Shown here: one piece after another, positions 1 through 64,000 of the stretch
Layout of the letters: every line of letters starts with the position of its first letter
Position numbering within the stretch: the stretch's first letter is position 1
NCBI GenBank assembly: GCA_035690485.1
Contig: DASSKL010000008.1
Coordinates: 62,586-126,585 of the forward strand
DNA length: 64,000 nt
From: Mycobacteriales bacterium
Lineage (GTDB): Bacteria > Actinomycetota > Actinomycetes > JAFAQI01 > DASSKL01
Direction of reading: 5' to 3'
The notes under the pieces: model-generated
Database searches by the model: none
What the model saw: only the letters and a program-made list of their open reading frames with translations
Told to the model about the DNA's origin: nothing
Program-made: the position numbers and the translations under genes

Positions 1-239
1 GGACGCTCATCTTGTCGACGACGACGCTGACCCCGCCGAAGTCGTTGACCTGGTCACCGTCGAGGTTGCGCTCGTCGAAGAACAGCTGGTAGCGCAGGCC
101 GGAGCAGCCGCCCGGCTGCACGGCGACACGCAGCGCCAAGTCGGTGCGGCCCTCCTGCTCCAGCAGGTTCTTGACCTTCGCCGCGGCGGTGTCGGTCAGG
201 ACGATGGTCTGCTGTTCGGTGGACTCCGAGATGGTCATG
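1..239 (-). CDS. IscA/HesB-family iron-sulfur cluster insertion protein (ErpA/SufA-like). The 3' end is cut by the window edge.
   Basis: Reverse-strand translation from the ATG at 239..237 reads MTISESTEQQTIVLTDTAAAKVKNLLEQEGRTDLALRVAVQPGGCSGLRYQLFFDE..., typical of an IscA/HesB N-terminus. The ORF runs off the window start. Confidence 0.7.
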
Positions 240-337
240 CAAGGCTCCCAGTGCGCGTCGGTTTTCTGTCGCGTTCAACGGTGGGCTACCCACCGGCATT
301 CCGACTACCACCCCATGCTCGCACACGGCGTGGCCGA

Positions 338-1366
338 TCAAGCGTCGGCTGCGGCCTCCTGACGCGGCACCAACGGCTGCAGCGGGTGGTGGCACGCGAC
401 GTAGTGGTCGCCGCTGACCTGGCGCATCTCCGGCTCCTCGTCGGCGCACACCTGCGTCGCTCTCGGGCACCGGGTACGGAACCGGCAACCGCTCGGCGGG
501 TCGGTCGGCGAGGGCAGCTCCCCTTCGAGGTGCCCTCCCTCCTTGCGGGTTCCACGGGTCGGGTCGGGCACCGGGATCGAGGCCATGAGGGCCGCGGTGT
601 AGGGGTGCGCCGGTGCCGCGAACAGCTCGTCGGGAGCGGCCACCTCGCACAGCTTGCCGAGGTACATGACGATGACCCGGTCGCTGATGTTCTTGACGAC
701 CGCGAGGTCGTGGGCGATGAACATCAGGGTCAGGCCGTAGCGGTGCTTGGTGTCCTCGAGCAGGTTCAGGATCTGCGCCTGCACGGACACGTCGAGCGCG
801 GAGACCGCCTCGTCGCAGATGATGAGCTTCGGGTCGAGCATCAACGCGCGCGCGATGCTGATGCGCTGGCACTGCCCGCCGGAGAACTCGTGCGGCCGCC
901 GCTCGGCCGCCGCGTCGTAGTCGAGACCAACGGCCTCGAGCACCTCGCGGACCTTCTTCTCCCGCTCCTCGCCCTTCTCGCGGTCCCAGATCGCCAGCGG
1001 CTCCCCGACGATCTCGCGGACTCGCCGTCGCGGGTTGAGCGACGAGATCGGGTCCTGGAAGATCATCTGCAGCCGCTGACGGACGCGCCGGAGCTCCTCC
1101 GGCTTGAGACTGGTCAGCTCGATGCCGTCGAAGTGGACGCTGCCGGAGCGCGGCCGCGGTATCTGCATGATCGCCCGGCCGGTCGTCGACTTGCCGCAGC
1201 CCGACTCACCGACCACCCCGAGCGTCTCGCCGGGCAGGATGTCGAAGCTCACGCCGGAGACGGCGTGCACCCGCCGACCGCCCGACGCCGGGAACTCCAC
1301 GACCATGTCCTCGACGCGCAACAGCGCCTCGTCACCGCGCAGGTGCGCGGTCCCGGAGCCCGCCAT
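338..1366 (-). CDS. Peptide/nickel ABC transporter ATP-binding protein (OppF/DppF-like)
   Basis: 342 aa with Walker A GESGCGKST, ABC signature LSGGQ (FSGGQCQRISIARAL), Walker B IICDEA, and a C-terminal oligopeptide-ABC extension with a Cys cluster. It overlaps the upstream gene at TGATG. Confidence 0.9.
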   Translation of the reverse strand: MAGSGTAHLRGDEALLRVEDMVVEFPASGGRRVHAVSGVSFDILPGETLGVVGESGCGKSTTGRAIMQIPRPRSGSVHFDGIELTSLKPEELRRVRQRLQMIFQDPISSLNPRRRVREIVGEPLAIWDREKGEEREKKVREVLEAVGLDYDAAAERRPHEFSGGQCQRISIARALMLDPKLIICDEAVSALDVSVQAQILNLLEDTKHRYGLTLMFIAHDLAVVKNISDRVIVMYLGKLCEVAAPDELFAAPAHPYTAALMASIPVPDPTRGTRKEGGHLEGELPSPTDPPSGCRFRTRCPRATQVCADEEPEMRQVSGDHYVACHHPLQPLVPRQEAAADA

Positions 1367-2466
1367 CAGGCGCTCCTCCTCGTGAGCGTCGCGGCCTCCA
1401 TCGCGGCCTCGGCCGCCCGGCTACCGGCTTCCTTGTTGCGGCGCAGCGCCGCCTGACCTTCGGGGGTGCCGACCGGGAACCAGCAGGCGAACCAGTGACC
1501 GGGCGAGTCGGCCGGACGCAGCGGCGGCTCCTGGGTCAGGCACTTCTCCTGGACGTAGGGGCAGCGGGCGGCGAACCGGCAGCCGGGCGGCAGGGCCGCA
1601 AGGTCCGGCGGCCGACCGTCGATGGCTTGCAGGACCGTGTGGCTCGGGTCCTCGAGCTTGGGGATCGAGCGCATCAGCGCCTCGGTGTAGGGCATCCGCA
1701 TCTCGGTGAAGAGCGTCCTGGTCGGCGCCTTCTCGACGATCTTTCCGGCGTACATGACCGCGATCTCGTCGGCGCGGTTGGCGACGACGCCGAGGTCGTG
1801 GGTGACGAGGATCATCGCCATGAACCGGTCGCGCTGCTGCTCCTGCAGCAGGTCGAGGATCTGCGCCTGCACGGTCACGTCGAGCGCGGTGGTCGGCTCG
1901 TCGGCCAGCAGCAGCTTGGGGCCGCAGGCCAGCGCGATGGCGATCATGACGCGCTGGCGCAGGCCGCCGGACAGCTCGAACGGGTACTGCCGCAGCCGCC
2001 GCTCGGGTTCCGGGATGCCGACCGAGGCGAGCAGCGTGATCGCTGTGTTGCGCGCCTCGTCCTTGTCCATGTGCAGGTGGTGGCGCAGCGACTCGGTGAT
2101 CTGCCGGCCGATGCGCACGACCGGGTTGAGCGAGGTCATGGGGTCCTGGAACACCATGCCCATCTCGGCGCCCCAGATGTGGGACAGCTCGTCGGCGTCG
2201 GCAGTGACGAGGTCGCGTCCCTCGAAGAGGACCTGCCCGGTGCGTACGACGTTGGCGCGCGGCAGCAAGCCCATGATCGAGCGCGAAAGCACCGTCTTGC
2301 CGGAGCCGGACTCGCCGACGACGCCGAGCGTGCGCCCCGCCTGCAGGGTGAACGACACGCCGTCGACCGCCGGAACCGGTCCGCGCTCGGTGCGGAAGAC
2401 CGTGCGCAGGTCGATGACCTCGAGCAGAGGCTCGGAGCCGTGCACTCGCTCGACCGCGGCGTTCAC
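1366..2466 (-). CDS. Peptide ABC transporter ATP-binding protein (OppD/DppD-like)
   Basis: 366 aa with Walker A GESGSGKT, signature LSGGLRQR and Walker B LLADEPTTALD. GTG start. Stop overlaps the dppF-like start. Confidence 0.9.
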   Translation of the reverse strand: MNAAVERVHGSEPLLEVIDLRTVFRTERGPVPAVDGVSFTLQAGRTLGVVGESGSGKTVLSRSIMGLLPRANVVRTGQVLFEGRDLVTADADELSHIWGAEMGMVFQDPMTSLNPVVRIGRQITESLRHHLHMDKDEARNTAITLLASVGIPEPERRLRQYPFELSGGLRQRVMIAIALACGPKLLLADEPTTALDVTVQAQILDLLQEQQRDRFMAMILVTHDLGVVANRADEIAVMYAGKIVEKAPTRTLFTEMRMPYTEALMRSIPKLEDPSHTVLQAIDGRPPDLAALPPGCRFAARCPYVQEKCLTQEPPLRPADSPGHWFACWFPVGTPEGQAALRRNKEAGSRAAEAAMEAATLTRRSA

Positions 2467-3437
2467 AGCCGACCTTCCTTCACGTCGAAGAAGCTCTGCA
2501 ACCGGTCACCGACGAAGTTGAGCGCCAGCACCGTGAGGAACAGGAACATCGAGGGCCACAGCGACAGCAGCGGGTAGCGCTCGAGCTGGGTGCGGCCGCC
2601 GGCGATCATGTTGCCCCAGCTGGCCTGGGGCGGGCGGACCGACAGCCCGAGGAACGACAGCGCGCCCTCGGCCACGATGGCGACCGCGACCGCGACGAGA
2701 GCGAAGGACACGCCGGCCGGGACGACGTTGGCGAGCACTTCGCGGCGGATGATGCGCCAGCGCTTGGCACCGAGCAGGTGCGCGGCGACGACGAACTCGC
2801 GCTGCGCGTAGACGATCGTGCTGCCCCGCACGATCCGCGCGATCGGCGCGATCGACAGGATGCCGATGGCGAGAGTGACGTTGCGCAGGCTCTGCCCCAT
2901 GAAGGTCACCAGGGCCAGCGCGAAGATCAGCGCCGGGAACGCCAGCATGACGTTGACCAGTGCGGAGATGACGGCGTCGACCTTGCCGCGGAAGTAGCCG
3001 GCGATCAGGCCGAGCGTGCCGCCGATCACCAGGCCGAACGCGATCGAGGCGAAGCCGACGATCAGCGACACCCGGGCCCCGAAGATGACACGGGCGAACT
3101 CGTCGCGACCGAGGTCGTCGGTGCCGAGCAGGTGCGAAAGGCTCGGGTGGGCACCGGGCAGGTCGACGCCGACGGCGTTGGGGTCGCCGATCGGCAGCAC
3201 GCCGGCCATGACCGCGAGGATCGCGATCGCGACGACCCAGGCGACGCAGAGCCAGAAGACGACGCCGAGCTTCTTCTTCGGCGCGGCGAGGATCTCCTCG
3301 GCCGGCGCCGGCACCGCGGTGCCGGTCTGGTCGATCTTCATCGACGAGGCGGCGACCTCCGGGCCGGCCGGCGCTGTCTCCGGTGAGGCCTGGGCGCTGT
3401 TATCCGCCGTCGCGGCGGCCGGATCACGCGCGGGCAT
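2463..3437 (-). CDS. ABC transporter permease (DppC/OppC family)
   Basis: Multi-TM protein with the BPD-transporter EAA-like loop and a long N-terminal extension typical of DppC. The start could instead be the internal Met at about 3341. Confidence 0.8.
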   Translation of the reverse strand: MPARDPAAATADNSAQASPETAPAGPEVAASSMKIDQTGTAVPAPAEEILAAPKKKLGVVFWLCVAWVVAIAILAVMAGVLPIGDPNAVGVDLPGAHPSLSHLLGTDDLGRDEFARVIFGARVSLIVGFASIAFGLVIGGTLGLIAGYFRGKVDAVISALVNVMLAFPALIFALALVTFMGQSLRNVTLAIGILSIAPIARIVRGSTIVYAQREFVVAAHLLGAKRWRIIRREVLANVVPAGVSFALVAVAVAIVAEGALSFLGLSVRPPQASWGNMIAGGRTQLERYPLLSLWPSMFLFLTVLALNFVGDRLQSFFDVKEGRL

Positions 3438-4371
3438 GGCGGGTCCTCGGGTCGAGAAGCGGATAGAGCATGTCCACCAGGAAGTTGACGACGACGAAGC
3501 CGGCGGCCACGACGACGACCGCGCCCTGCACCGCGAGGTAGTCGCGCTGGTAGATCGAGGTCACGGTGTAGTAGCCGATGCCGGGTACGGCGAAGATGTA
3601 CTCGACGATGAACGCCCCGCCGATCAGCGCACCGATGTTGAGGCCCGCGACCGTCGTGAGGGTGAACGTCGAGGGCCGGAACGCGTGGCGCAGCAGGATG
3701 TACGACGTGCTCAGGCCCTTGGCCCGCGCCACCATGACGAAGTCTTCCTGCAGCGTCGCGATCATCTCGGCGCGCAACACCCGCACGTAGACGGCGAGCG
3801 AGCCGACCGCGAGGGTGACCGCCGGTAGGAACACCGATTTGAGGTTCTGCAGCGGATCGTCCCTGAAGTTGGTGTAGCCGGTCGCCGGAAAGAAGTGCCA
3901 GTGGACCGCGAACAGGTAGACGAGCAGCACGGCCACGATGAACGACGGCAGCGACAGCACCAGGAACGCGCCGCCGGTGACGGCGCGGTCGAGGATCCCG
4001 TTGGGGCGCATCGCCGAGATGATGCCGAGCGGGATGGAGATCGCCAGCGCCATCACCTGCGAGACCAGCAGGATCTCCAGCGTCACGGGCAGCCGGGTGA
4101 GCAGCGTGTGGCCGACCGACTGCTTGGTCAGGTAGGAGATCCCGAAGTCGCCGTGCAGGATGCCGCCGAGCCAGTGCCAGTACTGCACGAAGAACGGATC
4201 GTTCAGGTGCAGCTGCTCGCGGATCTGGGCAACCGCCTTGGGCGTCGCGTTGGGACCGAGGATGAGGATCGCCGGGTCACCCGGCAGCAGGCTGATCAGC
4301 CCGTAGGACAAGATCGTGACGACGAGCAGGACGGCGGCCAGCGCCACAAGCCTGCGTCCGATGAACCGCAT
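3424..4371 (-). CDS. ABC transporter permease (DppB/OppB family)
   Basis: 315 aa, 6 TM, N-terminal MRFIGRRLVALAAVLLVVTILSYGL typical of DppB. It overlaps the dppC-like start. Confidence 0.9.
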   Translation of the reverse strand: MRFIGRRLVALAAVLLVVTILSYGLISLLPGDPAILILGPNATPKAVAQIREQLHLNDPFFVQYWHWLGGILHGDFGISYLTKQSVGHTLLTRLPVTLEILLVSQVMALAISIPLGIISAMRPNGILDRAVTGGAFLVLSLPSFIVAVLLVYLFAVHWHFFPATGYTNFRDDPLQNLKSVFLPAVTLAVGSLAVYVRVLRAEMIATLQEDFVMVARAKGLSTSYILLRHAFRPSTFTLTTVAGLNIGALIGGAFIVEYIFAVPGIGYYTVTSIYQRDYLAVQGAVVVVAAGFVVVNFLVDMLYPLLDPRTRHARA

Positions 4372-4455
4372 GTGGCTTCTTTCCGGTGGGGGTTGCCGGT
4401 CGGATTGGAGCGGGGTCCGGAGGCCTGGTCGCCCCAGGCCTCCGGACCCTGACCG

Positions 4456-6162
4456 CTAGGCCTTCAGCCACCACTCCACGGTGTAGGGCGACTGGTTGGA
4501 GAAGATGTTGGCCGCCGGCTTGCCCTCGGGCGTCTGCGTCTTCGCCCAGTTCTGCACCTTCGGGCTGGACGCGATGCCGCTCTCCGGGAAGTAGATCCAG
4601 ATGTAGGGCAGGTCCTTGGCGAACAGCTTCGAGATCTCCTGGTAGGCAGCGACCCGCTTGGTCTGGTCGGTGCTCGTGCGTCCGATCTCGAGCTGCTTCT
4701 GGATCTCCTCGTCGCTGTTGCGGGCGAAGTTCAGCGACAGCGCGCCGACCTTGCCGACCGTGAGCGTGCTCCACCAGATGTAGTTGGCGTCGGGGTCGGG
4801 GCAGGCGAACTGCGTCCAGATGTAGCAGTCGTAGTCGCCGACCAGCGCCTTGGTGATGTATTGCGCCTGCTCGACCTGGTCGATCTGCACGTCGAAGCCG
4901 ACGGCGTTCCACATCGCCTGGGCCAGGGTCACCAGCTGCAGGGTCGACGGGTCGGGCGTGCTGCCGACGTGGAATGCCGGCTTCTTGCCGCCGTTGTCCT
5001 TGCTCCACGCGTCGACCAGCTGCTTGGCCTTCGCCGTGTCCGGAGTCGTCGGGTAGCCGGTGTCGGTGTGGTAGACGTTGCCCTTCGGCCACGGCCCGGA
5101 GACGGGGTACTCACCGACGCCCTTCTCCGCGACCTTGACCAGCTTCGCCTGGTCGGTCGCGTAGGCGAGTGCCTGGCGCAGCCGCACGTCCTTCAGCGGC
5201 TCGGACACGCAGTTGACCTGGAAGAAGACCGGACTCGGCTCGCCGATGACCTTGACCATCGTGTTGGTCAGGAAGTCGACGTTCTTGTCGGCCTTGAAGT
5301 CGAGCACGTTGTCGGCCGAGGTCGCCATGATGATGTCGACGTCGCCCGCCTTGAAGGCGTTCTCCCGCGACTGCGAGTCGGCGATCGGCCGGAACTCGAT
5401 GGCGTCGAGGTGGGGCTTGCCCTGCTGCCAGTAGGTCGGGTTCTTCTTCACCGACAGGTGGTCGTTGGGCTTCCACTCGACGAAGATGAACGGGCCGGTG
5501 CCCACCGGCTGGGTGGAGACGTTGCCCTTCTTGATGGCTGCCGGCGAGACCATGTAGGCCATCTGGCCACCGATCGCGCCGGTCAGGTAGGTGTCGAACG
5601 GCACCCACGACTCGTGCATCGTGAGGACCGCCGCCTGCGGGTCGCTCGGTGAGACGGCGGCCGACTTGAGGTTCAGCAGCGCCGGGCCGGCGAGCGCCGA
5701 CTTCTGCATGGTCGTGACGTTGGCGACGATCGCCGCCCCGTCGAAGGCCTCACCGTCGTGGAACTTGATGCCGTCACGAGCGGTGATCGTCCAGACCGTG
5801 TAGTCGGCGTTGTGCTCGATCGACTTCGCCAGGTAGGGCGCGACGGTGCCGTCGTCCATGAGGATGCCGAGCGCGTCGTAGATCGTGTGCGCGTAGATGA
5901 GGCCGGTGGCGTCCCAGTGGTTGGCCGCCGGGTCGAAGCCGTCGATCTCCGACCACATGCCCATCTTCAGCGTGCCGCCCGCGCGGGGGGTCTCCGACGA
6001 GATGCCGATGTTGGCGGCGTTCGTGCTGGGGGTGTTGTTCGCGCTCTTCTTGCTGCCGCCGCTACTGCCACCGCAGGCGGCAAGCAGGCTGCCGCCGGCC
6101 CCCACTGCAGCGACCGCGGCTGCTGCCTTGGCGCTGCCGGTCAGGAACTTTCGACGGTCCAT
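4456..6162 (-). CDS. ABC transporter substrate-binding lipoprotein, SBP family 5 (peptide/nickel), Tat-type signal
   Basis: Start chosen at MDRRKFLTGSAKAAAAVAAVGAGGSLLAACGG, which carries a twin-arginine motif RRxFL and lipobox LAAC. Family-5 SBP length. The ORF extends 23 codons further upstream. Confidence 0.85.
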   Translation of the reverse strand: MDRRKFLTGSAKAAAAVAAVGAGGSLLAACGGSSGGSKKSANNTPSTNAANIGISSETPRAGGTLKMGMWSEIDGFDPAANHWDATGLIYAHTIYDALGILMDDGTVAPYLAKSIEHNADYTVWTITARDGIKFHDGEAFDGAAIVANVTTMQKSALAGPALLNLKSAAVSPSDPQAAVLTMHESWVPFDTYLTGAIGGQMAYMVSPAAIKKGNVSTQPVGTGPFIFVEWKPNDHLSVKKNPTYWQQGKPHLDAIEFRPIADSQSRENAFKAGDVDIIMATSADNVLDFKADKNVDFLTNTMVKVIGEPSPVFFQVNCVSEPLKDVRLRQALAYATDQAKLVKVAEKGVGEYPVSGPWPKGNVYHTDTGYPTTPDTAKAKQLVDAWSKDNGGKKPAFHVGSTPDPSTLQLVTLAQAMWNAVGFDVQIDQVEQAQYITKALVGDYDCYIWTQFACPDPDANYIWWSTLTVGKVGALSLNFARNSDEEIQKQLEIGRTSTDQTKRVAAYQEISKLFAKDLPYIWIYFPESGIASSPKVQNWAKTQTPEGKPAANIFSNQSPYTVEWWLKA

Positions 6163-6437
6163 GGGTGCAACCACGTTCCACTCCACTTCTGCTGCGGGGG
6201 CTGTGACGCGCATCACAGGCGCGGTTGGCAAGCACGTTAGGACATGGGAGGGCGTTCAGAACGGCATTCGGCTCAAGAAACTCGGCAACGATTTGGTGTC
6301 GGCGCATCCGGGCCACACCCCGGGCACGGAACGGCGAGCGGGCGCGTTCGATCGCACCGCCCGCCGGCGGCTGCCAACGGGAGGAAATGGCCGGACATGT
6401 CATAGCCTTCGGCGTACGCCGTGACGGCGTCCGGCCG

Positions 6438-8150
6438 TCAGGCCTTCAGCCACCAGTGGATCGGGTAGGGCGACTGGTTCGAGAAGAGGTTGGCGGCCTG
6501 CTGCCCCTCAGGGGTCTGCATCTTCGCCCAGTCCTGCAACCTCGGGCTGGCCGCGATCGCGGTCACCGGGAAGGAGTACCAGAGGTAAGGGAAGTCGACG
6601 GCGAAGCGCTTGGAGATCGACTGGTAGGCCTCGACCCGCTTCTGCTGGTCGGTGCTCGTGCGGCCCACCTCGAGTGCCTGCTGGATCTGGTCGTCCTTGT
6701 TGCGGGCGAAGTTCAGCGACAGCGCGCCGATGTTGCCGACCGTCTCGGTGCTCCACCAGATGTAGTTGGCGTCCGGGTCGGTGGCGGCGAACTGCGCCCA
6801 GGTGACCACGTGGTAGTCGCCGACGAGTGCCTTGGTGATGTACTGCGCCAGCTCGACCTGGTCGATCTGCACGTCGAAGCCGGCGGCCTTCCACATCGAC
6901 TGGGTCAACGTCGCGATCTTGAGCGTGGCCGGGTCGGTCGTGCTGCTCAGCTTGATCGACGGCTTCTTCCCGCCGTTGTCCTTGCTCCAGGCGTCGACGA
7001 GCGACTTGGCCTTGGCGAGGTCCTGCTTCTGCGGGTAGCCGGTGTCGGTGTAGTAGGGGCTGTCCTTGGTGAACGGGCCGATGATCGACGGGTCGCCGAC
7101 GCCGCTGCGGCCGACCTTGACGATCTTCTCCTTGTCGGTGGCCCAGGCCAGCGCCTCGCGCAGCCGCACGTCCTTGAGCGGGTCGGACAGGCAGTTGATC
7201 TGGAAGAACGACGGGTTCGGCTCTCCCAACACCTTGACCATCGTGTTGTCGAGGTAGACCACCTTGCTGTCGTCGCGCAGGTCGAGCACCGCGTCGCCCG
7301 AGGTCACCAGGATCATGTCGACGTCACCGGCCCGCAGCGCGTTGGTGCGCGACTGCGAGTCGGGAATCGGCTGGAACCGGATCTGGTCGAGGTGCGGCTT
7401 GCCCTGCTGCCAGTAGCTCGGGTTCTTCTTGACCAGCAGGTGGTCGTTGGGCTTCCACTCGACAAAGACGTAGGGGCCGGTGCCCACCGGGTTCGTCGAC
7501 ACCTTCCCGCCCTCGATGGCCTTGGGCGAGACGATGTAGGCGATCTGGCCACCGATGCCGCCCGCGAGCGCCTGGTCGAACGGCACCCACGGCTGCTTCA
7601 TCGTGATGACGGCGGCAAGCGGGTCGCCCGGCGACACGGCGACGTCCTTGACGTTGAGCAGCGCCGGGCCGGCCAGCGCCGACTGGCGCATCCGGGTCAG
7701 GTTGGCGACGACCGCGGCACCGTCGAGCTTCTCGCCGTCGTGGAACGTCACGCCGTCGCGGACCGTGATCGTCCAGACCGTGTAGTCGGCGTTGTGCTCG
7801 ATCGACTTCGCCAGGTACGGCGCCACCGTGCCGTCGGGCATGAGGATGCCCAGCGAGTCGTAGATGGCGTGGGCGTAGATGAGGCCGTCGGCGTCCCAGT
7901 GGTTGGCCGACGGGTCGAAGCCGTCGATGTCGCCGGCCATCCCGACCTTCAGCGTGCCCCCGACTCTCGGGGTCGCGTCGGAGACACCGATCTTGGCGGC
8001 GTCCTTCGTGGTCTTGCCCCCGCCGCCTCCCCCGCCGCTGCTGCCGCCACACGCGGCCAGCAGGCTGCCGCCGGCACCGACGGCGGCGACGGCCGCGGCG
8101 GCCTTCGCGCTGCCGGTGAGGAACGTACGACGGTCGACGGGCGCAGCCAT
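6438..8150 (-). CDS. Second SBP family 5 lipoprotein, paralog of 4456..6162
   Basis: Start at MAAPVDRRTFLTGSAKAAAAVAAVGAGGSLLAACGG, with a nearly identical Tat/lipobox leader. Long collinear identity with the downstream SBP (FHDGE, VANL..M, FVEWKPNDHL, PDANYIWWS). Confidence 0.85.
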   Translation of the reverse strand: MAAPVDRRTFLTGSAKAAAAVAAVGAGGSLLAACGGSSGGGGGGGKTTKDAAKIGVSDATPRVGGTLKVGMAGDIDGFDPSANHWDADGLIYAHAIYDSLGILMPDGTVAPYLAKSIEHNADYTVWTITVRDGVTFHDGEKLDGAAVVANLTRMRQSALAGPALLNVKDVAVSPGDPLAAVITMKQPWVPFDQALAGGIGGQIAYIVSPKAIEGGKVSTNPVGTGPYVFVEWKPNDHLLVKKNPSYWQQGKPHLDQIRFQPIPDSQSRTNALRAGDVDMILVTSGDAVLDLRDDSKVVYLDNTMVKVLGEPNPSFFQINCLSDPLKDVRLREALAWATDKEKIVKVGRSGVGDPSIIGPFTKDSPYYTDTGYPQKQDLAKAKSLVDAWSKDNGGKKPSIKLSSTTDPATLKIATLTQSMWKAAGFDVQIDQVELAQYITKALVGDYHVVTWAQFAATDPDANYIWWSTETVGNIGALSLNFARNKDDQIQQALEVGRTSTDQQKRVEAYQSISKRFAVDFPYLWYSFPVTAIAASPRLQDWAKMQTPEGQQAANLFSNQSPYPIHWWLKA

Positions 8151-8253
8151 GTGTCTCCTCGATCTCCATGGAGGCAGTTCCGGATGCCGCACCGTAGCCA
8201 ATGTCACCGGTCACGAACGCGATCGGATTCACGTTTTTTGGGCAACGTTTCGG

Positions 8254-9354
8254 TTACGGCGGCGGCGCGTCCGTCCACCGGCCCGCCACCAGTGCGGCCA
8301 GCCGCGCCAGCCTCTCCCCCGCCGGCGTCGCGCCGTTCGCGTCGACGAGCCTCGTGTCGTAGGCCGCGGTCACGCCGGCGTCGGCGGCGGAGACCGCGTC
8401 AACCGACACCCGCCCGGCCAGCACCACGCAGGGCGTCGCGGTCGCACCTGCGACACCGGCCACGACCTTCCCGCGCAGCGACTGCGGGTCGAAGCTGCCC
8501 TCACCGGTGAGCACCAGGTCGGCGTCGGCCGCCCGGGCCCGCAGCCCCGAGGCCTCGAGGACCAGCTCGATGCCCGAGTCCCGCCGCCCGCCGAGGAGCA
8601 GCAGAGCGAATCCCAGCCCCCCGGCCGCCCCCGCGCCGGGCAGACCCCGCGTGCCGGCCGCCGCAACGGCCGGTTCGGCGAGGTCGGCCCAGTGACGCAG
8701 CGCCGCGTCGAGGCGACCGACCTGCTCGACCGTGGCACCCTTCTGCGGCCCGAAGACGTACGACGCGCCGGCGGGGCCGAGCAGCGGATTGTCGACGTCG
8801 GTCGCCGCGACGATCTCGACCGCCGGGGCCGGGACAGGCCGCACCTCGCGCAGGTCCTCGAGCGCCAGTCCGCCGCCGGGGATCTCCATCCCGTCCGCGT
8901 CGCGCAACGACCAGCCGAGCGCCTGCAGCAAGCCCGCACCGCCGTCGTTCGTGCCCGATCCGCCGAGTCCGACCACGACTCGCCGCGCCAGGGGCGCGGC
9001 CGCAGCGACGAGCTCGCCCACCCCCCTGCTCGTCGTCGCCGACGGGTCGCGCCGGTCAGAGGAAACGAGGTGCAGCCCGCACGCCTGGGCGGACTCGAGG
9101 TACGCCGTCTCGCCGACGACGAGCACCGAAGCGGCTACGGGCGCGCCGAGCGGGCCGGTGACCGGGCACGGCACCAGCTCGCCGCCGAGTGCGGTGTGCA
9201 GCACCTCGACGAACCCGGGCCCGCCGTCGCTGAGCGGCAGCAGGTCGACGTCGTCCTCGGGTCGGGCGCGCCGCCAGCCCGCGGCGATCGCACCGGCGGC
9301 TTCGGTGGCGGACAGCGTTCCGGTGAACGAGTCGGGGGCGATCAGGACGCGCAC
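8254..9354 (-). CDS. Glycerate kinase (GarK/GlxK family)
   Basis: N-terminus VRVLIAPDSFTGTLSA and the body (GGGAG, GEGSFDPQSLRGKV) match the glycerate kinase family. GTG start at 9354 with GGAGG 8 nt upstream. The ORF continues to an ATG at 9621, but that extension is not family-like. Confidence 0.7.
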   Translation of the reverse strand: MRVLIAPDSFTGTLSATEAAGAIAAGWRRARPEDDVDLLPLSDGGPGFVEVLHTALGGELVPCPVTGPLGAPVAASVLVVGETAYLESAQACGLHLVSSDRRDPSATTSRGVGELVAAAAPLARRVVVGLGGSGTNDGGAGLLQALGWSLRDADGMEIPGGGLALEDLREVRPVPAPAVEIVAATDVDNPLLGPAGASYVFGPQKGATVEQVGRLDAALRHWADLAEPAVAAAGTRGLPGAGAAGGLGFALLLLGGRRDSGIELVLEASGLRARAADADLVLTGEGSFDPQSLRGKVVAGVAGATATPCVVLAGRVSVDAVSAADAGVTAAYDTRLVDANGATPAGERLARLAALVAGRWTDAPPP

Positions 9355-9451
9355 GGCGCCAGTCTCGCGGAAGGATCCCCACCGGCACGACGTTTGGCCT
9401 GTGGGAGCATGGGATCGCAATTCAGCCGCTCGCGGCGCCCGGGAGACTCTT

Positions 9452-10636
9452 GTGACGACGACTGCCGACCTCGACCTGCCCGACGGCGTGGAGCCCACGC
9501 CGTTCGCATTGCTGATGCTCGGACGCGGGTCCGACCCGCAGTCGGAACGCGGCACGTCGTGCCCGGGCGAGCTGCCGGCCCCGTCCGACCCCGACCTGGT
9601 CGAGCGCGCGCGCACCGCCAAGGAGCGGCTCGGCGAGCAGGTGTTCGTGCTCGGCCACCACTACCAGCGTGACGAGGTCATCCAGTTCGCCGACGTGACC
9701 GGTGACTCGTTCAAGCTGGCCCAGCAGGCAGCGGCACGTCCGCAGGCGGACTACATCGTCTTCTGCGGCGTCCACTTCATGGCAGAGTCGGCCGACATCC
9801 TCACCGCCGCCCACCAGCAGGTGCTGCTGCCCGACCTCGCGGCCGGCTGCTCGATGGCCGACATGGCGACGTTCGACCAGGTCGAGGATGCGTGGGACGT
9901 GCTCGCCGACGCCGGCGTCGCGGACGTCACCGTGCCGGTCAGCTACATGAACTCCTCGGCCGACATCAAGGCCTTCACCGGCCGGCACGCCGGCACGATC
10001 TGCACCTCGTCCAACGCCAAGCGCGCCCTCGACTGGGCGTTCGCGCAGGGCGAGAAGGTGCTGTTCCTGCCCGACCAGCACCTCGGCCGCAACACCGCCG
10101 TGCGCGCCATGGGCATGAGCCTCGACGACTGCGTGGTCTTCGATCCGAACAGGCCGGGCGGCGGGGTGAGCGCCGACGACCTTCGCCGGGCCCGGATGAT
10201 CCTCTGGCGGGGCCACTGCTCGGTGCACGGCCGCTTCACCCGCGAGTGTGTCGACGAGGTGCGGGCCCGCATCCCCGGCGTACACGTCCTCGTCCACCCC
10301 GAGTGCCGCCACGAGGTGGCCTCGGCCGCGGACCTCGTCGGGTCGACGGAGTTCATCATCCGCACCGTCGCCGAGTCCCCGGCCGGCTCCGCGTGGGCGA
10401 TCGGCACCGAGCTCAACCTCGTGCAGCGGCTGGCCAAGCGCCATCCGGACAAGCAGATCGTCTACCTCGACAAGACCGTCTGCTTCTGCTCGACGATGAA
10501 CCGCATCGACCTGCCGCACCTGGTGCGGACGATGGAGTCACTGGTCGACGGTCGCGTCGTCAACCGCGTCGAGGTCGACCCGCGGGTCGCGATCGAGGCG
10601 CGCCTGGCGCTCGACCGCATGCTCGCCCTGCCCTAG
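9452..10636 (+). CDS. nadA: Quinolinate synthase NadA
   Basis: GTG start preceded by GGGAG. Translation has the NadA hallmarks VFVLGHHYQRDEV, CGVHFMAESADIL, three conserved Cys regions and HPEC. 395 aa. The annotated ORF 8732..10636 upstream of 9452 is antisense to the glycerate kinase. Confidence 0.85.
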   Translation: MTTTADLDLPDGVEPTPFALLMLGRGSDPQSERGTSCPGELPAPSDPDLVERARTAKERLGEQVFVLGHHYQRDEVIQFADVTGDSFKLAQQAAARPQADYIVFCGVHFMAESADILTAAHQQVLLPDLAAGCSMADMATFDQVEDAWDVLADAGVADVTVPVSYMNSSADIKAFTGRHAGTICTSSNAKRALDWAFAQGEKVLFLPDQHLGRNTAVRAMGMSLDDCVVFDPNRPGGGVSADDLRRARMILWRGHCSVHGRFTRECVDEVRARIPGVHVLVHPECRHEVASAADLVGSTEFIIRTVAESPAGSAWAIGTELNLVQRLAKRHPDKQIVYLDKTVCFCSTMNRIDLPHLVRTMESLVDGRVVNRVEVDPRVAIEARLALDRMLALP

Positions 10637-10669
10637 CGGCCGATCGCCGCCCGCGCGCCGGCGCGCCGC

Positions 10670-11236
10670 TCAGGGCCGGCCTGGGGCGTCCCAGACGGGA
10701 AACCAACGAGACAGATCGTCCTCGATCTTCAAGTCGTCGGCGACCGCCGCGCGGACCTCGAGCTCGACGGTGTTGTCGCGCTTCTGCTCGCCGCTCGGCG
10801 CGAACGGGTACCACGCGCCCCGCTTGTAGAGGTAGACCAGCCCGAGCGGCTGGTGGCCGTCGGTGAACCACACCACCGTGCACAGCAGCAGCGAGCCGAA
10901 GCCGGCGTCGGCCAGCGTCGAGTTGACCGCGTGCAGGTCGGCGACCAGGTCGCTGAGCTCGTCGGGGCCGGTACGCCGGACCAGCCAGGTGAACCCGTAG
11001 GAGTCGGTCTGCTGGGAGAACTTGCCGCCGTCGAGTGCGAGCAGCTGCTGCACCTGGTCGCCGAGGCCCTGGAACGCACCCCCCTCGGCCTTCTTGAACG
11101 CGACGGTCCCGGCGCCCGTCGGGCGGAACGACGTCGAGGCCGACAGCGTCACCGCTGCCGACGGGAGGCCGAACAGCTGGTCGAGGTCGGGCGGGACCGG
11201 CTTCGAGCGACCGAGGAGGGCGTCCAGAAGCCCCAT
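10670..11236 (-). CDS. Conserved hypothetical protein (188 aa), last gene of the pspA-htpX operon
   Basis: Contiguous in-frame ORF directly downstream of htpX. The stop/start overlap at 11236 suggests co-translation. No recognisable catalytic motif. Confidence 0.55.
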   Translation of the reverse strand: MGLLDALLGRSKPVPPDLDQLFGLPSAAVTLSASTSFRPTGAGTVAFKKAEGGAFQGLGDQVQQLLALDGGKFSQQTDSYGFTWLVRRTGPDELSDLVADLHAVNSTLADAGFGSLLLCTVVWFTDGHQPLGLVYLYKRGAWYPFAPSGEQKRDNTVELEVRAAVADDLKIEDDLSRWFPVWDAPGRP

Positions 11237-12156
11237 CAGGCGCCGGGCTGCCCGAGCTCGCGAGCGATCTTGCCGAGCTCGGCGAGCCGCTTGTCGAGGG
11301 TCGGGTGGGTGGAGAACAGCGACGAGATGCTGAAGCCCTTGGCGAACGCCGGGGCGAAGAAGAACGCGTTGAACGGCTCGGCGGAGCGCAGGTCGTTGGT
11401 CGGGATCCGGGCCATGTCGCCAGTGACCTTCGTCAGCGCGGATGCCAGTGCCGACGGCGCACCCGTCAGCAGCGCGCCGGCCCGGTCGGCGGCCAGCTCG
11501 CGGTAGCGCGACAGCGCCCGCGTCAGCAGGAACGACAGCGCGTAGACGACCATCGACACGGCCATCACGGCGAAGACCATCAACGCGGCGTTGTTGTTGT
11601 TGTCGTTGCGCCGGCCGCCGCCGCCGAACATCCCGGCGTAGAGGGTGAACCGGGTGATCATGCCGGCGAGGATGCCGAGGAACGACGCGAACGTCATGAC
11701 CATGACGTCGCGGTGTGCCACGTGCGACAGCTCGTGCGCGAGCACGCCCTCGAGCTCCTCGCGGTCGAGGCGGCGCATGATGCCGGTCGTCGCGCAGACG
11801 ACGGCGCGCTGCGGGCTGCGGCCGGTGGCGAACGCGTTGGGGATGTCGCTGTCGGCGATCGCGACCCTGGGCTTGGGCATGTCGGCGAGCGCGCAGAGGC
11901 GGTCGACGATCGCGTGCAGCTCGGGGGCCTCTTCGGGTGTCACCTCTCGGCCGTGCATCGCGAACAGCGCGATGCGGTCGGAGGCGTAGAACTGGAAGAA
12001 GAGGAACCCCGCGCCCACGACGGCGATGACGAGCGGCGCGACGCTGATCGCGACGAGCGCTGCCATGAACGCGACGAAGAGCAGGCCCAGCAGGAACATC
12101 GTGAGGGCCATGCGGGTCTGGAGTCCGCGGTCTGCGCGGAACCGGGTGGTAGCCAT
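11236..12156 (-). CDS. htpX: Zinc metalloprotease HtpX (peptidase M48)
   Basis: HEXXH motif HELSHVAHRD, 4 TM segments, C-terminal THPTLDKR. Start taken at MATTRFR (ATG 12156..12154), 1 nt after the upstream stop. Confidence 0.85.
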   Translation of the reverse strand: MATTRFRADRGLQTRMALTMFLLGLLFVAFMAALVAISVAPLVIAVVGAGFLFFQFYASDRIALFAMHGREVTPEEAPELHAIVDRLCALADMPKPRVAIADSDIPNAFATGRSPQRAVVCATTGIMRRLDREELEGVLAHELSHVAHRDVMVMTFASFLGILAGMITRFTLYAGMFGGGGRRNDNNNNAALMVFAVMAVSMVVYALSFLLTRALSRYRELAADRAGALLTGAPSALASALTKVTGDMARIPTNDLRSAEPFNAFFFAPAFAKGFSISSLFSTHPTLDKRLAELGKIARELGQPGA

Positions 12157-12157
12157 G

Positions 12158-12436
12158 TCAGCCGGGGATGAGCCCTTCCTCGCCGAGCAGGTCTCTGACC
12201 TCGGCCAGCCCCGCATCGGCGGAGGGCAGGACGAGGTCCGACGGCACGAGCGTGTCGTCGGGCATGGGGACGCCCACCTCGCGCACCCGGCCGAGCAGCG
12301 CGGCCAGAGCGCTGCCGAACGCGCTCTCGTCGTCGCCGTCGACCGCGCGGGCGAGCGCGTCGTCGAGCTCGTTGAGCCGGTCCAGCTCCGCCTCGGGGAC
12401 GTCGAGCTGGCCCTCGCCCAGGATGCGCACGATCAT
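12158..12436 (-). CDS. Small acidic protein (92 aa) between pspA and htpX, candidate PspA-associated protein
   Basis: Start ATG overlaps the pspA stop (ATGA at 12433..12436). Highly acidic (D/E-rich) soluble protein. Confidence 0.55.
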   Translation of the reverse strand: MIVRILGEGQLDVPEAELDRLNELDDALARAVDGDDESAFGSALAALLGRVREVGVPMPDDTLVPSDLVLPSADAGLAEVRDLLGEEGLIPG

Positions 12437-13188
12437 TGATCTGCTCCGGAGCCGCTCTCCACCTGCTTCGGTGCGTCGGCGCCGCCGATCTGCTGCTTCA
12501 TCTTCGCCAGTTCGGCGTCGATGTCGCTGCCCGAGGACAGCTGGTCCAGCTCGTGCTGGATGTCGTCGTCGCGGCTGCCCGGCGGCAGCGACGCGTCGTC
12601 GAGCGCGCCGGAGGCGAGCAGCTCGTCGACCGCGCCGGCCCGCGCCTGCATCTGCAGGGTCTTGTCCTCGGCACGCTGGATGGCGAGGCCGACGTCGCCC
12701 ATCTCCTCGGAGATGCCGGCGAACGCCTCACCGATCTTGCTCTGCGCCTCGGCCGCCGTGTAGGTAGCCTTGATGGTCTCCTTGCGGGTGCGGAACGCGT
12801 CGACCTTCGCCTGCAGCCGCTGCGAGGCGACCGTGAGCTTCTCCTCCTCGGCCTGCAGCGACGCGTGCTGGGTCGCCAGGTCGGAGATCTGCTGGTTGAC
12901 GGCGCCCCGGCGCGACAACGCCTCGCGGGCGAGGTCGTCACGGCCGGCCGTGACGGCCTGCTGCGCCTGCCCCTGAAGCTTGTCGGCGGAACCCTGCAGC
13001 TGCTGCATCTGGATCTCGAGACGCTTACGGCTGGTGGCGACGTCGGCAACCCCGCGACGGACCTTCTGCAGCATCTCCAGCTGCTTCTGGTAGGAGTAGT
13101 CGAGAGTCTCGCGCGGGTCCTCGGCGCGGTCGAGCGCTTTGTTGGCCTTCGACTTGAAGATGAGCGACAGGCGTCGCGCGATGCTCAT
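12433..13188 (-). CDS. pspA: PspA/IM30 family protein (phage-shock protein A / 35-kDa antigen-like)
   Basis: Start at MSIARRLSLIFKSKANKALDRAEDP, the canonical PspA N-terminal amphipathic helix. Coiled-coil body rich in Q/E/R/A. The ORF extends upstream to 13437, but the PspA homology begins at 13188. Confidence 0.85.
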   Translation of the reverse strand: MSIARRLSLIFKSKANKALDRAEDPRETLDYSYQKQLEMLQKVRRGVADVATSRKRLEIQMQQLQGSADKLQGQAQQAVTAGRDDLAREALSRRGAVNQQISDLATQHASLQAEEEKLTVASQRLQAKVDAFRTRKETIKATYTAAEAQSKIGEAFAGISEEMGDVGLAIQRAEDKTLQMQARAGAVDELLASGALDDASLPPGSRDDDIQHELDQLSSGSDIDAELAKMKQQIGGADAPKQVESGSGADQ

Positions 13189-13276
13189 CGGCGTGGTCTC
13201 CCTCGTTCGTCGTGCACACCACAGTAGCCAGCCGCGCGCCGCCCGGCACTCCGTGAACGGTCGGTAACCTGGGTTC

Positions 13277-13870
13277 GTGCCCCTGTTCCGTCCCGGCCGC
13301 GACAGCGCGCCCGTCGACAGCGCTGTCGAGGAAGCGCCCGAGGAGGCGCCGCAGACCGCGGGCAAGGGCCGCCCCACCCCCAAACGGCGCGATGCGCAAC
13401 GCCGTCGACGCGAGGTCGTCAAGGCCCCCACGACCAAGCGCGAGGCCTACCGCCAGCGGCGCGACCGCATCCGCCAGGAGCGACGTGGCCAGCGCCGCGC
13501 GCTGGTGTCCGGCGACGAGGGCAACCTGCCGCCGCGCGACGCCGGCCCGGCCAAGCGCTACGTCCGCGACATGGTCGACAGCCGGCGCAGCATGGGCACG
13601 TTGTTCCTGCCGGCCGCGCTCGTGCTGCTGTTCGCCAGCACGGTGAAGGGCCCGGCGCTCGCGGCGCTGGTCTCGTTCGGCTACGTCGTACTCCTCGGGG
13701 CGATCATCGTCGACAGCTTCGTGCTGTCCCGCAAGGTGCACCGGGCGGTCAGCGAGAAGTTCGGTGAGAAGGCGACCACCGGGGTGCGGATGTACGCCAT
13801 CACCCGGTCGTTGCAGTTCCGCCGGCTGCGCATGCCGCCGCCCAAGGTCAAGCGCGGCGACCGGGTCTGA
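13277..13870 (+). CDS. DUF3043-family membrane protein
   Basis: N-terminal basic region (KRRDAQRRRREV...) followed by two TM helices. GTG start. Confidence 0.65.
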   Translation: MPLFRPGRDSAPVDSAVEEAPEEAPQTAGKGRPTPKRRDAQRRRREVVKAPTTKREAYRQRRDRIRQERRGQRRALVSGDEGNLPPRDAGPAKRYVRDMVDSRRSMGTLFLPAALVLLFASTVKGPALAALVSFGYVVLLGAIIVDSFVLSRKVHRAVSEKFGEKATTGVRMYAITRSLQFRRLRMPPPKVKRGDRV

Positions 13871-13894
13871 AGCCTGAGCCGTAGGGTTCGAGGC

Positions 13895-14893
13895 ATGGAG
13901 TATCGCCACCTGGGCCGCAGCGGCCTGCTCGTGTCCGAGATCGCCTACGGCAACTGGATCACGCACGGCAGCCAGGTGGAGGCCGACACGGCGACCGCCT
14001 GCGTGCGCGCGGCACTCGACGCCGACATCAACTTCTTCGACACCGCCGACGTCTACGCGCAGGGCCGGGCGGAGGACGTCCTCGGTCGGGCTCTCGACGG
14101 CGTGCCCCGCAAGGACCTCGTGCTGGCGACGAAGGTGTTCTGGCCAACAGGCGCGGGCCCCAACGACCGCGGCCTGTCGCGCAAGCACATCTTCGAGTCG
14201 ATCGACGCGTCGCTGCGCCGGTTGCGCACCGACTACGTCGACCTCTACCAAGCGCACCGGTTCGACGTCGAGACACCGCTCGAGGAGACGCTGCACGCGT
14301 TCGACGACCTGGTGCGCGCGGGCAAGGTGCACTACATCGGCGTCTCGGAGTGGACCGCGGCGCAGATCGAGGACGCGCTGCGTATCGCCGACGCGATGGG
14401 CTTCGACCGCATCGTCACCAACCAACCGCAGTACTCCGCGCTGTGGCGGGTCATCGAGGCGGAGGTCGTGCCGCTCTGCGAGCAGGAGGGGGTCGGCCAG
14501 ATCGTCTGGTCGCCGATCGCGCAGGGCGTGCTGACCGGCAAGTACCGTCCCGGCGCCGAGCCGCCCGCCGGCTCGCGGGCGACCGACGCGACCGGCGGCG
14601 GGTTCGTCAAGCGCTGGCTCGAGGACGACGTGCTGACCCGCGTGCAGGAGCTGGCGCCCGTCGCCGACGAGGCCGGGCTGTCGATGGCGCAGCTCGCGGT
14701 GGCCTGGGTGCTGCAGAACTCCAACGTCTCGGCCGCGATCATCGGGGCCTCGCGTCCCGAGCAGGTGAAGGACAACGTGGGTGCGGCGGGCGTACGGCTC
14801 GACGACGCGGTCATGCGACGCATCGACGAGATCCTCGACCCGGTCGTCCAGCGCGACCCCGCGCTCACCGTCAGCCCGCGCAAGCGACCCTGA
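13895..14893 (+). CDS. Aldo/keto reductase (Kv-beta-like AKR)
   Basis: MEYRHLGRSGLLVSEIAYGNW... FFDTADVY... catalytic tetrad context (D, Y, K, H). 332 aa. Confidence 0.9.
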   Translation: MEYRHLGRSGLLVSEIAYGNWITHGSQVEADTATACVRAALDADINFFDTADVYAQGRAEDVLGRALDGVPRKDLVLATKVFWPTGAGPNDRGLSRKHIFESIDASLRRLRTDYVDLYQAHRFDVETPLEETLHAFDDLVRAGKVHYIGVSEWTAAQIEDALRIADAMGFDRIVTNQPQYSALWRVIEAEVVPLCEQEGVGQIVWSPIAQGVLTGKYRPGAEPPAGSRATDATGGGFVKRWLEDDVLTRVQELAPVADEAGLSMAQLAVAWVLQNSNVSAAIIGASRPEQVKDNVGAAGVRLDDAVMRRIDEILDPVVQRDPALTVSPRKRP

Positions 14894-14906
14894 GCGCGGC
14901 GGGCGC

Positions 14907-15116
14907 TCACTCCTCCCGCAGACTCATCGGGCCGTAGACCTCGCGATCCCCGTCGAGGAGCGTGACCTGCTCCACCCCGGCCGACAGCAGCTCGCGCCAG
15001 TTCTCGCCCACCCAACTCTCGGCGTCGGACCGCGTCGGGAACGCCTCTCCCTGCGGCGCCTCGCGCGGGGAGACCGGCGTCCCGTCGGCCGCCTCGTAGC
15101 GCCAGGTCCAGCTCAT
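14907..15116 (-). CDS. Small conserved protein (69 aa)
   Basis: [15 protein letters not shown]...; ATG overlaps the stop of the upstream kinase gene (ATGA at 15113..15116). Confidence 0.5.
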   Translation of the reverse strand: MSWTWRYEAADGTPVSPREAPQGEAFPTRSDAESWVGENWRELLSAGVEQVTLLDGDREVYGPMSLREE

Positions 15117-15658
15117 CGGTCCTCCGGTCGCTCGTCGGACATAGCGGTGAAGATGCGGTCGGCGATCTCGTCGGGGCTCAGGTCGTCGACGTCGACGATG
15201 TAGGACGCCACCGCGGCGTAGCGGTCGGCGCGCCCGTCGTACAGGCGCCGCAACGCCGTGGCCACGTCGTCGCCCTCGTGGAACCACGGCCGCCCCTCGC
15301 CCGTACCCACCCGCTGCGCCAGTGTCTCGATGCGGGCACGCAGCCAGACGACGAACCCGCCCGCCGCAAGCCGGCGCCGGTCGTCGTCGCTGTCGACGAT
15401 GCCGCCCGCCACCGCGGCGATGACGGGCGCCGGGGCGCGCAGCGCCTCGGTCAGGGCGCGGGACTCCAGGTCGCGCAGCGTGCCGACGCCCTCCTCGTCG
15501 AGCACCTTGTCGGTGCTGCGGCCGCCCGCGCGAGCGACCAACGTGTCGTTGTCGAGGTAGGGCCAGCCGGTGCGCTTCGACAAGGCGGCACCGACCGTCG
15601 TCTTTCCGGCACCCATCATCCCCATGAGCAGGACGCGCTGCGGCGGAGCGGGGCTCAT
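15113..15658 (-). CDS. Shikimate-kinase-family P-loop kinase
   Basis: Walker [10 protein letters not shown], DxD-like [13 protein letters not shown] lid region. 181 aa. ATGA overlap with the gcvT stop at 15655..15658. Confidence 0.7.
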
Positions 15659-16782
15659 CGCGGCGACGCATCGACGAACGGCGGGCGTACGACGTGCATG
15701 CCGGCCGACCGACCCCTCACGTCGACGAGCACCGCGTCACCCTCCTGCACCTGCGACCCGAGCAGCGCGAGGGCGACGCCGACGCGGCGGGTCGGCGAGA
15801 ACGTGCCACTGGTCACCTCGCCGACGACCGTCCCGTCACCCGCCGTCACCGTCATGTGCGGGCGAGGGATGGCCCGGTCGTCGGCGACCAGCCCCCGCAG
15901 CAACCGCGCGGGTCCCGCCGCGCGCTCGGCCAGCATCGCGTCGCGTCCCCAGAACGCCGGCTTGTCCCAGCCGACGGCCCAGCCGAGCCTCGCCTGCACC
16001 GGCGTGACCGTCGGCCCGATGTCCTGACCGTGCAGGGGATATCCCATCTCCGTGCGCAACGTGTCGCGGGCGCCGAGGCCGCACGGCAGCCCACCGAGGT
16101 CGATCGTCCGGGCGAGCAACGCGTCCCACACCGGCCCCGCATCGGACCAGGGGCAGACGATCTCGAAGCCGATCTCCCCGGTGTAGCCGGAGCGGCAGAC
16201 CACGACGGTCGTGCCCTCCCAGCCGGCGTCGGCGAACGACATGTAGTCGTGGTCGTGGGGCAGCCCGAGCTGCGCGAGCAGCTGCGGCGAGCGCGGTCCC
16301 TGGACGGCGAGGACCGCGAAGTCCTCGTGCCGGTCGGCGACCTCGACGCCCGGTGGTGCCGCCGCCGCCAGCCGCCGCGCCACCTCGGCGGTGTTGGCGG
16401 CGTTCGGGACGAGGAACACGTCGTCGTCACCGCGCAGGTAGGCGATGAGGTCGTCGACGATGCCGCCGGTGGGGTCGTCGCAGCACAACGTGTACTGCGC
16501 CTGACCCGGCTGCAGGCGGCCGAGGTCGGCGGTGAGGCAGGAGTCGACGAACGCCCGCGCGCCCTCGCCGGTCACTGCGACCTTGCCGAGGTGGCTCACG
16601 TCGAAGACCCCGACCGCCTGGCGGACCGCCGCGTGCTCCTTGAGCACGCCCCCGCCGGCGTAGTCGATCGGCATCGACCAGCCGCCGAAGTCGGCGAGCT
16701 TCGCGCCGAGCGCGAGATGCCGCTCGTGCAGTGGCGACCGGCGCGGCTCGTCGGCGGGCATGAGCGCCACGCTACCGAGCAC
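15655..16782 (-). CDS. gcvT: Glycine cleavage system aminomethyltransferase GcvT
   Basis: [26 protein letters not shown]..., GcvT-like throughout. 375 aa. Start is GTG 16782 or ATG 16761, and neither has a strong RBS. Confidence 0.9.
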
Positions 16783-16796
16783 GGGCGCCCGCTAGC

Positions 16797-18296
16797 GTGG
16801 CGGACGTGACCGACCTGACCGTTACCAGCGCAGATCCGGCAACCCTCGACGTCGATGCCCTGGTGGTCGGCCTGGTCCAGCGGCCCGACGGGCCCCCGGC
16901 ACTCGCGGCCGGCGCGGCGGCGGTCGACGCCGCCCTCGACGGGCAGCTCGCGGCAGCAGCGGCAGCCGTCGGCGCCACCGGCGCCGCCGGAGAGGTGACC
17001 CGCCTGGCGACGCTCGGGCGGCTCACCGCCAGGACGGTGGTCGCCGTGGGGCTCGGCGCCGGGCCCGCCGACGCGGAGACGCTGCGCCGCGCGGCCGGGG
17101 CCGCCGCGCGCGAGCTGGCCGGCTCGGCCTCGGTCGCGACCACCCTCGTCACCGGCGATGACGAGGGTCCACTGCGCGCGGCCGCCGAGGGGCTGCTGCT
17201 CGGGGCCTACGCCTTCCGCCGCTACCGGACGGTGTCGGGTGAGCGGGTCCGCCCCGCCGTGGAGCGCGCCCTGGTCGTCGTCGACAGCGAGGCAGCCAAG
17301 GGCGCACAGCAGGTGGTCGACCGGGCTCGGGTGGTCGCCGAGGCCGTTCACCTGTGCCGCGACCTCGTCAACACGCCGCCGTCCGATCTGCACCCGGCCG
17401 ATCTCGCCGCGGCCGCACTCTCGGCCTGCGAGGGTCTCGACCTCGAGGTCGAGGTGCTCGACGAGCGGGCCCTGCGGGATGGGGGCTACGGCGGGATCCT
17501 GGGGGTGGGCGCCGGCGCCGAGCACCCGCCGCGGCTGGTCCGCATCGCCTACCGCCATCCCGACGCGACCGCACACGTCGCCCTCGTCGGCAAGGGCATC
17601 ACGTTCGACTCCGGCGGCCTGTCCATCAAGCCGGCCGCGTCGATGGAGTGGATGAAGTCCGACATGGGCGGCGCCGCCGCGGTGCTCTCGACGCTGACGG
17701 CGGTCGGGCGCCTGGGCCCGGCGGTCAACGTCACCGGCTACCTCGCCATCGCCGAGAACATGCCCAGCGGCACGGCGATCCGCCCGTCCGACGTCCTCAC
17801 CATGCGCGGCGGGCGCACCGTCGAGGTGCTCAACACCGACGCCGAAGGTCGCCTGGTCATGGCCGACGCGATCGTGCGGGCCTGCGAGGAGTCCCCGGAC
17901 GCGCTGCTCGACGTGGCGACGCTCACCGGGGCGCAGCTGGTCGCGCTCGGCTCGCTGACGTTCGGGGTCATGGGCAACGACGACGCCCTGCGCGCCGCGG
18001 TGGTCGATGCCGCCGGGCGCACCGGGGAGCAGGCCTGGCCGATGCCGCTGCCCAAGGAGCTGCGCTCGTCGCTGGACTCCGACGTTGCCGACATCAAGAA
18101 CACCGGCGACCGCTACGGCGGCATGCTCGTGGCCGGGTTGTTCCTGCAGGACTTCGTGGCCGAGGGGGTGCGCTGGGCGCACCTCGACATCGCCGGGCCG
18201 GCGTTCAACCAGGGCAAGGCGTTCGGCTACACCCCTCGGGGCGGCACCGGCGCAGCCGTACGCACCCTCGTGGAGCTGCTCACCTCGTGGCAGTGA
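16797..18296 (+). CDS. pepA: Leucyl aminopeptidase (M17, PepA/PepB)
   Basis: NTDAEGRLVMADAI motif, the GKGITFDSGG and metal-binding region of the M17 family. GTG start. Confidence 0.9.
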   Translation: MADVTDLTVTSADPATLDVDALVVGLVQRPDGPPALAAGAAAVDAALDGQLAAAAAAVGATGAAGEVTRLATLGRLTARTVVAVGLGAGPADAETLRRAAGAAARELAGSASVATTLVTGDDEGPLRAAAEGLLLGAYAFRRYRTVSGERVRPAVERALVVVDSEAAKGAQQVVDRARVVAEAVHLCRDLVNTPPSDLHPADLAAAALSACEGLDLEVEVLDERALRDGGYGGILGVGAGAEHPPRLVRIAYRHPDATAHVALVGKGITFDSGGLSIKPAASMEWMKSDMGGAAAVLSTLTAVGRLGPAVNVTGYLAIAENMPSGTAIRPSDVLTMRGGRTVEVLNTDAEGRLVMADAIVRACEESPDALLDVATLTGAQLVALGSLTFGVMGNDDALRAAVVDAAGRTGEQAWPMPLPKELRSSLDSDVADIKNTGDRYGGMLVAGLFLQDFVAEGVRWAHLDIAGPAFNQGKAFGYTPRGGTGAAVRTLVELLTSWQ

Positions 18297-18398
18297 TCCA
18301 TCCGGGCTAGGCATCACCCGGACGGGTGTACGTCGCAGCCGTCGCGGCGGCCGATCTGGCCGGTGGACTACTTATCCCGTCATCCACCGGAGGCCACC

Positions 18399-19040
18399 GT
18401 GCTCGACCGTCTGCCGACCGTCGTCGCCACCAAGATGAAGATGCTCGCGCTCGTCGCCGCGGCCACCACCGCGGGCGGCACCGGCGCCTACGCCGTCGTC
18501 GCGTCGGTGACGCCGGCGCCGCTCAACACCGTCACCGTCGCCAGCGACACCACGGCGAGCCCCGACCCGTCGGTGACCGACTCGCCGACGACGGACCCGT
18601 CGACCGGCACCGACCCGACCGACACCGCCTCGCCGACGGACTCCCCGACCGACTCGCCCGACCCGTCGCCCACCGACTCGGTCGGCACCAACGCCGCACC
18701 GACCGACGGCAGCACCCCCACGTGCCCCGCCGGTGTGACCAACCACGGCCAGTACGTGTCCTCGGTCGCCCGCGACAAGAGCACGACGGGCCGCGACCAC
18801 GGCAAGGCCGTCTCCGAAGCCGCGCACAGTGACTGCGGCAAGACCGCGCCCGACAGCACCGGCACCGACGGCACCACGGGCGAGTCCGCCGACCCGACGG
18901 ACACCGCAAGCGCCACCCCGACGGACAGCCCGACCGACACGCCGACGACCACGCCCAGCACCGACGGCAGCGCGTCGACCGGCTCCGCGACCACCAGCGG
19001 GCACGGTCACGGCCACGGCAACGGGCACGGCCACCACTGA
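18399..19040 (+). CDS. Secreted low-complexity Pro/Thr/Asp/Ser-rich protein with C-terminal (His-Gly)n tail
   Basis: GTG start with GGAGG 5 nt upstream. Signal-peptide-like N-terminus (KMKMLALVAAATTAGGTGAYA). Long PT/D/S-rich region, two Cys, C-terminus SGHGHGHGNGHGHH. An alternative ATG start lies at 18435. Confidence 0.6.
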   Translation: MLDRLPTVVATKMKMLALVAAATTAGGTGAYAVVASVTPAPLNTVTVASDTTASPDPSVTDSPTTDPSTGTDPTDTASPTDSPTDSPDPSPTDSVGTNAAPTDGSTPTCPAGVTNHGQYVSSVARDKSTTGRDHGKAVSEAAHSDCGKTAPDSTGTDGTTGESADPTDTASATPTDSPTDTPTTTPSTDGSASTGSATTSGHGHGHGNGHGHH

Positions 19041-19062
19041 TCGCACGCACCACCCCCTCCAC

Positions 19063-19093
19063 GCGGGGACCGTCCACTCCGGACGGTCCCCGC
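19063..19093 (+). terminator. Perfect 13-bp stem / 5-nt loop hairpin downstream of the PT-rich gene
   Basis: gcggggaccgtcc-actcc-ggacggtccccgc, 23 nt after the stop at 19040. No U-tract, as is usual in high-GC actinobacteria. Confidence 0.4.
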
Positions 19094-19171
19094 ACCCGTG
19101 TACGGGGGTGACCCGGAGGCCGGGTGGAAAGATGGCAGACGACCCCCGACGTCGTGGGAGAGGAAGCCGAC

Positions 19172-20551
19172 GTGGCGAGCACGCAATCCGCCGACCTCGT
19201 GATCCTCGGGGCCGGTAGCGGGGGCTACGCCTGCGCCCTGCGCGCGGCGGAGCTGGGCATGTCGGTCGTCCTCGTCGAGCGTGACCGCGTCGGCGGCACC
19301 TGCCTGCATCGCGGTTGCATCCCGACGAAGGCCTTGCTGCACGCCGCCGAGGTCGCCGACTCCGCACGGGACAGCGAGGCCGTCGGCGTACGCGCCACGC
19401 TCGACGGCATCGACATGGCCGGCGTCAACGCCTACAAGAACAAGGTGGTCGAGCGGCTCTGGAAGGGGCTGACCGGGCTCATCAGCTCCCGGAAGATCAC
19501 GGTCGTCGAGGGTGAGGGCCGGCTGGTCGCGACCAACGCCGTCCAGGTGGGTGACGACCGGTTCGAGGCCGGCCGGGCGGTCGTCCTCGCCAGCGGGTCG
19601 CAGTCGAAGACGCTGCCCGGGCTGGAGGTCGACGGCGAGCGCATCATCACGAGCGACCAGGCGCTGACCCTCGACCGGGTGCCGTCGTCGGTGGTCGTGC
19701 TCGGCGGCGGGGTCATCGGCGTGGAGTTCGCCAGCGTCTGGCGGTCGTTCGGCGCCGAGGTGACGATCGTCGAGGCCCTCCCGCACCTGTTGCCGGCCGA
19801 GGAGGAGTCGAGCTCGAAGCTGCTCGAGCGGGCGTTTCGCAAGCGGGGCATCGGCTTCAAGGTCGGCGTGCGCTTCTCCGACGTGAAGGTCACCGACTCC
19901 GGTGTCGCCGTCTCGCTGGAAAGCGGCGAGACCGTCGAGAGCGAGCTGCTGCTCGTCGCCGTCGGGCGAGGCCCGGTGTCCGACGGGTTGGGTTACGCCG
20001 ACAACGGCGTCGAGATGGACCGCGGCTACGTGCTCGTCGACGACTACTGCCAGACCAACGTGCCGGGCATCTACGCACTGGGCGACCTGCGGCCCGGCTT
20101 GCAGCTCGCCCACGTCGGCTTCGCCGAGGGGATCATGGTCGCCGAACGGATCGCCGGGCTCAACCCGGCCCCGGTCGACTACGTCAACGTGCCGCGCATC
20201 ACCTACTCCGACCCCGAGGTCGCCTCGGTGGGGCTGACAACCGCCCAGGCGAAGGAACGCGGGATGGAGACCGTCGAGGTGACCTACGACCTCGCCGGCA
20301 ACGGCCGCGCCCAGATCCTCCAGACATCCGGCGCGGTCAAGGTCATCGCCGCCAAGGACGGACCGGTGATCGGCGTACACATGGTCGGCGCTCGCGTCGG
20401 CGACCTCATCGCCGAGGCTCAGCTCATCACCAACTGGGAGGCGCTGCCCGCCGAGGTCGCCCAGCTCATCCACCCGCACCCGACGTTGTCCGAGGCGTTG
20501 GGCGAGGCGCATCTCGCGCTCGCCGGCAAGCCGCTGCACACCCACGGGTAG
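19172..20551 (+). CDS. lpd: Dihydrolipoyl dehydrogenase (E3)
   Basis: GAGSGGY FAD motif, redox-active CLHRGCIPTK, NADH GGGVIGVEFA, C-terminal HPHPTLSE. GTG start preceded by GGGAGAGGAAG. The ORF extends to an ATG at 19124. Confidence 0.9.
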   Translation: MASTQSADLVILGAGSGGYACALRAAELGMSVVLVERDRVGGTCLHRGCIPTKALLHAAEVADSARDSEAVGVRATLDGIDMAGVNAYKNKVVERLWKGLTGLISSRKITVVEGEGRLVATNAVQVGDDRFEAGRAVVLASGSQSKTLPGLEVDGERIITSDQALTLDRVPSSVVVLGGGVIGVEFASVWRSFGAEVTIVEALPHLLPAEEESSSKLLERAFRKRGIGFKVGVRFSDVKVTDSGVAVSLESGETVESELLLVAVGRGPVSDGLGYADNGVEMDRGYVLVDDYCQTNVPGIYALGDLRPGLQLAHVGFAEGIMVAERIAGLNPAPVDYVNVPRITYSDPEVASVGLTTAQAKERGMETVEVTYDLAGNGRAQILQTSGAVKVIAAKDGPVIGVHMVGARVGDLIAEAQLITNWEALPAEVAQLIHPHPTLSEALGEAHLALAGKPLHTHG

Positions 20552-20605
20552 GACGGTCGGAGAACCCGCCGCCCACCCGGTCGACCGAAGGAGCACGCAG
20601 CACCC

Positions 20606-22141
20606 ATGGCCGTCTCCGTCACCATGCCACGCCTCGGCGAGAGCGTGTCCGAGGGCACGATCACCCGCTGGTTGAAGAAGGAGGGCGAGCACGTCGAGGC
20701 CGACGAGCCGCTGCTCGAGGTCTCGACCGACAAGGTCGACACCGAGATCCCCTCACCGGCCTCGGGCGTGCTGACCGCCATCAAGGTCGCCGAGGACGAG
20801 ACCGTCGAGATCGGCGCCGAGCTGGCCGTCATCGACGAGACAGGCGGCGCGGAGACGACCCAGGGCACCGTCGACGTGACCGCGCAAGAGCAGTCGCGGC
20901 AGGCAGGCGCACCGGCCCCCGCCCCGCAGCAGCAGCCCGAGCAGGCCGCCGAGGAGCAGGCACCGCCCGCGGAGCCGGTGCCGCAGCAGCCGGCCGCCCA
21001 GCAGGCACCCCCACCACCCCCGCAGCAGGCACCCCCACCACCCCCGCAGCAAGCACCCCCGGCTCCCCCGCAGCAGGCGCCACCGGCCGTGGCGCAGCAA
21101 CCGGCGCAGCAGGCACCCCCGCCCGCGAGCGACGGGCAGGCGAGCGATGCGGCGTACGTCACCCCGCTGGTCCGCAAGCTGGCGGCCGAGCACGGCGTCG
21201 ACCTGGAGCAGATCCAGGGGACCGGTGTCGGCGGGCGCATCCGCAAGCAGGACGTGCTCGACGCCGCCCGTACCGGCGGGGCCGCACCGACCAACGCGCA
21301 AGCGCCCGCTGCGCAGGCCGCTCCCCCGCAGCAACCGGCGGCCCCATCGCAGCCGGCAGCCGCCCGGCCGGCCGGCGCCCCCCCGGCGCAGCGGCCCGCA
21401 GCGGTCGGGCCGACGCCCGCGCGCGGCCACACCGAGACCCTCTCCCGGCTGCGCCGGGTCATCGCCGAGCGCATGACGGAGTCGCTGCAGACCAGCGCCC
21501 AGCTCACCACCGTCGTCGAGGTCGACGTCACCCGGATCGCCCGGCTGATCGACGTCGCCCGCCCCGATTTCGAGGCCCGTGAGGGCGTGAAGCTGCGCTA
21601 CCTGCCGTTCTTCGCCCTGGCCACCTGCGAGGCGCTGCGGGCACACCCGGCGGTCAACGCGTCGATCGACACCGACGCCGGCACGGTGACCTACCACGAC
21701 TCCGTGCATCTCGGGGTGGCCGTCGACACCGACCGCGGGCTCCTGGTGCCGGTGATCAGGGACGCCGGCGACCTCAACATCGCCGGCCTGGCCCGCAAGA
21801 TCGCGGATCTGGCCGAACGCACTCGCGGCAACAACGTGAGCCCCGACGAGCTCGGCGGCGGCACGTTCACACTGACCAACACCGGCTCGCGGGGCGCGCT
21901 GTTCGACACCCCGATCATCAACCAGCCGCAGGTCGGCATCCTCGGGACCGGGGCGGTCGTGAAACGGCCGGTCGTCGTCGAGGACCCCGAGCTCGGAGAG
22001 GTGATCACGATCCGCTGCGTGATGTATCTCGCCTTGACCTACGACCACCGGCTCGTCGACGGGGCCGACGCCGCACGCTTCCTCGGCACGGTCAAGGAGC
22101 GGCTGGAAGCCGGCGACTTCGCCGCGGACCTCGGCCTCTGA
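20606..22141 (+). CDS. sucB: 2-oxoacid dehydrogenase E2 (dihydrolipoyllysine-residue succinyl/acetyltransferase, DlaT/SucB-like)
   Basis: Single lipoyl domain ([13 protein letters not shown], lipoyl-Lys), a Pro/Ala/Gln linker, a peripheral subunit-binding domain ([34 protein letters not shown]) and a catalytic domain ending [14 protein letters not shown]. Confidence 0.9.
20999..21094 (+). repeat. In-frame 24-nt tandem repeats (about 4 copies) encoding QQAPPPPP units in the E2 inter-domain linker
   Basis: cagcaggcacccccaccacccccg is repeated exactly twice, then appears as two degenerate copies. Confidence 0.8.
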
Positions 22142-22142
22142 C

Positions 22143-23072
22143 GTGCGCATCGTCGTCACCGGGGCATCGGGCCTGCTCGGGCCCCGGTTCGTCGACCAGA
22201 TGCGCGGCGCGGGCCACGAGGTGCTGCGCCTCGTGCGACGCGCGCCGGCGTCGGCGGACGAGCGCACCTGGGATCCGGCCGCCGGACGCCTCGACCCTGC
22301 GATCTTCGAGGGCGTCGACGCGGTCGTGCACCTGTCCGGCGCCAACCTCGGCGACAAGCGCTGGACCGGCGAGTACAAGCAGGTGTTGCGCGACAGCCGC
22401 ATCGTCAGCACCGGCCTGGTGAGCCGCACGCTGGCCGACCTGCCGCACCCGCCCGGGGTCCTCGTGTGCGCGTCGGCGGTCGGCTACTACGGCGACTGCG
22501 GCGAGCGGCACGTCGACGAGACCGCCCCACCGGGAGAAGGCTTCCTCGTCGACCTCGTCGTCGACTGGGAGCGGGCGACGGCACCCGCGTCCGAGGCCGG
22601 GGTCCGCGTCGTCCTCATGCGCAGCGGGATCGTGCTGGCGCCGGACGGAGGCGCCCTGAAGAAGATGCTGCCGATCTTCAAGGCCGGCCTCGGGGCACGC
22701 CTCGGCTCCGGGCAGCAGTGGTGGAGCTGGATCGCCGTGCACGACCAGCTGGCCGCGATGCGCTACCTCGTCGAGAACGACGCAGTCCGGGGTCCGGTCA
22801 ACGTCGTGGCGCCGCACCCGGTGCGCAACGTGGAGTTCACCCGGTCGCTGGCCCGCGCGCTGCACCGGCCGGCCGCCCTGGCCGCGCCGGCCTTCGCGCT
22901 GCGGCTGCTGTTCGGCGAGCTGGCCGACGCCGGGCTGCTCTGGAGCCAGCACGTCGTGCCGCAGGCCCTCCTCGACGCCGGGTTCAGCTTCCGCCATCCC
23001 GATCTCGACGGCGCCCTCGCCAGCCTGCTCCAGCAAGACGGCCCCGCCCCGCGCCCCGCGGCCGAGGGCTAG
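22143..23072 (+). CDS. TIGR01777-type epimerase-family protein (NAD-binding Rossmann plus DUF1731; Rv2216-like)
   Basis: MRIVVTGASGLLG Rossmann N-terminus, ~309 aa, C-terminal DUF1731-like. It sits right after E2, as in mycobacterial synteny. GTG start 2 nt after the sucB stop. Confidence 0.8.
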   Translation: MRIVVTGASGLLGPRFVDQMRGAGHEVLRLVRRAPASADERTWDPAAGRLDPAIFEGVDAVVHLSGANLGDKRWTGEYKQVLRDSRIVSTGLVSRTLADLPHPPGVLVCASAVGYYGDCGERHVDETAPPGEGFLVDLVVDWERATAPASEAGVRVVLMRSGIVLAPDGGALKKMLPIFKAGLGARLGSGQQWWSWIAVHDQLAAMRYLVENDAVRGPVNVVAPHPVRNVEFTRSLARALHRPAALAAPAFALRLLFGELADAGLLWSQHVVPQALLDAGFSFRHPDLDGALASLLQQDGPAPRPAAEG

Positions 23073-24304
23073 GCCGGCTGCACCGACCACAGCCGCCAGC
23101 CGTCCGCTTCACGCTGCACGACGACCGTCCAGGTCCGCGCCGGCCGCGGCGCGACGTGCTCGAGGACCCGCCCGCCCGCGGTGACGACGTCGTACGCCGA
23201 GAGCGTGTCGGTGACTGCCAAGGTGACCCGGCCCGCCGCGGCGGACACGGCTCGGACGGCGAGCACGGAGCTTGCGTAGCCGGGGACCGCCGCCGCCCCG
23301 GCCGCGCGCCACCGTTGCACGGTGCCGACGTCGGCCGCACGTTGCGGGGCGGCACCGGCATAGACCGCGGTGAGCGCGACCGGATCGAGCCGGCGGATCG
23401 CCGTCACGCGGCTCGCGACCAGATCCGCCACCACGGCCGACCAGTCAGGCCCTCGCGACAGGTGCGCGGGAGACGGCCGCGAACGACCGTGACCGGCCAG
23501 CACCCCGAGCACGACCCCCGCGCCAGCCACCAGCGCCAGCAGGGCCACCGCCGGCCAACGTCGGGTCGCGCCGCCCGGCTGCGCGCGAGACGCCGGTGCG
23601 GGTGACGCGTGGACCGGCTCCTCCTCCTGGCCGGCCTGCCCCGGCGGCAGGCCAGCAACAGTGACTACCGGCGATGTCACGTCGACTGCGGCCGCGAGCG
23701 CCGCACCGAGCTCGACCATGGTCGGCCGCTCTGCGGGTGGGGCGTGCGCGGCGGCGCGCAGCACCTCCTGCGGCGCTCCGGCGGCATAGCGCAGGCAGAG
23801 CAGCGCGATCGCCCGGACATCGCCAGCCGGACAGGGTGGCTCATCGGCGTATGGGCTGCGGTGCGCGGTGCCGTCGAGCGCACCGAGCAACCGCGTGACG
23901 TCGACGTCGAGCAGCAGCCGACCGTCCCCCACCAGGACGTTGGCCGGAGTCAAGGCACCGTGCACGGTCCCCTGCGCGTGCAACCGGGCCAGGGCGACCG
24001 CCAGGGCCGCGAAGTGCGCCAGTGGCTGGGATCCCGCCGCCCGCAGGCTGCCCCCGACCGCGAGATCGGTGACCACCGCGACCTCGCGCCCGGACGTCAC
24101 GAGGCCGCGCAACGTCACGTAGCCCGCATCGGGCAGGTCCGCGGCCAGCAACCGCTCGGCCGCGCGGCGGGCGACCGCCGGCCGGAGCCGCCGGAGCATC
24201 CGCGCGGCGCCGGTCGACGTCTCGACGGCCGACCACGCCTCACCCGCGGGGCCGACACCGAGCAGCCGGTCGAGCCCGTAGCCGGGGAACTCAGGCGACG
24301 TCAT
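23069..24304 (-). CDS. Membrane-anchored protein with N-terminal degenerate Ser/Thr-kinase-like (pseudokinase) domain, one TM, C-terminal extracytoplasmic domain
   Basis: Start MTSPEFPGYGLDRLLGVGPAGEAW (Gly-rich-loop-like). The catalytic loop reads HGALTPANVL instead of HRDLKPxN, and no VAIK lysine is present. TM WPAVALLALVAGAGVVLGVLAG, then a ~150-aa domain. Only the 3' third of the 1115-aa ORF 23069..26416 is used. Confidence 0.6.
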   Translation of the reverse strand: MTSPEFPGYGLDRLLGVGPAGEAWSAVETSTGAARMLRRLRPAVARRAAERLLAADLPDAGYVTLRGLVTSGREVAVVTDLAVGGSLRAAGSQPLAHFAALAVALARLHAQGTVHGALTPANVLVGDGRLLLDVDVTRLLGALDGTAHRSPYADEPPCPAGDVRAIALLCLRYAAGAPQEVLRAAAHAPPAERPTMVELGAALAAAVDVTSPVVTVAGLPPGQAGQEEEPVHASPAPASRAQPGGATRRWPAVALLALVAGAGVVLGVLAGHGRSRPSPAHLSRGPDWSAVVADLVASRVTAIRRLDPVALTAVYAGAAPQRAADVGTVQRWRAAGAAAVPGYASSVLAVRAVSAAAGRVTLAVTDTLSAYDVVTAGGRVLEHVAPRPARTWTVVVQREADGWRLWSVQPA

Positions 24305-24373
24305 GAGGGCGATGCAACCAGCGACGGCCGACGGTCGGCGTTCGCTGTCCACAGGCCGTCCGGCGGGCAGGGC

Positions 24374-25546
24374 ATGATGGCCGGCGTGCGGACGCTGAGC
24401 CAGCAGGAGCAGGACATCGTCGACGTCGTCACGGAGTTCGTCGACCGGCAGGTGAAGCCGGTCGCCCGTGACCTGGAGCATGCCAACACCTATCCGGACA
24501 AGTTGATCGCCACCATGCGCGATCTCGGAATCTTCGCGTTGGTGATCCCGCCGGACTACGGCGGCATCGGCGTGTCGACCCCGTGCTTCGCGGCGGTGAC
24601 CGAGGAGCTCGCGCGCGGCTGGATGACCCTCGCCGGTGCCATGGGCGGGCACTCCGTCGTCGCGACCATGCTGCGGCTGTTCGGCACCGAGGAGCAACGA
24701 CGGCGCTACCTGCCGCGGATGGCGACCGGTGAGATCCGCGCCGCGATGGCCCTCACCGAGCCGGGCGGCGGGTCGGACCTGCAGGCGATGCGCACTCGCG
24801 CGATCCGGCAGGCGGACGGAGACTACCTCGTCAACGGTACGAAGATGTGGATCACCAACGCCCGCACGGCCGGGCTGATCGCGCTGCTCTGCAAGACGAA
24901 TCCCGATGCCAGCCCGTCGCACCGTGGCGTGAGCATCCTGCTGATGGAACCGGCGTACGGCTACGAGGTCTCCCGCGACCTGCCGAAGCTCGGCTACAAG
25001 GGCGTCGAGACCTGCGAGCTGGCATTCGACGACGTGCACGCCCCCGGTGACGCGCTGCTCGGCGGCGAGGAGGGGCAGGGCTTCGCACAGTTCATGAAGG
25101 GTCTCGAGCTCGGCCGGATCCAGGTCGCCTCCCGCGGGGTCGGCGTCGCCCAGGCCGCGCTCGACGACGCGCTCGCCTATGCCCAGCAGCGGGAGAGCTT
25201 CGGCGTGCCGATCTGGGAGCACCAGGCGGTCGGCCACCAGCTCGCGGAGATGGCGACGAAGACCGAGGCCGCGCGCCAGCTGGTGCTGCACGCCGCGCAG
25301 GTCTTCGACACCGGGGCCCGCGCCGACCTCGAGGCCGGCATGGCCAAGCTGTTCGCCTCGGAGATCTGCATGCAGGTGACCCTCGACGCGATGCGGGTGC
25401 ACGGTGCGGCGGGTTACTCGACCGAGGTCGACATCGAACGCTACTTCCGCGACGCCCCGCTGATGATCGTCGGCGAGGGCACCAACGAGATCCAGCGCAA
25501 CGTCATCGTGCGCCAGCTGATCGCCCGCGCGCAGCGAGGCGGCTGA
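24374..25546 (+). CDS. Acyl-CoA dehydrogenase
   Basis: 390 aa with ALTEPGGGSDL, YLVNGTKMWITNA and the C-terminal catalytic region with IVGEGTNEIQR. ATG at 24374 inside the longer ORF 23609..25546. Confidence 0.85.
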   Translation: MMAGVRTLSQQEQDIVDVVTEFVDRQVKPVARDLEHANTYPDKLIATMRDLGIFALVIPPDYGGIGVSTPCFAAVTEELARGWMTLAGAMGGHSVVATMLRLFGTEEQRRRYLPRMATGEIRAAMALTEPGGGSDLQAMRTRAIRQADGDYLVNGTKMWITNARTAGLIALLCKTNPDASPSHRGVSILLMEPAYGYEVSRDLPKLGYKGVETCELAFDDVHAPGDALLGGEEGQGFAQFMKGLELGRIQVASRGVGVAQAALDDALAYAQQRESFGVPIWEHQAVGHQLAEMATKTEAARQLVLHAAQVFDTGARADLEAGMAKLFASEICMQVTLDAMRVHGAAGYSTEVDIERYFRDAPLMIVGEGTNEIQRNVIVRQLIARAQRGG

Positions 25547-25570
25547 CGCTCCGCGGCGTAGCCTCGAACC

Positions 25571-26218
25571 ATGGCCGGCATCGCGTTCGTGCACCCGGGA
25601 CGGGTGCCCTACCTTGACGCCTGGCAGCAGCAGCAGGAGCTGCACGCCCGACGGGCCGCCGGCGACGTCGGCGACAGCGTGCTGCTGCTGGAGCACGATC
25701 CGGTCTACACCGCGGGCCGGCGCACGTCGGCCTTCGAGCGACCCGCCGGCGACCCCGGTGCACCGGTCGTCGACGTCGACCGCGGCGGCAAGATCACCTG
25801 GCACGGCCCCGGGCAGCTGACCGGCTACCCGATCGTCGCGCTGCCCGAACCGCTCGACGTCGTGTCCTACGTCCGCCGCCTGGAAACCGCGCTCATCGGC
25901 ACCTGCGCGGATCTCGGCCTCGCCACGGTCCGGGTCCCCGGCCGCAGCGGCGTCTGGGTGCCGGCCGACGGGAACGGCCCCGACCGCAAGGTCGCCGCGA
26001 TCGGCGTGCGGGTCGCCCGCGGCGTGACGATGCACGGATTCGCGCTCAACTGCGACTGCGACCTCACGTGGTTCGACCGCATCGTGCCGTGCGGCATCAC
26101 CGACGCCGGCGTGACCTCGCTCACCCGCGAGCTCGGCCGTCCCGTCACGGTGGCCGACGCGATGCCCGTCGTGGAACGCCACCTGCTCGCCGTCCTGGAG
26201 CCCGACCTTGTCGGCTGA
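25571..26218 (+). CDS. lipB: Octanoyltransferase LipB
   Basis: [20 protein letters not shown], the catalytic Cys region [10 protein letters not shown]. 215 aa. Confidence 0.9.
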
Positions 26219-27167
26219 GGCACCCGACACCGCGATCGGGCCCGACGGCCGCCGGCTGCTGCGGCTGGAGGTGCGCAACGCCGCCGTACCGATCGAGCGC
26301 AAGCCCCCCTGGATCAAGACGCGCGCCCGCATGGGCCCCGAGTTCGCCGCGCTGAAGTCGATGGTCCGCTCCGAGGGCCTGCACACGGTCTGCGAGGAAG
26401 CAGGCTGCCCCAACATCTACGAGTGCTGGGAGGACCGGGAGGCGACGTTCCTCATCGGCGGCGAGCAGTGCACCCGGCGCTGCGACTTCTGCCAGATCGC
26501 CACCGGCCGCCCCGCACCGCTCGACCGCGACGAGCCGCGCCGCGTCGCGGAGTCCGTGCAGGCGATGGGGCTGCGCTACGCGACCGTCACCGGCGTGACG
26601 CGCGACGACCTGCCCGACGGCGGTTCGTGGCTGTACGCCGAAACCGTGCGGCAGATCCATGCGCACGTGCCCGGCTGCGGGGTCGAGGTGCTGATCCCCG
26701 ACTTCGACGGCATCCCGGAGCAGCTCGCCGAGGTCTTCTCGGCCAAGCCGCAGGTGCTCGCCCACAACGTCGAGACCGTGCCCCGGATCTTCCGCCGGAT
26801 CCGGCCGGGATTCCGCTACCAGCGCTCGCTCGACGTGCTGACCGCCGCGCGCGCGGCCGGGCTGGTCACGAAGTCAAACCTCATCCTCGGCCTGGGCGAG
26901 GAGCGCGCCGAAGTCGTCGAGACCATGCAGGCGCTGCACGCCGCCGGCTGCGAGCTGTTGACGATCACGCAGTACCTGCGCCCCTCACCCCGCCACCATC
27001 CCGTCGTGCGCTGGGTGCACCCGGACGAGTTCGTCGAGCTGGCGCGGGAGGCCGAGCAGATCGGCTTCATCGGCGTGCTCAGCGGTCCGCTGGTGCGCTC
27101 GTCGTACCGCGCCGGACGCCTCTACAGCCAGGCCGTCGAGGCTCGCGGCACGCGCACGTCGGGCTGA
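26208..27167 (+). CDS. lipA: Lipoyl synthase LipA
   Basis: [13 protein letters not shown] and [10 protein letters not shown] radical-SAM/auxiliary cluster motifs. N-terminus ...[12 protein letters not shown] matches mycobacterial LipA. Apparent TTG start overlapping the lipB stop. Confidence 0.9.
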
Positions 27168-27191
27168 CCAGGCCTCACCCGGGCCGACCGT

Positions 27192-27881
27192 ATGCTGGCC
27201 GGCATGGCCCGAGACGACTCCAAATCCGGCGGCCGGCTCGAGCAGATCAAGCTGGTCTACTCGTTCACCCGCGAACGCGACCCCCAGATCCTGCTCTGGA
27301 TCGCGCTGCCGGCGATCGCCATCTTCGCCGTGCTGCTGGCACTCGGCTTCGTCTTCGGGCACCCGATCTACCTCGGCGTGATCGGGTTCATCGCTGCCCT
27401 GCTCTGGATGACCAGCATCTTCGGTCGCCGCTCGATGTCTGCGCAGTACGCCAGTGTCGAGGGCCAGCCCGGCGCCGCGGCCGCCGTCCTGTCCTCGCTG
27501 CGCGGCACGTGGAAGGTGCAGCCCGCGGTCGCGCTCAACCGCAACCAGGACCTCGTGCACCGCGCGGTCGGCCGGCCCGGCATCGTGCTCGTCGGCGAGG
27601 GCGCACCGAGCCGGGTGGGGCCGCTCATCGCCCAGGAGCGCAAGCGGGTCACCCGGATCGCGGGCGACATCCCGATCTACGAGGTGCAGGTCGGCGCCGA
27701 AGAAGGTCAGGTCGACCTGCGCAAGCTGCAGGCGCACCTCGGCAAGCTGCCGCGCAACCTCAAGCCGCGTGAGGTCGACGCGGTCGACAACCGGCTGCGT
27801 GCACTGGGTGGCGCCGCCATGCCGGTGCCGAAGGGCCCGCTCCCCCGCGGCGGCCGGATCCCGCGCGGCAAGATGCGCTGA
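27192..27881 (+). CDS. DUF4191-family membrane protein (Rv2219-like)
   Basis: Basic N-terminus, two TM helices. It follows lipA as in mycobacteria. The start may be ATG 27192 or 27204. Confidence 0.75.
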   Translation: MLAGMARDDSKSGGRLEQIKLVYSFTRERDPQILLWIALPAIAIFAVLLALGFVFGHPIYLGVIGFIAALLWMTSIFGRRSMSAQYASVEGQPGAAAAVLSSLRGTWKVQPAVALNRNQDLVHRAVGRPGIVLVGEGAPSRVGPLIAQERKRVTRIAGDIPIYEVQVGAEEGQVDLRKLQAHLGKLPRNLKPREVDAVDNRLRALGGAAMPVPKGPLPRGGRIPRGKMR

Positions 27882-27927
27882 ACCCGCGGCGATCCCCGGC
27901 GGGGGCCAGGTGCGTCCGACGCAGCGG

Positions 27928-28383
27928 CTAGGCGCGCACGACGACGGTGCCGGTCGCCCGGTCGTGCAGCCCGCGTCCGTCGCGGTCCGTGAACAGCACG
28001 GTGAAGATCAGCGCGAGCAGCACCGCTCGGGGCACCGCCCACCAGCCGATGCCTGCGTGCTGCGTCCGGCGCGCCACCGAGATCACGCGAAGCCCGGTGA
28101 GGCGCATGCCGGCGCTCTGCCCGCCGAGCCCCACGAGCACGGCGTACTCCACGAGGAACACCAGCGTGCTCCAGATGCCGGTGTGCACCGACCCCGCCGG
28201 GATCGTCGCCACGAGCCAGGACAGCACCGCATCGACCGCGAACGCCACGAACCGTGGACCGAGCCCCACGGCGGACCCCGGCCCGCTCGCCGGTAGCCCC
28301 AAGGACTGCCCGCGGTAGTCGTGCAGCTCGGAGCCCGCCGGCGGCGCATCGAGCCACGAGCCGGAGATCCGCGGGGAGGCCAT
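27928..28383 (-). CDS. RDD-family membrane protein (Rv2219A-like)
   Basis: 151 aa with 3 TM and an RDD-like pattern. Conserved position between the DUF4191 gene and glnA. Confidence 0.7.
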   Translation of the reverse strand: MASPRISGSWLDAPPAGSELHDYRGQSLGLPASGPGSAVGLGPRFVAFAVDAVLSWLVATIPAGSVHTGIWSTLVFLVEYAVLVGLGGQSAGMRLTGLRVISVARRTQHAGIGWWAVPRAVLLALIFTVLFTDRDGRGLHDRATGTVVVRA

Positions 28384-28414
28384 GGCTCCACGGTAACCGC
28401 CGCGATGATGCGGC

Positions 28415-30640
28415 TCAGAGCGACAGCTCGAACCAGACCGTCTTCGCCAGGTCCGTCGACTCGACGCCCCAGCGACGGGCCAGGTGCTCGATCAGGTGCA
28501 GGCCGCGCCCGCCCTCCGCCGCAGCGTTGGGTCGCCCGCGCCGCAGCGGTGCGTGCGGAGCCTGGTCGACCACCTCGACGCGGACGCCGTCGGTCGCGAG
28601 GCGCAGTGTGCGCAGGCGCAGCGACGTCCCCGCATGCCGCACCGCGTTGGTGACCACCTCGCTCACGAGCAGCGTCGCGGTCTCGACGAGCTCGTCGAGA
28701 CCCCATGACGCCAGCACGTGCTCGACGGCGGAGCGCGCCTGCGCCGGTGACTGGATGTCCGCGGGCAGCTCCTGCACGAGCTCGCTGATGGGCTGACCCT
28801 CGCCCGCGGGCAGGGTCCACAGCGCGAGCAGGGCGACGTCGTCGTCGGATGCGGGCTGCACCGCGAGCGCCGCCTCGCAGGCCGCCTCCGCCCCGCGCAC
28901 TCCGTCGACCGCGCGAGCCAGCCGGCGCATGCCCTCGTCGACAGGTAGGTCGGGACTCTCGACGAGCCCGTCGGTGTAGAGGAGCAGCAGCGAGCCGAGC
29001 GGGAGGGTGACGACGCGTTCGCCGTACGAACCGAGGCCGACGCCGAGCGGGGGACCTGGTTCGAGCGGCAGGAAGGCCGCCGGGTCGCCGTGCGACACCA
29101 GCAGCGGCGGCGGATGGCCGGCGCAGGCGAGCAGCGCGCGGTCGGTGGTCGGGTCCCACTCGACGTAGCAGCAGGTGACGATCAGCGCGTCGTCGAGGGA
29201 GGCCACGAGCCGGTCGAGGCGACCCAGGATGCCCGCGGGGCTGTGCCCTTCCAGGACGTAGCCACGGATGGCCGCCAGGACCTGCCCCATGACCGCGGCG
29301 GCACGGACCCCGCGGCCCATGACGTCGCCGACGACGAGCCCCACACACCCCGAGGGCAACGGCACGACGTCGTAGAAGTCGCCGCCCACCGACATGCCGC
29401 GGGTCCCGGGCAGGTAGCGCACGGCCACCTCGGCGCCGGCCACGGCCGGCAGGTCGACCGGCAGCAGCGACCGTTGCAGGGTGTGCGCGATCTCGCTCTG
29501 CTGATGGAAGAGCCGCGCGTTGTCGAGTGCCAGCGCGAGCCGGCCGGCGAGCTCCCTCATCTCGGCCAGGTCATCGGCACCGAGGGGCGGGCGCTGACCG
29601 ATCGTCGCCATGGTGAGCACGCCGAGTCCGCGCCCGTGCGCCCGCAACGGCAGGACCAGCCCCGACCCCAGGTCGATCTCGTGCAGGAGCGCGAGCTGCG
29701 CCGCCTCGTCGACCAGGTCGCGGTAGTCGTCATCGCCCCGCTGGAACAACCGCGGCAGCCCGCTGTCCATCGTCGAGCGGATGAGGTCGCCACCGCGCCC
29801 GTCGAGGGTCCGGGCGAATCCGTTCAGGGCGTGGCCGATGAGCGGGTCGGCATGGTCGCCGCCGGCGATCTGCCACGTGTCGTCGGGGCCGGCGAGCACG
29901 ACGATCGCCACGTCGGCCAGGCGGTCGGTCGCCAGCCGGCACAGCTCCTCGCACAGCGGCCGGGCCTCGGTCACCCCTGCGAACAGCCGCCCCGACTCGG
30001 CGAGCAGCTCCAGCCGGTCGCGAGAGCGCCGCTCGACCGAGATCATGCGAGCGCGGTGCAGCGCGACGGAGCACTGGGCGATGACGGTGTCGAAGAACGA
30101 GAGGTTGGCCGGGTCGGTCAGGAGCCCGCCGTCGGCGAAGCTGGCCGACAGCACGCCGAGGACCTCACCGCCCTGGACGAGGGGTTCGCAGACGTACGCC
30201 GCGCCGACACTCGCCCCGCCCAGCAGTCCGGGGTAGCGCTCGTCGCGCTCCGCGACGGACAGCAGGGTGACGCGCTGCGCGTGCAATGCGGACTCGGCAG
30301 CGGGCGCGCGCGCGTCGAGCGGCATGTCGGTGAGGCAGGCGATGACGTCAGCGGGGTAGCCGACGTGGCCCTGCAGGGCCAGCATGCCCCGCTCGCGATC
30401 GAGCATCCAGACCGCGCCGGCCACCGCGCCGAGCAGCGACAGTCCGCTCTCCACCATGGTGCGCACGACGGCTTCGACGGCGAGGGCGCCGAGCAGGTCG
30501 GCGCTGACGGCCTGGAGCCGGCGCAGCCGTTGCGCCACCTGCTCCGTCGAGGCGTGCGCGAGCTGCTCCTCGTCGAACACGCCGAAATCCTTCGGACGAA
30601 GCGGCTCCCCCTGCGGAGGCACCGGCGGCGACACGCTCAT
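28415..30640 (-). CDS. Multidomain regulator with N-terminal GAF-like region(s), a PP2C/SpoIIE phosphatase domain and a C-terminal HATPase_c (anti-sigma/RsbW-like) domain
   Basis: 741 aa. PP2C motifs (GGDFYDV..., VGDVMGRGV..., LLLYTDGLVE). The C-terminal ATPase pattern VSEVVTNAVRHAG... GRGLHLIEHLARRWG is like GHKL anti-sigma kinases. Confidence 0.8.
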   Translation of the reverse strand: MSVSPPVPPQGEPLRPKDFGVFDEEQLAHASTEQVAQRLRRLQAVSADLLGALAVEAVVRTMVESGLSLLGAVAGAVWMLDRERGMLALQGHVGYPADVIACLTDMPLDARAPAAESALHAQRVTLLSVAERDERYPGLLGGASVGAAYVCEPLVQGGEVLGVLSASFADGGLLTDPANLSFFDTVIAQCSVALHRARMISVERRSRDRLELLAESGRLFAGVTEARPLCEELCRLATDRLADVAIVVLAGPDDTWQIAGGDHADPLIGHALNGFARTLDGRGGDLIRSTMDSGLPRLFQRGDDDYRDLVDEAAQLALLHEIDLGSGLVLPLRAHGRGLGVLTMATIGQRPPLGADDLAEMRELAGRLALALDNARLFHQQSEIAHTLQRSLLPVDLPAVAGAEVAVRYLPGTRGMSVGGDFYDVVPLPSGCVGLVVGDVMGRGVRAAAVMGQVLAAIRGYVLEGHSPAGILGRLDRLVASLDDALIVTCCYVEWDPTTDRALLACAGHPPPLLVSHGDPAAFLPLEPGPPLGVGLGSYGERVVTLPLGSLLLLYTDGLVESPDLPVDEGMRRLARAVDGVRGAEAACEAALAVQPASDDDVALLALWTLPAGEGQPISELVQELPADIQSPAQARSAVEHVLASWGLDELVETATLLVSEVVTNAVRHAGTSLRLRTLRLATDGVRVEVVDQAPHAPLRRGRPNAAAEGGRGLHLIEHLARRWGVESTDLAKTVWFELSL

Positions 30641-30740
30641 CGCCGGTGGCCGGCTCGACGCCGGGCGGTGGTGCCCGTCACCATGCGACGGTAGCGCCGT
30701 CGGGTGGACAATCGCTGACGGCTACCCCGACTTCCGCTGC

Positions 30741-30778
30741 GTAACCCTCGCGAAACATCCGGGATACGGCTCGGAAAC
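30741..30778 (+). promoter_or_regulatory. Double GlnR box (gTnAc-n6-GaAAc x2) upstream of glnA
   Basis: gtaac-cctcgc-gaaac at 30741..30756 and gatac-ggctcg-gaaac at 30763..30778, with half-site starts 22 bp apart. They lie 73-110 bp upstream of the glnA ATG (30851, RBS GGGAGG). Confidence 0.6.
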
Positions 30779-30850
30779 CGCGTCGGCGTACGTTCATCCG
30801 CGGGCAACCACCAGGCCACAGGGGCCCGCACGGGCCCACGGGAGGATTAG

Positions 30851-32275
30851 ATGTTCACCAGCGCGGACGAGGTTCTCGCCTACATCTCCGATCACGACGT
30901 GAAGTTCGTCGATGTCCGGTTCTGCGACCTGCCGGGCGTCATGCAGCACGTCTCGATCCCGGCGGAGAACTTCGGGCGGCGGGTGTTCGAAGAGGGCCTG
31001 ATGTTCGACGGTTCCTCGATCCGCGGCTTCCAGCAGATCCACGAGTCGGACATGCTGCTGCTGCCCGACCCGACGAGCGCCGTGGAGGACCCATTCCGTC
31101 AGCACAAGACGCTGGTCCTCAACTTCTTCATCCACGACCCGTTGACCGGTGAGGCCTACAGCCGCGACCCGCGCAACATCGCCCGCAAGGCCGAGGACTA
31201 CGTGCGAGGCTCGGGCATCGCGGACACGGCCTACTTCGGCCCGGAGGCGGAGTTCTACATCTTCGACTCGATCCGCTACGACTCGACGCCGCACTCGACC
31301 TACCACTACATCGACTCGGTCGAGGCCGCGTGGAACACCGGCCGCGACGAGGACGGCGGCAACAAGGGCTACAAGCCGGCGTACAAGGGCGGATACTTCC
31401 CGACCCCGCCGACCGACCACTTCATCGACCTGCGCGCGGAGATGGTGCGCAAGCTGCTGGAGACCGGACTCGACGTCGAGCTGCACCACCACGAGGTCGG
31501 CACCGCCGGCCAGTCGGAGATCGGCTTCCGGTTCGGCACGCTGCTCAAGACGGCCGACAACCTCATGTGGTTCAAGTACGTCGTCAAGAACGTCGCGCTG
31601 GCCGCGGGCCACACGGTGACGTTCATGCCGAAGCCCATCTTCGGTGACAACGGCTCGGGCATGCACTGCCACCAGTCGCTGTGGAAGGACGGCGCCCCGC
31701 TGTTCTACGACGAGGTCGGCTACGCGGGGCTGTCCGACACTGCGCGCTACTACATCGGCGGCCTGCTCAAGCACGCGCCCGCGCTGCTCGCCTTCACCAA
31801 CCCGACGACCAACTCCTACCGGCGGCTGGTGCCGGGCTACGAGGCTCCGGTCAACCTGGTCTACTCGCAGCGCAACCGCTCGGCCTGCTGCCGGATCCCG
31901 ATCACCGGTACCAACCCGAAGGCCAAGCGCATCGAGTTCCGGGTGCCCGACCCCTCGTGCAACCCCTACCTCGCGTTCGCAGCGATGCTGATGGCCGGCG
32001 TCGACGGCATCCGCAACAAGATCGAGCCCCCGGAGCCGATCGACAAGGACCTCTACGAGCTGCCGCCCGACGAGCACGCCGCGGTCGCGCAGGTGCCCGG
32101 TTCGCTGGAGCGGGTGCTCGACGAGCTCGAGGCCGACCACGAGTGGCTGCTCGAGGGCGGTGTCTTCACGCCGGACGCGATCGACACGTGGCTCGACTAC
32201 AAGCGGGTGCACGAGGTCGACCCGATCCGGCTGCGCCCGCACCCGTACGAGTTCCAGATGTACTACTCCATCTAG
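30851..32275 (+). CDS. glnA: Glutamine synthetase type I (GlnA1-like)
   Basis: 474 aa. The full GSI signature, including the adenylylation-site region and N-terminus [29 protein letters not shown]. Confidence 0.95.
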
Positions 32276-32353
32276 CGCGCCCGACATCCGCTTCCGGCTC
32301 GACCGTCGCGAAGGCCCTGGCGCGGCAACCGGCGACCTGAGCGGGGCTCGTGC

Positions 32354-35300
32354 GTGCCCCGGATTCTCCCGGTTGCGGTTGCCGCGGACGCGGCTGGCGT
32401 GGATCCTCAGCACATGGGGGGACCGACGGGCCGGGCGCAGCACGCTGCCCGGCTACGTCCGTACGTGGCCAGCCTTGTGCTGACCTGGCTCCGCGACTCG
32501 CCCCAGGCAACGTGGCGTGAGGTCGACGGCACGCTGGTCTTCGTCGACATCTCGGGCTTCACCAAGCTGACCGAGCGGCTGGCCGAGCGCGGCAAGGGCG
32601 GCGCCGAGGAGATGAGCGACATCCTCGACGCCACGTTCGGCGAGCTGCTTTGGGTCGCCTACTCCTACGGCGCGCAGCTGGTGAAGTGGGGCGGCGACGC
32701 GGTCCTGCTGCTGTTCACCGGAGACGGGCACGCGCCGCGGGCCTGCCGCGCGGCGTACGACATGCGGGCGACGATGCGCCGCATCGGCCACCTGCGCACG
32801 TCGGCCGGTGCCGTGACCCTGCGCATGAGCGTCGGCATCCACAGCGGCACGTTCCACTTCTTCCTGGTCGGCACGCTGCACCGCGAGCTGCTCGTCACAG
32901 GACCGGGCGCGACCACCACGGCCCGCATCGAGGGCGTCGCGGAAGCCGGCGAGATCGGCCTGTCCCCGCAGACGGCCGCCCTGCTGGCGCCGAACCTCGT
33001 CGGCGTGGAGAAGACGCCTGGCGTGTGGCTGCTGCGCGGCCGGCCACGGGTGCCGGAGACTCCGCGCCGGACGACGCTCGACCTGGCCGGCATCGACGTC
33101 GCGAGCTGCCTGACTGCACCGACCCGCGAGCACCTGCTGGCAGGTGGCACCGACGGTGAGCACCGGCAGATCGCGGTCGCGTTCGTGGAGTTCAAGGAGA
33201 CCGACGCCTTGCTGGCCGCCCAGGGTCCGGGCGCGCTGGCCGCCGCCCTGCACGAGGTCGTCTCGGTGACGCAGGACGCCTGCGCGCGTCACGGGGTGAC
33301 GTTCTGGGAGACCGACATCAGTCCCGACGGCGGCAAGATCATGCTCGTGGGCGGAGCCCCGCGCAGCACCGACGACGACGCCGGCGCGATGCTGGCGACC
33401 GCGCGCGACGTGGCCGACGGCGTGCGAACGCTGCCTTTACGCATCGGGGTCAACCACGGCCGGGTGTTCTCCGGCGACTTCGGCCCCGACTACCGGCGTA
33501 CCTACTCGGTCAAGGGCGATGCGGTCAACCTCGCCGCCCGCGTCATGGGCAAGGCAGCGCCCGGCGAGGTCTGGGCGACGGAGGGGGTCCTGGAGCACTC
33601 GCGCCTGTCGTTCGATGCCGAGAGGCTCGAGCCCTTCCTGGTCAAGGGCAAGGCCAGGCCGGTGCAGGCCTACCGGCTCGGCCGGGTGATGCAGGGACGG
33701 GTCGGGACCCCCGACGACGACCTGCCACTCATCAGTCGCGAACGCGAGCTCGCCGTCCTCCACGACGCGACGGCTGCCGCAGCCGCCGGCCGCGGCTGTC
33801 TGGTCGAGCTGGTCGGGGAACCGGGCATCGGCAAGAGCCGCCTCCTGGCCGAGCTCGCCTGCCGGTCACCCGACCTGCGGACCGTCGACGTCGGCTGCGA
33901 CGCCTACCACTCTTCGACGCCGTACGCACCGTTCCGCACGTTGCTGCGCGAACTACTGGACATCCCGTACGACGCCGAGCCGGGAACGGCGGGAGAGCTG
34001 CTCGCGACGCGGCTGCACGACACGGCACCGGACCTGCTCCAGTGGCTGCCCCTGGTCGCGGTCGTCGTCGACGCCGACGTCGCGCCCACGGCGGCGACCA
34101 GCGCGTTGGACGAGAAGTTCCGCAAGGGCCGGCTGGAGCAGGTGACCACCGAGCTGCTGCACCGGCTGCTTCCGAGCGCAACCCTCGTCGTGGTGGAGGA
34201 CGCCCATCTCGCCGACGACGCGTCCGCCGACCTCCTCGCCCACGTCGCCGAGAGCATCGCAAGCCGCCCCTGGGCCATGGTGGTCAGCCGGCACACCTCC
34301 CCCGGCGGTTTCGCGCCGCAGGCGCCGTCCGCCCGTATCGACCTGCTGCCGCTCGACGACTTCGCCGCGCAGACCATGCTCGCGATCGCCGCCGAGGAGT
34401 CGCCGCTCCCGCCGCACGAGTTCGCGGCACTCGCCCAGCGCGCCGAGGGCAACCCGCTGTTCCTGTTGCAACTGCTCGACGCCGTGCGTCGCACCGGCAG
34501 CGTGGACGAGCTGCCCGACTCCATCGAAGGCGTCATCACGGCGCGCATCGACCGGCTGCCCCCGCGGGAACGGCGCCTGCTCCGGACCGCGGCGGTGCTC
34601 GGCGTCCGGTTCGAACCGCGTGTCCTCGACGCGGTGCTCGACGCCGACGGCGACCGGCTCGAGGCCGAACGGCTGGCCGACTTCCTGCAGCTCGGCGACG
34701 ACGGGATGGTGGCCTTCCGCCATGCCCTGGTGCGCGACACGGCCTACGAGGGGTTGCCGTTCACCCGTCGGCGCGAGCTGCACGGTCGGGCCGGCGACGT
34801 GCTCGAGCGGCTGTACGGCGAGCGCACCGACGAACGCGCGGACCTGCTGTCGCTGCACTTCCTGCAGGCAGGTCGTTTCGAAAGGGCATGGCGCTATGCC
34901 CGCGTGGCCGGGCAACGCGCCGACGGCGCTTACGCCTACGTGGAGTCGGCCGTCTTCTACGAGCGCGCGCTCGCCGCCGCCCGGCGCAGCGCAGACGCCG
35001 ACACGGCGGCCATCGCGGACGTCACCGAACGCCTGGGCGACGCGCGCTCGCGGCTCGGCGAGTTCGCCCGGGCCGATGCGGCCTACGCCGACGCGGCGCG
35101 GGCGCTGCGTTCGCAGCCCCTGGACCGAGCCCGCATCTTCTACAAGCAGGCGGACATCTGCGTACGGGAGGGAGCGCACAGCCCGGCCCTGCGGCGGCTC
35201 AGCCGGGGGCTCACGGTCCTGTCCGACCAGCCGGGAATCGAGGCCCGGCGGCTGCGGGCCCGGCTCAGCTCCTTCTACGGACTCGTCCGGCACAACCAGG

Positions 35301-36271
35301 GGCGCGACCGCGACGCCGCCCGGTGGGGCCGCCGCGCCGTGGTCGAAGCAGAGACCTCGCGTTCGCCGGCGACCCTGGCGGAGGCGTTGCTGCATCTCGA
35401 CGTCTGCCTGACCTTCGCCGACGACGGGGGCGGCAAGAACGCGCGGCGGGCGCTGGGCCTCTGGCGCCGGCTCGGCGACTCCTGGCAGGAGGCCCGCACG
35501 CTGAACCAGCTGGGCATCCGCGCCTACTTCGGGGGGCGCTGGCCCGAGGCGCTCGCGCACTACCGCGACGCGGCGGCAGCCTTCGACCGAGCCGGCGACC
35601 AGTGGATGGCCTCCGTGGTGCGAGGCAACCTCGCCGAGACGCTGTCGGACCAGGGCCATGTCGAAGAGGCGATCGGCATCCTCGAGCTGACACTGCCGGC
35701 CTGGCGCGCGTCGAGCGCGCCCACCATGGTGGGCTTCGGCCTCAGCCTGCTCGCGCGCGCGCACGTGCGGGCCGGCCGGTTCGAGGAAGCGGCACCGCTG
35801 TACGCCGAGGCGCGCGCGTTGTTCACCGAGCACGGCGAGCCGGTCGAGGTGCTGGAAACCGATGCGCGCCGCGTCGAGTCGTCCGTGCTGCAGGGACGCG
35901 GCGTCGCGGTGTTGGGCGACGTCGCGGAGCTGCTCGAGCGATGCCATCGGCTGCCCGGCGGTGAGGGTCTGGCCGCCACGGCCCACCGCCTGCACGGGCT
36001 GGCGCTCGCCCAGCTGGGCGACCTACTCGAAGCCCGCGCGGCGCTGCAGCGCAGCATCGCCTCCGCCCAGCAGCGGGGCGCCACCCACGAGATCGTCTGG
36101 GCCCTCGACGCCCTCGATCAGCTGGCCGGCGCCAGTCAGCAGCTGCCGATCCCGAGCCAGTCGACCGAGCTGCGGTCGCTCATGGACGGTCTGGGCATGG
36201 TGCAGATCGCCCGCCCTGGCCCGACCGGTCACGCCATCGACGTGACCCGCGACGCAACCATCGCCCGGTAG
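32354..36271 (+). CDS. Tandem class III nucleotidyl cyclase (CHD x2) / AAA+ STAND ATPase / TPR-repeat protein
   Basis: CHD1 has VFVDISGFT, KWGGDAVLLLF and GIHSG. CHD2 has VAFVEFKETD, RIGVNHGRVFSGDFG and VKGDAVNLAARV. The P-loop is GEPGIGKSRLL. C-terminal TPR-like helical repeats. 1305 aa. The start is either GTG 32354 or ATG 32414. Confidence 0.8.
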   Translation: MPRILPVAVAADAAGVDPQHMGGPTGRAQHAARLRPYVASLVLTWLRDSPQATWREVDGTLVFVDISGFTKLTERLAERGKGGAEEMSDILDATFGELLWVAYSYGAQLVKWGGDAVLLLFTGDGHAPRACRAAYDMRATMRRIGHLRTSAGAVTLRMSVGIHSGTFHFFLVGTLHRELLVTGPGATTTARIEGVAEAGEIGLSPQTAALLAPNLVGVEKTPGVWLLRGRPRVPETPRRTTLDLAGIDVASCLTAPTREHLLAGGTDGEHRQIAVAFVEFKETDALLAAQGPGALAAALHEVVSVTQDACARHGVTFWETDISPDGGKIMLVGGAPRSTDDDAGAMLATARDVADGVRTLPLRIGVNHGRVFSGDFGPDYRRTYSVKGDAVNLAARVMGKAAPGEVWATEGVLEHSRLSFDAERLEPFLVKGKARPVQAYRLGRVMQGRVGTPDDDLPLISRERELAVLHDATAAAAAGRGCLVELVGEPGIGKSRLLAELACRSPDLRTVDVGCDAYHSSTPYAPFRTLLRELLDIPYDAEPGTAGELLATRLHDTAPDLLQWLPLVAVVVDADVAPTAATSALDEKFRKGRLEQVTTELLHRLLPSATLVVVEDAHLADDASADLLAHVAESIASRPWAMVVSRHTSPGGFAPQAPSARIDLLPLDDFAAQTMLAIAAEESPLPPHEFAALAQRAEGNPLFLLQLLDAVRRTGSVDELPDSIEGVITARIDRLPPRERRLLRTAAVLGVRFEPRVLDAVLDADGDRLEAERLADFLQLGDDGMVAFRHALVRDTAYEGLPFTRRRELHGRAGDVLERLYGERTDERADLLSLHFLQAGRFERAWRYARVAGQRADGAYAYVESAVFYERALAAARRSADADTAAIADVTERLGDARSRLGEFARADAAYADAARALRSQPLDRARIFYKQADICVREGAHSPALRRLSRGLTVLSDQPGIEARRLRARLSSFYGLVRHNQGRDRDAARWGRRAVVEAETSRSPATLAEALLHLDVCLTFADDGGGKNARRALGLWRRLGDSWQEARTLNQLGIRAYFGGRWPEALAHYRDAAAAFDRAGDQWMASVVRGNLAETLSDQGHVEEAIGILELTLPAWRASSAPTMVGFGLSLLARAHVRAGRFEEAAPLYAEARALFTEHGEPVEVLETDARRVESSVLQGRGVAVLGDVAELLERCHRLPGGEGLAATAHRLHGLALAQLGDLLEARAALQRSIASAQQRGATHEIVWALDALDQLAGASQQLPIPSQSTELRSLMDGLGMVQIARPGPTGHAIDVTRDATIAR

Positions 36272-36274
36272 GAC

Positions 36275-37288
36275 TCAGAAGAACTTCGGGTCCTGAGGGT
36301 TGCCGGGAACCTGGACGATCGCGTGCTGGGCGGCCTTCACCTTGAACAGGTCGCTGATGCATGGCTGGTCGCTAACCCCGGCGGCAGCGAGCGCGCTGCA
36401 CAGTGGGAGCGGCCCCTGCGTTGGACTGGTCTCCGACTGGGGCGGCAGGAGCGTGCCGTCGCTGCCTTCGGTGTAAAACCCGTAGGGCGCCGACATGCAG
36501 ACTTCCCAATGGGGCGTGCCGTTGTCCGTATAGGCGTTCGTCGTCTGCTTGTCCCAGGCCAGCTCCACCGACTTGCTCCCGGTCGTCGAGTCGGAGCTGA
36601 GCATCTGGTCGACGACGACGTACTCCGGTCGCGTTTCCGACACGCAGGCCTCGCTGTTCGGCGCGACGTTCATGAATAGTGAGCCGACCCTGGTGTCGAA
36701 CGCCACGGTGCCAGACGTGTGCACCCCGCTGTCCGTGCAAGGGCTGGCGGTGCACACGATGCCGGCCACGGTCAGCTGCGGAGCCGACCCGCTCAACAGG
36801 AAGTCGTTGCCCGACCCGGAGAAGTCGTTGGACTGCTTGACCGCCGAGCCGATCGTGTAGGTGCCGTCGGTGGTCGGGGTGAACGACACCGGAATGACGA
36901 CGGAGCCCGAGTCCGGCACGCCCGAGCTGCTGGACGACGAACGCAGCTGCACGACGAACTGCGAAGCGCTGCTGGTCACCGTCGCGGAGAAGTCGGCACA
37001 TGCGGGCACGCTCGGGCAGATGAGGGCGCCCACGTTAGGAGTCCCGCTGTAGGGCAGCGCGAACGTGATGTTGGCAGATGCGAAGTACTGGTTGGCGGTG
37101 ATGTTGCTCAACGTGACCTGCACCGTGGTTTGCGCGCCGGCCGGCACGTTGGTCGGCGAGATGCTCGCGGTGTAGAACTTCTTGGCCGCTTGCGCGGATG
37201 CAGGAGCACCGACGAGGGTCGCTGCCACCAGGGCGGCGACTCCGACGACCACGGCTGTGCCGAGGTGCCTCCGACGACGTGCTCTCAT
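36275..37288 (-). CDS. Secreted protein (signal peptide) with Cys-containing C-terminal domain ending in QDPKFF
   Basis: N-terminus MRARRRRHLGTAVVVGVAALVAATLVGAPASAQA. Ser/Thr-rich beta-sandwich-like middle. C-terminal domain shared with 37446..38765 (W.VCM.APY.F ... PC.S ... VPG..QDPKFF). Confidence 0.65.
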   Translation of the reverse strand: MRARRRRHLGTAVVVGVAALVAATLVGAPASAQAAKKFYTASISPTNVPAGAQTTVQVTLSNITANQYFASANITFALPYSGTPNVGALICPSVPACADFSATVTSSASQFVVQLRSSSSSSGVPDSGSVVIPVSFTPTTDGTYTIGSAVKQSNDFSGSGNDFLLSGSAPQLTVAGIVCTASPCTDSGVHTSGTVAFDTRVGSLFMNVAPNSEACVSETRPEYVVVDQMLSSDSTTGSKSVELAWDKQTTNAYTDNGTPHWEVCMSAPYGFYTEGSDGTLLPPQSETSPTQGPLPLCSALAAAGVSDQPCISDLFKVKAAQHAIVQVPGNPQDPKFF

Positions 37289-37445
37289 AGCCGCCCCCCT
37301 CCGATCGGCGGGTCACCGCCGCACGGCACGCATGCTGGACCGTTGGCCAGGCCGCGACAAGAGCACGGCCGGACCAGTCTCGTCAGACGGGATCGCCCGC
37401 GCAGCCACGAAATACCGCCTACCGGTCGGAACGTCGAGACCCACG

Positions 37446-38765
37446 TCAGAAGAACTTCGGGTCCTGGGCGCTGCCCGGCACGAGCACCTCGGCGAACTGC
37501 TGGCCCGAACCCGTCTTCCGCAGGATCGACACGCAGGGCCCCGGCGCCGCGGCCGGCAGCGCCGCGCAGCCAGGCAGCAGACCGACGTACGACGTGCCGG
37601 CGTGGGTTGCCGGCACCAGGGCGCCCTGCCCGTCGGCGGCCTGGAAGGCGTACGGCGCCTGCATGCACACGGGCCACTGCGACGCGCCGTTGTTGGTCTC
37701 CTGCTGGGTGAACTCCTTGGTCCACGTGAGGTCCACCGTCTTTGCGGAGTCGGACATCACCGTGACCTCGACGCCGCTCGGACGCGCCAGACCGGCGCAG
37801 GGTGCGGCACTGTCGACCAGCCCCAGCGAGATCGTCGAGGGGGTGTCGGCCGACGCGCTCACGGTCGACATCGGCTGACCGGTGAGCGTCAACGTGCAGG
37901 GCGACTGGTCGGGCGGGCAGGTCTTCTGCGCGAGGGGCGCGGTGACGACCGCCGGTTGGGAGACGAACCGGTTCGGCAGCCAGCCCTGCTCCACCCCGAG
38001 CTCGATCAGCCGGGAGAGGAAGCCCGCCATCTCGTCGCGCTGCACGCCCTGGTCCTGGTTCGACAGCGTGCCGCCGGCCAAGCCCGGCGCGCCGACGAAG
38101 AGCCCCAGACCCGCGACGGCGTTGAGGTAGGGGTTCTCGAAGACCCCGCCGTCGTCGTCGGCGAAGTAGTCCTGACCGGACGCTGCGGGCGTCGCGCCCG
38201 AGAAGACCTTCAGCGCGTTGTAGATGAACTTCGACATCTCTCCACGGGAGACGATCGCGTCGGGTGCGTAGCTCCCGTCCGCATAGCCGCTGACCATCCC
38301 CGCGTTGGTGAGCGCGTCGACCGCGCTCCGGAACTGCTGCGGGATGCCGGCCGCGTCGGTGTAGCTCGTCGCGGGTGCGGCCGTCGACCAGGCATGACCG
38401 GCCGCGGTGCCCAACCGGTAGAAGAATGCCGCCATCTGGTCACGCAGCACCGGCGCCGTCGGGGCGTAGGTCGTCGCCGAGGTGCCGTCGGTGACGCCGT
38501 AATCGGCGGCACAGTAGATCTGCAGCCGGAAGAAGTCTCTGTCGACGTCCGTGAAGCCCGGGTTGGTCAGCGAGGCAGGGGGGCAGGCTGTGCCGGTGTC
38601 GATGGGAGCGGGCGGCAGGGCCGTCTGGTTGCCGGGAAAGCTGCCCGAAGCCCACGCCGAGCTGATCGGGCTGACCCCCAGGGCGACGACCAGGGTGCCC
38701 GCAAGGACCCCCGCGGCCGCGGCCGGCAGCACGCCACGCGCGCTCGACCTCCGAACGAGCTTCAT
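37446..38765 (-). CDS. Secreted protein with three SLH (S-layer homology) repeats and the shared C-terminal QDPKFF domain
   Basis: Start MKLVRRSSARGVLPAAAAGVLAGTLVVALGVSPISSAWA, preceded by GGGGGGA. Three ~50-aa repeats fit SLH (FTDVDRDFFRLQIYCAADYGVTDG...PVLRDQMAAFFYRL, YTDAAGIPQQFRSAVDALTNAGMVSGYADGSYAPDAIVSRGEMSKFIYNAL, and a third ending QRDEMAGFLSRLIEL). Confidence 0.7.
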   Translation of the reverse strand: MKLVRRSSARGVLPAAAAGVLAGTLVVALGVSPISSAWASGSFPGNQTALPPAPIDTGTACPPASLTNPGFTDVDRDFFRLQIYCAADYGVTDGTSATTYAPTAPVLRDQMAAFFYRLGTAAGHAWSTAAPATSYTDAAGIPQQFRSAVDALTNAGMVSGYADGSYAPDAIVSRGEMSKFIYNALKVFSGATPAASGQDYFADDDGGVFENPYLNAVAGLGLFVGAPGLAGGTLSNQDQGVQRDEMAGFLSRLIELGVEQGWLPNRFVSQPAVVTAPLAQKTCPPDQSPCTLTLTGQPMSTVSASADTPSTISLGLVDSAAPCAGLARPSGVEVTVMSDSAKTVDLTWTKEFTQQETNNGASQWPVCMQAPYAFQAADGQGALVPATHAGTSYVGLLPGCAALPAAAPGPCVSILRKTGSGQQFAEVLVPGSAQDPKFF

Positions 38766-38928
38766 GCAAGTCCCCCCTACCGGGGAGCGTGGGCCGCACC
38801 CCAGAGGCATCCTCAGGTCTCGGTGATCACCGCACAACCGAAACGCAGAAGACGCCGCCTCAGACCGGGGCAATCGACCGCACCGCCGGACGAGTCAGGC
38901 GCACCGGGCGATCCCGCCCGGCAAAGTC

Positions 38929-40671
38929 CTAACCCGCGCTGGACTCGGGGAACACCTGCTCGGCTACCGCGGCCTGCTCGGGCACCGCGACGGAGGGACG
39001 GTAGGTGGGGTGCGTGCGCTCGAGCTGTCGGCGTACACCGCTGACGGTCGCGGGCGAGAGCGGCGCCTCGTTGAGCGCATTGAGGAACTCGTCGCCGGCG
39101 ATGCGCAGCAGCCGGCAGCCGTCGCCTGCCCGCACGGTCGCGGTCCGGGGGATGCGTTCCAGCAGGCCGATCTCGCCGAAGTACGCCGGCGCCTCGAGCA
39201 TCCGCAGGAACTGCTCGCTGACCCCCTCGCCGCGAGCCGACACCTGGACCGACCCGTCGAGCAGGACGTACAGGTCGTCGGCGGCCTCCCCCTCGGTGAC
39301 GATCGGGAGGCCGGGCTCCACCAGCATGTCGCTCCCGGTGCGGGCCAACCGCTCCAACACCGGACGGGAGGCCGAGGCAAAGATGCCGAGCCGTTGGAGC
39401 ACCGCGATCCGCGGTTCCAGGGTCTGCAGCAGGTGCACCGCCTCGCGGTCCATGCCGGCGAGCATCGGGTAGCAGCCGACGACGAGCAGCGGCAGCGCGG
39501 CGCCGTAGACGAGCAACGTGCCGTTGGTGCCCAGACCGTGCAGCAGCGCCGGGGTGATCAGGGCACCGATGGAGATCCCGCCGAGCACGAGGGCCCAGAA
39601 GGCGCCGAACACCCGGGCGATCAGGTCGGGTGCCAACGTGCGCTGCAGCGCGGTGATGGCGAGGGTGTCGACGACGAGCGTGCCACCGCCCCGGATGACC
39701 TGCAGCACGAACGCGATCTCCGGCGAGTGCACCGTGGCCATCACGGCGGTGGGCACGCAGTACACCGCCATCCCGCCGACGATCATCAGCGCCAGCCGCG
39801 GCGAGGCGGCCAGCCGGTTGACCAGCCCGGCGGCGAGGACACCGCCGACGCCGAGCGCGGCCAGCAGGTAGCCGTAGCCGTCCTCGCCAGTTCCGAGCCT
39901 GGTCTTGCTCAGCACGGCGAACAGCACCGTGTCCGTGCCGTAGAAGAAGCTGGCCAGCACGCTGAACCACACGAGGATCGCGGTGCGGCGGGAGGCGACG
40001 ATTGCCCGGTAGCCCACGCGGATCTGCTGCAGCGGCCCGCCGTCCTGGGTCACGTCCGTGGGCACGCTGCGGACGCCGGCACGGCTGACCAGCGCTGCGG
40101 AGACCACGAACGTGCCCGCGTTGAAGGCGATGACGCCGGCCGGGCTCACCGCCGCGAGCATCGCCCCGCCCAGCGCAGGGCCGACGAGGATCGTCAGGTT
40201 GTCGATCGTGCCCTTGAGACCGTTGGCCGCCGCCAGGTCCTTCTCGCCGACGACCTGTGGGATCAGCGCGGACGTCGCGGGGTCGTACGCCGACATCAGG
40301 ATCGAGTTGAGCGCGCCGATCGCGATGACGACGGCCGAGTGCGCGTGCAGGGCCATGGCGGTCGCCATCGCCGCCATCAACCCCGTCGCCGTCAGGTCGC
40401 AGGTGACCAGCACCCGCACCCGTTCGAAGCGCTCGGCGACGACGCCGGCGTAGGAGCTGAAGAGCAGGGCGCTGAGGAACCTGCCGAGGGTGGCCGCGGC
40501 CACCCACGCCGGGGAGTGCGTCTGCTGGTAGACGTAGACCACGAGCGCGACGTTGTAGGCCCAGCTGCCGGTTGCGGAGACGGCGAGGGCGCCGCTGAGC
40601 AGGCGGAAGTCCCGATGCCGCAGTGCACCGCGGTAGGTCCCCCGAGCCTGCCCGGCTACATCCGCGGTCAT
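38929..40671 (-). CDS. MFS transporter fused to a C-terminal cyclic-nucleotide-binding (CAP-family) domain
   Basis: About 12 TM in the first ~430 aa. The C-terminal ~130 aa carry the cNMP motifs FGEIGLL and RTATVRA. ATGA overlap with the upstream MBL gene at 40668..40671. Confidence 0.8.
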   Translation of the reverse strand: MTADVAGQARGTYRGALRHRDFRLLSGALAVSATGSWAYNVALVVYVYQQTHSPAWVAAATLGRFLSALLFSSYAGVVAERFERVRVLVTCDLTATGLMAAMATAMALHAHSAVVIAIGALNSILMSAYDPATSALIPQVVGEKDLAAANGLKGTIDNLTILVGPALGGAMLAAVSPAGVIAFNAGTFVVSAALVSRAGVRSVPTDVTQDGGPLQQIRVGYRAIVASRRTAILVWFSVLASFFYGTDTVLFAVLSKTRLGTGEDGYGYLLAALGVGGVLAAGLVNRLAASPRLALMIVGGMAVYCVPTAVMATVHSPEIAFVLQVIRGGGTLVVDTLAITALQRTLAPDLIARVFGAFWALVLGGISIGALITPALLHGLGTNGTLLVYGAALPLLVVGCYPMLAGMDREAVHLLQTLEPRIAVLQRLGIFASASRPVLERLARTGSDMLVEPGLPIVTEGEAADDLYVLLDGSVQVSARGEGVSEQFLRMLEAPAYFGEIGLLERIPRTATVRAGDGCRLLRIAGDEFLNALNEAPLSPATVSGVRRQLERTHPTYRPSVAVPEQAAVAEQVFPESSAG

Positions 40672-41558
40672 AGCGCAGCCACCTCTCCGATAGCGGGTGC
40701 GACCGGGGCGGCGCTCGGGGCCGCGGGAAGGTCGAACACCCGACCCTGCCGGCCGGCCTCGACCGGCACGGCGGCCCCGCGCTGCCCGGCGACGATGTCG
40801 TCTATCTGGTCGTCGGTGCGGGTCGGGTCGTGGTGGAACAGCACCAGCCGGCCGACGCCGGCCGACTCGGCCAGGCGGACGGCGTACTCCACGGTCGAGT
40901 GGCCGAGGAAGGCCAGCCGCGGGAACTCCGCCGCGACGTGCTGCGCGTCGTGGACGAGCACGTCGGCGCCGTCGGCCAGCTCCAGCGCGGCGTCGTGCAG
41001 GACCCCGTCACCCTGCTCCCCTGGCGACCAGGCGCTGGGCCCGTGGTCGGTGACGTAGGCAAGGGTCGACCTGCCGTCGGTGATCCGGTAGCCGATCGTG
41101 CGGCCGCCCTTGTGCGGGATCTCCCGCACCAGCACGTCGAAGCCCTCGACGCAGAGGCGCCCCGGCTCGATCCAGTCGAAGGTCCACCCGTCGCCGAGCT
41201 GCTCGGGCGTGATCGGGAAGTACGGCGGCCGCATGATGCCCGACAGCACCTCGACCGGGTCGCCGGGCTGTGCGGGCCCGCGCACGTCGACACGGGCGCC
41301 CGGCAGGAAGCCCGCACCGAAGAACGGCAGGCCCTGCCAGTGGTCCCAGTGCAGGTGGGTCAGCAGGATCGTGCCGGCGAACGGCTGCCCGCCGAGCAGC
41401 GCGGGCACCTCGCGCAGGCCGGTGCCGGCGTCGAGCAGCAGCGTCGGCGCTGCACCGTCGGCCGCCACGGCCACGCAGGAGGTGTGACCTCCGTAGCGGT
41501 CGTAGGCCGGGCCGGGCGCGGGCGTCGAGCCGCGGACACCGCACAGCCGCACCCGCAT
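40668..41558 (-). CDS. MBL-fold metallo-hydrolase
   Basis: HxHxDH motif LLTHLHWDHWQG and further His/Asp positions (HDAQH, HHD). 296 aa. Confidence 0.8.
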   Translation of the reverse strand: MRVRLCGVRGSTPAPGPAYDRYGGHTSCVAVAADGAAPTLLLDAGTGLREVPALLGGQPFAGTILLTHLHWDHWQGLPFFGAGFLPGARVDVRGPAQPGDPVEVLSGIMRPPYFPITPEQLGDGWTFDWIEPGRLCVEGFDVLVREIPHKGGRTIGYRITDGRSTLAYVTDHGPSAWSPGEQGDGVLHDAALELADGADVLVHDAQHVAAEFPRLAFLGHSTVEYAVRLAESAGVGRLVLFHHDPTRTDDQIDDIVAGQRGAAVPVEAGRQGRVFDLPAAPSAAPVAPAIGEVAAL

Positions 41559-41648
41559 GACGCCCCCCTCGTGCGCCGCCTGCGCACTCGCTCATCGAAT
41601 CGGTCCTGGGACGGGGCGGCAACCGAAACGGCCGAATTCGCGACCGGG

Positions 41649-44624
41649 TCAGCCGTAGAAGAGCCGCTCGACGACCGTGCGCGCGTGCCGGGTCACCCGG
41701 CGGTAGTCCTCGACCAGCTCGCCGCCCGACTCGCCCGGCCGGCCGACCAGCCGCGCGACCCCCGAGAGCACCCGGCTGTCGCTCGGCACGGTGTCGGAGG
41801 GCCGGCCGCGGACGAGCATCACGGCGTTGCGGATGCGCGACGCCGTCCGCCAAGCGTCCTCGAGCACCTGCGCGTCGGCGCCGTCCAGCAGCCCGGTCTC
41901 CCGGGCGACCTCCAGCGCACGCAGCGTCGAGGTCGTGCGCAGGGCGGGCACGTCGTGCGCGTGGCGCAGCTGCAGCAGCTGAGAGGTCCACTCGACGTCG
42001 GAGAGCCCGCCGCGCCCGAGCTTCAGGTGCAGAGCCGCATCGGCACCGCGCGGGATGCGTTCGGACTCCATCCGCGCCTTGAGCCGTTTGATCTCCCGTT
42101 CGGCCGCGGCGTCGAGCCCTTCGGCGGGGTAGCGCAGCGGGTCGACCAGTGCGGCGAACCGGGCGCCGAGCTCGGCGTCACCCGCGACGAAGCACGCGCG
42201 CAGCAGGGCCTGGCTCTCCCACACCGACGACCAGCGCCGGTAGTACTCCGCGTAGGAGGCGAGGCTGCGCACCAGCGGCCCCTGCTTGCCTTCCGGCCGC
42301 AGGCCCGCGTCGACGACCAATGGCGGATCGGGCGCGGGCACCGCGAGCAGGCGGCGCATCTCCTCGGCCACGTCGTGCGCGGCCTGGGTCGCCGCCGGGT
42401 CGTCGGGGCCGTCGTAGACGAACAGCACGTCGGCGTCGCTGCCGTAGCCCTGCTCGCCGCCGCCGAGCCGCCCCAGGCCGATGACCGCGAGCCGCACGCC
42501 GAGCGCCCGCCGGCGATCCCCCGCCACCTCGCGCAGCGCCGTGTCGAGGGCCGCGGACAGCGTCGCCGCCACGACGTCGGTGAGGGCCGCGCCGACCTGC
42601 TCGACGTCGAGCCGTCCCAGCACGTCGGCGCTGCCGATGCGCACCAGCTCCTGACGGCGCAGCCCGCGGGCCGCGGCGACAGCGCTCTCCCAGTTGTCGT
42701 TGCGGCGCACGGCGGAGAGCAGCTCCGCCTCGAGCGCCTCGCGCGGCCGCGGCGTGAGCTCCTCCTCGTCGGCGAGCAGCGCCACCGCGGACGGTGCGCG
42801 GCCAAGCAGGTCGGCGACGAACCTGCTGGTGGCCAGGAGCCGCGCCAGCCGTTCGGCCGTGGCGCCCTCGTCGCGCAGCAGCCGCAGGTACCACGGCGTG
42901 GACCCCAGCGACTCGCTGACCTGACGGAAGGACAGCAGCCCCGCGTCAGGGTCGGGCGCGTCGGCGAACCAGCCGAGCATCGCCGGCAGCAAGGTGCGCT
43001 GGATCGCGGCTCGTCGACTGACGCCGGTCGCCAGCGCCTCGATGTGACGCAAGGCGGCGGCGGGATCGGCGAAGCCCAACGCCTCGAGCCGGTGTCGCGC
43101 GGCATCGGTGGTGAGACGGGTCTCCTCGGTCGGCAGCCGGGCCACGGCCGAGAGCAGCGGCCGGTAGAACAGCTTCTCGTGCAGCCGCCGGACCTCGCGG
43201 GCATGGGTCGCGCGGTCCTGCTCGAACTCCGCGACCGGGTCGCGGCGGTAGCCCAGGGAGCGTGCCAGCCAGCGCAGGTCGCGCCCGCCGGTCGGCACCG
43301 TGTGGGTACGCCGCAGCCGTTGCAGCTGCAGCCGGTGCTCCGTCGTACGGAGGAAGCGGTAGGCCGCCGCCAGCGCACGCGCGTCGTCGCGACCGACGTA
43401 ACCGCCGTCGGCGAGGGCCGCCAACGCCACCAGCGTGGTGCCGCTGCGCAGCGACTCGTCGCCGCGGCCGTGCACCAGCTGCAGCAGCTGCACCGCGAAC
43501 TCCACGTCGCGCAGGCCACCCGGACCGAGCTTGATCTCGCGGTCGGCCTCCGCACGCGACACGTGTTCGACGACCCGCCGCCGCATGGCCTGCACGTCCT
43601 CGACGAAGTGCGGCCGCTCCCCCGCCGTCCAGACCAGCGGCCGCACTATGTCGGCGAACTCACGTCCGAGCGCAAGGTCGCCGGCGACCGGCCGCGCCTT
43701 CAGCAGCGCCTGGAACTCCCACGTCTTCGCCCACCGCTTGTAGTAGGCCTCGTGGCTGGCGAGCGTGCGGACGAGCGGCCCCGCCTTGCCCTCGGGTCGC
43801 AGCGCCGCGTCGACCGGCCAGATCGCCCCCTCGGCGGTGATCCGGGAGCAGGCCCGCATCATGCCGCGGGCGAGCAGCGTCGCGGTCCGTAGCGCGGCGT
43901 CCTCGTCGACGCCGTCGGCGGGTTCGGCGACGAAGAGCACGTCGACGTCGCTGACGTAGTTGAGCTCCCGGCCGCCGCACTTGCCCATGCCGATGACCGC
44001 GAGGCGGCAGGGGACGGCGTCGTGGGGCAGCTCCGCGTGGGCGACGGCCAACGCCGCCCGCAGCACCGCAGCGGCGAGGTCGGCAAGCTCGCCGGCGACA
44101 TCCTCGACGGCCAGCCCGGCCGCGATGTCGCGGGCGGCCAGGGTCAGCAGCGCGCGGCGGTAGGCGACCCGAAGGGCGTCGTAGGTCGCCGGCGACGCGT
44201 CCCGTGCGGGCTCGTCCGGGCCCGCGGCGCCGACCGCCGCGAGCAGCTGAGCCTGCAGCCCCAGCACCGTGGGCCGGCTGGCGAGCACCGCGTCGTCGAC
44301 GAGGACCTGCCAGTCTCCGGGGTGCCGGACCAGGTGCTCGCCGAGCGCGCTGCTGACACCGAGCACGCCGGTGAGCCGCCGCCGAAACCCCCCGTCGGCG
44401 CGCAGATGCTGCCGCAGGTCGGGACCGCTCGCCGCCTCGACGATGCGCACCAGCGAGGCGAGCGCGACGTCGGGGTCCGCCGCGTCGGCGAGCGCGTCGG
44501 CGACCGGCCCGTCGGGCACCAGCCCGACCGACGTCAGCAGCTGCGCGGCGCGGTCGGGGTCGAGGAAGCCGGCCCGCGCCAGCGCTCCCTCGTCGGTGGC
44601 GCCACGGCCGAGCTCGGCGGCCAC
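41649..44624 (-). CDS. glnE: Bifunctional glutamine synthetase adenylyltransferase/adenylyl-removing enzyme GlnE
   Basis: 991 aa with two nucleotidyltransferase domains (GKCGGRELNYVSDVDVLFV and GRLGGGEQGYGSDADVLFV) and GlnE-specific linker regions. Confidence 0.9.
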   Translation of the reverse strand: MAAELGRGATDEGALARAGFLDPDRAAQLLTSVGLVPDGPVADALADAADPDVALASLVRIVEAASGPDLRQHLRADGGFRRRLTGVLGVSSALGEHLVRHPGDWQVLVDDAVLASRPTVLGLQAQLLAAVGAAGPDEPARDASPATYDALRVAYRRALLTLAARDIAAGLAVEDVAGELADLAAAVLRAALAVAHAELPHDAVPCRLAVIGMGKCGGRELNYVSDVDVLFVAEPADGVDEDAALRTATLLARGMMRACSRITAEGAIWPVDAALRPEGKAGPLVRTLASHEAYYKRWAKTWEFQALLKARPVAGDLALGREFADIVRPLVWTAGERPHFVEDVQAMRRRVVEHVSRAEADREIKLGPGGLRDVEFAVQLLQLVHGRGDESLRSGTTLVALAALADGGYVGRDDARALAAAYRFLRTTEHRLQLQRLRRTHTVPTGGRDLRWLARSLGYRRDPVAEFEQDRATHAREVRRLHEKLFYRPLLSAVARLPTEETRLTTDAARHRLEALGFADPAAALRHIEALATGVSRRAAIQRTLLPAMLGWFADAPDPDAGLLSFRQVSESLGSTPWYLRLLRDEGATAERLARLLATSRFVADLLGRAPSAVALLADEEELTPRPREALEAELLSAVRRNDNWESAVAAARGLRRQELVRIGSADVLGRLDVEQVGAALTDVVAATLSAALDTALREVAGDRRRALGVRLAVIGLGRLGGGEQGYGSDADVLFVYDGPDDPAATQAAHDVAEEMRRLLAVPAPDPPLVVDAGLRPEGKQGPLVRSLASYAEYYRRWSSVWESQALLRACFVAGDAELGARFAALVDPLRYPAEGLDAAAEREIKRLKARMESERIPRGADAALHLKLGRGGLSDVEWTSQLLQLRHAHDVPALRTTSTLRALEVARETGLLDGADAQVLEDAWRTASRIRNAVMLVRGRPSDTVPSDSRVLSGVARLVGRPGESGGELVEDYRRVTRHARTVVERLFYG

Positions 44625-44627
44625 CCG

Positions 44628-45968
44628 TCAGAGCACCGGCAGGTAGCGCTCGAGCTCGAACGGCGTGACCTGCTGCCGGTAGTCGTCCCACTCCGCCCGC
44701 TTGTTGCGCAGGAAGAAGTCGAAGACGTGCTCACCGAGCGTCTCGGCGACCAGCTCCGAGCGCTCCATGACCGAGATGGCCTCCGACAGCGACTGGGGCA
44801 GCGGCTGGATGCCCAGGGCGCGGCGCTCCGGGTCGGTCAGAGACCAGACGTCGTCCTCGGCCCCGTCGGGGAGGTCGTAACCCTTCTCGATGCCCTCGAG
44901 CCCGGCCGCCAGCAACACGGCGAAGGTCAGGTAGGGGTTGCACGCGGAGTCGGGCGAGCGCACCTCCACGCGAGTGGCGGCGTCCTTGTGCGGCTTGTAC
45001 ATCGGCACCCGCACCAGCGCCGAGCGGTTGTTGTGGCCCCAGCAGATCCACGCCGGAGCCTCGCCGCCGCCGAACAGGCGCTTGTAGGAGTTGACCCACT
45101 GGTTGGTCACCGCGGTGATCTCGGCGGCGTGGGTCAGCAGCCCCGCGATGAACGCCTTGCCGGTCTTGCTGAGCATGTAGGGGTCGCTGGCCTCGTGAAA
45201 CGCGTTGCGATCGCCCTCGAACAGCGACAGGTGCGTGTGCAGGCCGCTGCCGGGCTGGCCGGTGTAGGGCTTCGGCATGAACGACGCGAAGACGCCCTGC
45301 TCGATCGCGACCTCCTTGACGACCAGCCGCAGCGTCATCAGGTTGTCGGCGGTGGTCAGGGCGTCGGCGTAGCGCAGGTCGATCTCCTGCTGTCCCGGCG
45401 CGACCTCGTGGTGGCTGAACTCCACCGAGATGCCCATCTGCTCGAGCATCGTGATCGCGAGCCGCCGGAAGTCGTGGCCGAGATCGTGCGGCGTCTGGTC
45501 GAAGTAGCCGCCGGCGTCGATCGGCGCGGGCAACGACGCGTCGCCGTTGGGGCGTTGCCGCATCAGGAAGAACTCGACCTCGGGGTGCGTGTAGAAGGTG
45601 AATCCCAGGTCGGCCGCACGCTGCATGGCGCGCCGCAGGACGTGGCGCGGGTCGGCGTACGACGGAGTGCCGTCCGGCATCAGGATGTCGCAGAACATCC
45701 GCGCGGTGCCGGGGTGCTCGACCCGCCACGGCAGCACCTGGAACGTCGACGGGTCGGGTCGGGCCAGCATGTCCGACTCGTGCACCCGGGTGAATCCCTC
45801 GATCGCCGACCCGTCGAAGCCGATGCCCTCCCCGAAGGCGCCCTCGAGCTCGGCCGGGGCGATCGCGACGGACTTCAGGAAACCGAGCACGTCGGTGAAC
45901 CAGAGCCGGATGAACCGGATGTCGCGCTCCTCGATCGTGCGGAGCACGAACTCCTGCTGCCTGTCCAT
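44628..45968 (-). CDS. glnA2: Glutamine synthetase GlnA2-like (GSI-type, 446 aa)
   Basis: MDRQQEFVLRTIEERDIRFIRLWFTDVLG... and GS catalytic motifs. It sits immediately downstream of glnE, as in mycobacteria. Confidence 0.9.
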   Translation of the reverse strand: MDRQQEFVLRTIEERDIRFIRLWFTDVLGFLKSVAIAPAELEGAFGEGIGFDGSAIEGFTRVHESDMLARPDPSTFQVLPWRVEHPGTARMFCDILMPDGTPSYADPRHVLRRAMQRAADLGFTFYTHPEVEFFLMRQRPNGDASLPAPIDAGGYFDQTPHDLGHDFRRLAITMLEQMGISVEFSHHEVAPGQQEIDLRYADALTTADNLMTLRLVVKEVAIEQGVFASFMPKPYTGQPGSGLHTHLSLFEGDRNAFHEASDPYMLSKTGKAFIAGLLTHAAEITAVTNQWVNSYKRLFGGGEAPAWICWGHNNRSALVRVPMYKPHKDAATRVEVRSPDSACNPYLTFAVLLAAGLEGIEKGYDLPDGAEDDVWSLTDPERRALGIQPLPQSLSEAISVMERSELVAETLGEHVFDFFLRNKRAEWDDYRQQVTPFELERYLPVL

Positions 45969-46067
45969 GGCGGCAGCGTACGGCCGGAAGATGTCAGCAG
46001 TGTGTCGCCACCCGGCTACCCCGAAGCGCTCCTAAACTGCGGGCGCCCCTGCCTGGCTAGTCCTGGA

Positions 46068-46670
46068 GTGCACCCTTTGCTCCGCCTTCCCCGGCTCGGC
46101 CTGCCCATGGTCGCGCTGCTGGTGAGCCTGCCGGTCGTCGGCGCGCTGGCGATCGGGTGCGCGAGCGACAGCGACGCCGGTGCCCAGAGCGGCGGCCGCG
46201 CCGCGAAGCCGCTGACCTCGGTCGGGTGGTCGTCGTTCACCTACCCCTCGGCCTGCTTCACGACCGGCAGCCCGGAGCCGGTGCCCGTGCACGGCGGCAA
46301 GGCGACCGGCCCCGACGGCATCATCACGATGAGCGTGGCCGCGCCGGTCTTCGGTGACGTCAACGGCGACGGGGTGCCCGACGCCGCGATCACCTACCGC
46401 TGCATCGGCGCGAACGCGAGTCCTGACACGCTGCTGGTCTACGTCGCGACCGAGGCCGGTCCTCGGCTGGTGGCCACGCTGCTGCGTGGGCAAGAGATCT
46501 ACGTGCAGCAGATCCGCCCGACGGGCACCGGCCTGACCGTGACCGGCATCGGCTACAGCGCCGGCGCGCCGCACTGCTGCCCCGACGAGAACGTGCGCCT
46601 CGACTACCGCTGGTCGCATGGCGGTCTCGTGCTCGACCGGCAGCAGCGCACCCCGCGACCTCAGTCATAG
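46068..46670 (+). CDS. Putative lipoprotein
   Basis: Leader ...RLPRLGLPMVALLVSLPVVGALAIGCAS (lipobox IGC). Two Cys-containing motifs later. The start is uncertain (GTG 46068 or ATG 46107). It is the 3' end of the artefactual 882-aa ORF 44022..46670. Confidence 0.5.
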   Translation: MHPLLRLPRLGLPMVALLVSLPVVGALAIGCASDSDAGAQSGGRAAKPLTSVGWSSFTYPSACFTTGSPEPVPVHGGKATGPDGIITMSVAAPVFGDVNGDGVPDAAITYRCIGANASPDTLLVYVATEAGPRLVATLLRGQEIYVQQIRPTGTGLTVTGIGYSAGAPHCCPDENVRLDYRWSHGGLVLDRQQRTPRPQS

Positions 46671-46679
46671 GGTCTTGCC

Positions 46680-48452
46680 GTGGCCCAGCTGCGTCTCGCG
46701 CTCGCCCAGATCGACTCCTGGGTTGGCGACGTCGAGGGCAACAGCGAGCGGGTGCTGCGCTGGGCGCGCCACGCCGCCGAGCAGGGCGCGCACCTGGTGC
46801 TGTTCCCCGAGATGATGCTGACCGGCTACCCCGCCGAGGATCTCGTCCTGCGCCGGTCGTTCGTCGACGCGTCGCGCGCCGCCGTCGAACGGCTGGCCGC
46901 TCGGCTCGCGCAGGCCGGCCTCGGCGAGCTCGCCGTCGTGGTCGGCTACCTCGACCGCTGTGCCGATCCGGTGCCGCGCGTCGGCCGCCCGGCCGGGGAG
47001 CCGCAGAACGCCGCGGCGTGGCTGCACCGCGGGAAGGTGGCCGCCCGCTACGCGAAGCACCACCTGCCCAACTACGGCGTCTTCGACGAGTTCCGGTACT
47101 TCGTGCCCGGTGAGCACCTGCCGATCGTGCGGCTGCACGGCGTCGACGTCGCCACCACGATCTGCGAGGACCTGTGGCAAGAGGGCGGCCCGCTCGTGGT
47201 CGCCCGCGATGCCGGTGCCGGCCTGGTCGTATGCATCAACGGCTCGCCGTACGAGGTCGACAAGGACGACGCCCGCTGCGCGCTGGTCTGCCGGCGCGCC
47301 GCCGACGCCGGCATCACGATCGCCTACGTCAACATGGTCGGCGGCCAGGACGAGCTGGTCTTCGACGGCGACTCCGTCGTCGTCGACCCCGACGGGCGGA
47401 TCCGGGCACGGGCACCGCAGTTCTCCGAGGGCTGCCTCGTCGTCGACCTCGACCTGCCGGCCGCCTCCAGTGAGCTCACCGGGCCCGTCGACGCCCGGGA
47501 TCGCACCGACATGCACGTCGAGCGGGTGACGATCAGCAGCGACCCCCTCCCGCCGTTCCCGCCGCTGGAGGCCGCGGTGGCCCCCCGGCTGAGCACCGAG
47601 GCGGAGGTCTACGCCGCGATCGTCACCGGGACCCGCGACTACGTCGAGAAGAACGGCTTCCGCTCGGTCGTGCTCGGCCTGTCCGGCGGCATCGACTCGG
47701 CCCTGACGGCAGTCATCGCCGCCGACGCGCTGGGTGCCGACAAGGTGCACGTCGTCGGCATGCCGAGCCGCTACTCCAGCGAGGGCTCGGTCACGGACGC
47801 CGAGGACCTCGCGGCCCGGGTCGGCCTGCCCTGGACGATCGTCCCGATCGGCTCCGTGGTGTCGGCGTACGACGTCGCGCTGGAGCCGACGGGCGGGCTG
47901 CACGGGCTGGCCGAGGAGAACTTGCAGGCCCGCGTGCGCGGCGTGCTGCTGATGGCGCTGTCGAACGAGCACGGGCACCTGGTGCTGACAACCGGCAACA
48001 AGAGCGAGCTCGCCACCGGTTTCTCCACGCTGTACGGCGACTCGGCCGGCGGGTTCGCGCCACTGAAGGACCTCTCCAAGACGTGGGTCTACCGGCTGTG
48101 CCGGTGGCGCAACAAGCTGGCCGCTGAGCGCGACGAGGTCGAGCCGATCCCGGAGGCGATCATCGTCAAGGCGCCGTCGGCCGAGCTCGCCCCGGGCCAG
48201 GTCGACGCCGACCGGCTACCGGACTACGACGAGCTCGACGCGCTGCTCGACGACTACGTGGGCCGCGACATGGGCCGCGCGCAGCTGCTCGCCGCCGGGC
48301 ACGACCCGGCCACCGTCGACCGCGTGCTGCGCCTCGTCGATCTCGCGGAGTACAAACGCCGGCAGTACCCCCCAGGGCCCAAGATCACGTTGAAGGCGTT
48401 CGGCCGCGACCGCCGCCTGCCGATCACCAACCACTGGCGCGATCTTCCCTGA
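46680..48452 (+). CDS. nadE: Glutamine-dependent NAD+ synthetase NadE
   Basis: N-terminal nitrilase-like glutaminase domain (LRLALAQID..., LVLFPEM, catalytic Cys region CEDLW) and a C-terminal NAD synthetase domain (SGGIDSAL P-loop). Confidence 0.9.
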   Translation: MAQLRLALAQIDSWVGDVEGNSERVLRWARHAAEQGAHLVLFPEMMLTGYPAEDLVLRRSFVDASRAAVERLAARLAQAGLGELAVVVGYLDRCADPVPRVGRPAGEPQNAAAWLHRGKVAARYAKHHLPNYGVFDEFRYFVPGEHLPIVRLHGVDVATTICEDLWQEGGPLVVARDAGAGLVVCINGSPYEVDKDDARCALVCRRAADAGITIAYVNMVGGQDELVFDGDSVVVDPDGRIRARAPQFSEGCLVVDLDLPAASSELTGPVDARDRTDMHVERVTISSDPLPPFPPLEAAVAPRLSTEAEVYAAIVTGTRDYVEKNGFRSVVLGLSGGIDSALTAVIAADALGADKVHVVGMPSRYSSEGSVTDAEDLAARVGLPWTIVPIGSVVSAYDVALEPTGGLHGLAEENLQARVRGVLLMALSNEHGHLVLTTGNKSELATGFSTLYGDSAGGFAPLKDLSKTWVYRLCRWRNKLAAERDEVEPIPEAIIVKAPSAELAPGQVDADRLPDYDELDALLDDYVGRDMGRAQLLAAGHDPATVDRVLRLVDLAEYKRRQYPPGPKITLKAFGRDRRLPITNHWRDLP

Positions 48453-48466
48453 CGCACAGCCGCCGG

Positions 48467-49141
48467 CTACACGTCCGTCACGCGGATGCCGGCGTGCGCC
48501 TTGTAGCGGCGGTTCATCGCGATGATGTTGGCGGTCAACGCCTCGACTTGGTGAGCGTTGCGCAACCGGCCGGCGTAGACGCCGCGCACCCCGGGGATCC
48601 GCGCCGCCAACGCCTGCACCAGGTCCGTCGCCTCCCGGTCGTCACCGAGGACGAGCACGTCAAGATCGACCGCGTCGACCTCCCGGTCGAGCAGGAGGAC
48701 GGCCGACACGTGGTGGAAGGCCGCAACGACCCGGCTGTCGGCGAGGATGCCCGCGGCCTGCTCGGCCGCGCTGCCCTCGGCCGGCTTCAGCGCGTGCGGT
48801 CCCCGGTCGTCGAAGCCGATCGGGTTCACGCAGTCGATCACGACCTTGCCGGCGAGGGCTCCCGCCAGGTCGCGCAGCAACGCGTCGTGCCCCTCCCACG
48901 GCACCGCGACGATCACCACGTCGGCCCCGGCGGCGCAGTCGGCGTTGGCCGCGCCGACAACGTCAATGCCCGCGTCACCCTCGCGCAGCTCGGCCGCAGC
49001 CTGCTCGGCCCGCTCGGCGCTGCGGCTGCCGATCACGATCCGGTGCCCGGCGAGCGCGAGCCGGCGACCCAAGCCACGCCCCTGGTCGCCGGTGCCGCCG
49101 AGGATGCCGATGGACAGGCCGGACACGTCGGGTGCGGTCAC
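48467..49141 (-). CDS. F420-dependent NADP oxidoreductase (Fno/NpdG family)
   Basis: GTG start with GGAGG 8 nt upstream. LSIGILGGTGDQGRGLGRRLALAGHRIVIGSR dinucleotide-binding N-terminus. 224 aa. The ORF extends to 49351 without family similarity. Confidence 0.8.
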   Translation of the reverse strand: MTAPDVSGLSIGILGGTGDQGRGLGRRLALAGHRIVIGSRSAERAEQAAAELREGDAGIDVVGAANADCAAGADVVIVAVPWEGHDALLRDLAGALAGKVVIDCVNPIGFDDRGPHALKPAEGSAAEQAAGILADSRVVAAFHHVSAVLLLDREVDAVDLDVLVLGDDREATDLVQALAARIPGVRGVYAGRLRNAHQVEALTANIIAMNRRYKAHAGIRVTDV

Positions 49142-49349
49142 GCGGTGCCTCCGGGGCGTCGGAACGATGGGCTGCTGGCCACCGCCATCCTTGCGCAGGC
49201 CTGGGGTGCGCCAAGCGGCCGGTCGGCGTACGCTCGGAGCGCACGTGATGCCGGATTTGTCCGCCATCGTCCCCGAAGGCAGGAACTCCGCGCTCGCCGC
49301 CGAACAACGTGCGTAAACACCCAGCGAGATCTGAGACGGGAGGGGCGCC

Positions 49350-50357
49350 ATGTGGCCGCGGCACCGGTCGGCACGACCGCAGCAGCATGACGCCCCCGAG
49401 TCCCCGGCGGTCAGCGAGCCGCTCGCGATCGACGACGAGCGCGTCGCCGAGCTGCTCGACGACCTGGCCCAGCTGCGGCTGTTCGTGGCGACCGACCTGT
49501 CGGTCGCGGCCGGCGCGGCAGACGCCGGCGCCTACGAGATCGCCGCCGACGTCATCGACGCCGGCCGGGAAGAGCTCTCGACGTTCGAGGCCCGGATCCT
49601 GGCCCGCATGCACGCCGAGCGGCTCGTCGGCGCGGTCGCGCTCCCCGAGACCGCGGTGCCCGAGCAACCGAGATCCCGGTCGCGCCGGCTGACGCGGCTG
49701 CTGCTGGTCAGCCCGGCCCTGCCCGCCGTGCCGGTGCTCGCAGCGACTGCCGCCGCGGCCGCCGTCGCACTCGGTGCGATCCACGTCCCGGGCACCGGTC
49801 CGGACACCTCCTCCCCCGCGGCTGGGGCGCGCGTCCATGCGGCGACGGCGAGCTGGGACTACTTCCACCAGATCGCCACCGGCGACGCCAGCGCATCCGC
49901 CGTGATCGCCGCCGGGCAGCGGCTCCACGCCTCGCTGGTGTCGTTGATCGACGCGTCGGGCGACGACCCTGCCAAGGCCCAGCAAGCCCTCGAGCTGCTC
50001 GCCAAGGAGCGCGACCTGCTGCTGAGCGATCTTCCGCCCGGCGGTCAGGTCGTCCTGGCGCAGGCCGACAACCTGGTCCTGCAGCTTCGGCAGCGCCTGC
50101 CGCGCCTGCCGCAGGTGATCGCCCTGCCGTCGAGCAGCCCCAAGCCCAGCGACACCCACATGCGCAGTACGACGACCCAGCGCACCGACACCCGGCCGGC
50201 ACCCGCGCCCACCGGGGCGCAGCCGGCGGCGACCACGTCACCGGCCGCGTCGCCCAGCCCGTCGGCGAGCCCCTCCCCGAGCGCGTCGCCGAAGCCGACG
50301 CCCGACACGTCGCCGAACTGGGGACCGCTCCCCCCACCATCTAACTTCGGCAACTGA
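49350..50357 (+). CDS. Hypothetical single-pass membrane protein with acidic N-terminal region and Pro/Ser-rich C-terminal tail
   Basis: Good RBS (GGGAGGGG, 5 nt from the ATG). One TM (LLLVSPALPAVPVLAATAAAAAVALGAI). C-terminal SPSPSASPSPSASP repeats. Confidence 0.5.
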   Translation: MWPRHRSARPQQHDAPESPAVSEPLAIDDERVAELLDDLAQLRLFVATDLSVAAGAADAGAYEIAADVIDAGREELSTFEARILARMHAERLVGAVALPETAVPEQPRSRSRRLTRLLLVSPALPAVPVLAATAAAAAVALGAIHVPGTGPDTSSPAAGARVHAATASWDYFHQIATGDASASAVIAAGQRLHASLVSLIDASGDDPAKAQQALELLAKERDLLLSDLPPGGQVVLAQADNLVLQLRQRLPRLPQVIALPSSSPKPSDTHMRSTTTQRTDTRPAPAPTGAQPAATTSPAASPSPSASPSPSASPKPTPDTSPNWGPLPPPSNFGN

Positions 50358-50390
50358 CCCGTCGGCTTCGGCGCCGAGACCGGGTCAGAT

Positions 50391-51014
50391 CTAGGGGGCG
50401 GTGATCTGTGAACGCCTGCGCCACCGGCGTACGGCGAGGTAGCCGACGAGCAGCAGCACGACGACGCCGGCGAGGACCGCGCCGCCGACGGTGAGGTTGT
50501 GCGAGAGCTGGCGCCACCCGGTGCCGGCGAGAAACCCGAGGCCGACGGAGCCGCCGGCCCAGATGACGCCGCCGGCGACGTTCCAGGTGACGAACGTGCG
50601 GTAGTGCATTCCCGCCATGCCGCAAAGCCCGGGCACCAGCACCCGCAGGGCCGCGGTGAAGCGGCCGACGAAGACCGCCTTACCGCCGAGGCGCTTGATC
50701 GCGGCCTTCGATCGAGCGACGTGATCGGGCTTGATGACCCGCTGGGGCAGCCGGCCGAGAAGCGTGTCGCCGTAGCGGCGGCCGATGGCGTAGCCGATGC
50801 TGTCGCCGATGATCGCGCCGAGGACGGCGACGACGATCACGGCCGTCAGCGAGGCGTTGCCCTGGAAGGCCGCGACGCCGCCGAGCAGGCAGGCGATCTC
50901 ACCGGGAAAGACGAAGCCGACGAACGCGGACGCCTCGAGCGCCGGGATCAGGAACACCAGCACGTAGACCGCCCACGCGGGCACGTGCAGGATGTTCTCG
51001 GCCACCGCATCCAT
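50391..51014 (-). CDS. DedA-family membrane protein
   Basis: Start MDAVAENILHVPAWAVYVLVFLIPALEA... with the DedA signature G.FVGRF. 207 aa. The ORF extends to 51182 with an Arg/Pro-rich non-family N-terminus. Confidence 0.8.
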   Translation of the reverse strand: MDAVAENILHVPAWAVYVLVFLIPALEASAFVGFVFPGEIACLLGGVAAFQGNASLTAVIVVAVLGAIIGDSIGYAIGRRYGDTLLGRLPQRVIKPDHVARSKAAIKRLGGKAVFVGRFTAALRVLVPGLCGMAGMHYRTFVTWNVAGGVIWAGGSVGLGFLAGTGWRQLSHNLTVGGAVLAGVVVLLLVGYLAVRRWRRRSQITAP

Positions 51015-51088
51015 CGATCCATCCTGCCGTAGCCGGTGCCAGACTGGGGTCGATGAGCCCCTCGCGCACGGGCGTGACCCGCGGCCGG

Positions 51089-51379
51089 ATGACGGCCGCG
51101 GTGCTGCTCTTCGTTGCCGCGGTGGGGGCCGTGCTGCTGGCGCTGGAGTTCTTCGCGACAGGGTTTGCCGGGCCTGCTCCAATCGTCCTGGCGGCAGGTG
51201 GCATGTGCATCGCGGCGGGAGTCGCCATGCTGCGCAACCCGCCGCGGGAACGCCGGCCGCTAGTGACGGCTACGGCGTACGAGCAGACCGGTCAGCAACG
51301 AGAGGACCTGGCCGGCGGCCACGAGGTAGAGCATCCCGCGCGAGCCGACCGCGCCGGAGACCGGGCCGGCGACGCCTGA
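51089..51379 (+). CDS. Possible small two-TM membrane protein (low confidence)
   Basis: MTAAVLLFVAAVGAVLLALEFFATGFAGPAPIVLAAGGMCIAAGVAML. The 3' 120 nt overlap the convergent MFS gene, which argues against it. Confidence 0.25.
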   Translation: MTAAVLLFVAAVGAVLLALEFFATGFAGPAPIVLAAGGMCIAAGVAMLRNPPRERRPLVTATAYEQTGQQREDLAGGHEVEHPARADRAGDRAGDA

Positions 51380-52450
51380 CCCGACGGCGAACGCCCCGAT
51401 CTTCAGGCTGGCCGCGGTCGTGAACACCTGGGTCCGCAGGTGTTCGGGCGAGAGCTGCTGGCGCAGGTTGAGGGTGGCGGCGAGCACCGGGCCGTCGATG
51501 AGCCCGGCGACCGCGACCAGCGCGAGCGCCGCGACCAACGACGGGGCCGCACCGACGCCGGCCATCGCGGCGCCGAAGACGAGCAGGCCGGCGAGCACCG
51601 CCGGCTCGGAGCGCACCCGTCCCGCGATGCGGCTCCACGACACCGACCCGATCAGGGCGCCGACCGCGAACAGCGAGAACAGCCCGCCGCCCGCGGCCCG
51701 CTTGTGCCCGAGCGTCTCGGCGAGCAGGGGGAACGCGACGACGATGAGCCCGACCCACGCCTGGCTGACCGTGGTCGCGAACGTCACCGACCGCAGTTCG
51801 GGCACCCGGGTCAGCAGCCGCAGGCCGTCGCGCAGGGCGTGGGAGAAGCGGCCGGCCGCCGCGTCGTGCCGCACCGGGCCGATCGGCACCCGCACCAACC
51901 AGACCAGTGCGACGAGCGCCATCGTCGCCGTCGCCGCAACCGCCCATGCGGGGCTGACCGCGCCCGCGATCGTGCCGGCGAGCGCGGGCCCGGCAATCCC
52001 GGCGACGTTGTAGCTCGCCGCCTCCACGCCATAGGCCTGCGGAAGAAGCGGCGCCGGGACCAGCGTCGGGATCAGGCCGCTGAACCCGCCGGTCCGCACC
52101 GGGTAGGGCAAGCCGGCGACGACCGCGAGCAGCACGACGACGAGGTCCGAGAGGTGGCCGACCGCCGCCAGCAGCCCGAACGTCGCCGCCGACAGCACCA
52201 GCTGGTTGGCGTTGAAGACCGTACGCCGGTGGCGGGTGCGGTCGAGCCACGCACCCATGAGCGGCCCGGTGACGATCGTCGGCAAGGTGGCAGCCGCGAC
52301 GGTCACCCCGGCGAGCTGCGCGCTCTGCGTGCGCGCCAGCACGAACAGCACGATGGCCACCGAGAACATCTCGCTGGCCAGCCGCGAGAGGGTGGCGGCG
52401 ACGAACAGCGTGCGGAAGTCGCGCTCCCGCCACAAGGCGGAAGGGGTCAC
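51260..52450 (-). CDS. MFS transporter
   Basis: About 12 TM. GTG start at 52450 overlapping the mannosidase stop (GTGA). The upstream extension of the ORF to 52576 is Arg/Pro-rich. Confidence 0.8.
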   Translation of the reverse strand: MTPSALWRERDFRTLFVAATLSRLASEMFSVAIVLFVLARTQSAQLAGVTVAAATLPTIVTGPLMGAWLDRTRHRRTVFNANQLVLSAATFGLLAAVGHLSDLVVVLLAVVAGLPYPVRTGGFSGLIPTLVPAPLLPQAYGVEAASYNVAGIAGPALAGTIAGAVSPAWAVAATATMALVALVWLVRVPIGPVRHDAAAGRFSHALRDGLRLLTRVPELRSVTFATTVSQAWVGLIVVAFPLLAETLGHKRAAGGGLFSLFAVGALIGSVSWSRIAGRVRSEPAVLAGLLVFGAAMAGVGAAPSLVAALALVAVAGLIDGPVLAATLNLRQQLSPEHLRTQVFTTAASLKIGAFAVGSGVAGPVSGAVGSRGMLYLVAAGQVLSLLTGLLVRRSRH

Positions 52451-55374
52451 GTAAGCAGCAGGGTGCGGATCTCGAACGGGCGCAGCTCCACGTCGACCCG
52501 GTCGCCGGTCACGGGGATCGCCTCGCCGATCGGGCGTTCGAGCAGGTCTACCTCGGTCACCTCGGACACCGGCCACACGGTGCGCAAAGCGCCGCGACGG
52601 CGGCCGCCCAGCGACTCGTAGACACGGACCACGACTCCGTCGGACTCGTCCGCCCGCTTGACCGCCTCGACGACGATGCCCGGCTCGTCGATCTCGACCA
52701 GGCCGACCCGGACGGCGCGGTCACCGCCGGCCGGGCGTAGCACGATCGGCGCGTTGAGCGCGTAGGCCTGCGCCACGACGGGGCGCAGGTCGCCGGCGTG
52801 CGGCAGCAGCGCATGGCGCACCTCGCTGACACCACGGTCGGCAGCCGGGTCAGGCCACAGCGGCGCGCGCAGCAGCGACATCCGGATGACGTTGCCGCGC
52901 ACGTCGTGGCCGTAACGCCCGTCGTTGAGCAGCGCCACGCCGAAGCCGTCCTCGGACAGGTCGATCCAGCGGTGCGCGCAGACTTCGAACCTGGCCGCGT
53001 CGTACGACGTGTCGCGGTGGGTCGGCCGCTCGACGTAGCCGAACTGCATCTCGCACCGCGCGCTGCGGCTGTGTACGTCGACCGGATAGGCGACCTTGAG
53101 CAGCCGGTGCTCCTCGTGCCAGTCGACGCGGGTGTGCAGGTCGACCCGAGGGGATCCCGCCGACACGGAGATCGTCTGCTCGACGCAACTGGCGCCGAAC
53201 CGGCGGACGACGCGGATCGCGGCGCGCAGCGGCGTCGCCTCGACGACCTCCATGCTCTCGACCGCATCGACCGGCTCGGCGGTGTCCATCGTCCACGCGT
53301 CGATGTCCCAGGCGTCCCACTGCGCCGGCCGGTCGTCGAGCAGCTGCAGCACGTTGGCCGGGCCGGCGAGCGCCTCCCGACCGGTGGCGCGGTGCAGGAC
53401 CGAGACGAGGTGCCCGGCCTCGTCGAGACGCACCCGCAGCAGACCGTTGTCGAGCAGCCGGTCGTCGACGGTGACGGGCGCGACGTCGCCCGGCGGGCGG
53501 GCATCGTCGGCGACGCTCGCGTAGCCGTTCGGCGGCACGTCGACCCAGCGGCCCTCGACCACCTCCCTCCGCGGGAAGGGGGCGGCGTTGAACGCGATCG
53601 TTTCGCCGTCGGCAGCAGCCGCGAGGTGCTGCTGCGCAGCATCGGTGAGCCGGTCGGTCTCGGCGCGGATCCGCTCGTAGTCCGCGAACGTGTCGCGGTA
53701 GACCCAGGCGATCGACGTGCCTGGCAGCACGTCGTGGAACTGGTGCAGCAGCAGGGACCGCCACAGCGCGCGCAGATCATCGGCCGGGTAGGCCGGGCCG
53801 CCGGCGCGAGACGCCGCGAGGCACCAGCGCTCGGCGGCCAGCAGCGCCTGCTCGAGCTGCCGGTTGCCCCGCTTGACCCGGGCGTGCGTCGTGTAGGTGC
53901 CGCGGTGCTTCTCGAAGTACAGCTCCTGGCCCCACACCGGAGCGTCGGCCGCGTCGCGCTCCGCGGCCTCCAGGAAGGCCCGGGCGGTGCCCTGCTCGAC
54001 CCGCGGCAGCCCCTCGACCGATGCGAGCCGCCGGGCGCGCTCGAGCATCCCCTGGGTAGGGCCGCCACCACCGTCACCCAGCCCGTAAAGGAAAAGTGAC
54101 TGCTTCGCGGTGCCGGCCGACGTCTCGTTGCGCTGCGCGGTCAGGATCTCGCCGACGTTCAGCACGCCGCTGTAGGTGTCACCGGGCGGGAAGTGCGCGA
54201 GCACTCGGCTGCCGTCGATGCCCTGCCACCAGAAGGTGTGGTGCGCGAACCGGTTGGTGTCGTTCCAGGACAGCTTCTGCGAGACGAACCACCGCACGCC
54301 GGCGAGGCGGAGCAGCTGCGGCAGCGAGGCGGTGTAGCCGAACGCATCGGGCAGCCAGCACTCCTGCACGTCGACGCCGAGCTGCTGCTGCCAGTAGCGC
54401 TTGCCCTCGACCAGCTGCCGGACCAGCGACTCGCCGCTGGGCACGTTGCAGTCCGGCTCGACCCACATCGCGCCGACCGGCTGCACCTGCCCGGCGGCAA
54501 CCTGCTCGCGCAACCGCGCGAAGAGGTCCGGGTAGCTCTCCTGCAGCCACGCGACCTGCTGCGGCTGCGAGAGCGCGAAGTGGTAGTCGGGGTAGCGCGC
54601 CATCCAGGCGAACGCCGTGGCCAGCGTGCGCGCCGTCTTCCGCCGGGTCTCGCGGAAGGGCCACAGCCATGCGGTGTCGATGTGCGCGTTGCCGACGGCG
54701 ATGACGCGGTGCGCGCCGGCGGCAGCGGGCTTGCCCAGCACGGACTGCATCGCCTGCGCGGCTTCGGCGGGCGCGGCACCGACCGCTGCACGCAGGGCGT
54801 CGCGTACGTCGTCGCGCTCGGGCTGCAGCCGGGCCAGGTCGCGCAGCAGCCGCAGGTCGCGGGTGAGCGCGCGCACGTCGTCGCGTACGACGGCCAGCTC
54901 GGCGACCGACACCGTGTAGAGCAGCGGCCCGCTCTGCACCCCGTCAGGCACGACCGCGCCCATCGCTACCGGGTTGGCCGCCGCCTCGAGCAGCAGGGTG
55001 ACCCGCTCCCCCGCTGCTGCCGCATCGGTCCAGACGTACTCGCTGTGCCGCGGCGCGACACCGGTGACCGGCCGCCCGTCGCGCCAGAGCATCCCCTCGC
55101 CGGCGAAGCCGGTGGCACCGTCACCGATGACGAGCCGGACGACGACCGGCCGGCCCGCCCAGGCAGGCGGGATCTCGCCCCCGAGCCGGAACCACCAGGT
55201 GTCCCAGGCCGCCCCCCATTGCTCCCCCACGGAGAAGTCGCGGAAGGGCAGGCCCAGCGCGGCGTCGTACCCGATCGGCTCCCCGCCGACCGGCGCGGCC
55301 TGCAGCTGCAGCGGACGGCGGTCCTCGATCTCCAGGGCGGACCACTCGGTCAGCCGCGCCTGCACGGCTTCCAT
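52447..55374 (-). CDS. Alpha-mannosidase, glycoside hydrolase family 38
   Basis: GNAHIDTAWLW (the HxHxDxxW-type GH38 N-terminal motif), central and C-terminal GH38 regions. Start set at MEAVQARL (ATG 55374). An alternative GTG lies at 55404. The ORF reaches 55785, but that would collide with the divergent gene. Confidence 0.75.
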   Translation of the reverse strand: MEAVQARLTEWSALEIEDRRPLQLQAAPVGGEPIGYDAALGLPFRDFSVGEQWGAAWDTWWFRLGGEIPPAWAGRPVVVRLVIGDGATGFAGEGMLWRDGRPVTGVAPRHSEYVWTDAAAAGERVTLLLEAAANPVAMGAVVPDGVQSGPLLYTVSVAELAVVRDDVRALTRDLRLLRDLARLQPERDDVRDALRAAVGAAPAEAAQAMQSVLGKPAAAGAHRVIAVGNAHIDTAWLWPFRETRRKTARTLATAFAWMARYPDYHFALSQPQQVAWLQESYPDLFARLREQVAAGQVQPVGAMWVEPDCNVPSGESLVRQLVEGKRYWQQQLGVDVQECWLPDAFGYTASLPQLLRLAGVRWFVSQKLSWNDTNRFAHHTFWWQGIDGSRVLAHFPPGDTYSGVLNVGEILTAQRNETSAGTAKQSLFLYGLGDGGGGPTQGMLERARRLASVEGLPRVEQGTARAFLEAAERDAADAPVWGQELYFEKHRGTYTTHARVKRGNRQLEQALLAAERWCLAASRAGGPAYPADDLRALWRSLLLHQFHDVLPGTSIAWVYRDTFADYERIRAETDRLTDAAQQHLAAAADGETIAFNAAPFPRREVVEGRWVDVPPNGYASVADDARPPGDVAPVTVDDRLLDNGLLRVRLDEAGHLVSVLHRATGREALAGPANVLQLLDDRPAQWDAWDIDAWTMDTAEPVDAVESMEVVEATPLRAAIRVVRRFGASCVEQTISVSAGSPRVDLHTRVDWHEEHRLLKVAYPVDVHSRSARCEMQFGYVERPTHRDTSYDAARFEVCAHRWIDLSEDGFGVALLNDGRYGHDVRGNVIRMSLLRAPLWPDPAADRGVSEVRHALLPHAGDLRPVVAQAYALNAPIVLRPAGGDRAVRVGLVEIDEPGIVVEAVKRADESDGVVVRVYESLGGRRRGALRTVWPVSEVTEVDLLERPIGEAIPVTGDRVDVELRPFEIRTLLLT

Positions 55375-55652
55375 GAGCTCGTCGGCGAGGGGGTCGGCGG
55401 CCACAGAGGAGGACCGTACGCTGCCGGCGTGGACTTCGTGCGCGTTGTCTGCGTCGACGGGCCGCTGGCCGGTGCCCAGGTGTCGTTCCCGGCCGGCGAG
55501 CGGAAGTGCACGCTGCACGACCCGGTCGCGGGGCCCGTGCGCTACGAGCTCACCGGCAGCCTGTCCGGCCCGCTGCCGGGAAACCTGCAGACCGCTCGCT
55601 TCCTCGGACCCGGCGAGTAGCCTGGGCGCCTTCGCGCGCGCTGGGAGGCTGC

Positions 55653-56888
55653 ATGACCGGGCTGAAGGTCGATGTCGACGCCGACGAGGTGGGCTTCGAT
55701 CCGCAACGGTTGCAGCGAATCGACGCGCATTTCCGGACCTACGTGGACGACGGTCGGCTGCCCGGCTGGCTGGTGCTGGTCTCACGCGCGGGCAAGATCG
55801 CGCACCTGTCGACCTACGGCCAGCGCGACGTCGAGTCGGCGTTGCCGGTCGAGGAGGACACCCTCTTCCGCATCTACTCGATGACGAAGCCGATCACGTC
55901 GGTCGCCGCGATGATGCTCTACGAGGAGGGCGCGTTCCAGCTGACCGATCCGGTGAGCCGGTTCATCCCGTCCTTCGCGGACGTCCGGGTCTACACCGGC
56001 GGCTCGTCGGGCAAGCCGGTCACCGTGCCCGCCGTCGAGCCGGTGCGCATCTGGCACCTGCTGACCCACACGTCCGGGCTCACCTACGGCTTCCACTACG
56101 TGCACCCCGTCGACGCGATCTACCGGGCGGCGGGCTACGAGTTCGGGGCGCCACCCGGCATGGACCTCGCGGCGGCGTGCGACGGCTGGGCGGCGCTGCC
56201 CCTGCAGTTCCAGCCCGGCTCGGAGTGGAACTACTCCGTGTCCACCGACGTGCTCGGTCGCGTCATCGAGGTCGCGTCGGGCATGTCGCTCGACCGGTTC
56301 TTCGCCGAACGCATCTGCTCGCCCCTCGGCATGACCGACACGGCGTTCCACGTGCCGGAGGCGGAGCAGGACCGGCTCGGGGCGCTGTACGCCGTGCCCG
56401 CCGGGCAGCGCGAGAAGGTGCGCCACGACGCGATGGGCCGCACGGCTACCCGCCCGCCCCGGCTGCTGGCGGGTGGCGGGGGCCTGATCTCCACCGCCGC
56501 CGACTACCACCGGTTCACGCAGATGCTGCTGGGGTGCGGCGAGCTCGACGGCACCCGGTTGCTCGGCACCCGCACGGTCGCCTACATGACCCGCAACCAG
56601 CTGCCCGGCGGCGTCGACATCGAGACCTACGGCCGGCCGATCAACGCGGAGACCGGGTCCAAGGGCATCGGCTTCGGGCTCGGGTTCGGGGTCGTCGACG
56701 ACCCGGCCGAGGTGAAGGGGTTGTGCAGCCGGGGCGAGTACCACTGGGGTGGGCTGGCCTCGACCGCCTTCTGGGTCGACCCGGCAGAGGAGCTGACGGT
56801 CATCTTCCTGACGCAGCTGATGCCGTCGAGCACCTACCCGATCCGGCCCGAGCTGCGCCAGCTCGTCTACCAGGCCCTGGTCGACTGA
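55653..56888 (+). CDS. Serine hydrolase, beta-lactamase/transpeptidase-like (class C / esterase family)
   Basis: ATG with GGGAGG 4 nt upstream. SxxK motif YSMTKPITS, and YxN- and HxG-type downstream motifs. 411 aa. Confidence 0.85.
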   Translation: MTGLKVDVDADEVGFDPQRLQRIDAHFRTYVDDGRLPGWLVLVSRAGKIAHLSTYGQRDVESALPVEEDTLFRIYSMTKPITSVAAMMLYEEGAFQLTDPVSRFIPSFADVRVYTGGSSGKPVTVPAVEPVRIWHLLTHTSGLTYGFHYVHPVDAIYRAAGYEFGAPPGMDLAAACDGWAALPLQFQPGSEWNYSVSTDVLGRVIEVASGMSLDRFFAERICSPLGMTDTAFHVPEAEQDRLGALYAVPAGQREKVRHDAMGRTATRPPRLLAGGGGLISTAADYHRFTQMLLGCGELDGTRLLGTRTVAYMTRNQLPGGVDIETYGRPINAETGSKGIGFGLGFGVVDDPAEVKGLCSRGEYHWGGLASTAFWVDPAEELTVIFLTQLMPSSTYPIRPELRQLVYQALVD

Positions 56889-56916
56889 TCGACCGACCTG
56901 CCTCGCGCCCCGCCGC

Positions 56917-58854
56917 TCAGTGTCGGGCGTGCCAGTCGATGACCCGGGTGACCTGGTCGATCGCCTGCGAGGGCGTCCGGCTGACGTGTGAGCCGCCGGG
57001 GTAGCGCACGTACTCCACCTCGACGCCGTGCAGAGTCAGTGCGGCGTACAGCTCGTCGGACTGCCCGATCGGGCAGCGCAGGTCTCCCTCCCAGTGCTGG
57101 ATGAGCACGGGCGTGCGCACCTGCGGCACGTAGGTCAGCGGTGAGCGCTCGGCGAACACGGCAGCCTGGCGCCACGGGTCTCCGCCGAGCTGGTGCAGCG
57201 CGAACTCGTGGACGTCGGTGGTCCCCAGCATGCTGGTCTGGTCGAGGACGGGGGCGCCGACGACGGCGCTGCGGAAGCGGTCGGTGTGCCCGACGATCCA
57301 GCTGGTCATGAACCCGCCGTAGGAGTAGCCGCCGACGTGCAGCTGCTCAGGGTCGGCGAGCCCGCGCTCGACGACGTCGTCGACGCAGGCCATGAGATCC
57401 CCGTAGTCGCGCCCGCCCCAGTCCCCGACGCAGGCCTCGGTGAACCGTTGCCCGTAGCTCATGCTTCCGCGCGGGTTCGGCAGCAGCACGAGATGACCGG
57501 CGGCAGCGACCGACTGCAGGTTGGCGAGGTGCCGGCCACCGGGATGCACCCCGTGCGGGCCGCCGTGGATCTCCAGGTGCAGCGGTAGTCGCTTCTTGGC
57601 AGCGGCCGGCGGCCGGATGAGGAAGTACTCGATCTCCCAACCGTCGTCGGTGGTCACCGACGACCGCTGCACCGGGCTGAGCCGGATCTGCGCGCGGAAC
57701 TCGTCGTTGACGCGGCTCACCATGCGCTCGTCGCCACCATCGAAGCGGGCGACGTAGATCTCGCTCGGCGCATCGGGCCACACCGCGCTGAACGCCACGA
57801 TCTCGGCGCCGACGGAGAGGCCGTCGACCTGGCGATCGCCAGCCACCACGACGGTGGCGTCACCACCGCCGGGCGCGGCGCGGCGCAGCCCGGTCGCCCC
57901 GGCGTCGGTCACGAGGAACACCAGCGAGCCGTCGCCGGTCCAGGCGAACGGCGCCACCGGTCCGGCGATGGGCCCGGTGACCGGCCGGTCGAGGTGTGGC
58001 GCCACCTGCTCCGGCTCGCCGCCGTCCACGTCGACGACGAACAGCTTCTGGTCGCCGCTCCACATGCCCGCGGCCGTGGCGTGACCGATGAACGCGATCT
58101 TTCGCCCGTCCGGTGAGAACGACGGGAACGCCGCCCGCCCCCAGTTGCGGGTGAGCCGTCGGGGCCGGCCGCCGGTCGACGCGACGACCCACGCGTCGGT
58201 CTGGGCCTGGCGGTCGTCGCGACCGGCATCACGGTCCGAGGCGAAGGCGACCGCCGAACCGTCCGGGGACCACGCCGGCATGTCGTCGTGCCAGTCACCC
58301 TTCGTGAGCTGTCGGGTCTCCCCACTGGCGACGTCGAGGACGAACACGTGCCGCCGCCCGTCCTGCCAGCCGACGTTGTCGAGCCGTGCCGCGAGGCCCC
58401 GCACCACGCGCGGCGCCGCCTTCTCGACCGGCGTACGCTCCGCGACCGGTTTCGGCAGGTCGGTCGCGGTGACGTAGGCGATCCGGGTCGAGTCCGGCGA
58501 CCAGGCCGGCTGGCTGACCGCGCCGTCATGACTCGTGACGGCGGTCGGGGCGCCGCCCCGGAGCGGAGCAAGCCACAGCTGGCCCGGCTTGCCCTCCTCG
58601 GTGATCGAGACATAGGCCACCCAGCGGCCGTCCGGCGACCAGCGGGGACTGTGATCGGACGGCCCGTCGGTGAACGCCCGCGGCGGCTCCGACCCGTCGA
58701 CCGGCGCGACCCAGATCGAGGTCTGCGCCTTGTCGGTCTCTCGATCCATCCGGGTCTGGACCCAGGCGAGGTGCGTGCCGTCGGCGGACAGCTGCGGATC
58801 GCCCGCCGTCCCGAGCAGGTACAGGTCGTCGGGTCGCATCGGGCGTGGCGCCAT
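56917..58854 (-). CDS. S9 family peptidase (beta-propeller plus prolyl-oligopeptidase-type alpha/beta hydrolase)
   Basis: N-terminal TolB-like repeats (SPRWSPDG, PAWSPDG). C-terminal catalytic domain with GGSYGG nucleophile elbow, Asp and His (PGGSHV). Start at ATG 58854 with GAGGGAG upstream. The ORF continues to 58884. Confidence 0.85.
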   Translation of the reverse strand: MAPRPMRPDDLYLLGTAGDPQLSADGTHLAWVQTRMDRETDKAQTSIWVAPVDGSEPPRAFTDGPSDHSPRWSPDGRWVAYVSITEEGKPGQLWLAPLRGGAPTAVTSHDGAVSQPAWSPDSTRIAYVTATDLPKPVAERTPVEKAAPRVVRGLAARLDNVGWQDGRRHVFVLDVASGETRQLTKGDWHDDMPAWSPDGSAVAFASDRDAGRDDRQAQTDAWVVASTGGRPRRLTRNWGRAAFPSFSPDGRKIAFIGHATAAGMWSGDQKLFVVDVDGGEPEQVAPHLDRPVTGPIAGPVAPFAWTGDGSLVFLVTDAGATGLRRAAPGGGDATVVVAGDRQVDGLSVGAEIVAFSAVWPDAPSEIYVARFDGGDERMVSRVNDEFRAQIRLSPVQRSSVTTDDGWEIEYFLIRPPAAAKKRLPLHLEIHGGPHGVHPGGRHLANLQSVAAAGHLVLLPNPRGSMSYGQRFTEACVGDWGGRDYGDLMACVDDVVERGLADPEQLHVGGYSYGGFMTSWIVGHTDRFRSAVVGAPVLDQTSMLGTTDVHEFALHQLGGDPWRQAAVFAERSPLTYVPQVRTPVLIQHWEGDLRCPIGQSDELYAALTLHGVEVEYVRYPGGSHVSRTPSQAIDQVTRVIDWHARH

Positions 58855-58893
58855 GAGGCTCCCTCTCTGAAGGCTGCGGCCCATGATGGAGGC

Positions 58894-59610
58894 ATGCGAG
58901 GGCGAGTACCGGCGCGGGTGGTCGCCGCCCTCGTTTTGGGGACCGCCCTCACGGCGTGCGGGACCTCGCCGTCCCCGACCGCAGCTTCCACGTCGACATC
59001 TCCGAGCCCGCCGGCTGCCTCCGCGCCCCGGCCGGCCGCTCTCCCGCCGTACGCCTGGACGTCAGGCTCCGTGACGGCCGCGGACCTGCCGCACTCCTGG
59101 CACGCGGGTTGCCCGGTCGGGCCGGACCAGCTGCGCCGCCTGCGGCTCGTCTACTGGGGGTTCGACGGGGCTGCCCACACCGGCACACTGATCGTTGCCG
59201 CCGACGTGGTGCCGGTCGTGGTGCGGGCGTTCGAGCGGCTGTACGACGCGCGCTTCCCGATCCGCCTCATGGTGCCTATCGACGCCTACGGCGGCAGCGA
59301 CGACGCGTCGGTGGCCGCCGACAACACCTCGTCGTTCAACTGTCGCGACGCGGTCACGTCCGGGCCGCCGCACTGGTCGGAACACGCCTACGGAACGGCC
59401 ATCGACATAGATCCCTTCGAGAACCCCTACGTGGAGGGCAGCACGGTGACGCCGCCCGGGGCGACGGCGTACGCCGACCGCTCGCGCATCCGGCCCGGCA
59501 TGATCACACCCGGCAGCGTCGCCTTGCGTGCCTTCACCGACCAGGGCTGGGGATGGGGCGGCGTGTGGAACACGCCCGACTACCAGCACGTGAGCCGCAG
59601 CGGGCACTGA
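58894..59610 (+). CDS. Peptidase M15-family lipoprotein (VanY / D-Ala-D-Ala carboxypeptidase-like)
   Basis: Lipobox LTACG after MRGRVPARVVAALVLGTA. Metal-binding SEHAYGTAIDID and C-terminal DYQH. Embedded in the longer ORF 58288..59610. Confidence 0.7.
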   Translation: MRGRVPARVVAALVLGTALTACGTSPSPTAASTSTSPSPPAASAPRPAALPPYAWTSGSVTAADLPHSWHAGCPVGPDQLRRLRLVYWGFDGAAHTGTLIVAADVVPVVVRAFERLYDARFPIRLMVPIDAYGGSDDASVAADNTSSFNCRDAVTSGPPHWSEHAYGTAIDIDPFENPYVEGSTVTPPGATAYADRSRIRPGMITPGSVALRAFTDQGWGWGGVWNTPDYQHVSRSGH

Positions 59611-59647
59611 CCCGGAAGGTGCGACCGTGGCGTCGCTACGCTGCCGC

Positions 59648-60577
59648 ATGCGCCCCTTCAGGTTCGCCGTGCAGACCAGCCACGCCCCGGACATCACCAC
59701 CTGGCGGCAACGCGCTCGCGACGCCGAGTCGATGGGGTACTCCACCTACTACCTGCCCGACCACTTCGGCGAGCAGTGGGGGCCGCTGGTCGGACTAACG
59801 CTGGCGGCCGAGGCGACCGAGCGCATCCGCGTCGGCTGGCTGGTGCTCGACAACGACTTCCGCCACCCGATGGAGCTCGCCAAGGAGGTGGCGACGCTCG
59901 ACCTGGCCACCGAGGGGCGGGTGGAGTTCGGGCTCGGTGCGGGCTGGATGAAGACCGACTACGAGCAGTCCGGCATTGCGTACGACGACCCGGGGACCCG
60001 CGTCGATCGCATGGAGGAGAGCCTGCGGATCCTCAAGCGACTGTGGTCCGGGGAGCCGGTCGACTTCAAGGGCGAGCACTACACACTGGCCGGCGCCGTC
60101 TCGCACCCGAGGCCCTTCACGCGGCCGCACCCGCCGATCGTCGTCGGCGGGGGGTCGAAGCGCGTGCTGTCGATCGCCGCGCGGGAAGCCGACATCATCG
60201 GGTTCAACACCTCGCTGCGGTCGGGCGCGGCGGACCGGGCCGCAGCCGCGGCGGCCATCGCGCCGAAGTTCGACGAGCGCGTGCAGTGGGTGAAGGACGC
60301 GGCCGGTGACCGGTTCGAGGACCTCGAGCTGCAGTGCCACACGTCTTTCGTCGTGGTGACCGACGACCGGCCGGGTGTCGTCGACTCGATGGCCGGCGTC
60401 TTCGGGGTCTCGCCGGAGGAGGCGCTCGACGTACCGATCGTCGTCGTCGGCACGGTCGACGAGATCTGCGAGACGCTCCAGCAGCGCCGCGAACGCTGGG
60501 GCTTCAGCTACTGGGTCGTGTTCAGCGACTCGATGGCGGCCTTCGCGCCAGTGGTGGAGCGCCTCGCCGGCGCCTGA
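59648..60577 (+). CDS. LLM-class F420-dependent oxidoreductase (luciferase-like monooxygenase family)
   Basis: MRPFRFAVQT..., the TIM-barrel LLM pattern with GAGW and LILKRLWSGEPVDFKGEHY. The ORF starts at 59627. Confidence 0.75.
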   Translation: MRPFRFAVQTSHAPDITTWRQRARDAESMGYSTYYLPDHFGEQWGPLVGLTLAAEATERIRVGWLVLDNDFRHPMELAKEVATLDLATEGRVEFGLGAGWMKTDYEQSGIAYDDPGTRVDRMEESLRILKRLWSGEPVDFKGEHYTLAGAVSHPRPFTRPHPPIVVGGGSKRVLSIAAREADIIGFNTSLRSGAADRAAAAAAIAPKFDERVQWVKDAAGDRFEDLELQCHTSFVVVTDDRPGVVDSMAGVFGVSPEEALDVPIVVVGTVDEICETLQQRRERWGFSYWVVFSDSMAAFAPVVERLAGA

Positions 60578-60612
60578 CCCTCGTACGGCCTGATCGCAGT
60601 AGCGTCGCGCAC

Positions 60613-61044
60613 GTGGAGCCACGGATCAGCCTCGTCACTCTCGGCGTCGCCGACCTGGCCAGGTCACGTGCGTTCTACGACGCGCTCGGGTGGCAGGGCC
60701 AGGAGGTCGAGGAGACCTACTTCGTGCAAGCCGGCGGCATGGCCCTCGTCTTGTGGTCGCGGGCCAAGCTGGCCGGCGACGCGGGCGTAGACGACAGCGG
60801 CGGCGGTGGCTTCGGCGGCATCACCTTGGCGCACAACGTGCGTAGCCGTGAAGCGGTCGACGAAGTCATGGCAGCAGCCCGCGAGGCCGGTGCGACCATC
60901 ACCAAGCCGGCACAGGACACGTTCTACGGCGGCTATGCCGGCTACTTCACCGATCCCGACGGTCATGCCTGGGAGATCGCTCACAACCCGGGTTTCACCC
61001 TTGCCGACGACGGGTCCCTGACGCTGCCCGACTTCGGCGGCTGA
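60613..61044 (+). CDS. VOC-family protein (glyoxalase/bleomycin-resistance fold)
   Basis: VEPRISLVTLGVADLARSRAFYDALGW... HAWEIAHNP. GTG start. 143 aa. It is in a different frame from the overlapping annotated ORF 60334..61044. Confidence 0.7.
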   Translation: MEPRISLVTLGVADLARSRAFYDALGWQGQEVEETYFVQAGGMALVLWSRAKLAGDAGVDDSGGGGFGGITLAHNVRSREAVDEVMAAAREAGATITKPAQDTFYGGYAGYFTDPDGHAWEIAHNPGFTLADDGSLTLPDFGG

Positions 61045-61074
61045 CGGCGCCGAAGGAATGACGCCGACTGACGA

Positions 61075-61680
61075 TCAGGCGTGGCGGCGTACCCACTCGT
61101 ACATCGCAATGCCCGACGCGACCCCCGCGTTGATGGACCTCGTCGACCCGTACTGCGGGATGTGCAGCACGACCTCGACCGCATCGCGGGCAGCAGATGA
61201 CAAGCCCGGCCCCTCCTGACCGAACAGCAGGATGCACCGCCGCGGCACGTCGTACGCCGTCAGCGAGACCGACCCCGGCAAGTTGTCGACACCGAGGAGC
61301 GGCAGGTCACGCGCAGCCGCCCAGTCGGCCAGCGCGTCGATCGTCGCGTGGTGCAGCACGTGCTGGTAGCGATCGGTCACCATCGCGCCGCGGCGGTTCC
61401 AGCGTCTCCGTCCGACGACGTGCACGGCGTCGGCGAGGAACGCGTTGGCGTTGCGGACGACGGCACCGATGTTGAAGTCGTGCTGCCAGTTCTCGATCGC
61501 CACGTGGAACGGGTGCCGGTGCGCGTCCAGGTCGGCGACGATCGCCGCGTGCGACCAGTAGCGGTAGCGGTCGGCGACGTTGCGCGCGTCACCGGATTCC
61601 AGGAGCGCTGGGTCGAGCCGCGGATCGTCAGGCCAGGGCGGCGGATGCGGCCCGACTCCCACCGGCTCGTCGATCGTCAC
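61075..61680 (-). CDS. TrmH/SpoU-family RNA 2'-O-methyltransferase
   Basis: SPOUT motifs LLFGQEGPGLS and IPQYGSTRSINAGVASGIAMYEW. 201 aa. Confidence 0.75.
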   Translation of the reverse strand: MTIDEPVGVGPHPPPWPDDPRLDPALLESGDARNVADRYRYWSHAAIVADLDAHRHPFHVAIENWQHDFNIGAVVRNANAFLADAVHVVGRRRWNRRGAMVTDRYQHVLHHATIDALADWAAARDLPLLGVDNLPGSVSLTAYDVPRRCILLFGQEGPGLSSAARDAVEVVLHIPQYGSTRSINAGVASGIAMYEWVRRHA

Positions 61681-61695
61681 CCCATGAGGGTGCCG

Positions 61696-62889
61696 TCAGG
61701 CGACCGAGCCAGGTCCGTTGGGGTTGGACACCTTCTCCGCAGCCCGCACCGCGTCGGCGTCGTTCACGCCGCCGAGCGGGCCGTCGGGGATCGGCACCAT
61801 CCAGACGTGCGTCATCGGCGGCGTCACCTGCGACGACAGGCCGCGCGGGCAACGTCCCTGCGCGTCCTGCAACGCCACGACGTCGACGCCTGACAGACAG
61901 AGGTTGGTGTGCACGTGCCACTGCACCAGGCAGCCACCGGTCGCCGGCGGTTGGTTCGCTCCCGGTCCCATCATGTACATGACCGCCACGAGCACGGCAC
62001 CCTTGGGCGTGTTGGCATAGACGAGGCTGGCCGGTGCGTCGGGGGTCAGCGGGTCGCCGGTGCGCATGTTGGCGACGAAGTTGGCCAGCTTCATGTAGTG
62101 CACGACGGGCAGGCCGCTCGGCGTGATGGGCACGAAGCCGTCCGCCTTCGCGGTGGCGAGACTGGCGTACTTGCTGTCCGCCGCCACCGTCTGGTCTACC
62201 AACGTGCGGGCCTGCTCCTGCTGCTGCCGCGAGGGCACCTCCTGGCACATGGAGGTGACCATCTTCATGCCCTCGTCCATCTCCATCGAGATGGGCAGCC
62301 TGATGTCGCCGGCGGCCGAGGTCGTCGGCACTCGCAGGTGGAGCGTGGCCGAAGCCGTATCGGCGGCGCCCATGTCCATGCCGCCGTGGTGGGACTCCGA
62401 GGGGGCCAGGGCGAGCGCGGCGCTGGTGGAGGCCATGACCGCGAAGACCGCGAGCGTCGCGATCTGCACCCGCAGCACAGCGGCCAGCGGACGGCGCCAC
62501 CGGAAGCGCAGCAGGCCCAACGCGCCGGCGGCACACAGCACCTCGAGGGCTGTGGTCAGGGTGTCGAGCCAGCCGACCGGTTCAGCGGTCGAGGCGTCGG
62601 GACCGACGGGGACGCCATGTGCCCGGCTGAGCACCCAGACGGCCACGATCCCCAGCTGCAGTACGACGCCGCCGGCAAGCACCCAGCGGCGCGGTTGCAC
62701 GACCAGCGCGACCGCCCACGAGACCTGCAACCACGCGCAAACCAGGAAGAAGACGCCGAACAGCCAGTACTCGTGGAAGTGCTCACCGGTCACTGAGAAG
62801 TGAGCCGCCGCGGCGGCGACCGATGCCGCGGCCAGCACGACCCGCACGACCCAGCGCAGCGTCCCGCTGTCGGACTCGCCCATGCACAC
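61696..62889 (-). CDS. Integral membrane protein with Met/His-rich extracytoplasmic segment and Cys pairs
   Basis: Four N-terminal TM helices, then HHGGMDMGAADTAS...MEMDEGMKMVTSMCQE and CLVQWHVHTNLC. Confidence 0.55.
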   Translation of the reverse strand: MCMGESDSGTLRWVVRVVLAAASVAAAAAHFSVTGEHFHEYWLFGVFFLVCAWLQVSWAVALVVQPRRWVLAGGVVLQLGIVAVWVLSRAHGVPVGPDASTAEPVGWLDTLTTALEVLCAAGALGLLRFRWRRPLAAVLRVQIATLAVFAVMASTSAALALAPSESHHGGMDMGAADTASATLHLRVPTTSAAGDIRLPISMEMDEGMKMVTSMCQEVPSRQQQEQARTLVDQTVAADSKYASLATAKADGFVPITPSGLPVVHYMKLANFVANMRTGDPLTPDAPASLVYANTPKGAVLVAVMYMMGPGANQPPATGGCLVQWHVHTNLCLSGVDVVALQDAQGRCPRGLSSQVTPPMTHVWMVPIPDGPLGGVNDADAVRAAEKVSNPNGPGSVA

Positions 62890-63001
62890 CTCCGATGCGC
62901 TGGACCCTAACCCCGGTCGCTCCCCCCTGACAGCCGCTGACCGTAATGCCGGGGACCCGACGATTTGATCGGTGTTACAGGGTTTTCGGGGCGGCCGGGG
63001 C

Positions 63002-64000
63002 TCACGCCGAGCGCTGCAGCCCCGAGCCGTTGGACGTCGGCAGGCCGGCCGCGGCCAGGGCCTCCTCGACCAGCTGCCCCACCGCCTCGAACTCGAGCAG
63101 GAACCCGTCGTGACCGTAGGGCGAGTGCACGACCTCGAGGCCCGGGCAGGTTGCGATCCCGGCGGCGATCTCCTGCTGCAGGTAGAGCGGGTAGAGCCGG
63201 TCGCTGTCGATGCCGGCGACGAACGTCGGCGCCTTGACCCGGGACAGCGCCGCCTCCACGCCGCCGCGGTCCCGACCGACGTCGTGGGAGTTCATCGCGT
63301 TGCTGAGCACGACGTAGGTGTTGGCGTCGAAGCGGCGCGCCAGCTTGTCGGCGTGATGATCGAGGTAGGACTCGACCGAGAACCGGCCGCCACCGAACGG
63401 ATCCTCCTGCGCCTGCGGCACGCGACCGAACCGCTCGGCGAGCTCCGACTCCGAGCGGTAGGAGATGTGCGCGATCCGCCGGGCGATGCCGAGGCCGAGG
63501 TGCGGCCCCTCACCGGGTGGCGCGTCGTAGTAGTCGCCACCCCGGAAGCGCGGATCGGCCCGCACCGCCTGGATCTGGGCGGCGCAGAGCGCGATCTGCT
63601 CGGCCGTCGCGTAAGCCCCGCATGCGAGCACGACGGCCGACCGCAGCCGGTCGGGATAGGTGACGGCCCACTCGAGCGACCGCATGCCGCCCATCGAACC
63701 GCCCACGACCGTGGCCCAGCTGCCGACGCCGAGAGCGTCAGCGAGACCCGCCTCGACCGCGACCTGGTCTCGCACGGTGACGAAGGGGAAGCGACTCCCC
63801 CAGGGGCGGCCGTCCGGTGCCGGCGACGCCGGCCCCGTCGTGCCCTGGCAACCGCCGAGGACGTTCGGGGCCACGACCCACCACCGGTCGGTGTCGATGG
63901 CCTTGCCGGGACCGACGAGGCTGTCCCACCAGCCGGCGGTCGGGTGGCCGGGACCGGCCGGACCGGTCACGTGGCTGTCACCGGTCAGCGCGTGCGCCAC
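63002..64000 (-). CDS. metX: Homoserine O-acetyltransferase MetX. The 5' end lies beyond the window.
   Basis: Alpha/beta-hydrolase with GGSMGGM nucleophile elbow and the MetX-specific regions (VVLSNAMNSHD..., DSDRLYP). The ORF runs to the window edge. Confidence 0.85.
   Translation of the reverse strand: MAHALTGDSHVTGPAGPGHPTAGWWDSLVGPGKAIDTDRWWVVAPNVLGGCQGTTGPASPAPDGRPWGSRFPFVTVRDQVAVEAGLADALGVGSWATVVGGSMGGMRSLEWAVTYPDRLRSAVVLACGAYATAEQIALCAAQIQAVRADPRFRGGDYYDAPPGEGPHLGLGIARRIAHISYRSESELAERFGRVPQAQEDPFGGGRFSVESYLDHHADKLARRFDANTYVVLSNAMNSHDVGRDRGGVEAALSRVKAPTFVAGIDSDRLYPLYLQQEIAAGIATCPGLEVVHSPYGHDGFLLEFEAVGQLVEEALAAAGLPTSNGSGLQRSA

Follow-up and report, generated by a model that had tools for sequence, protein, structure and literature searches.

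A predicted bitopic receptor pseudokinase encoded between lipB-lipA and TIGR01777-sucB-lpd in an actinobacterial genome

Results

The pseudokinase gene and its neighborhood

The window (the whole 64-kb stretch of DNA analyzed here) comes from an uncultured Mycobacteriales MAG and carries a pseudokinase gene on the strand opposite to all its neighbors (Table 1). The 3' ends of this gene and of the TIGR01777 gene overlap by 4 bp, an arrangement shared by loci L001 and L003. On the other side, the divergent acyl-CoA dehydrogenase (ACAD) gene that had been predicted is genuine, with all three ACAD Pfam domains significant. No match to the sigma70 consensus was found in the divergent intergenic region, and a scan of 22900..24600 for promoter and terminator consensus sequences was empty. 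A search of the 64-kb window with the family HMM found no second kinase.

Table 1. Positions of the pseudokinase gene, its domains and motifs, and the adjoining features in the window
Feature	Coordinates	Strand	Basis and remarks
TIGR01777 / Rv2216-like epimerase-DUF1731 gene	22143..23072	+	Pfam; convergent with the pseudokinase gene
Pseudokinase gene	23069..24304	-	Complete, 411 codons + stop; predicted bitopic receptor-type pseudokinase
NTF2-like domain, Tim44/ARC6 subgroup, residues 284-411	23072..23455	-	Fold; extracytoplasmic side inferred
Single TM helix W250-G271, R248-R249 directly before	23492..23557	-	Kyte-Doolittle, AF2, clade conservation
Juxtamembrane linker, residues 218-249, Pro/Ala/Gly/Glu-rich	23558..23653	-	Predicted disordered, pLDDT <50
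Cytoplasmic kinase-like (pseudokinase) domain, residues 1-217	23654..24304	-	AF2, Foldseek, profile alignment
D133-V-D135 in place of DFG	23900..23908	-	Asp133 (metal-binding) kept; second Asp invariant in clade
Catalytic loop H115-G-A-L-T-P-A-N122	23939..23962	-	Alignment to active relatives
Arg38 at the beta3 'VAIK' Lys position	24191..24193	-	Alignment; invariant in clade
Gly-rich loop G16-V-G-P-A-G21, intact GxGxxG	24242..24259	-	Invariant in clade; G1/G2/G3 columns conserved in family
Divergent intergenic region shared with the ACAD gene, 69 bp	24305..24373		Sequence
ACAD gene, divergent from the pseudokinase gene	24374..25546	+	Three ACAD Pfam domains significant

Translation of 23069..24304 on the reverse strand gives 411 amino acids and a stop codon, and the protein is identical to NCBI HET7405792.1, a 'hypothetical protein' of a Mycobacteriales MAG. 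The codon-position GC of this frame is 0.82/0.60/0.87. The frame signature shifts sharply at about 24304, the start codon; upstream of it, the 1115-aa ORF has GC1 > GC3, as expected for an antisense shadow of the ACAD and lipB genes. The ATG at 24304 lines up with the N-termini of all homologs, both close and distant.

A word-indexed homolog search yielded only four close relatives; the family described below came into reach only with an exhaustive profile search. The close homologs share 61-99% identity, and four lineages, down to 61%, have an uninterrupted reading frame. Pairwise dN/dS values are 0.24-0.48, indicating that the constraint is only moderate; they are below 0.5 in both folded domains, with the strongest constraint in the kinase-like domain (0.24-0.35). 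The degenerate catalytic motifs are themselves invariant in the clade. The gene diverges faster than its neighbors (73% identity versus 81-95%). Judged from these sequence features, 23069..24304 is a real gene under constraint: the translation, the GC3 of 0.87, the identity to HET7405792.1 and the clade homologs confirm the ORF and its predicted boundaries, and the condition under which it would be non-coding, as only the tail of an artefactual 1115-aa ORF, is countered by the codon-position GC and the start-site alignment.

The kinase-like domain lacks key catalytic residues

The predicted elements of residues 1-217 are beta1-3, a short alphaC, beta4-5, alphaE, the catalytic loop, the D-x-D motif, alphaF and alphaH/I. 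The block-mean pLDDT of the AF2 model is mostly 75-96 in this region and dips to 53 at residues 141-150. In a Foldseek search against the PDB, M. tuberculosis PknI and eukaryotic kinases are on top (E about 4e-9), and the best 50 matches listed are all protein kinases. By model and fold search, the domain has the bilobal fold of the Hanks-type kinase superfamily (PF00069/PF07714).

With the single query sequence, PF07714 (PK_Tyr_Ser-Thr) scores 11.4 bits against a cutoff of 23.1 (E = 0.19) and PF00069 is not reported, a sub-threshold Bud32 match (Pfam/NCBIfam, E = 2e-4) covers about 45 residues of the catalytic loop, and the best PDB match has E = 0.003. Profile searches of the PDB match PknA, PknE, PknB and PknI with E-values of 1e-35 to 1e-28. 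Because the query alone stays below the Pfam thresholds, the kinase assignment rests on profile homology and the predicted fold.

The three motifs named in the original prediction, the Gly-rich loop G16-V-G-P-A-G21, the catalytic loop H115-G-A-L-T-P-A-N122 and D133-V-D135, are borne out. So is the absence of the VAIK Lys and the HRD Asp, neither of which is restored by alignment to active relatives: beta3 reads L-R-R-L in the query versus V-A-L-K-R-L in the relatives, leaving Arg38 at the Lys position, and Ala117 stands where the relatives have the HRD catalytic Asp. The query has a gap at the alphaC Glu column, a shortened alphaD region and no alphaG region. Its Gly-loop, Asn122 and Asp133 are retained, without variation across the clade. 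Of the full catalytic set (beta3 Lys, alphaC Glu, HRD Asp, Asn and DFG Asp), the query thus has the last two, and neither of the two substitutions in its three-residue triad varies across the clade. The assignment of the cytoplasmic domain to the Hanks-type pseudokinases is supported by these alignments and by the model, while the lost catalytic Asp does not prove zero activity. The original prediction had passed over the alphaC Glu and alphaG deletions, the retention of Asn122 and Asp133, and the family-wide Gly at the 'R' position of HRD.

The linker, the transmembrane helix and the outer domain

The juxtamembrane linker varies in length and sequence among homologs, with indels in the alignments, and its dN/dS is the highest of the three regions in two of three pairwise comparisons. 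As predicted, there is one hydrophobic segment: W250-G271 alone gives a strong Kyte-Doolittle peak (above 1.6, reaching 2.6), and two marginal windows of 1.67 lie at residues 199-201 inside the kinase domain. The AF2 model has a helix at 254-268, and the segment is conserved in the clade. Because the protein has a single TM helix and no signal peptide, we infer that the C-terminal domain faces outward; the charges flanking the helix are ambiguous for topology.

Residues 284-411 are predicted to form three helices and a six-stranded curved sheet, which is the alpha+beta cone of the NTF2-like superfamily. The NTF2-like character first proposed for this domain therefore stands, and its length is corrected from ~150 to about 128 aa. 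No match to the Pfam NTF2 clan (DUF4440, SnoaL) was obtained with the C-terminal domain of the query; sub-threshold DUF4440 matches occur in 11 of 22 homologs (best E 0.0076). The PDB profile matches of this domain, a WD40 protein and AhpC, were judged spurious, and a fold search was needed. AF2 confidence is high for both folded domains.

A receptor-kinase family at the lipB-TIGR01777 locus

An exhaustive HMMER profile search with the clade profile returned 2221 matches, and the family matches span profile positions 1-411 with E-values of 1e-34 to 1e-15. Of ten top-scoring proteins scanned against Pfam, eight full-length matches have significant Pkinase domains (above the Pfam threshold), and one more has the domain in a longer protein. 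In the full-length alignment, the query has the architecture of the family, namely a kinase domain, a linker, one TM helix and an NTF2-like domain of about 130 aa. The consensus of the catalytic loop is H-G-D rather than H-R-D, with Gly at the 'R' position throughout the family. Members are found in databases only as 'protein kinase' or 'hypothetical protein', for example MDX6273623.1 (Frankiales), HEX6921803.1 and Kocuria kalidii P0194. A scan of genome contigs with query-clade patterns gave three distant matches, two in Nocardioides and one in Bryobacter.

The gene lipB lies upstream in 43 of the 57 informative family loci, and TIGR01777 lies downstream in 37 of 45. The query gene has the same position, with lipB upstream on the opposite strand and TIGR01777-sucB-lpd convergent downstream, and the family occupies it in most related metagenome loci and in Kocuria. 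Query and family share the domain order, the lipB-TIGR01777/sucB locus, the Gly in HRD and full-length homology. By sequence and position, the gene is an in-place ortholog of a large unnamed actinobacterial receptor-kinase family, between lipB-lipA and TIGR01777-sucB-lpd. That the position is fixed within a core region of high synteny does not necessarily imply a functional connection with lipoylation.

Only in loci L001-L004 does the ACAD gene adjoin the kinase gene; its insertion between that gene and lipB is specific to the clade. The view that both genes are inserted relative to mycobacterial synteny thus holds for the ACAD gene and fails for the kinase gene, whose family resides at this position in most related loci. 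The gene order of M. tuberculosis, which is not known to include a kinase gene between the Rv2216-like gene and lipB, may be the derived state.

Of the 154 top family members, only 84 have the complete set of K, D, N and D. Loss of one or more catalytic residues affects about 45% of the top matches, same-locus members included. L008, L059, L070/71, L076 and Kocuria P0194 are among the degenerate members at this locus, and some independent family members have also lost the DFG Asp and the Asn. The patterns used in the metagenome locus scan (alignment A6) favor catalytically intact members, so the pseudokinase fraction at the locus is underestimated. On the aligned sequences, many family lineages have independently lost catalytic residues, with the fold, the TM helix and the outer domain kept. 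The query clade departs from the family in its beta3 Arg, where the family has Lys, in the Ala at the position of the catalytic Asp and in D-x-D, where the family has D-L-G; it also has a 5-residue deletion in alphaC, an 8-residue deletion after GGSL, a shorter C-lobe and the adjoining ACAD gene. Within the family, the combination of R38 and D-x-D135 is found only in the query clade and P0031.

Discussion

Proposed function and alternatives

From sequence and structural modeling, we infer with moderate confidence that the in-place ortholog described here is a bitopic receptor pseudokinase that acts as a non-catalytic transmembrane signaling scaffold. Canonical phosphotransfer would not be possible, since Ala117 leaves the domain without a catalytic base, beta3 has Arg where Lys is needed, and both the alphaC Glu and alphaG have been lost. 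The disordered linker and the TM helix would join the kinase-like domain to the outward NTF2/Tim44-like domain, which would bind a peptide, protein or hydrophobic ligand and/or dimerize. The bound or dimeric state would be relayed across the membrane, and the dead kinase domain would then have no enzymatic role and would serve for docking or allostery, or accept phosphate from active kinases. Nucleotide binding may survive in the kinase-like domain, given the retained Gly-loop, Asn122 and Asp133 and a possible Arg38-Asp135 pair, by analogy with the pairing described for the DYD pseudokinases (PMC12599244).

It is unlikely, though worth weighing, that the protein is an atypical yet active kinase or ATPase that handles ATP through Arg38, Asp135, Asn122, Asp133 and the Gly-loop and carries out non-canonical transfer, as proposed for DYD, WNK, CASK or POMK-type enzymes. 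The invariance of the Gly-loop, Asn122 and Asp133 in the clade and the low dN/dS of the kinase-like domain would fit such an enzyme, as would the beta3 Arg and D-x-D, which mirror the DYD family, where ATP binding has been modeled (PMC12599244). However, Ala stands at the catalytic base, the domain has lost the alphaC Glu region and has shortened alphaD and alphaG regions, and the HRD Asp retained by DYD kinases is absent; the loss of the DFG Asp and Asn in other members further argues that catalysis is dispensable in the family.

The scaffold reading could be extended to a more specific proposal, which we consider rather improbable: an ancient actinobacterial receptor (pseudo)kinase would form part of an lpd-sucB-lipB-lipA module, and its Tim44/ARC6-like peptide- or lipid-binding domain would read an extracytoplasmic cue and couple it to lipoylation or to the assembly or activity of 2-oxoacid dehydrogenase complexes, with no need for phosphotransfer. 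Such a mechanism, if true, would explain the repeated loss of catalytic residues with the fold, TM helix, outer domain and locus kept.

The original prediction had assigned the protein a role as a scaffold for FHA-domain proteins in cell-wall synthesis, which amounts to an analogy with MviN. A phospho-dependent scaffold of this kind, recruiting an FHA-domain protein for cell-wall control, seems very doubtful. In its favor, the protein is a pseudokinase anchored in an actinobacterial membrane, the sole well-studied precedent from actinobacteria is MviN (PMC12599244), and Thr and Ser are present in the juxtamembrane linker (T209-S-P-V). However, these linker residues are not conserved in the clade, MviN structures are absent among the listed matches (the best 60 by PDB sequence or profile search and the best 50 by Foldseek), and the neighbors are lipoylation and E2/E3 genes, not cell-wall genes. 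A phmmer search with a GarA-FHA probe detected no FHA ORF across the 64 kb of the window, but partners need not be linked. Membership in the MviN type (ActPs3), defined by MurJ fusion and loss of all three motifs, was rejected on the single TM helix, the missing MurJ domain and the retained DFG Asp.

That the gene is a decaying remnant or incipient pseudogene, or no gene but the tail of the 1115-aa antisense ORF, is largely refuted and hardly credible: the lost catalytic motifs, several internal deletions, lack of a Pfam match above threshold and faster evolution than the neighbors could be read as decay, but the intact frames, the dN/dS of both folded domains, the invariance of the degenerate motifs, the confident AF2 model, the coding-typical GC3 and the sharp change of frame signature at the start codon led us to reject it.

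Significance

Bacterial Hanks-type pseudokinases have been catalogued only recently, in seven families, almost none of known function (PMC12599244). The protein described here adds a case not listed there, from a family of receptor kinases whose outer domain is Tim44/ARC6-like. In this family, active versions alternate with dead ones at a single fixed place in the chromosome beside lipoylation and E2/E3 genes, and this natural series of active and inactive orthologs offers a convenient system for the role of a receptor kinase when catalysis is dispensable; a degenerate ortholog occurs in a cultured Kocuria. Actinobacterial central carbon metabolism is already kinase-controlled via PknG and GarA/OdhI, and the family allows a test for a second membrane-linked input.

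Comparison with known systems

The best structural match of the kinase-like domain is the kinase domain of M. tuberculosis PknI (PDB 5m06-5m09, 5xka; Foldseek E 4e-9), which is also among the PDB profile matches. PknI and the query share a receptor-type actinobacterial kinase architecture with a single TM helix, whereas their identity is only 21-23% and the fold matches listed for the C-terminal domain include no PknI chain. The counterparts of that domain are the intermembrane-space domains of ARC6/PARC6 and the C-terminal domain of Tim44, in the Tim44-like branch of the NTF2-like superfamily; at 9-16% identity there is no detectable sequence homology, and these are eukaryotic organelle proteins.

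MviN (Rv3910, ActPs3) is fused to the MurJ flippase; its three motifs are all degraded, and its ATP pocket is occupied by aromatic residues (PMC12599244). Like the query, it is an actinobacterial, membrane-tethered protein with a Hanks-type domain that has lost catalytic residues; the query differs in its bitopic receptor architecture and in keeping the Gly-loop, the Asn and the DFG Asp.

In the DYD pseudokinases, the beta3 Lys has become Arg, the alphaC Glu is lacking and D-x-D takes the place of DFG; a pairing between its second Asp and the beta3 Arg has been proposed (O'Boyle et al., 2025; PMC12599244). By elimination from the text of the Atlas, DYD is the single family among the seven in which the HRD Asp is retained (PMC12599244). 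In a comparison made with the DYD family by description only, both are membrane-associated and actinobacterial, and the query has R38, the gapped Glu column and D133-V-D135; it differs in having Ala117 in place of the HRD Asp. The middle residue of D-x-D is V, L or P in the query clade and Y in DYD. Since D-x-D is confined to the small query clade within its own family, the resemblance to the DYD family looks convergent from the sequences.

A Receptor-Type Protein That Lacks Key Catalytic Residues

Kinase models are almost blind to the single sequence: Pfam gives PF07714 at E = 0.19 and no PF00069, NCBIfam yields nothing beyond Bud32-type fragments of the catalytic loop, and the top PDB match by sequence has E = 0.003. 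We searched 1.84 billion representatives exhaustively with a profile of five clade members, and 2221 proteins matched at E <= 1e-3, many spanning positions 1 to ~410 with lengths of 400-550 aa. Nine of ten matches scanned with Pfam contain significant Pkinase domains (E 1e-20 to 1e-40), and the family profile matches M. tuberculosis PknA, PknE, PknB, and PknI in the PDB (E 1e-35 to 1e-28). An AlphaFold2 model built from a 35-row alignment (mean pLDDT 81.9) has block means mostly of 75-96 in residues 1-217, pLDDT below 50 in residues 218-281 except residue 257, though a helix is nonetheless predicted at 254-268, and ~95 in residues 284-411. The best Foldseek matches of the kinase-like domain are PknI and eukaryotic kinases. 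The homologs, the model, and these matches support the kinase landmarks of the original prediction, and the sole strong hydrophobic segment (W250-G271, just after R248-R249) agrees with its single TM helix. The C-terminal domain is NTF2-like as predicted, but ~128 aa long instead of ~150 aa.

Catalytic positions were assigned by alignment to active relatives. This alignment, which could have restored the Lys and Asp thought to be missing, places Arg38 at the β3 VAIK Lys and Ala117 at the catalytic Asp, the H-G-D of relatives being H-G-A. The five columns holding the αC Glu are deleted in the query clade (the protein and its four near relatives), as are eight residues after the GGSL motif; D-L-G has become D133-V-D135, while the Gly-rich loop is intact and catalytic-loop Asn122 is retained. 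About 29 C-lobe residues are absent, and the AlphaFold2 model lacks helix αG between αF (159-173) and the final two helices. All these catalytic-motif substitutions, deletions, and retained residues are invariant within the clade. Because Lys, αC Glu, and catalytic Asp are invariantly replaced or deleted, the protein is, as judged from its sequence, a pseudokinase by the usual definition, of the established bacterial receptor type rather than of a new category. A plausible alternative is an atypical active kinase or an ATP-binding switch, given the retained Gly-rich loop, Asn, and DFG Asp, but the catalytic base is missing and further catalytic losses are tolerated family-wide. Since the kinase domain is not fully degraded, the pseudokinase may still bind nucleotide.

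A Conserved Chromosomal Position

Features of the window and of related loci
Feature	Sequence	Position	Strand	Remark
Conserved family slot	Window	19124..27881		
sucB	Window	20606..22141	+	E2, SucB/DlaT-like; one Pfam-detected lipoyl domain
sucB linker	Window	~20900..21400		Unusually long, Pro/Ala/Gln-rich; PPPPQQA-type repeats; local G+C up to 0.80
TIGR01777 gene	Window	22143..23072	+	Convergent with pseudokinase gene; 4-bp stop-codon overlap
Pseudokinase gene	Window	23069..24304	-	Stop-free translation, 411 residues
1115-aa ORF	Window	23069..26416		Rejected; high-G+C artefact
ACAD gene	Window	24374..25546	+	Divergent from pseudokinase gene
Kinase-like gene, 309 aa	L005 (Nocardioides allogilvus)	9962..10891		
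'Hypothetical protein', 548 aa	L091 (Kocuria kalidii JBISWJ010000040.1)	7001..8647		Between lipB and sucB

Close relatives likewise have the TIGR01777/DUF1731 gene in convergent orientation to this gene, the two overlapping by 4 bp, and an acyl-CoA dehydrogenase (ACAD) gene diverging from it; the stop overlap recurs in clade loci L001 and L003. At the convergent ends, no hairpin resembling a terminator is present. The ACAD assignment holds, all three canonical ACAD Pfam domains being present. The query clade (L001-L004) alone has this gene between kinase and lipB; other lineages have different unrelated genes there. Relatives of 31-32% identity have the order DUF4191 ← lipA ← lipB ← / → kinase / ← TIGR01777 ← sucB ← lpd. 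A metagenome scan yielded 80 family loci. The lipB-kinase gap is 87-106 bp in 13 loci; elsewhere, one or a few unrelated genes intervene and the gaps are 0.8-4.9 kb. The slot lipB-lipA-DUF4191 / TIGR01777-sucB-lpd is found on many actinobacterial metagenome contigs and in K. kalidii (L008-L010, L011-L090, and L091); its occupants are receptor Ser/Thr kinases that share an 'HGD' loop, a single TM helix, and an NTF2-like domain. Compared with M. tuberculosis Rv2215-Rv2218, which is not known to include a kinase gene here, the description of the gene as an insertion into mycobacterial synteny is literally correct but misleading: an opposite-strand lipB precedes the kinase gene in 43 of 57 informative loci, and a convergent TIGR01777 follows it in 37 of 45 informative loci. 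Because this position is conserved across the family, gene order identifies the window gene as the in-place ortholog of a conserved receptor kinase.

In L005 and L006, a kinase-like gene (H-G-A-L-T-P-A-N-V-L; catalytic Asp replaced by Ala, Lys and D-V-G kept) directly follows, in the same orientation, a gene for a different E2 acyltransferase; this is a second, independent kinase-like/E2 pairing.

Recurrent Catalytic Loss in the Family

Gly occupies the Arg position of HRD in 141 of the 154 top family matches. All four of Lys, Asp, Asn, and Asp are present in only 84 of the 154; in ~45%, one or more catalytic residues are missing, in many differing combinations. Degenerate members occupy syntenic loci L008 (HGS/EFG), L059 (HGN), L070/71 (HGS/EPE), and L076 (HGN and Asn to Ala). 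The K. kalidii protein has no match in a Pfam scan and an hhalign probability of 99.8% against the family; it carries a long N-terminal extension and is more degraded than the query (β3 Arg, H-G-G, Asn to Gln, no DFG region). These sequences indicate that catalytic-residue loss has recurred at the lipB/TIGR01777 locus; K. kalidii is a cultured organism and could serve for studying the family. A 'stand-alone' 184-aa NTF2-like protein (P0305; L010, ENA contig_63820) lies among neighbors (sucB, lpd, pepA, and gcvT) that are all fragmented, and was probably split off from a full-length kinase by a frameshift; short lone C-terminal-domain matches should not be counted as a separate architecture.

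The single gene is an ordinary degenerate family member. Database names of members are generic, and full-text literature searches found no paper that places a kinase or pseudokinase at lipB/sucB or that reports an actinobacterial Ser/Thr kinase with an NTF2-like sensor. A recent bacterial kinome atlas and a pseudokinase review mention neither NTF2, SnoaL, DUF4440, and lipoate nor gene neighborhoods. As far as checked, the family pattern of fixed locus, recurrent catalytic loss, and Tim44/ARC6-like outer domain is new, and it is testable.

Proposed Function

To the established kinase fold, catalytic-residue loss, single TM helix, NTF2/Tim44-like fold, and conserved locus we add a model in which the N-terminal domain would be cytoplasmic and the NTF2-like domain outside. 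The latter may be a binding or dimerization module, because its nearest structural relatives act in this way: ARC6/PARC6 bind a partner's C-terminal peptide, Tim44 binds membranes and partners, and the CaMKII hub oligomerizes kinases. A set of polar and aromatic residues is conserved in this domain family-wide, query clade included. The cytoplasmic domain would not transfer phosphate; it would instead offer a docking or allosteric surface or be phosphorylated by other kinases. Position alone suggests a connection with lipoylation or 2-oxoacid dehydrogenases, which has a low probability, because the gene is opposite in strand to its neighbors and the region is generally syntenic. The originally proposed scaffold for FHA proteins in cell-wall synthesis, a role like that of MviN, has no supporting feature: the MurJ domain is absent, the degradation pattern differs, linker Thr residues are not conserved, the neighboring genes are metabolic, and a GarA probe found no FHA-domain ORF within the 64-kb window.

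Coding Status of the Gene

The translation exactly matches an NCBI protein from a Mycobacteriales MAG (HET7405792.1, 'hypothetical protein VFJ21_01470'). Between 24304 and 23069, codon-position GC is 0.82/0.60/0.87, resembling genuine flanking genes. Upstream of ~24304, where this signature changes, the frame of the 1115-aa ORF has GC1 of ~0.9 and GC3 of ~0.65-0.8, mirroring ACAD and lipB on the plus strand. Alignments show that the ATG at 24304 matches the N-terminus of all close homologs (M-T-S-P-E-F-P-G-Y) and of distant full-length homologs, and the frame is intact in four relatives (61-99% identity). Pairwise dN/dS is 0.24-0.35 in the kinase-like part, 0.32-0.48 in the C-terminal domain, and 0.36-0.80 in the linker, which exceeds both other regions in two of three comparisons; these ratios indicate purifying selection on both domains. 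Decaying or non-coding sequence, including the feared tail of the 1115-aa ORF, is rejected by the GC change at the conserved start codon, the four intact relatives, and dN/dS of 0.24-0.48 in the folded domains.

Comparison with DYD Pseudokinases

DYD pseudokinases (O'Boyle et al.; PMC12599244) have a β3 Arg, lack the αC Glu, and carry a D-x-D motif, with a proposed pairing between its second Asp and that Arg; the Atlas text implies, by elimination, that they alone among pseudokinase families keep the HRD Asp. The query shares the first three features but has Ala117 where DYD retains that Asp. Because of this difference, and because D-x-D within the family is limited to the small query clade, we treat the likeness to DYD as an analogy and not as membership.

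Follow-up and report, generated by a model that had tools for sequence, protein, structure and literature searches.

In the present study, we analysed a block of genes between glnA1 and glnE in the window, i.e. the whole stretch of 64,000 nucleotides, and we consider it likely that it represents one copy of a cassette for cyclic-nucleotide signalling, which is conserved in actinobacteria and works as proposed below. The four-gene cassette, made up of a cyclase, an MFS transporter with a cyclic-nucleotide-binding (cNMP) domain, a secreted protein and an MBL-fold hydrolase, recurs in many soil actinobacteria. The gene order and orientation of the window are also found in four other loci (L087, L089, L094 and L095), in which the identity to the window is 54% for the MFS transporter, 57-61% for the MBL protein and 42-43% for the cyclase. 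The arrangement is thus not confined to this genome. The genes of the region are as follows:

30851-32275, + strand: glnA1, glutamine synthetase (Pfam Gln-synt_C, 4e-138, and Gln-synt_N); flanking context, outside the cassette
32354-36271, + strand: cyclase with tandem CHD, AAA_16 and TPR (Pfam); start probably near 32414
36275-37288, - strand: sec1, secreted β-sandwich protein (signal peptide, Ig-like and Cys-rich domains)
37446-38873, - strand: sec2, second secreted protein (Pfam SLH); likely start 38765
38929-40671, - strand: MFS-cNMP transporter (Pfam MFS_3, MFS_1 and cNMP_binding)
40668-41558, - strand: MBL-fold hydrolase (Pfam Lactamase_B_2)
41649-44624, - strand: glnE, GS adenylyltransferase (Pfam GlnE twice and GlnD_UR_UTase twice); flanking context
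44628-45968, - strand: glnA2 (from the gene layout)

Since the left flank has the M. tuberculosis order (sucB-like, lipB, lipA, DUF4191, RDD, glnA1), five genes are extra here relative to glnA1/glnE/glnA2. Their coordinates and Pfam domains agree with what had been read from the letters, and the HMM searches matched Guanylate_cyc, AAA_16, TPR_12, MFS, cNMP_binding and Lactamase_B_2.

According to the proposed working, the cytoplasmic cyclase would produce a 3',5'-cyclic nucleotide, most likely cAMP, acting as a C1-C2 pseudo-heterodimer whose output may be tuned by the STAND ATPase/TPR region. Binding of the nucleotide at the CAP-type C-terminal domain of the transporter would alter transport by the DHA3-type MFS exporter, and the MBL protein, a binuclear metallo-hydrolase whose gene is translationally coupled to that of the transporter, would cleave the nucleotide to the 5'-NMP, so that the signal is ended or buffered. 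The Ig-like, disulfide-rich sec1, encoded between transporter and cyclase, would be the fourth member, with a role in the cell envelope. This make/sense/break reading is supported, and its support comes from conservation, not from enzymology: the analysis shows the domain content, intact residues for ligand and metal binding, the fold relationships and the conserved gene association. Of the conditions that had been named as refuting the sequence-only reading, each turned out in its favour or did not overturn it. The conserved association bears out that cyclase, cNMP transporter and MBL protein form a functional unit. The description was incomplete in that sec1 is a conserved member too, and the module is not self-contained.

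The cyclase was matched in Pfam by two Guanylate_cyc stretches (1e-24), AAA_16 (1.1e-17, 65.5 bits) and TPR_12 (1.6e-18, 67.1 bits), which confirms the fusion of tandem CHD to a STAND ATPase and TPR. The C1-like domain spans residues ~48-242 and the C2-like domain ~263-451, followed by the AAA_16 STAND ATPase and the TPR repeats. Because public gene calls give a length of 1285 or 1268 aa, translation probably begins not at 32354 but at an ATG near 32414 (position counted from the translated sequence). The nearest solved structure is human ADCY10 (4OYA/4CLF, E 2.4e-16), to which both cyclase domains align. In C1, FVDISGFT and KWGGD are retained, and with them the Asp residues for the metals and the counterpart of Lys95 (the D of FVDISGFT corresponds to D47, and the K and D of KWGGD to K95 and D99). 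In C2, GDAVNLAAR is kept (GQKVNLAAR in ADCY10) and FVEFKET replaces the metal Asp motif. By these residues, the protein is classed as a soluble-adenylyl-cyclase-like class III enzyme, with a C1 metal Asp pair, a C2 Asn/Arg and a C-terminal STAND P-loop/TPR region. Lys95 and Arg176 are the bicarbonate-site residues of sAC; in our alignment Lys95 is conserved and the Arg falls one position after R176 (hand-counted), therefore bicarbonate regulation of the cyclase is not to be assumed. Rv0386, Rv1358 and Rv2488c, which are STAND cyclases of M. tuberculosis, carry one CHD and a LuxR HTH, whereas the window cyclase has two CHD. Its tandem C1-C2 followed by a STAND P-loop region is like that of ADCY10, for which the sAC domain scheme has been described (PMC12802110), and of bacterial sAC-like cyclases; unlike mammalian ADCY10, it is bacterial, has ~1,285 aa and shows the Arg offset.

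The transporter matched MFS_3 (PF05977; 2.8e-26, 92.5 bits against a cutoff of 27), MFS_1 (1e-25) and cNMP_binding (PF00027; 1.3e-16, 60.7 bits against a cutoff of 27.5), and so the MFS permease with a C-terminal CAP-type cyclic-nucleotide-binding domain was correctly recognised from the letters. The NCBIfam H+ antiporter model TIGR00900 gave 144 bits (6e-42), below its subfamily cutoff of 319.6, and therefore this match is at superfamily/family level only. The 580-aa protein is a probable DHA3/MFS_3-type exporter; its permease core matches MFS_3/TIGR00900, and EntS, Mef, Tet(V) and Tap serve as the MFS_3 exporter group for comparison. At least 2,100 homologues were found, and the fusion is identical in all 120 of the best ones listed. 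The cytoplasmic C-terminal cNMP domain covers residues ~418-544. Within its PBC, FGEIGLLERIPRTATV, residues G499, E500, I501, G502, R509, T510 and A511 are invariant across 15 homologues, so that the G-E-I-G ... R-T-A cassette stood up to a careful look at the contacts. Among solved structures, the CNB domains of PKA-R, PKG and SthK are some of its nearest relatives, and it aligns to the PKA-R PBCs. From what is known of PKA, PKG and CRP, the R-T-A-T motif fits either cAMP or cGMP, and either could be the nucleotide that is predicted to gate transport. McCue et al. are said to have described, in 2000, the M. tuberculosis MFS-cNMP-patatin membrane proteins of the Rv3728/Rv3239c type. The window transporter resembles these as an MFS permease fused to a cytoplasmic cNMP-binding domain, but it is of the MFS_3 (DHA3) kind, with 580 aa and without a patatin/NTE domain. 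We know of no characterised protein of either type, MFS_3-cNMP or MFS-cNMP-patatin. MFS_1-cNMP-Patatin proteins were found in the same clusters as the MBL gene in two relatives (L170 and L171).

The stop of the MBL gene overlaps the transporter start (ATGA), as noticed earlier, with GGAGAGG upstream, and this overlap argues for co-expression of the two. The protein matched Lactamase_B_2 (PF12706; 3e-16, 60.1 bits against a cutoff of 27). The HLHWDH seen in the letters is present, in full T67-H-L-H-W-D-H73; across the family HLHWDH is invariant, preceded by T, S or G. Further invariant motifs, PP(H/Y)FPI, IPHKGG and FHH(D)PxRTD, are specific to the family, which has more than 7,600 matches and in which we found no characterised member. 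The predicted structure (pLDDT 86.6) has the αβ/βα sandwich of the MBL fold, with YhfI 6KNS and BA1088 1ZKP as top fold matches, the closest folds being YhfI/BA1088 (atypical class-II PDE) and RNase Z, and structural alignments with YhfI/BA1088 show 17-20% identity. For the canonical class II PDE family, PDEase_II (PF02112) gave no match to the MBL protein at E<=0.01, and the HxHLDH motif of that family is not present. The atypical class-II MBL-fold PDEs include M. tuberculosis Rv1339, C. glutamicum CpdA and B. subtilis YhfI (NF041851; PMC9293780). Like these, the MBL protein is small, has Lactamase_B_2 as its one domain and carries a [T/S]HxHxDH motif (THLHWDH). Unlike them, it has its own invariant motifs and lies ten-fold below the NF041851 cutoff (39.3 bits against 400), with an alignment that is nevertheless full length (1-277 to 1-253 of 253); all 16 family members tested on this model likewise aligned over the full length and scored below the cutoff. 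An orthologue of Rv1339 is ruled out by the 39 versus 400 bits, and the family is a separate one. Its physical linkage to cNMP-binding proteins and cyclases is a further difference from Rv1339, for which, to our knowledge, no such linkage has been reported.

It was also considered that the MBL protein is a signal output, namely an RNase Z/ELAC-like nuclease or other phosphodiesterase that is switched by the neighbouring cNMP protein and acts on RNA or another phosphodiester. RNase Z models do give the best local sequence scores (TIGR02651, 45.7 bits; ZiPD 2CBN, E 1e-8), and, in an alignment read by eye, HDAQ and GHST align with HEAT and GHSS of ZiPD. However, these matches span only ~70 C-terminal residues (183-251 for TIGR02651, 182-251 for the PDB phmmer matches) and score far below curated cutoffs (292.95 for TIGR02651), whereas the PDE model aligns full length; the genomic context speaks for cNMP signalling and not for tRNA processing. 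The commonest partner of the family, a soluble protein of ~340 aa with an unknown N-terminal domain and a cNMP domain, often encoded within 10 bp of the MBL gene or overlapping it, resembles a possible regulatory subunit. Against this, the partners as a whole are heterogeneous (transporters, a redox enzyme, a transcription factor), which fits a regulatory subunit poorly and a shared small ligand well, and the characterised small MBL enzymes of the clade (YhfI/Rv1339/CpdA, Apyc1, PDE1, GbpA/B) hydrolyse cNMPs. We therefore regard a nuclease output as unlikely. The MBL protein is probably an as yet unrecognised signal-degrading enzyme and a candidate cyclic-nucleotide phosphodiesterase, because its unnamed family commonly adjoins cyclic-nucleotide genes. 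A precedent for a functional link between an MBL protein and cNMP domains is counted in Dictyostelium GbpA/GbpB (class IIb PDEs), in which an MBL-type PDE is fused to two activating cNMP-binding domains for the nucleotide that it also hydrolyses (PMC11988041). Sequence relatedness aside, the likeness is one of domain pairing, and the single polypeptide of GbpA/GbpB is represented in the cassette by separate adjacent genes, the cNB domain being fused to a transporter or other modules.

The gene neighbourhood of the MBL family was compared in 80 genome loci, a diverse set (median pairwise identity 56%; 42 clusters at 70%) in which genes were called by a GC3-based method and some were missed. At position -1 (upstream), a cNMP-binding domain occurs in 36 of 79 cases against 5 of 429 at four or more genes away (Fisher p 1e-27), and at position -2 a CHD cyclase in 22 of 74 against 8 of 429 (p 6e-14), although many loci share ancestry and these p-values overstate independence. 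Within three genes of the MBL gene, a class III cyclase is present in 38 of the 80 loci and a cNMP or CHD gene in 52; about one third have neither, especially those titled Solirubrobacterales/-aceae. The cNMP partners are of at least eight architectures: an unknown domain with cNMP; MFS_3 with cNMP; MFS_1 with two cNMP; two cNMP with Peptidase_C39 and ABC; Pyr_redox_2 with cNMP; cNMP alone; MFS with cNMP and patatin; and a CRP-type regulator. Nearby cyclases show three (RR-CHD, CHASE2-CHD and CHDx2-AAA16-TPR). The cyclic nucleotide is the sole feature common to the MBL neighbours.

The MFS-cNMP/MBL pair, for which the sequence-only reading had asked for a co-occurrence analysis, is widespread. 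In a reciprocal comparison of 80 metagenome loci with MFS-cNMP homologues, a gene of this MBL family lies beside the MFS-cNMP gene in 29 (upstream and on the same strand in 9, divergent in 18, downstream in 2). Of the 46 loci whose flanks each reach at least 1.2 kb, 22 have the MBL gene adjacent, in three orientations; about half of the MFS-cNMP loci have no MBL gene. Where the flank reached at least 5 kb, a STAND-type cyclase was present in 15 of 20 MFS-cNMP loci, and all 10 with an MBL gene also had the cyclase. Actinobacteria encode many cyclases and cNMP-binding proteins, and some adjacency among four or five unrelated accessory genes would be expected by chance. Yet in the 80 MBL loci cNMP and CHD genes have a background rate of 1-2% per gene, which rises to 46% (cNMP, position -1) and 30% (CHD, position -2) near the MBL gene, the association across distant lineages persists through changed gene order and partner architecture, and the CHD and cNMP genes of the cassette are the only such genes among the 47 of the window. 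Chance juxtaposition is strongly disfavoured and hardly credible.

The position inside the nitrogen-assimilation locus had been taken as suggestive of cAMP input to nitrogen control, that is, a cAMP signal fed into glutamine synthetase control through glnA2-glnE co-transcription or because the transporter moves a nitrogen compound out of or into the cell. The MBL gene begins 90 bp past glnE and shares its strand, which would allow read-through, and the position next to glnE is kept in an 81%-identical relative (L167-L169). That relative is, however, the closest one detected and the only one with this position: neither glnA nor glnE occurs in any of 160 related loci (L007-L166) within flanks of up to 8 kb on each side, and in relatives of 65-68% identity they do not adjoin the MBL gene on the sequence covered (in L171 the contig stops 1.6 kb beyond this gene). 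The core components of the cassette travel together without gln genes, and a weak terminator-like hairpin follows glnE at 41646-41629. The idea was thus not sustained and is very improbable; the location of the cassette between glnA1 and glnE is particular to this lineage, and the nitrogen link looks incidental.

The same components could also belong to a Pycsar/CBASS-type anti-phage system, with the cyclase sensing infection, the cNMP membrane protein as abortive effector and the MBL protein lowering the basal signal. STAND NTPases with TPR sensors are frequent in defence systems, two MBL neighbours bear a CAP12/Pycsar TIR domain, and PADLOC weakly matched the cyclase domains to PycC (1e-8) and, also weakly, the cNMP domain to PycTIR (5e-9). 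The MBL-fold Apyc1 is reported to degrade Pycsar signals (PMC9117128), and 7U2R/7U2S are among the MBL structure matches. On the other hand, the PADLOC matches to Pycsar/CBASS cyclase and effector models are generic and at domain level, with none for the MBL or secreted proteins. In contrast to a short effector that forms pores, the transporter is a complete MFS_3/MFS_1 permease with matches of the DHA3 type, and identities of 50-60% are maintained among its more than 2,000 homologues. Whereas defence islands are patchy, the MBL family is ~60% identical across several actinobacterial classes and Dormibacterota, in syntenic, stable, core-like contexts; the window has no tRNA or boundary repeats, and no mobility gene was present among the genes scanned against Pfam. 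The same cyclase architecture serves in housekeeping enzymes, e.g. mammalian sAC (PMC12802110). A defence role is highly improbable.

Returning to the signalling cassette, a wider and rather doubtful proposal is that the MBL proteins form a large phylum-wide family of cNMP phosphodiesterases apart from Rv1339/CpdA and the class III enzymes, possibly being the main cNMP-clearing enzyme in many uncultured Actinomycetota/Dormibacterota and standing here beside the first cyclic-nucleotide-gated MFS exporter. If this were true, the most interesting case would be an exporter whose cargo is the nucleotide: the signal of the sAC-like cyclase would then be cleared by export as well as by hydrolysis, and the conserved secreted protein would act outside the cell.

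This secreted protein, sec1, counts as the fourth conserved member and not as filler, because the order MBL, MFS-cNMP, secreted protein and convergent cyclase recurs. It has a signal peptide, an N-terminal Ig-like domain with the KQSNDFSGSGNDF motif and a C-terminal domain that is rich in Cys and ends in QDPKFF. The second secreted protein, sec2, which in public gene calls starts at MKLV... and has 439 aa (37446-38765), has a signal peptide, an SLH cell-wall-binding domain (Pfam, 1.4e-14) and, at its C-terminus, the domain that is paralogous to sec1. The 81%-identical relative lacks sec2, which is a lineage-specific addition. The two had been called paralogous, which is right for the ~120 C-terminal aa (42% identity, E 6e-16) but not elsewhere, as sec2 also has the SLH domain. 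A 36-nt repeat (86%) is common to the 3' ends of the sec1 and sec2 genes.

In the present study, the block between glnA1 and glnE was laid out from an ORF listing and Pfam scans, and the genes of this region are as follows:

30851-32275, forward strand: glnA1
32354-36271, forward strand: cyclase
36275-37288, reverse strand: secreted protein 1 (sec1)
37446-38873, reverse strand: secreted protein 2 (sec2)
38929-40671, reverse strand: MFS-cNMP, an MFS_3 permease with a C-terminal cNMP-binding domain
40668-41558, reverse strand: MBL, a Lactamase_B_2 hydrolase
41649-44624, reverse strand: glnE
44628-45968, reverse strand: glnA2

The five genes which the sequence-only reading had placed between glnA1 and glnE, together with their domains, were borne out by the ORF listing and Pfam. 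The described overlap of the MBL stop with the MFS start (ATGA) was likewise seen in the sequence, with GGAGAGG upstream. The left flank of the block consists of sucB-like, lipB, lipA, DUF4191 and RDD genes, in the same order as at M. tuberculosis Rv2215-Rv2220, and therefore the five genes are extra relative to the mycobacterial order glnA1/glnE/glnA2. The GC content of the window is about 72%, and several JGI and Logan contigs also contain the 9-kb block. A further gene (28415-30640, reverse strand), flanked by the RDD gene and glnA1, codes for a 741-aa GAF/SpoIIE (PP2C phosphatase)/HATPase_c_2 protein and is a second one that M. tuberculosis does not have in its order at Rv2219A-Rv2220; small ligands can be bound by GAF domains. 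Downstream of the gln region, two ordinary genes were found, those for a GH38 α-mannosidase (52447-55518, reverse strand) and a prolyl oligopeptidase/PD40 protein (56917-58884, reverse strand).

The reading of this block as a set of genes that make, sense and break a cyclic nucleotide is well supported, from gene association, as a conserved genomic module reaching well beyond the window. In a transporter-centred sample of 80 metagenome loci, the proposed pairing was recovered, with the MBL family adjacent to MFS-cNMP in 22 of the 46 loci with 1.2 kb or more on each side; over all 80 loci, MBL was beside the transporter in 29 (9 upstream on the same strand, 18 divergent and 2 downstream). Where the flank was 5 kb or longer, a STAND-type cyclase was present in 15/20 transporter loci, and in all ten such loci that also had MBL. 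The exact order of the window (MBL, MFS-cNMP, secreted protein and a convergent cyclase with tandem class III catalytic domains, CHD) recurs in four related loci (L087, L089, L094 and L095), whose proteins are 54% (MFS), 57-61% (MBL) and 42-43% (cyclase) identical to those of the window. Homologues of the MFS_3-cNMP fusion number at least 2,100, and both domains are found in each of the 120 best. The phosphate-binding cassette of the fusion (G499, E500, I501, G502, R509, T510 and A511) is invariant among the 15 homologues aligned, including the Arg/Glu contacts (R509 and E500) expected of a cNMP-binding domain, and lines up with those of PKA-R CNB domains. We know of no test of cyclic-nucleotide-regulated transport by such a fusion, and M. 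tuberculosis has related MFS-cNMP-patatin proteins. The related loci L091, L143, L149 and L163 carry a second MFS-cNMP paralogue, divergent at 29-31% identity, and in L091, L143 and L163 the MBL gene is located between the two cNMP-binding transporters.

The neighbourhood of the MBL family was evaluated in 80 MBL-centred genome loci, using a GC3-based gene caller whose results matched the public calls for locus L001, and neighbours were annotated by Pfam and custom-built domain HMMs. These MBL proteins are diverse, with a median pairwise identity of 56% and 42 clusters at 70%. A cNMP-binding domain was found in the gene immediately upstream of MBL in 34/77 loci by Pfam and 36/79 by custom HMM, and the next gene further upstream was a response-regulator/Guanylate_cyc cyclase in 21-23 of 73. 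Chance adjacency of the cassette genes is excluded by the background at four or more genes from MBL, where cNMP domains were seen in 5/429 and CHD in 8/429 genes (Fisher p of 1e-27 and 6e-14, values which overstate independence as many loci share ancestry). The cNMP partners include a soluble ~200-aa domain of unknown type, MFS_3, MFS_1 with two cNMP domains, a Peptidase_C39-ABC exporter, a Pyr_redox_2 enzyme, MFS-patatin, CRP-type HTH and the cNMP domain alone, and the cyclases beside the family are of RR-CHD, CHASE2-CHD and CHDx2-AAA16-TPR architecture. The cyclic nucleotide is the sole thing common to these neighbours, a pattern expected of a cNMP-degrading enzyme, and the link to cyclic-nucleotide signalling holds for the MBL family in general. 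The main rival is that MBL is an RNase Z-like output enzyme under cNMP control; its resemblance to RNase Z is real, but the variety of partners favours a shared ligand over a specific protein partner. A precedent for an MBL phosphodiesterase joined to cNMP-binding domains is provided by Dictyostelium GbpA and GbpB, in which MBL-type phosphodiesterases are fused to two activating cNMP-binding domains (PMC11988041).

An alternative conserved triad was also observed in six related loci (L007, L015, L034, L041, L052 and L063; e.g. L034:5487-8840) and about 30 others, with a divergent response-regulator/CHD cyclase (~455 aa), a soluble ~340-aa protein and MBL, the gene of which often abuts (≤10 bp) or overlaps that of the ~340-aa protein. 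This protein has an uncharacterised N-terminal domain of ~200 aa, carrying the motifs SWIPSEA, RFRFAN, FVQTxGGRTG, PRHWxYD and SPWG, and a C-terminal cNMP-binding domain. The triad hosts are MAGs labelled Acidimicrobiales/Acidimicrobiaceae, Nitriliruptorales/Egibacteraceae, Actinomycetes and occasionally Solirubrobacterales, and an FAD amine-oxidase-like gene frequently follows (13/79). In L071 (4689-7967) and L053 (14244-16844), bacteriocin-type exporters combine two cNMP-binding domains with Peptidase_C39 and an ABC module. They adjoin the MBL-family gene or are within three genes of it, a further instance of pairing between a cNMP-domain transporter and this hydrolase. A CAP12/Pycsar-effector TIR domain was seen in 2/77 upstream neighbours, which hints that a few family members may adjoin defence-type cNMP effectors. 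For the cassette itself, a Pycsar-like defence system is unlikely, since its genes are conserved in core-like contexts and PADLOC gave generic domain matches only.

Regarding its own family, the MBL protein gave a generic Lactamase_B_2 match in Pfam and none to PDEase_II, so membership of that family was rejected. The sole full-length NCBIfam match was NF041851 ('cyclic nucleotide-degrading phosphodiesterase'), at 39 bits against a cutoff of 400, a score on which orthology with Rv1339 was rejected. RNase Z models scored slightly higher but were aligned over residues 183-251 only, and RNase Z identity was rejected for short coverage and low score; PDB sequence searches gave the same picture. 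In fold comparison, YhfI/BA1088 and RNase Z were closest, followed by yeast PDE1, the PhnP family and phage-type Apyc1. YhfI, Rv1339 and C. glutamicum CpdA are the 'atypical class-II PDEs' of Thomson et al, with the motif [T/S]HxHxDH and a probable derivation from RNase Z (PMC9293780), and THLHWDH of the window fits this motif. Together with the metal ligands expected, all invariant among 16 relatives, and the NF041851 and fold matches, this makes the protein a phosphodiesterase-clade MBL, related to the known MBL cNMP phosphodiesterases and outside their curated family. The family has more than 7,600 matches, with ~60% identity among proteins from MAGs labelled Acidimicrobiales, Motilibacteraceae, Streptosporangiaceae, Nitriliruptorales and Dormibacteraeota. 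Many cyclases are known in bacterial cAMP signalling, with few phosphodiesterases and few characterised non-transcriptional effectors. If this family is a cNMP phosphodiesterase, a function would be given to thousands of proteins labelled 'MBL fold metallo-hydrolase', and the missing signal terminator would be supplied for many actinobacterial lineages.

Among solved structures, the tandem catalytic region of the cyclase was matched best by human soluble adenylyl cyclase, ADCY10 (E 2.4e-16), with both domains aligned. C1 keeps the two metal-binding Asp and the Lys95 equivalent, and C2 keeps the Asn/Arg motif GDAVNLAAR and has lost the metal Asp motif, which suggests a single-chain pseudo-heterodimer with one predicted active site. 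Both proteins have tandem C1-C2 followed by a STAND module, that of full-length sAC being a predicted P-loop module (PMC12802110). The R176 equivalent is offset by one residue, making bicarbonate regulation uncertain, and the alignment to ADCY10 leaves the Lys334 region of C2, with substrate-specifying (adenine/guanine) residues, uncovered. The gene is present as first described, but its start is probably near 32414, in view of public gene calls of 1285/1268 aa.

By iterative HMM search, about 15 independent loci, one of them in a Solirubrobacteraceae MAG, were found to have sec1-like proteins between transporter and cyclase, and by this recurrence sec1 is the fourth member of the cassette. 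The family has no Pfam match and shows a signal peptide, the motif KQSNDFSGSGNDF and six invariant cysteines; the fold search, with generic Ig-like, cohesin and pilin matches and YcnI only, gives a β-sandwich. The components of the cassette are of known kinds, and the candidate enzymatic activity, nucleotide identity and transported substrate are inferred. In the literature searched, no description was found of the conserved cassette or of the association between cNMP and this unnamed MBL family, and both appear undescribed. With its four genes, the cassette offers a compact system for the joint study of synthesis, sensing, degradation and a transport output.

It was tempting to take the placement in the gln locus as cAMP input to nitrogen control, and this is now corrected. 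No glnA or glnE was found near the 160 related loci in the flanking sequence retrieved (at most 8 kb on either side), so a conserved gln position was rejected, and nothing supports a nitrogen-control role. The order glnE-MBL-MFS-sec1-cyclase is kept in an 81%-identical relative. In the 65-68% relatives, a Motilibacteraceae MAG (L170) and a second contig that ends 1.6 kb past MBL, the hydrolase is among other cNMP genes, with no glnE or glnA beside it on the sequence available. The position is thus lineage-specific. A mobile origin of the 9-kb block was rejected, as there is no tRNA gene in the window, no direct or inverted repeat at the boundaries, and GC is like that of the flanks. A weak terminator-like hairpin follows glnE, and the promoter scan, uninformative at the GC of this actinobacterium, gave no sigma-70-like sites. 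In L170 (4531-16542), a dense cNMP island was observed, in which 12 kb hold MFS_1-cNMP-Patatin (1040 aa, Rv3728/Rv3239c type), MBL and MFS_3-cNMP together with a CRP-family regulator and a CHD-AAA_16-TPR cyclase.

The two secreted proteins, described earlier as paralogous, are so in the C-terminal domain of ~120 aa (42% identity) and not in the rest, where sec2 has an extra SLH domain by Pfam. The 81%-identical relative has no sec2, which appears to have been added recently, with a duplicated C-terminal domain. Both this domain and the final 36 nt of sec2 are duplicates of the corresponding parts of sec1, the adjacent gene. An SLH (S-layer homology) protein was seen in a genome labelled Mycobacteriales; most known examples of such domains are in monoderm S-layer proteins and in proteins anchored to cell-wall polymers.

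Follow-up and report, generated by a model that had tools for sequence, protein, structure and literature searches.

A long open reading frame (ORF) on the forward strand of the window (the whole stretch of DNA analysed, 64,000 nucleotides) encodes two cyclase domains (CHDs) followed by a STAND-type NTPase module and TPR-like repeats. An alternative ATG start on the same strand at 32414 (M21) would give a 1285-aa product, a form recorded with 100% identity on two metagenome contigs (P0324). The GC3 of the ORF is 0.91, which is usual for coding DNA here, the window being approximately 72% GC. Pfam matches comprise two PF00211 stretches, AAA_16 (residues 459-637), and TPR families (870-1240), and the layout is given below with the basis of each assignment in parentheses.

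32354..36271, forward strand: whole ORF, GTG start at 32354, 1305 aa
32513..33016, forward strand: CHD1, C1-like half, residues 54-221 (Pfam, alignment, model)
33017..33157, forward strand: C1-C2 linker, residues 222-268 (secondary structure of the model)
33158..33691, forward strand: CHD2, C2-like half, residues 269-446 (alignment, model)
33314..33337, forward strand: tip of the CHD2 β2-β3 hairpin, D321-K328, DISPDGGK (alignment, secondary structure)
33728..34759, forward strand: STAND-type NTPase module, residues 459-802 (Pfam, motifs, fold match)
34760..36193, forward strand: TPR-like helical repeats, putative sensor, residues 803-1280 (Pfam, model, fold match)

The PF00211 match of the 1305-aa ORF reaches 87.6 bits (cut-off 21.9) and identifies the product as a class III nucleotidyl cyclase, with predicted activity; many class III cyclases are also among the PDB sequence matches of the ORF. 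We detected neither a transmembrane segment (over 19-residue stretches, the Kyte-Doolittle hydropathy peaks at 1.51) nor a haem domain in the ORF, and no HTH family is found among its Pfam matches. By sequence, the ORF is matched best in the PDB by human soluble adenylyl cyclase (sAC, ADCY10), which aligns colinearly, C1 to CHD1 and C2 to CHD2. Catalytic positions were assigned by alignment to human sAC and Rv1625c-type cyclases, as follows.

32546-32548, forward strand: metal-binding D65 of CHD1, in motif VFVDISGFT at 62
32684-32686, forward strand: K111 of CHD1, equivalent of sAC K95
32696-32698, forward strand: metal-binding D115 of CHD1, in motif KWGGDAV at 111
32912-32914, forward strand: T187 of CHD1, at the Asn position, in motif ATTTARIEG at 186
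32924-32926, forward strand: R191 of CHD1, at the Arg position
33188-33190, forward strand: E279 of CHD2, at the first metal Asp position, in FVEFKETD at 277
33308-33310, forward strand: base-facing E319 of CHD2
33332-33334, forward strand: G327 of CHD2, at the second metal Asp position
33506-33508, forward strand: base-facing S385 of CHD2
33527-33529, forward strand: transition-state N392 of CHD2, in GDAVNLAARV at 388
33539-33541, forward strand: transition-state R396 of CHD2, in GDAVNLAARV
33644-33652, forward strand: K431-G-K433 loop of CHD2

In this alignment, the two Asp and the Asn/Arg set are split across the halves: both metal Asp positions are kept in CHD1 and lost in CHD2, the Asn/Arg pair is kept in CHD2, and neither CHD is complete alone. 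The earlier note, made by reading motifs, had claimed that CHD1 keeps both metal-binding Asp with a Thr in place of the Asn, that CHD2 has a degenerate first metal site and retains Asn/Arg, and that these complementary half-sites form an intramolecular C1/C2-like pseudo-heterodimer; it had proposed an alignment and an AlphaFold model as checks. All of the motifs that it quoted are found, at residues 62, 111, 186, 277, and 388, and the alignments agree with its assignments for both domains (D65, D115, and T187; E279, N392, and R396), the two residue sets being complementary. Family conservation and the single-chain model described below also support the pseudo-heterodimer. Two features of CHD2 had been overlooked: its second metal Asp is lost too (G327), and a Glu (E319) stands at the position of the base-recognising Lys.

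Conservation was assessed in 218 full-length sequences, the query and 217 homologues. A sequence was counted as having the exact complementary pattern when CHD1 has both Asp, residue 187 is not Asn, neither 279 nor 327 is Asp, and CHD2 has the Asn/Arg pair. The pattern is present in 207/218 sequences and also in 71/80 genomic loci, which indicates that it is not due to chance. D65, D115, and R396 are invariant, N392 and K111 are each conserved in 215/218, and K431-G-K433 is invariant in CHD2 but not in CHD1. R191, found in only 32/218, is not a family feature. The family is uniform in length (approximately 1280 aa). Species-representative genomes of the Actinomycetota and Chloroflexota hold no fewer than 576 loci with relatives, and the family forms at least 150 clusters at 50% identity (E<1e-110); it is abundant in the Chloroflexia as well as the Actinomycetota. 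The complementary C1/C2 layout with an NTPase is very common among predicted enzymes of these two phyla. The suggestion that such an arrangement is unusual in bacteria did not hold: it is not rare, nor is it unreported, a "bacterial sAC" with a P-loop NTPase being cited in passages of PMC6660944 and PMC11006738. Chloroflexus aurantiacus is reported to have an sAC-like cyclase (Kobayashi, Buck & Levin 2004, cited in the same two articles) that responds to bicarbonate and has an sAC-like domain structure with a P-loop NTPase; its likeness to the present family is one of domain description.

The AlphaFold (AF2) single-chain model of the tandem CHDs is confident (pLDDT 92.8, pTM 0.89), and CHD1 and CHD2 are packed in it as one pseudo-heterodimer. 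Foldseek ranks 1-24 for this model are all human sAC, with TM-scores of 0.73-0.79 over the whole chain (approximately 465 columns), followed by the C1a/C2a core of AC9 (e.g., PDB 6R4P) with TM-scores of 0.69-0.71. STAND proteins (MalT/Apaf-1-type NTPases) typically oligomerise on activation, and the active sites could in principle be assembled from two molecules, one giving CHD1 and the other CHD2 under STAND-driven oligomerisation, as might suit single-CHD STAND cyclases; the AF2 input was one chain, so that intermolecular pairing was never offered. We nonetheless consider inter-chain sites very improbable, as the model shows the same intramolecular arrangement as sAC, down to the path of the linker, which is confidently modelled across residues 221-270 (mean pLDDT of at least 92 in every 10-residue block).

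Human sAC (PDB 4CLF, 4USU) likewise carries two CHDs in one soluble chain as a pseudo-heterodimer, and the correspondence extends to individual residues: the metal Asp pair on C1 (D47/D99 in sAC, D65/D115 here), the Asn/Arg pair on C2 (N412/R416, N392/R396), the C1 Lys (K95, K111), and a hydroxyl residue replacing the class IIIa Asp (T405, S385). In both proteins the C2 β2-β3 hairpin is four residues longer, and a P-loop NTPase follows soon after C2 (residues 516-523 in human sAC, 488-495 here) and is itself followed by TPR-like repeats. The earlier note's division of labour between mammalian C1 and C2 stands, but the closest analogue is the soluble enzyme, with the same C1-C2-NTPase-TPR order, and not the membrane ACs. 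The differences from sAC are that identity is only approximately 20%, that K334 and K144 of sAC align to E319 and S159, and that the C1-C2 linker has approximately 47 residues as against approximately 68. Furthermore, CHD2 scores 43 bits against Rv1625c-type cyclases and 17 bits against sAC C2, which leaves orthology with sAC unproven. By the working definition, an sAC-type cyclase carries both of its catalytic domains on a single chain that has no transmembrane segments (PMC6660944); the present protein has both of these attributes, an NTPase after C2, and a core closest to that of sAC.

Taken together, we think it likely that the gene encodes a soluble, single-chain, sAC-type class III cyclase with one intramolecular active site, controlled by its STAND/TPR region and probably producing cAMP. 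CHD1 and CHD2 would fold head to tail within one polypeptide to form one competent active site, to which CHD1 would contribute the metal-binding D65 and D115, and CHD2 would contribute N392/R396, a triphosphate-contacting K431-G-K433 loop, and the base-facing E319 and S385.

Three other groups of proteins share parts of this organisation. The membrane ACs (AC9 C1a/C2a) show the same split between two CHDs, with an active site and a degenerate, regulatory one, but they span the membrane with twelve helices, are regulated by G proteins and forskolin, carry the class IIIa K/D pair, and are without a STAND or TPR module. Rv0386, Rv1358, and Rv2488c of M. tuberculosis also fuse an N-terminal class III CHD to an AAA_16/STAND NTPase and TPR repeats, but they have a single CHD, which must homodimerise, and a C-terminal LuxR-type HTH. 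A CHD-ATPase-TPR-LuxR regulator of the Rv0386 type was ruled out for the present gene by its two CHDs and the lack of an HTH in the Pfam matches. The third is P. aeruginosa 6YII, at Foldseek rank 30, also a bacterial single-chain tandem-CHD pseudo-heterodimer; the title of its entry, "class III adenylyl cyclase-like ATP-binding protein", does not call it a cyclase. This protein is a precedent for a pseudo-cyclase, in which the tandem CHDs would bind ATP without cyclising it and provide the STAND module with a sensor or scaffold; the missing canonical base-recognising Lys, and the replacement of the transition-state Asn by Ala in 9/80 related loci, would fit such a role. We judge this improbable, since the two Asp, the Asn, the Arg, and the KGK loop are on the correct halves in the query, which keeps all core catalytic residues, and in approximately 95% of the family, and such strict conservation is not easily accounted for unless the protein is catalytic. 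The model is also far nearer to sAC (TM-score 0.77) than to 6YII (TM-score 0.56, rmsd 11.9), and genes for a cNMP-binding protein and a phosphodiesterase-family protein are linked to the cyclase gene.

If the protein is a catalytically active sAC-type cyclase, its product would depend on the base-facing residues of CHD2. E319 aligns to the base-recognising Lys (sAC K334, Rv1625c K296), the hairpin register being taken from the model, and S385 aligns to sAC T405. Lys at position 319 was found in 0/218 full-length sequences, which have E, G, or A instead, and position 385 is Ser in 112/218 and Thr in 97/218 (either one in 209/218). The two positions covary, as E/S in 90, G/T in 55, and A/T in 27 of the 218, and this covariation, never involving Lys, suggests subclades that differ in base recognition. 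The related CHD-ATPase-TPR protein Rv0386 combines non-canonical specificity residues with guanylyl cyclase side activity. Purine choice is specified by Lys/Asp or Lys/Thr pairs for ATP and Glu/Cys or Glu/Ala pairs for GTP (PMC6592433); E319/S385, a Glu with a small residue, is a guanylyl cyclase-like pair, and because the canonical adenylyl cyclase pair is absent, a cAMP product is not assured. An enzyme of the same architecture that makes cGMP or has relaxed NTP specificity, the E319/S385 subclade being guanylyl cyclases, is an alternative that we take seriously but regard as unlikely. The hallmark of class IIIb adenylyl cyclases, a Thr or other hydroxyl residue replacing the substrate-binding Asp (PMC2613629), is present in S385, and the Lys of sAC touches the base only via water (PMC12867704), so its loss need not alter specificity. 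The variability of position 319 counts against its having a strict role in specificity, and K328, conserved on the adjacent strand, might take over from the missing Lys. The linked PF12706 hydrolase is of the same family as Rv1339, a cAMP phosphodiesterase. The product would most likely be cAMP.

The second, mirror-image site would be catalytically dead, with T187 on its CHD1 side and E279 and G327 on its CHD2 side. The CHD2 β2-β3 hairpin, four residues longer than that of CHD1 and in the same place as the "FDKG" loop described for sAC C2 (PMC12867704), probably lines this degenerate pocket, where the remaining conserved residues would be K111 of CHD1 and D321, D325, and K328 of the hairpin; D321 is invariant and K328 is 98% conserved. 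Contacts in either pocket were assigned from alignment and secondary structure only. Since conserved residues remain in a site that appears dead, it is most likely a regulatory pocket, by analogy with the forskolin and bicarbonate sites of mammalian cyclases. The Lys95 and Arg176 pair that binds bicarbonate in sAC is not conserved as a pair: K111 is kept, but R176 aligns to A190, and this position is V or A across the family. Non-mammalian sACs are also without the bicarbonate-site Lys95/Arg176 residues (PMC12867704).

Downstream of the cyclase core, the STAND NTPase module has the following conserved elements.

33815-33838, forward strand: Walker A, GEPGIGKS, G488-S495
34184-34201, forward strand: Walker B, LVVVED, L611-D616
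34214-34216, forward strand: D621, invariant

K494 is conserved in 215/218 sequences, D616 in 211/218, and D621 in 218/218. The AF2 model of the C-terminal 855 residues (pLDDT 94.2) consists of the NTPase, helical and winged-helix domains, and a TPR superhelix, the TPR-like helices spanning approximately 480 residues of the ORF; PF17874 TPR_MalT is annotated on many homologues. No sequence match of the C-terminus to any solved structure was found, and the top Foldseek match of its model is the STAND-TPR protein 6MFV (E 1.4e-14, 724 columns), with a low global TM-score (0.25-0.31) that is consistent with a different inter-domain conformation. The conserved Walker motifs and this fold match uphold the earlier description of a STAND-type P-loop ATPase fused to TPR repeats. 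The STAND NTPase and TPR sensor are common to the query and the PH0952 (6MFV)/MalT clade, but the effector here is a tandem cyclase and not a DNA-binding domain. Signal-dependent activation through the STAND module, as had been proposed, is a reasonable inference. With the catalytic dimer already built into the chain, the STAND/TPR region probably does not work by uniting two cyclase domains; binding of a ligand or partner to the TPR region would more likely exert control through nucleotide-dependent release of autoinhibition or through allostery.

The cyclase gene is set in a housekeeping lipA-glnA-glnE-glnA2 region of the window, and two nearby genes encode proteins with a possible connection to cyclic nucleotides.

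38929..40671, reverse strand: MFS transporter with a C-terminal cyclic-nucleotide-binding (CNB) domain, candidate receptor for the product
40668..41591, reverse strand: PF12706 metallo-β-lactamase-fold hydrolase with an HLHWDH motif, candidate Rv1339-type cyclic-nucleotide phosphodiesterase

STAND NTPases are common in phage defence, and a Pycsar-like or Avs-like anti-phage cyclase, whose cCMP or cUMP would act on a membrane effector that binds cNMPs, would also accommodate the non-canonical base-specifying residues. PADLOC gives weak matches of the cyclase to PycC models (at most 32.6 bits) and matches the CNB domain of the MFS protein to Pycsar effector models, but these matches are only domain level (CHD and CNB), and neither a specific PycC match by PADLOC nor a two-gene effector operon in the window was found: the CNB gene is on the other strand, with two genes and 2.6 kb in between. 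Such a defence role is exceedingly improbable for a family of uniform length at so many actinomycetotal and chloroflexotal loci, and in a housekeeping setting. For an sAC-type cyclase, the product, likely cAMP, could have the nearby cNMP-binding MFS transporter as its receptor and be broken down by the Rv1339-family hydrolase. Genes for both the cNMP-binding MFS protein and the PF12706 hydrolase also recur beside homologues of the cyclase.

The cyclase is encoded by an ORF at 32354..36271 (+) that begins with GTG and specifies 1305 aa, and its GC3 of 0.91 matches that of the other genes in the ~72% GC window. A weak GGGG lies 7 nt upstream of GTG 32354, and an identical 1285-aa product with its start at ATG 32414 (M21) is encoded on two metagenome contigs. 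The start is ambiguous between 32354 and 32414, and since conservation begins only near residue 30, either is compatible with the family. Scans of 32100–36500 found no sigma-70-like promoter or intrinsic terminator, and no Rfam family was detected in the whole window. Pfam assigned two stretches of class III cyclase (PF00211; here CHD1 and CHD2), an AAA_16 NTPase at residues 459–637, and several TPR families at 870–1240. There was no helix-turn-helix domain among the Pfam matches to the ORF and no transmembrane segment in the protein (peak 19-residue hydropathy, 1.51).

The top PDB sequence match of the cyclase is human soluble adenylyl cyclase (sAC; ADCY10), and the match is colinear, CHD1 aligning with C1 and CHD2 with C2. 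Using the residue roles reported for sAC (PMC12867704, Table 1; PMC12250328), D65 and D115 of CHD1 correspond to the metal ligands D47 and D99, K111 corresponds to K95, and T187 occupies the position of the transition-state Asn of competent domains. Within CHD2, the counterparts of sAC N412, R416, and T405 are N392, R396, and S385, respectively; E279 is found at the first metal Asp position and, by alignment to Rv1625c-type cyclases, G327 at the second. From this mapping, CHD1 and CHD2 each hold half of the canonical catalytic set. The earlier note had claimed such a half set per domain from the sequence alone, and the sAC and Rv1625c-type alignments bear it out, confirming the observation and supporting its interpretation as complementary half-sites. 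The note had called only the first metal site of CHD2 degenerate, which E279 agrees with, and the second metal ligand is lost there as well.

When 1.84 billion cluster representatives were searched exhaustively, 1685 proteins matched at E<1e-30; the 150 top-scoring ones all match residues ~30–469 as one stretch and are mostly 1250–1310 aa long. Residue counts were taken from an alignment of 218 full-length sequences, comprising the query and 217 homologs.

Occupancy of catalytic positions in the 218 aligned sequences
D65 (CHD1, metal): D in 217/218, the other row being a gap
K111 (CHD1, equivalent of sAC K95): K in 215/218
D115 (CHD1, metal): D in 218/218
187 (CHD1, Asn position): T in 123, S in 88, never N
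191 (CHD1, Arg position): variable
279 (CHD2, first Asp position): E, H, R, Q, and others
327 (CHD2, second Asp position): G in 200/218
N392 (CHD2, transition state): N in 215/218
R396 (CHD2, transition state): R in 218/218

The complete complementary pattern is present in 207 of the 218 sequences and recurs in 71 of 80 related loci from species-representative genomes; K431-G-K433 is invariant in CHD2, and the corresponding segment of CHD1 is not conserved. The complementary residue pattern is therefore conserved, not accidental. That the protein is an ATP-binding pseudo-cyclase like 6YII is improbable, given that the core catalytic residues are all strictly conserved.

An AlphaFold2 model of residues 1–469, built from 111 sequences, had a mean pLDDT of 92.8 and a pTM of 0.89. 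When this model was compared with PDB folds, ranks 1–24 were taken entirely by catalytic cores of human sAC (E 6e-31 to 1e-25, TM 0.73–0.79, ~465 aligned columns), followed by the C1a/C2a core of the membrane cyclase AC9 (TM ~0.7), and single-domain bacterial cyclases spanned just half of it. On the strength of the sAC and AC9 matches, CHD1 and CHD2 are predicted to pack inside one chain in the sAC arrangement; pairing of CHD1 with CHD2 between chains is very unlikely, the single-chain model being confident. The modeled β2-β3 hairpin of CHD2 (316–323/326–333) exceeds its CHD1 counterpart (108–113/116–121) by four residues, and the extension lies at the same location as the "FDKG" loop of sAC C2. 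At the hairpin tip, D321 is invariant and D325 and K328 are highly conserved among the 218 sequences. Judging from alignment and secondary structure, these three residues together with CHD1 K111 would line the degenerate second pocket.

Base recognition is one point on which the query departs from sAC: the base-recognizing K334 of sAC is replaced by E319. The query agrees with sAC in its class IIIb hydroxyl residue, S385, which takes the place of the class IIIa Asp (classes as in PMC2613629). S323 and D321 had also been candidates for the equivalent of the specificity Lys, suggested by an Rv1625c alignment that places the four-residue gap elsewhere; they were rejected in favor of E319, as the AlphaFold2 strand register and the ungapped sAC alignment both locate the insertion at the tip of the hairpin. 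Across the 218 sequences, position 319 holds E, G, or A but in no case Lys, and positions 319 and 385 covary (E/S in 90, G/T in 55, and A/T in 27). Glu with a small residue is the reported GTP-specifying pair of guanylyl cyclases (PMC6592433), and because E319/S385 resembles it, cAMP cannot be assumed to be the product. A guanylyl or relaxed-specificity cyclase of the same architecture is thus an alternative to which we give some weight while considering it unlikely. With the base-recognizing Lys lost throughout the family and these residue pairs covarying, the identity of the product is a question that can be tested directly. One metagenome-assembled genome (MAG; JANPMG01, loci L028 and L062) encodes both an A/T and a G/T paralog. 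Two divergent subclades were seen among the 80 loci. One, with an E/T pair (L021, L033, L035, L042, L043, L050, L054, L067, and L072), has Ala in place of the CHD2 transition-state Asn, so activity there may be reduced or lost. The second, with an E/R pair (L020, L026, L029, L030, L037, and L038), has Asp at the first and Val at the second metal position of CHD2 and comes mostly from Chloroflexota MAGs (four Chloroflexia and one Thermomicrobiales), L029 being from a Gaiellaceae MAG.

C-terminal to the cyclase domains, the query carries a Walker A motif at G488-S495 (K494 in 215/218) and a Walker B motif at L611-D616 (D616 in 211/218), and D621 is conserved in 218/218. Residues 451–1305 gave no match to the PDB by sequence, and a STAND-TPR relative emerged by fold only. 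The model of this region (pLDDT 94.2) consists of an α/β NTPase, an arm with helical and winged-helix parts, and ~24 paired helices. In fold comparison the STAND NTPase 6MFV, which has a TPR sensor, ranks first (E 1.4e-14, 724 columns), and the remaining fold matches are all TPR proteins. The MalT-type TPR family PF17874 was found on many of the homologs.

The order C1, C2, P-loop NTPase, and TPR of full-length sAC is that of the query. In sAC, an autoinhibitory motif and then a putative NTPase come after an N-terminal C1/C2 pseudo-heterodimer (PMC6023465), and human sAC has its P-loop at 516–523 with TPR-like motifs downstream (PMC3475452), a spacing after C2 comparable to that of the query P-loop at 488–495. 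The query fits a published definition of sAC as having two catalytic domains and a P-loop NTPase domain without transmembrane segments (PMC6660944), and a passage of the same article, citing Kobayashi et al. 2004, places the NTPase domain in bacterial sAC as well. The bicarbonate-binding R176 of sAC, in contrast, is replaced by A190 in the query and by V or A across the family, and the adjoining R191 is present in just 32 of the 218 sequences. Non-mammalian sACs without these bicarbonate-site residues are unresponsive to bicarbonate (PMC12867704), so a bicarbonate response of the query is not predictable. CHD2 also scores higher by sequence with Rv1625c-type cyclases (43 bits) than with sAC C2 (17 bits). 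It is safe to state that the query has the architecture and fold of sAC, a likeness that stops short of demonstrated orthology.

For the query cyclase we infer the following mechanism, in all of its steps. A single active site would form at the CHD1-CHD2 interface, with two divalent cations held by D65 and D115, the transition state stabilized by N392 and R396, the triphosphate held by K431/K433 and probably also R157, and the base faced by E319 and S385, possibly with K328. The second site would be catalytically dead yet conserved, fitting a regulatory pocket. Because the two halves of the dimer already share one chain, control by STAND/TPR most likely takes the form of autoinhibition, or of allostery linked to nucleotide exchange, much as the autoinhibitory C terminus acts in sAC; bringing the catalytic dimer together is the less likely role.

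Scanning one genome per species for the pattern yielded at least 600 candidate stretches, at least 576 of which encode relatives. Among the matches listed, these are mainly from Acidimicrobiia, Thermoleophilia (Gaiellaceae), Actinomycetes (Nocardioides, Marmoricola, Intrasporangium, Agromyces, and Frankiaceae), and Chloroflexota, and the best genomic match is 61% identical, indicating that the species collection contains no close relative of the source organism. Annotation names at the source are generic, such as [quoted passage not shown] and no characterized member of the family was found. Only a minority of the class III cyclases of bacteria use the tandem arrangement, yet it is neither rare nor unreported, and the query is a bacterial sAC-type cyclase, one more member of a large uncharacterized family. 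This extends a known architecture without overturning current understanding: the full sAC blueprint of C1-C2 pseudo-heterodimer, STAND NTPase, and TPR belongs to a large, strictly conserved bacterial family and is not confined to eukaryotes. What the C-terminal region of mammalian sAC does is still largely unknown (PMC3918592, PMC6660944), and a soluble bacterial homolog with a high-confidence model could be a tractable system for studying STAND control of a pre-assembled cyclase dimer.

The cyclase gene lies inside a backbone at 26115–46031 of lipA, DUF4191, glnA1 ... glnE, and glnA2, in the interval from glnA1 to glnE. Such proximity to glnA was seen in 4–5 of the 80 loci and is not a general trait of the family. 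Four genes on the opposite strand separate the cyclase from glnE.

Genes between the cyclase and glnE
36275–37288, minus strand: predicted secreted protein with no Pfam or NCBIfam family
37446–38873, minus strand: predicted secreted protein with an SLH domain
38929–40671, minus strand: MFS transporter with a C-terminal cyclic-nucleotide-binding (CNB) domain
40668–41591, minus strand: PF12706 metallo-β-lactamase-fold protein with an HLHWDH motif

The CNB-MFS and PF12706 genes overlap by 4 nt. The actinobacterial cAMP phosphodiesterase Rv1339 belongs to PF12706 (PMC9293780), and the PF12706 protein encoded here gave a weak, full-length match to the NCBIfam family "cyclic nucleotide-degrading phosphodiesterase." Homologs of this hydrolase adjoin the cyclase in 10 of the 80 loci and a CNB-MFS homolog does so in 4–7, mostly within the E/S subclade of the query (L001, L005, L007, L010, L055, L059, and others). 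The recurrent linkage, which is circumstantial, suggests a module that makes, senses, and degrades a cyclic nucleotide, fits poorly with a pseudo-cyclase, and points to a concrete output through the transporter and the phosphodiesterase candidate. A broader proposal, which we regard as speculative and rather doubtful, is that the E/S subclade is a widespread group of actinobacterial guanylyl or relaxed-specificity cyclases that would form, with the linked CNB-MFS and PF12706 candidate, a self-contained make-sense-degrade circuit gated by STAND/TPR, the conserved second pocket (K111, D321, D325, and K328) binding a ligand other than bicarbonate. A Pycsar- or Avs-type defense cyclase, for which PADLOC gave weak, domain-level PycC and CNB matches, is hardly credible given the uniform length of the family, its broad occurrence, and the housekeeping setting of the gene, and we rejected that reading.

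The two adjacent secreted proteins have a C-terminal domain of ~120 residues in common, 42% identical between them (E 6e-16), and each terminates in ...QDPKFF. Elsewhere in the backbone, a gene divergent from glnA1 at 28415–30640 (-) encodes a 741-aa protein in which GAF domains are fused to a SpoIIE/PP2C phosphatase and to an HATPase_c_2 domain of the anti-sigma-factor-like kinase type.
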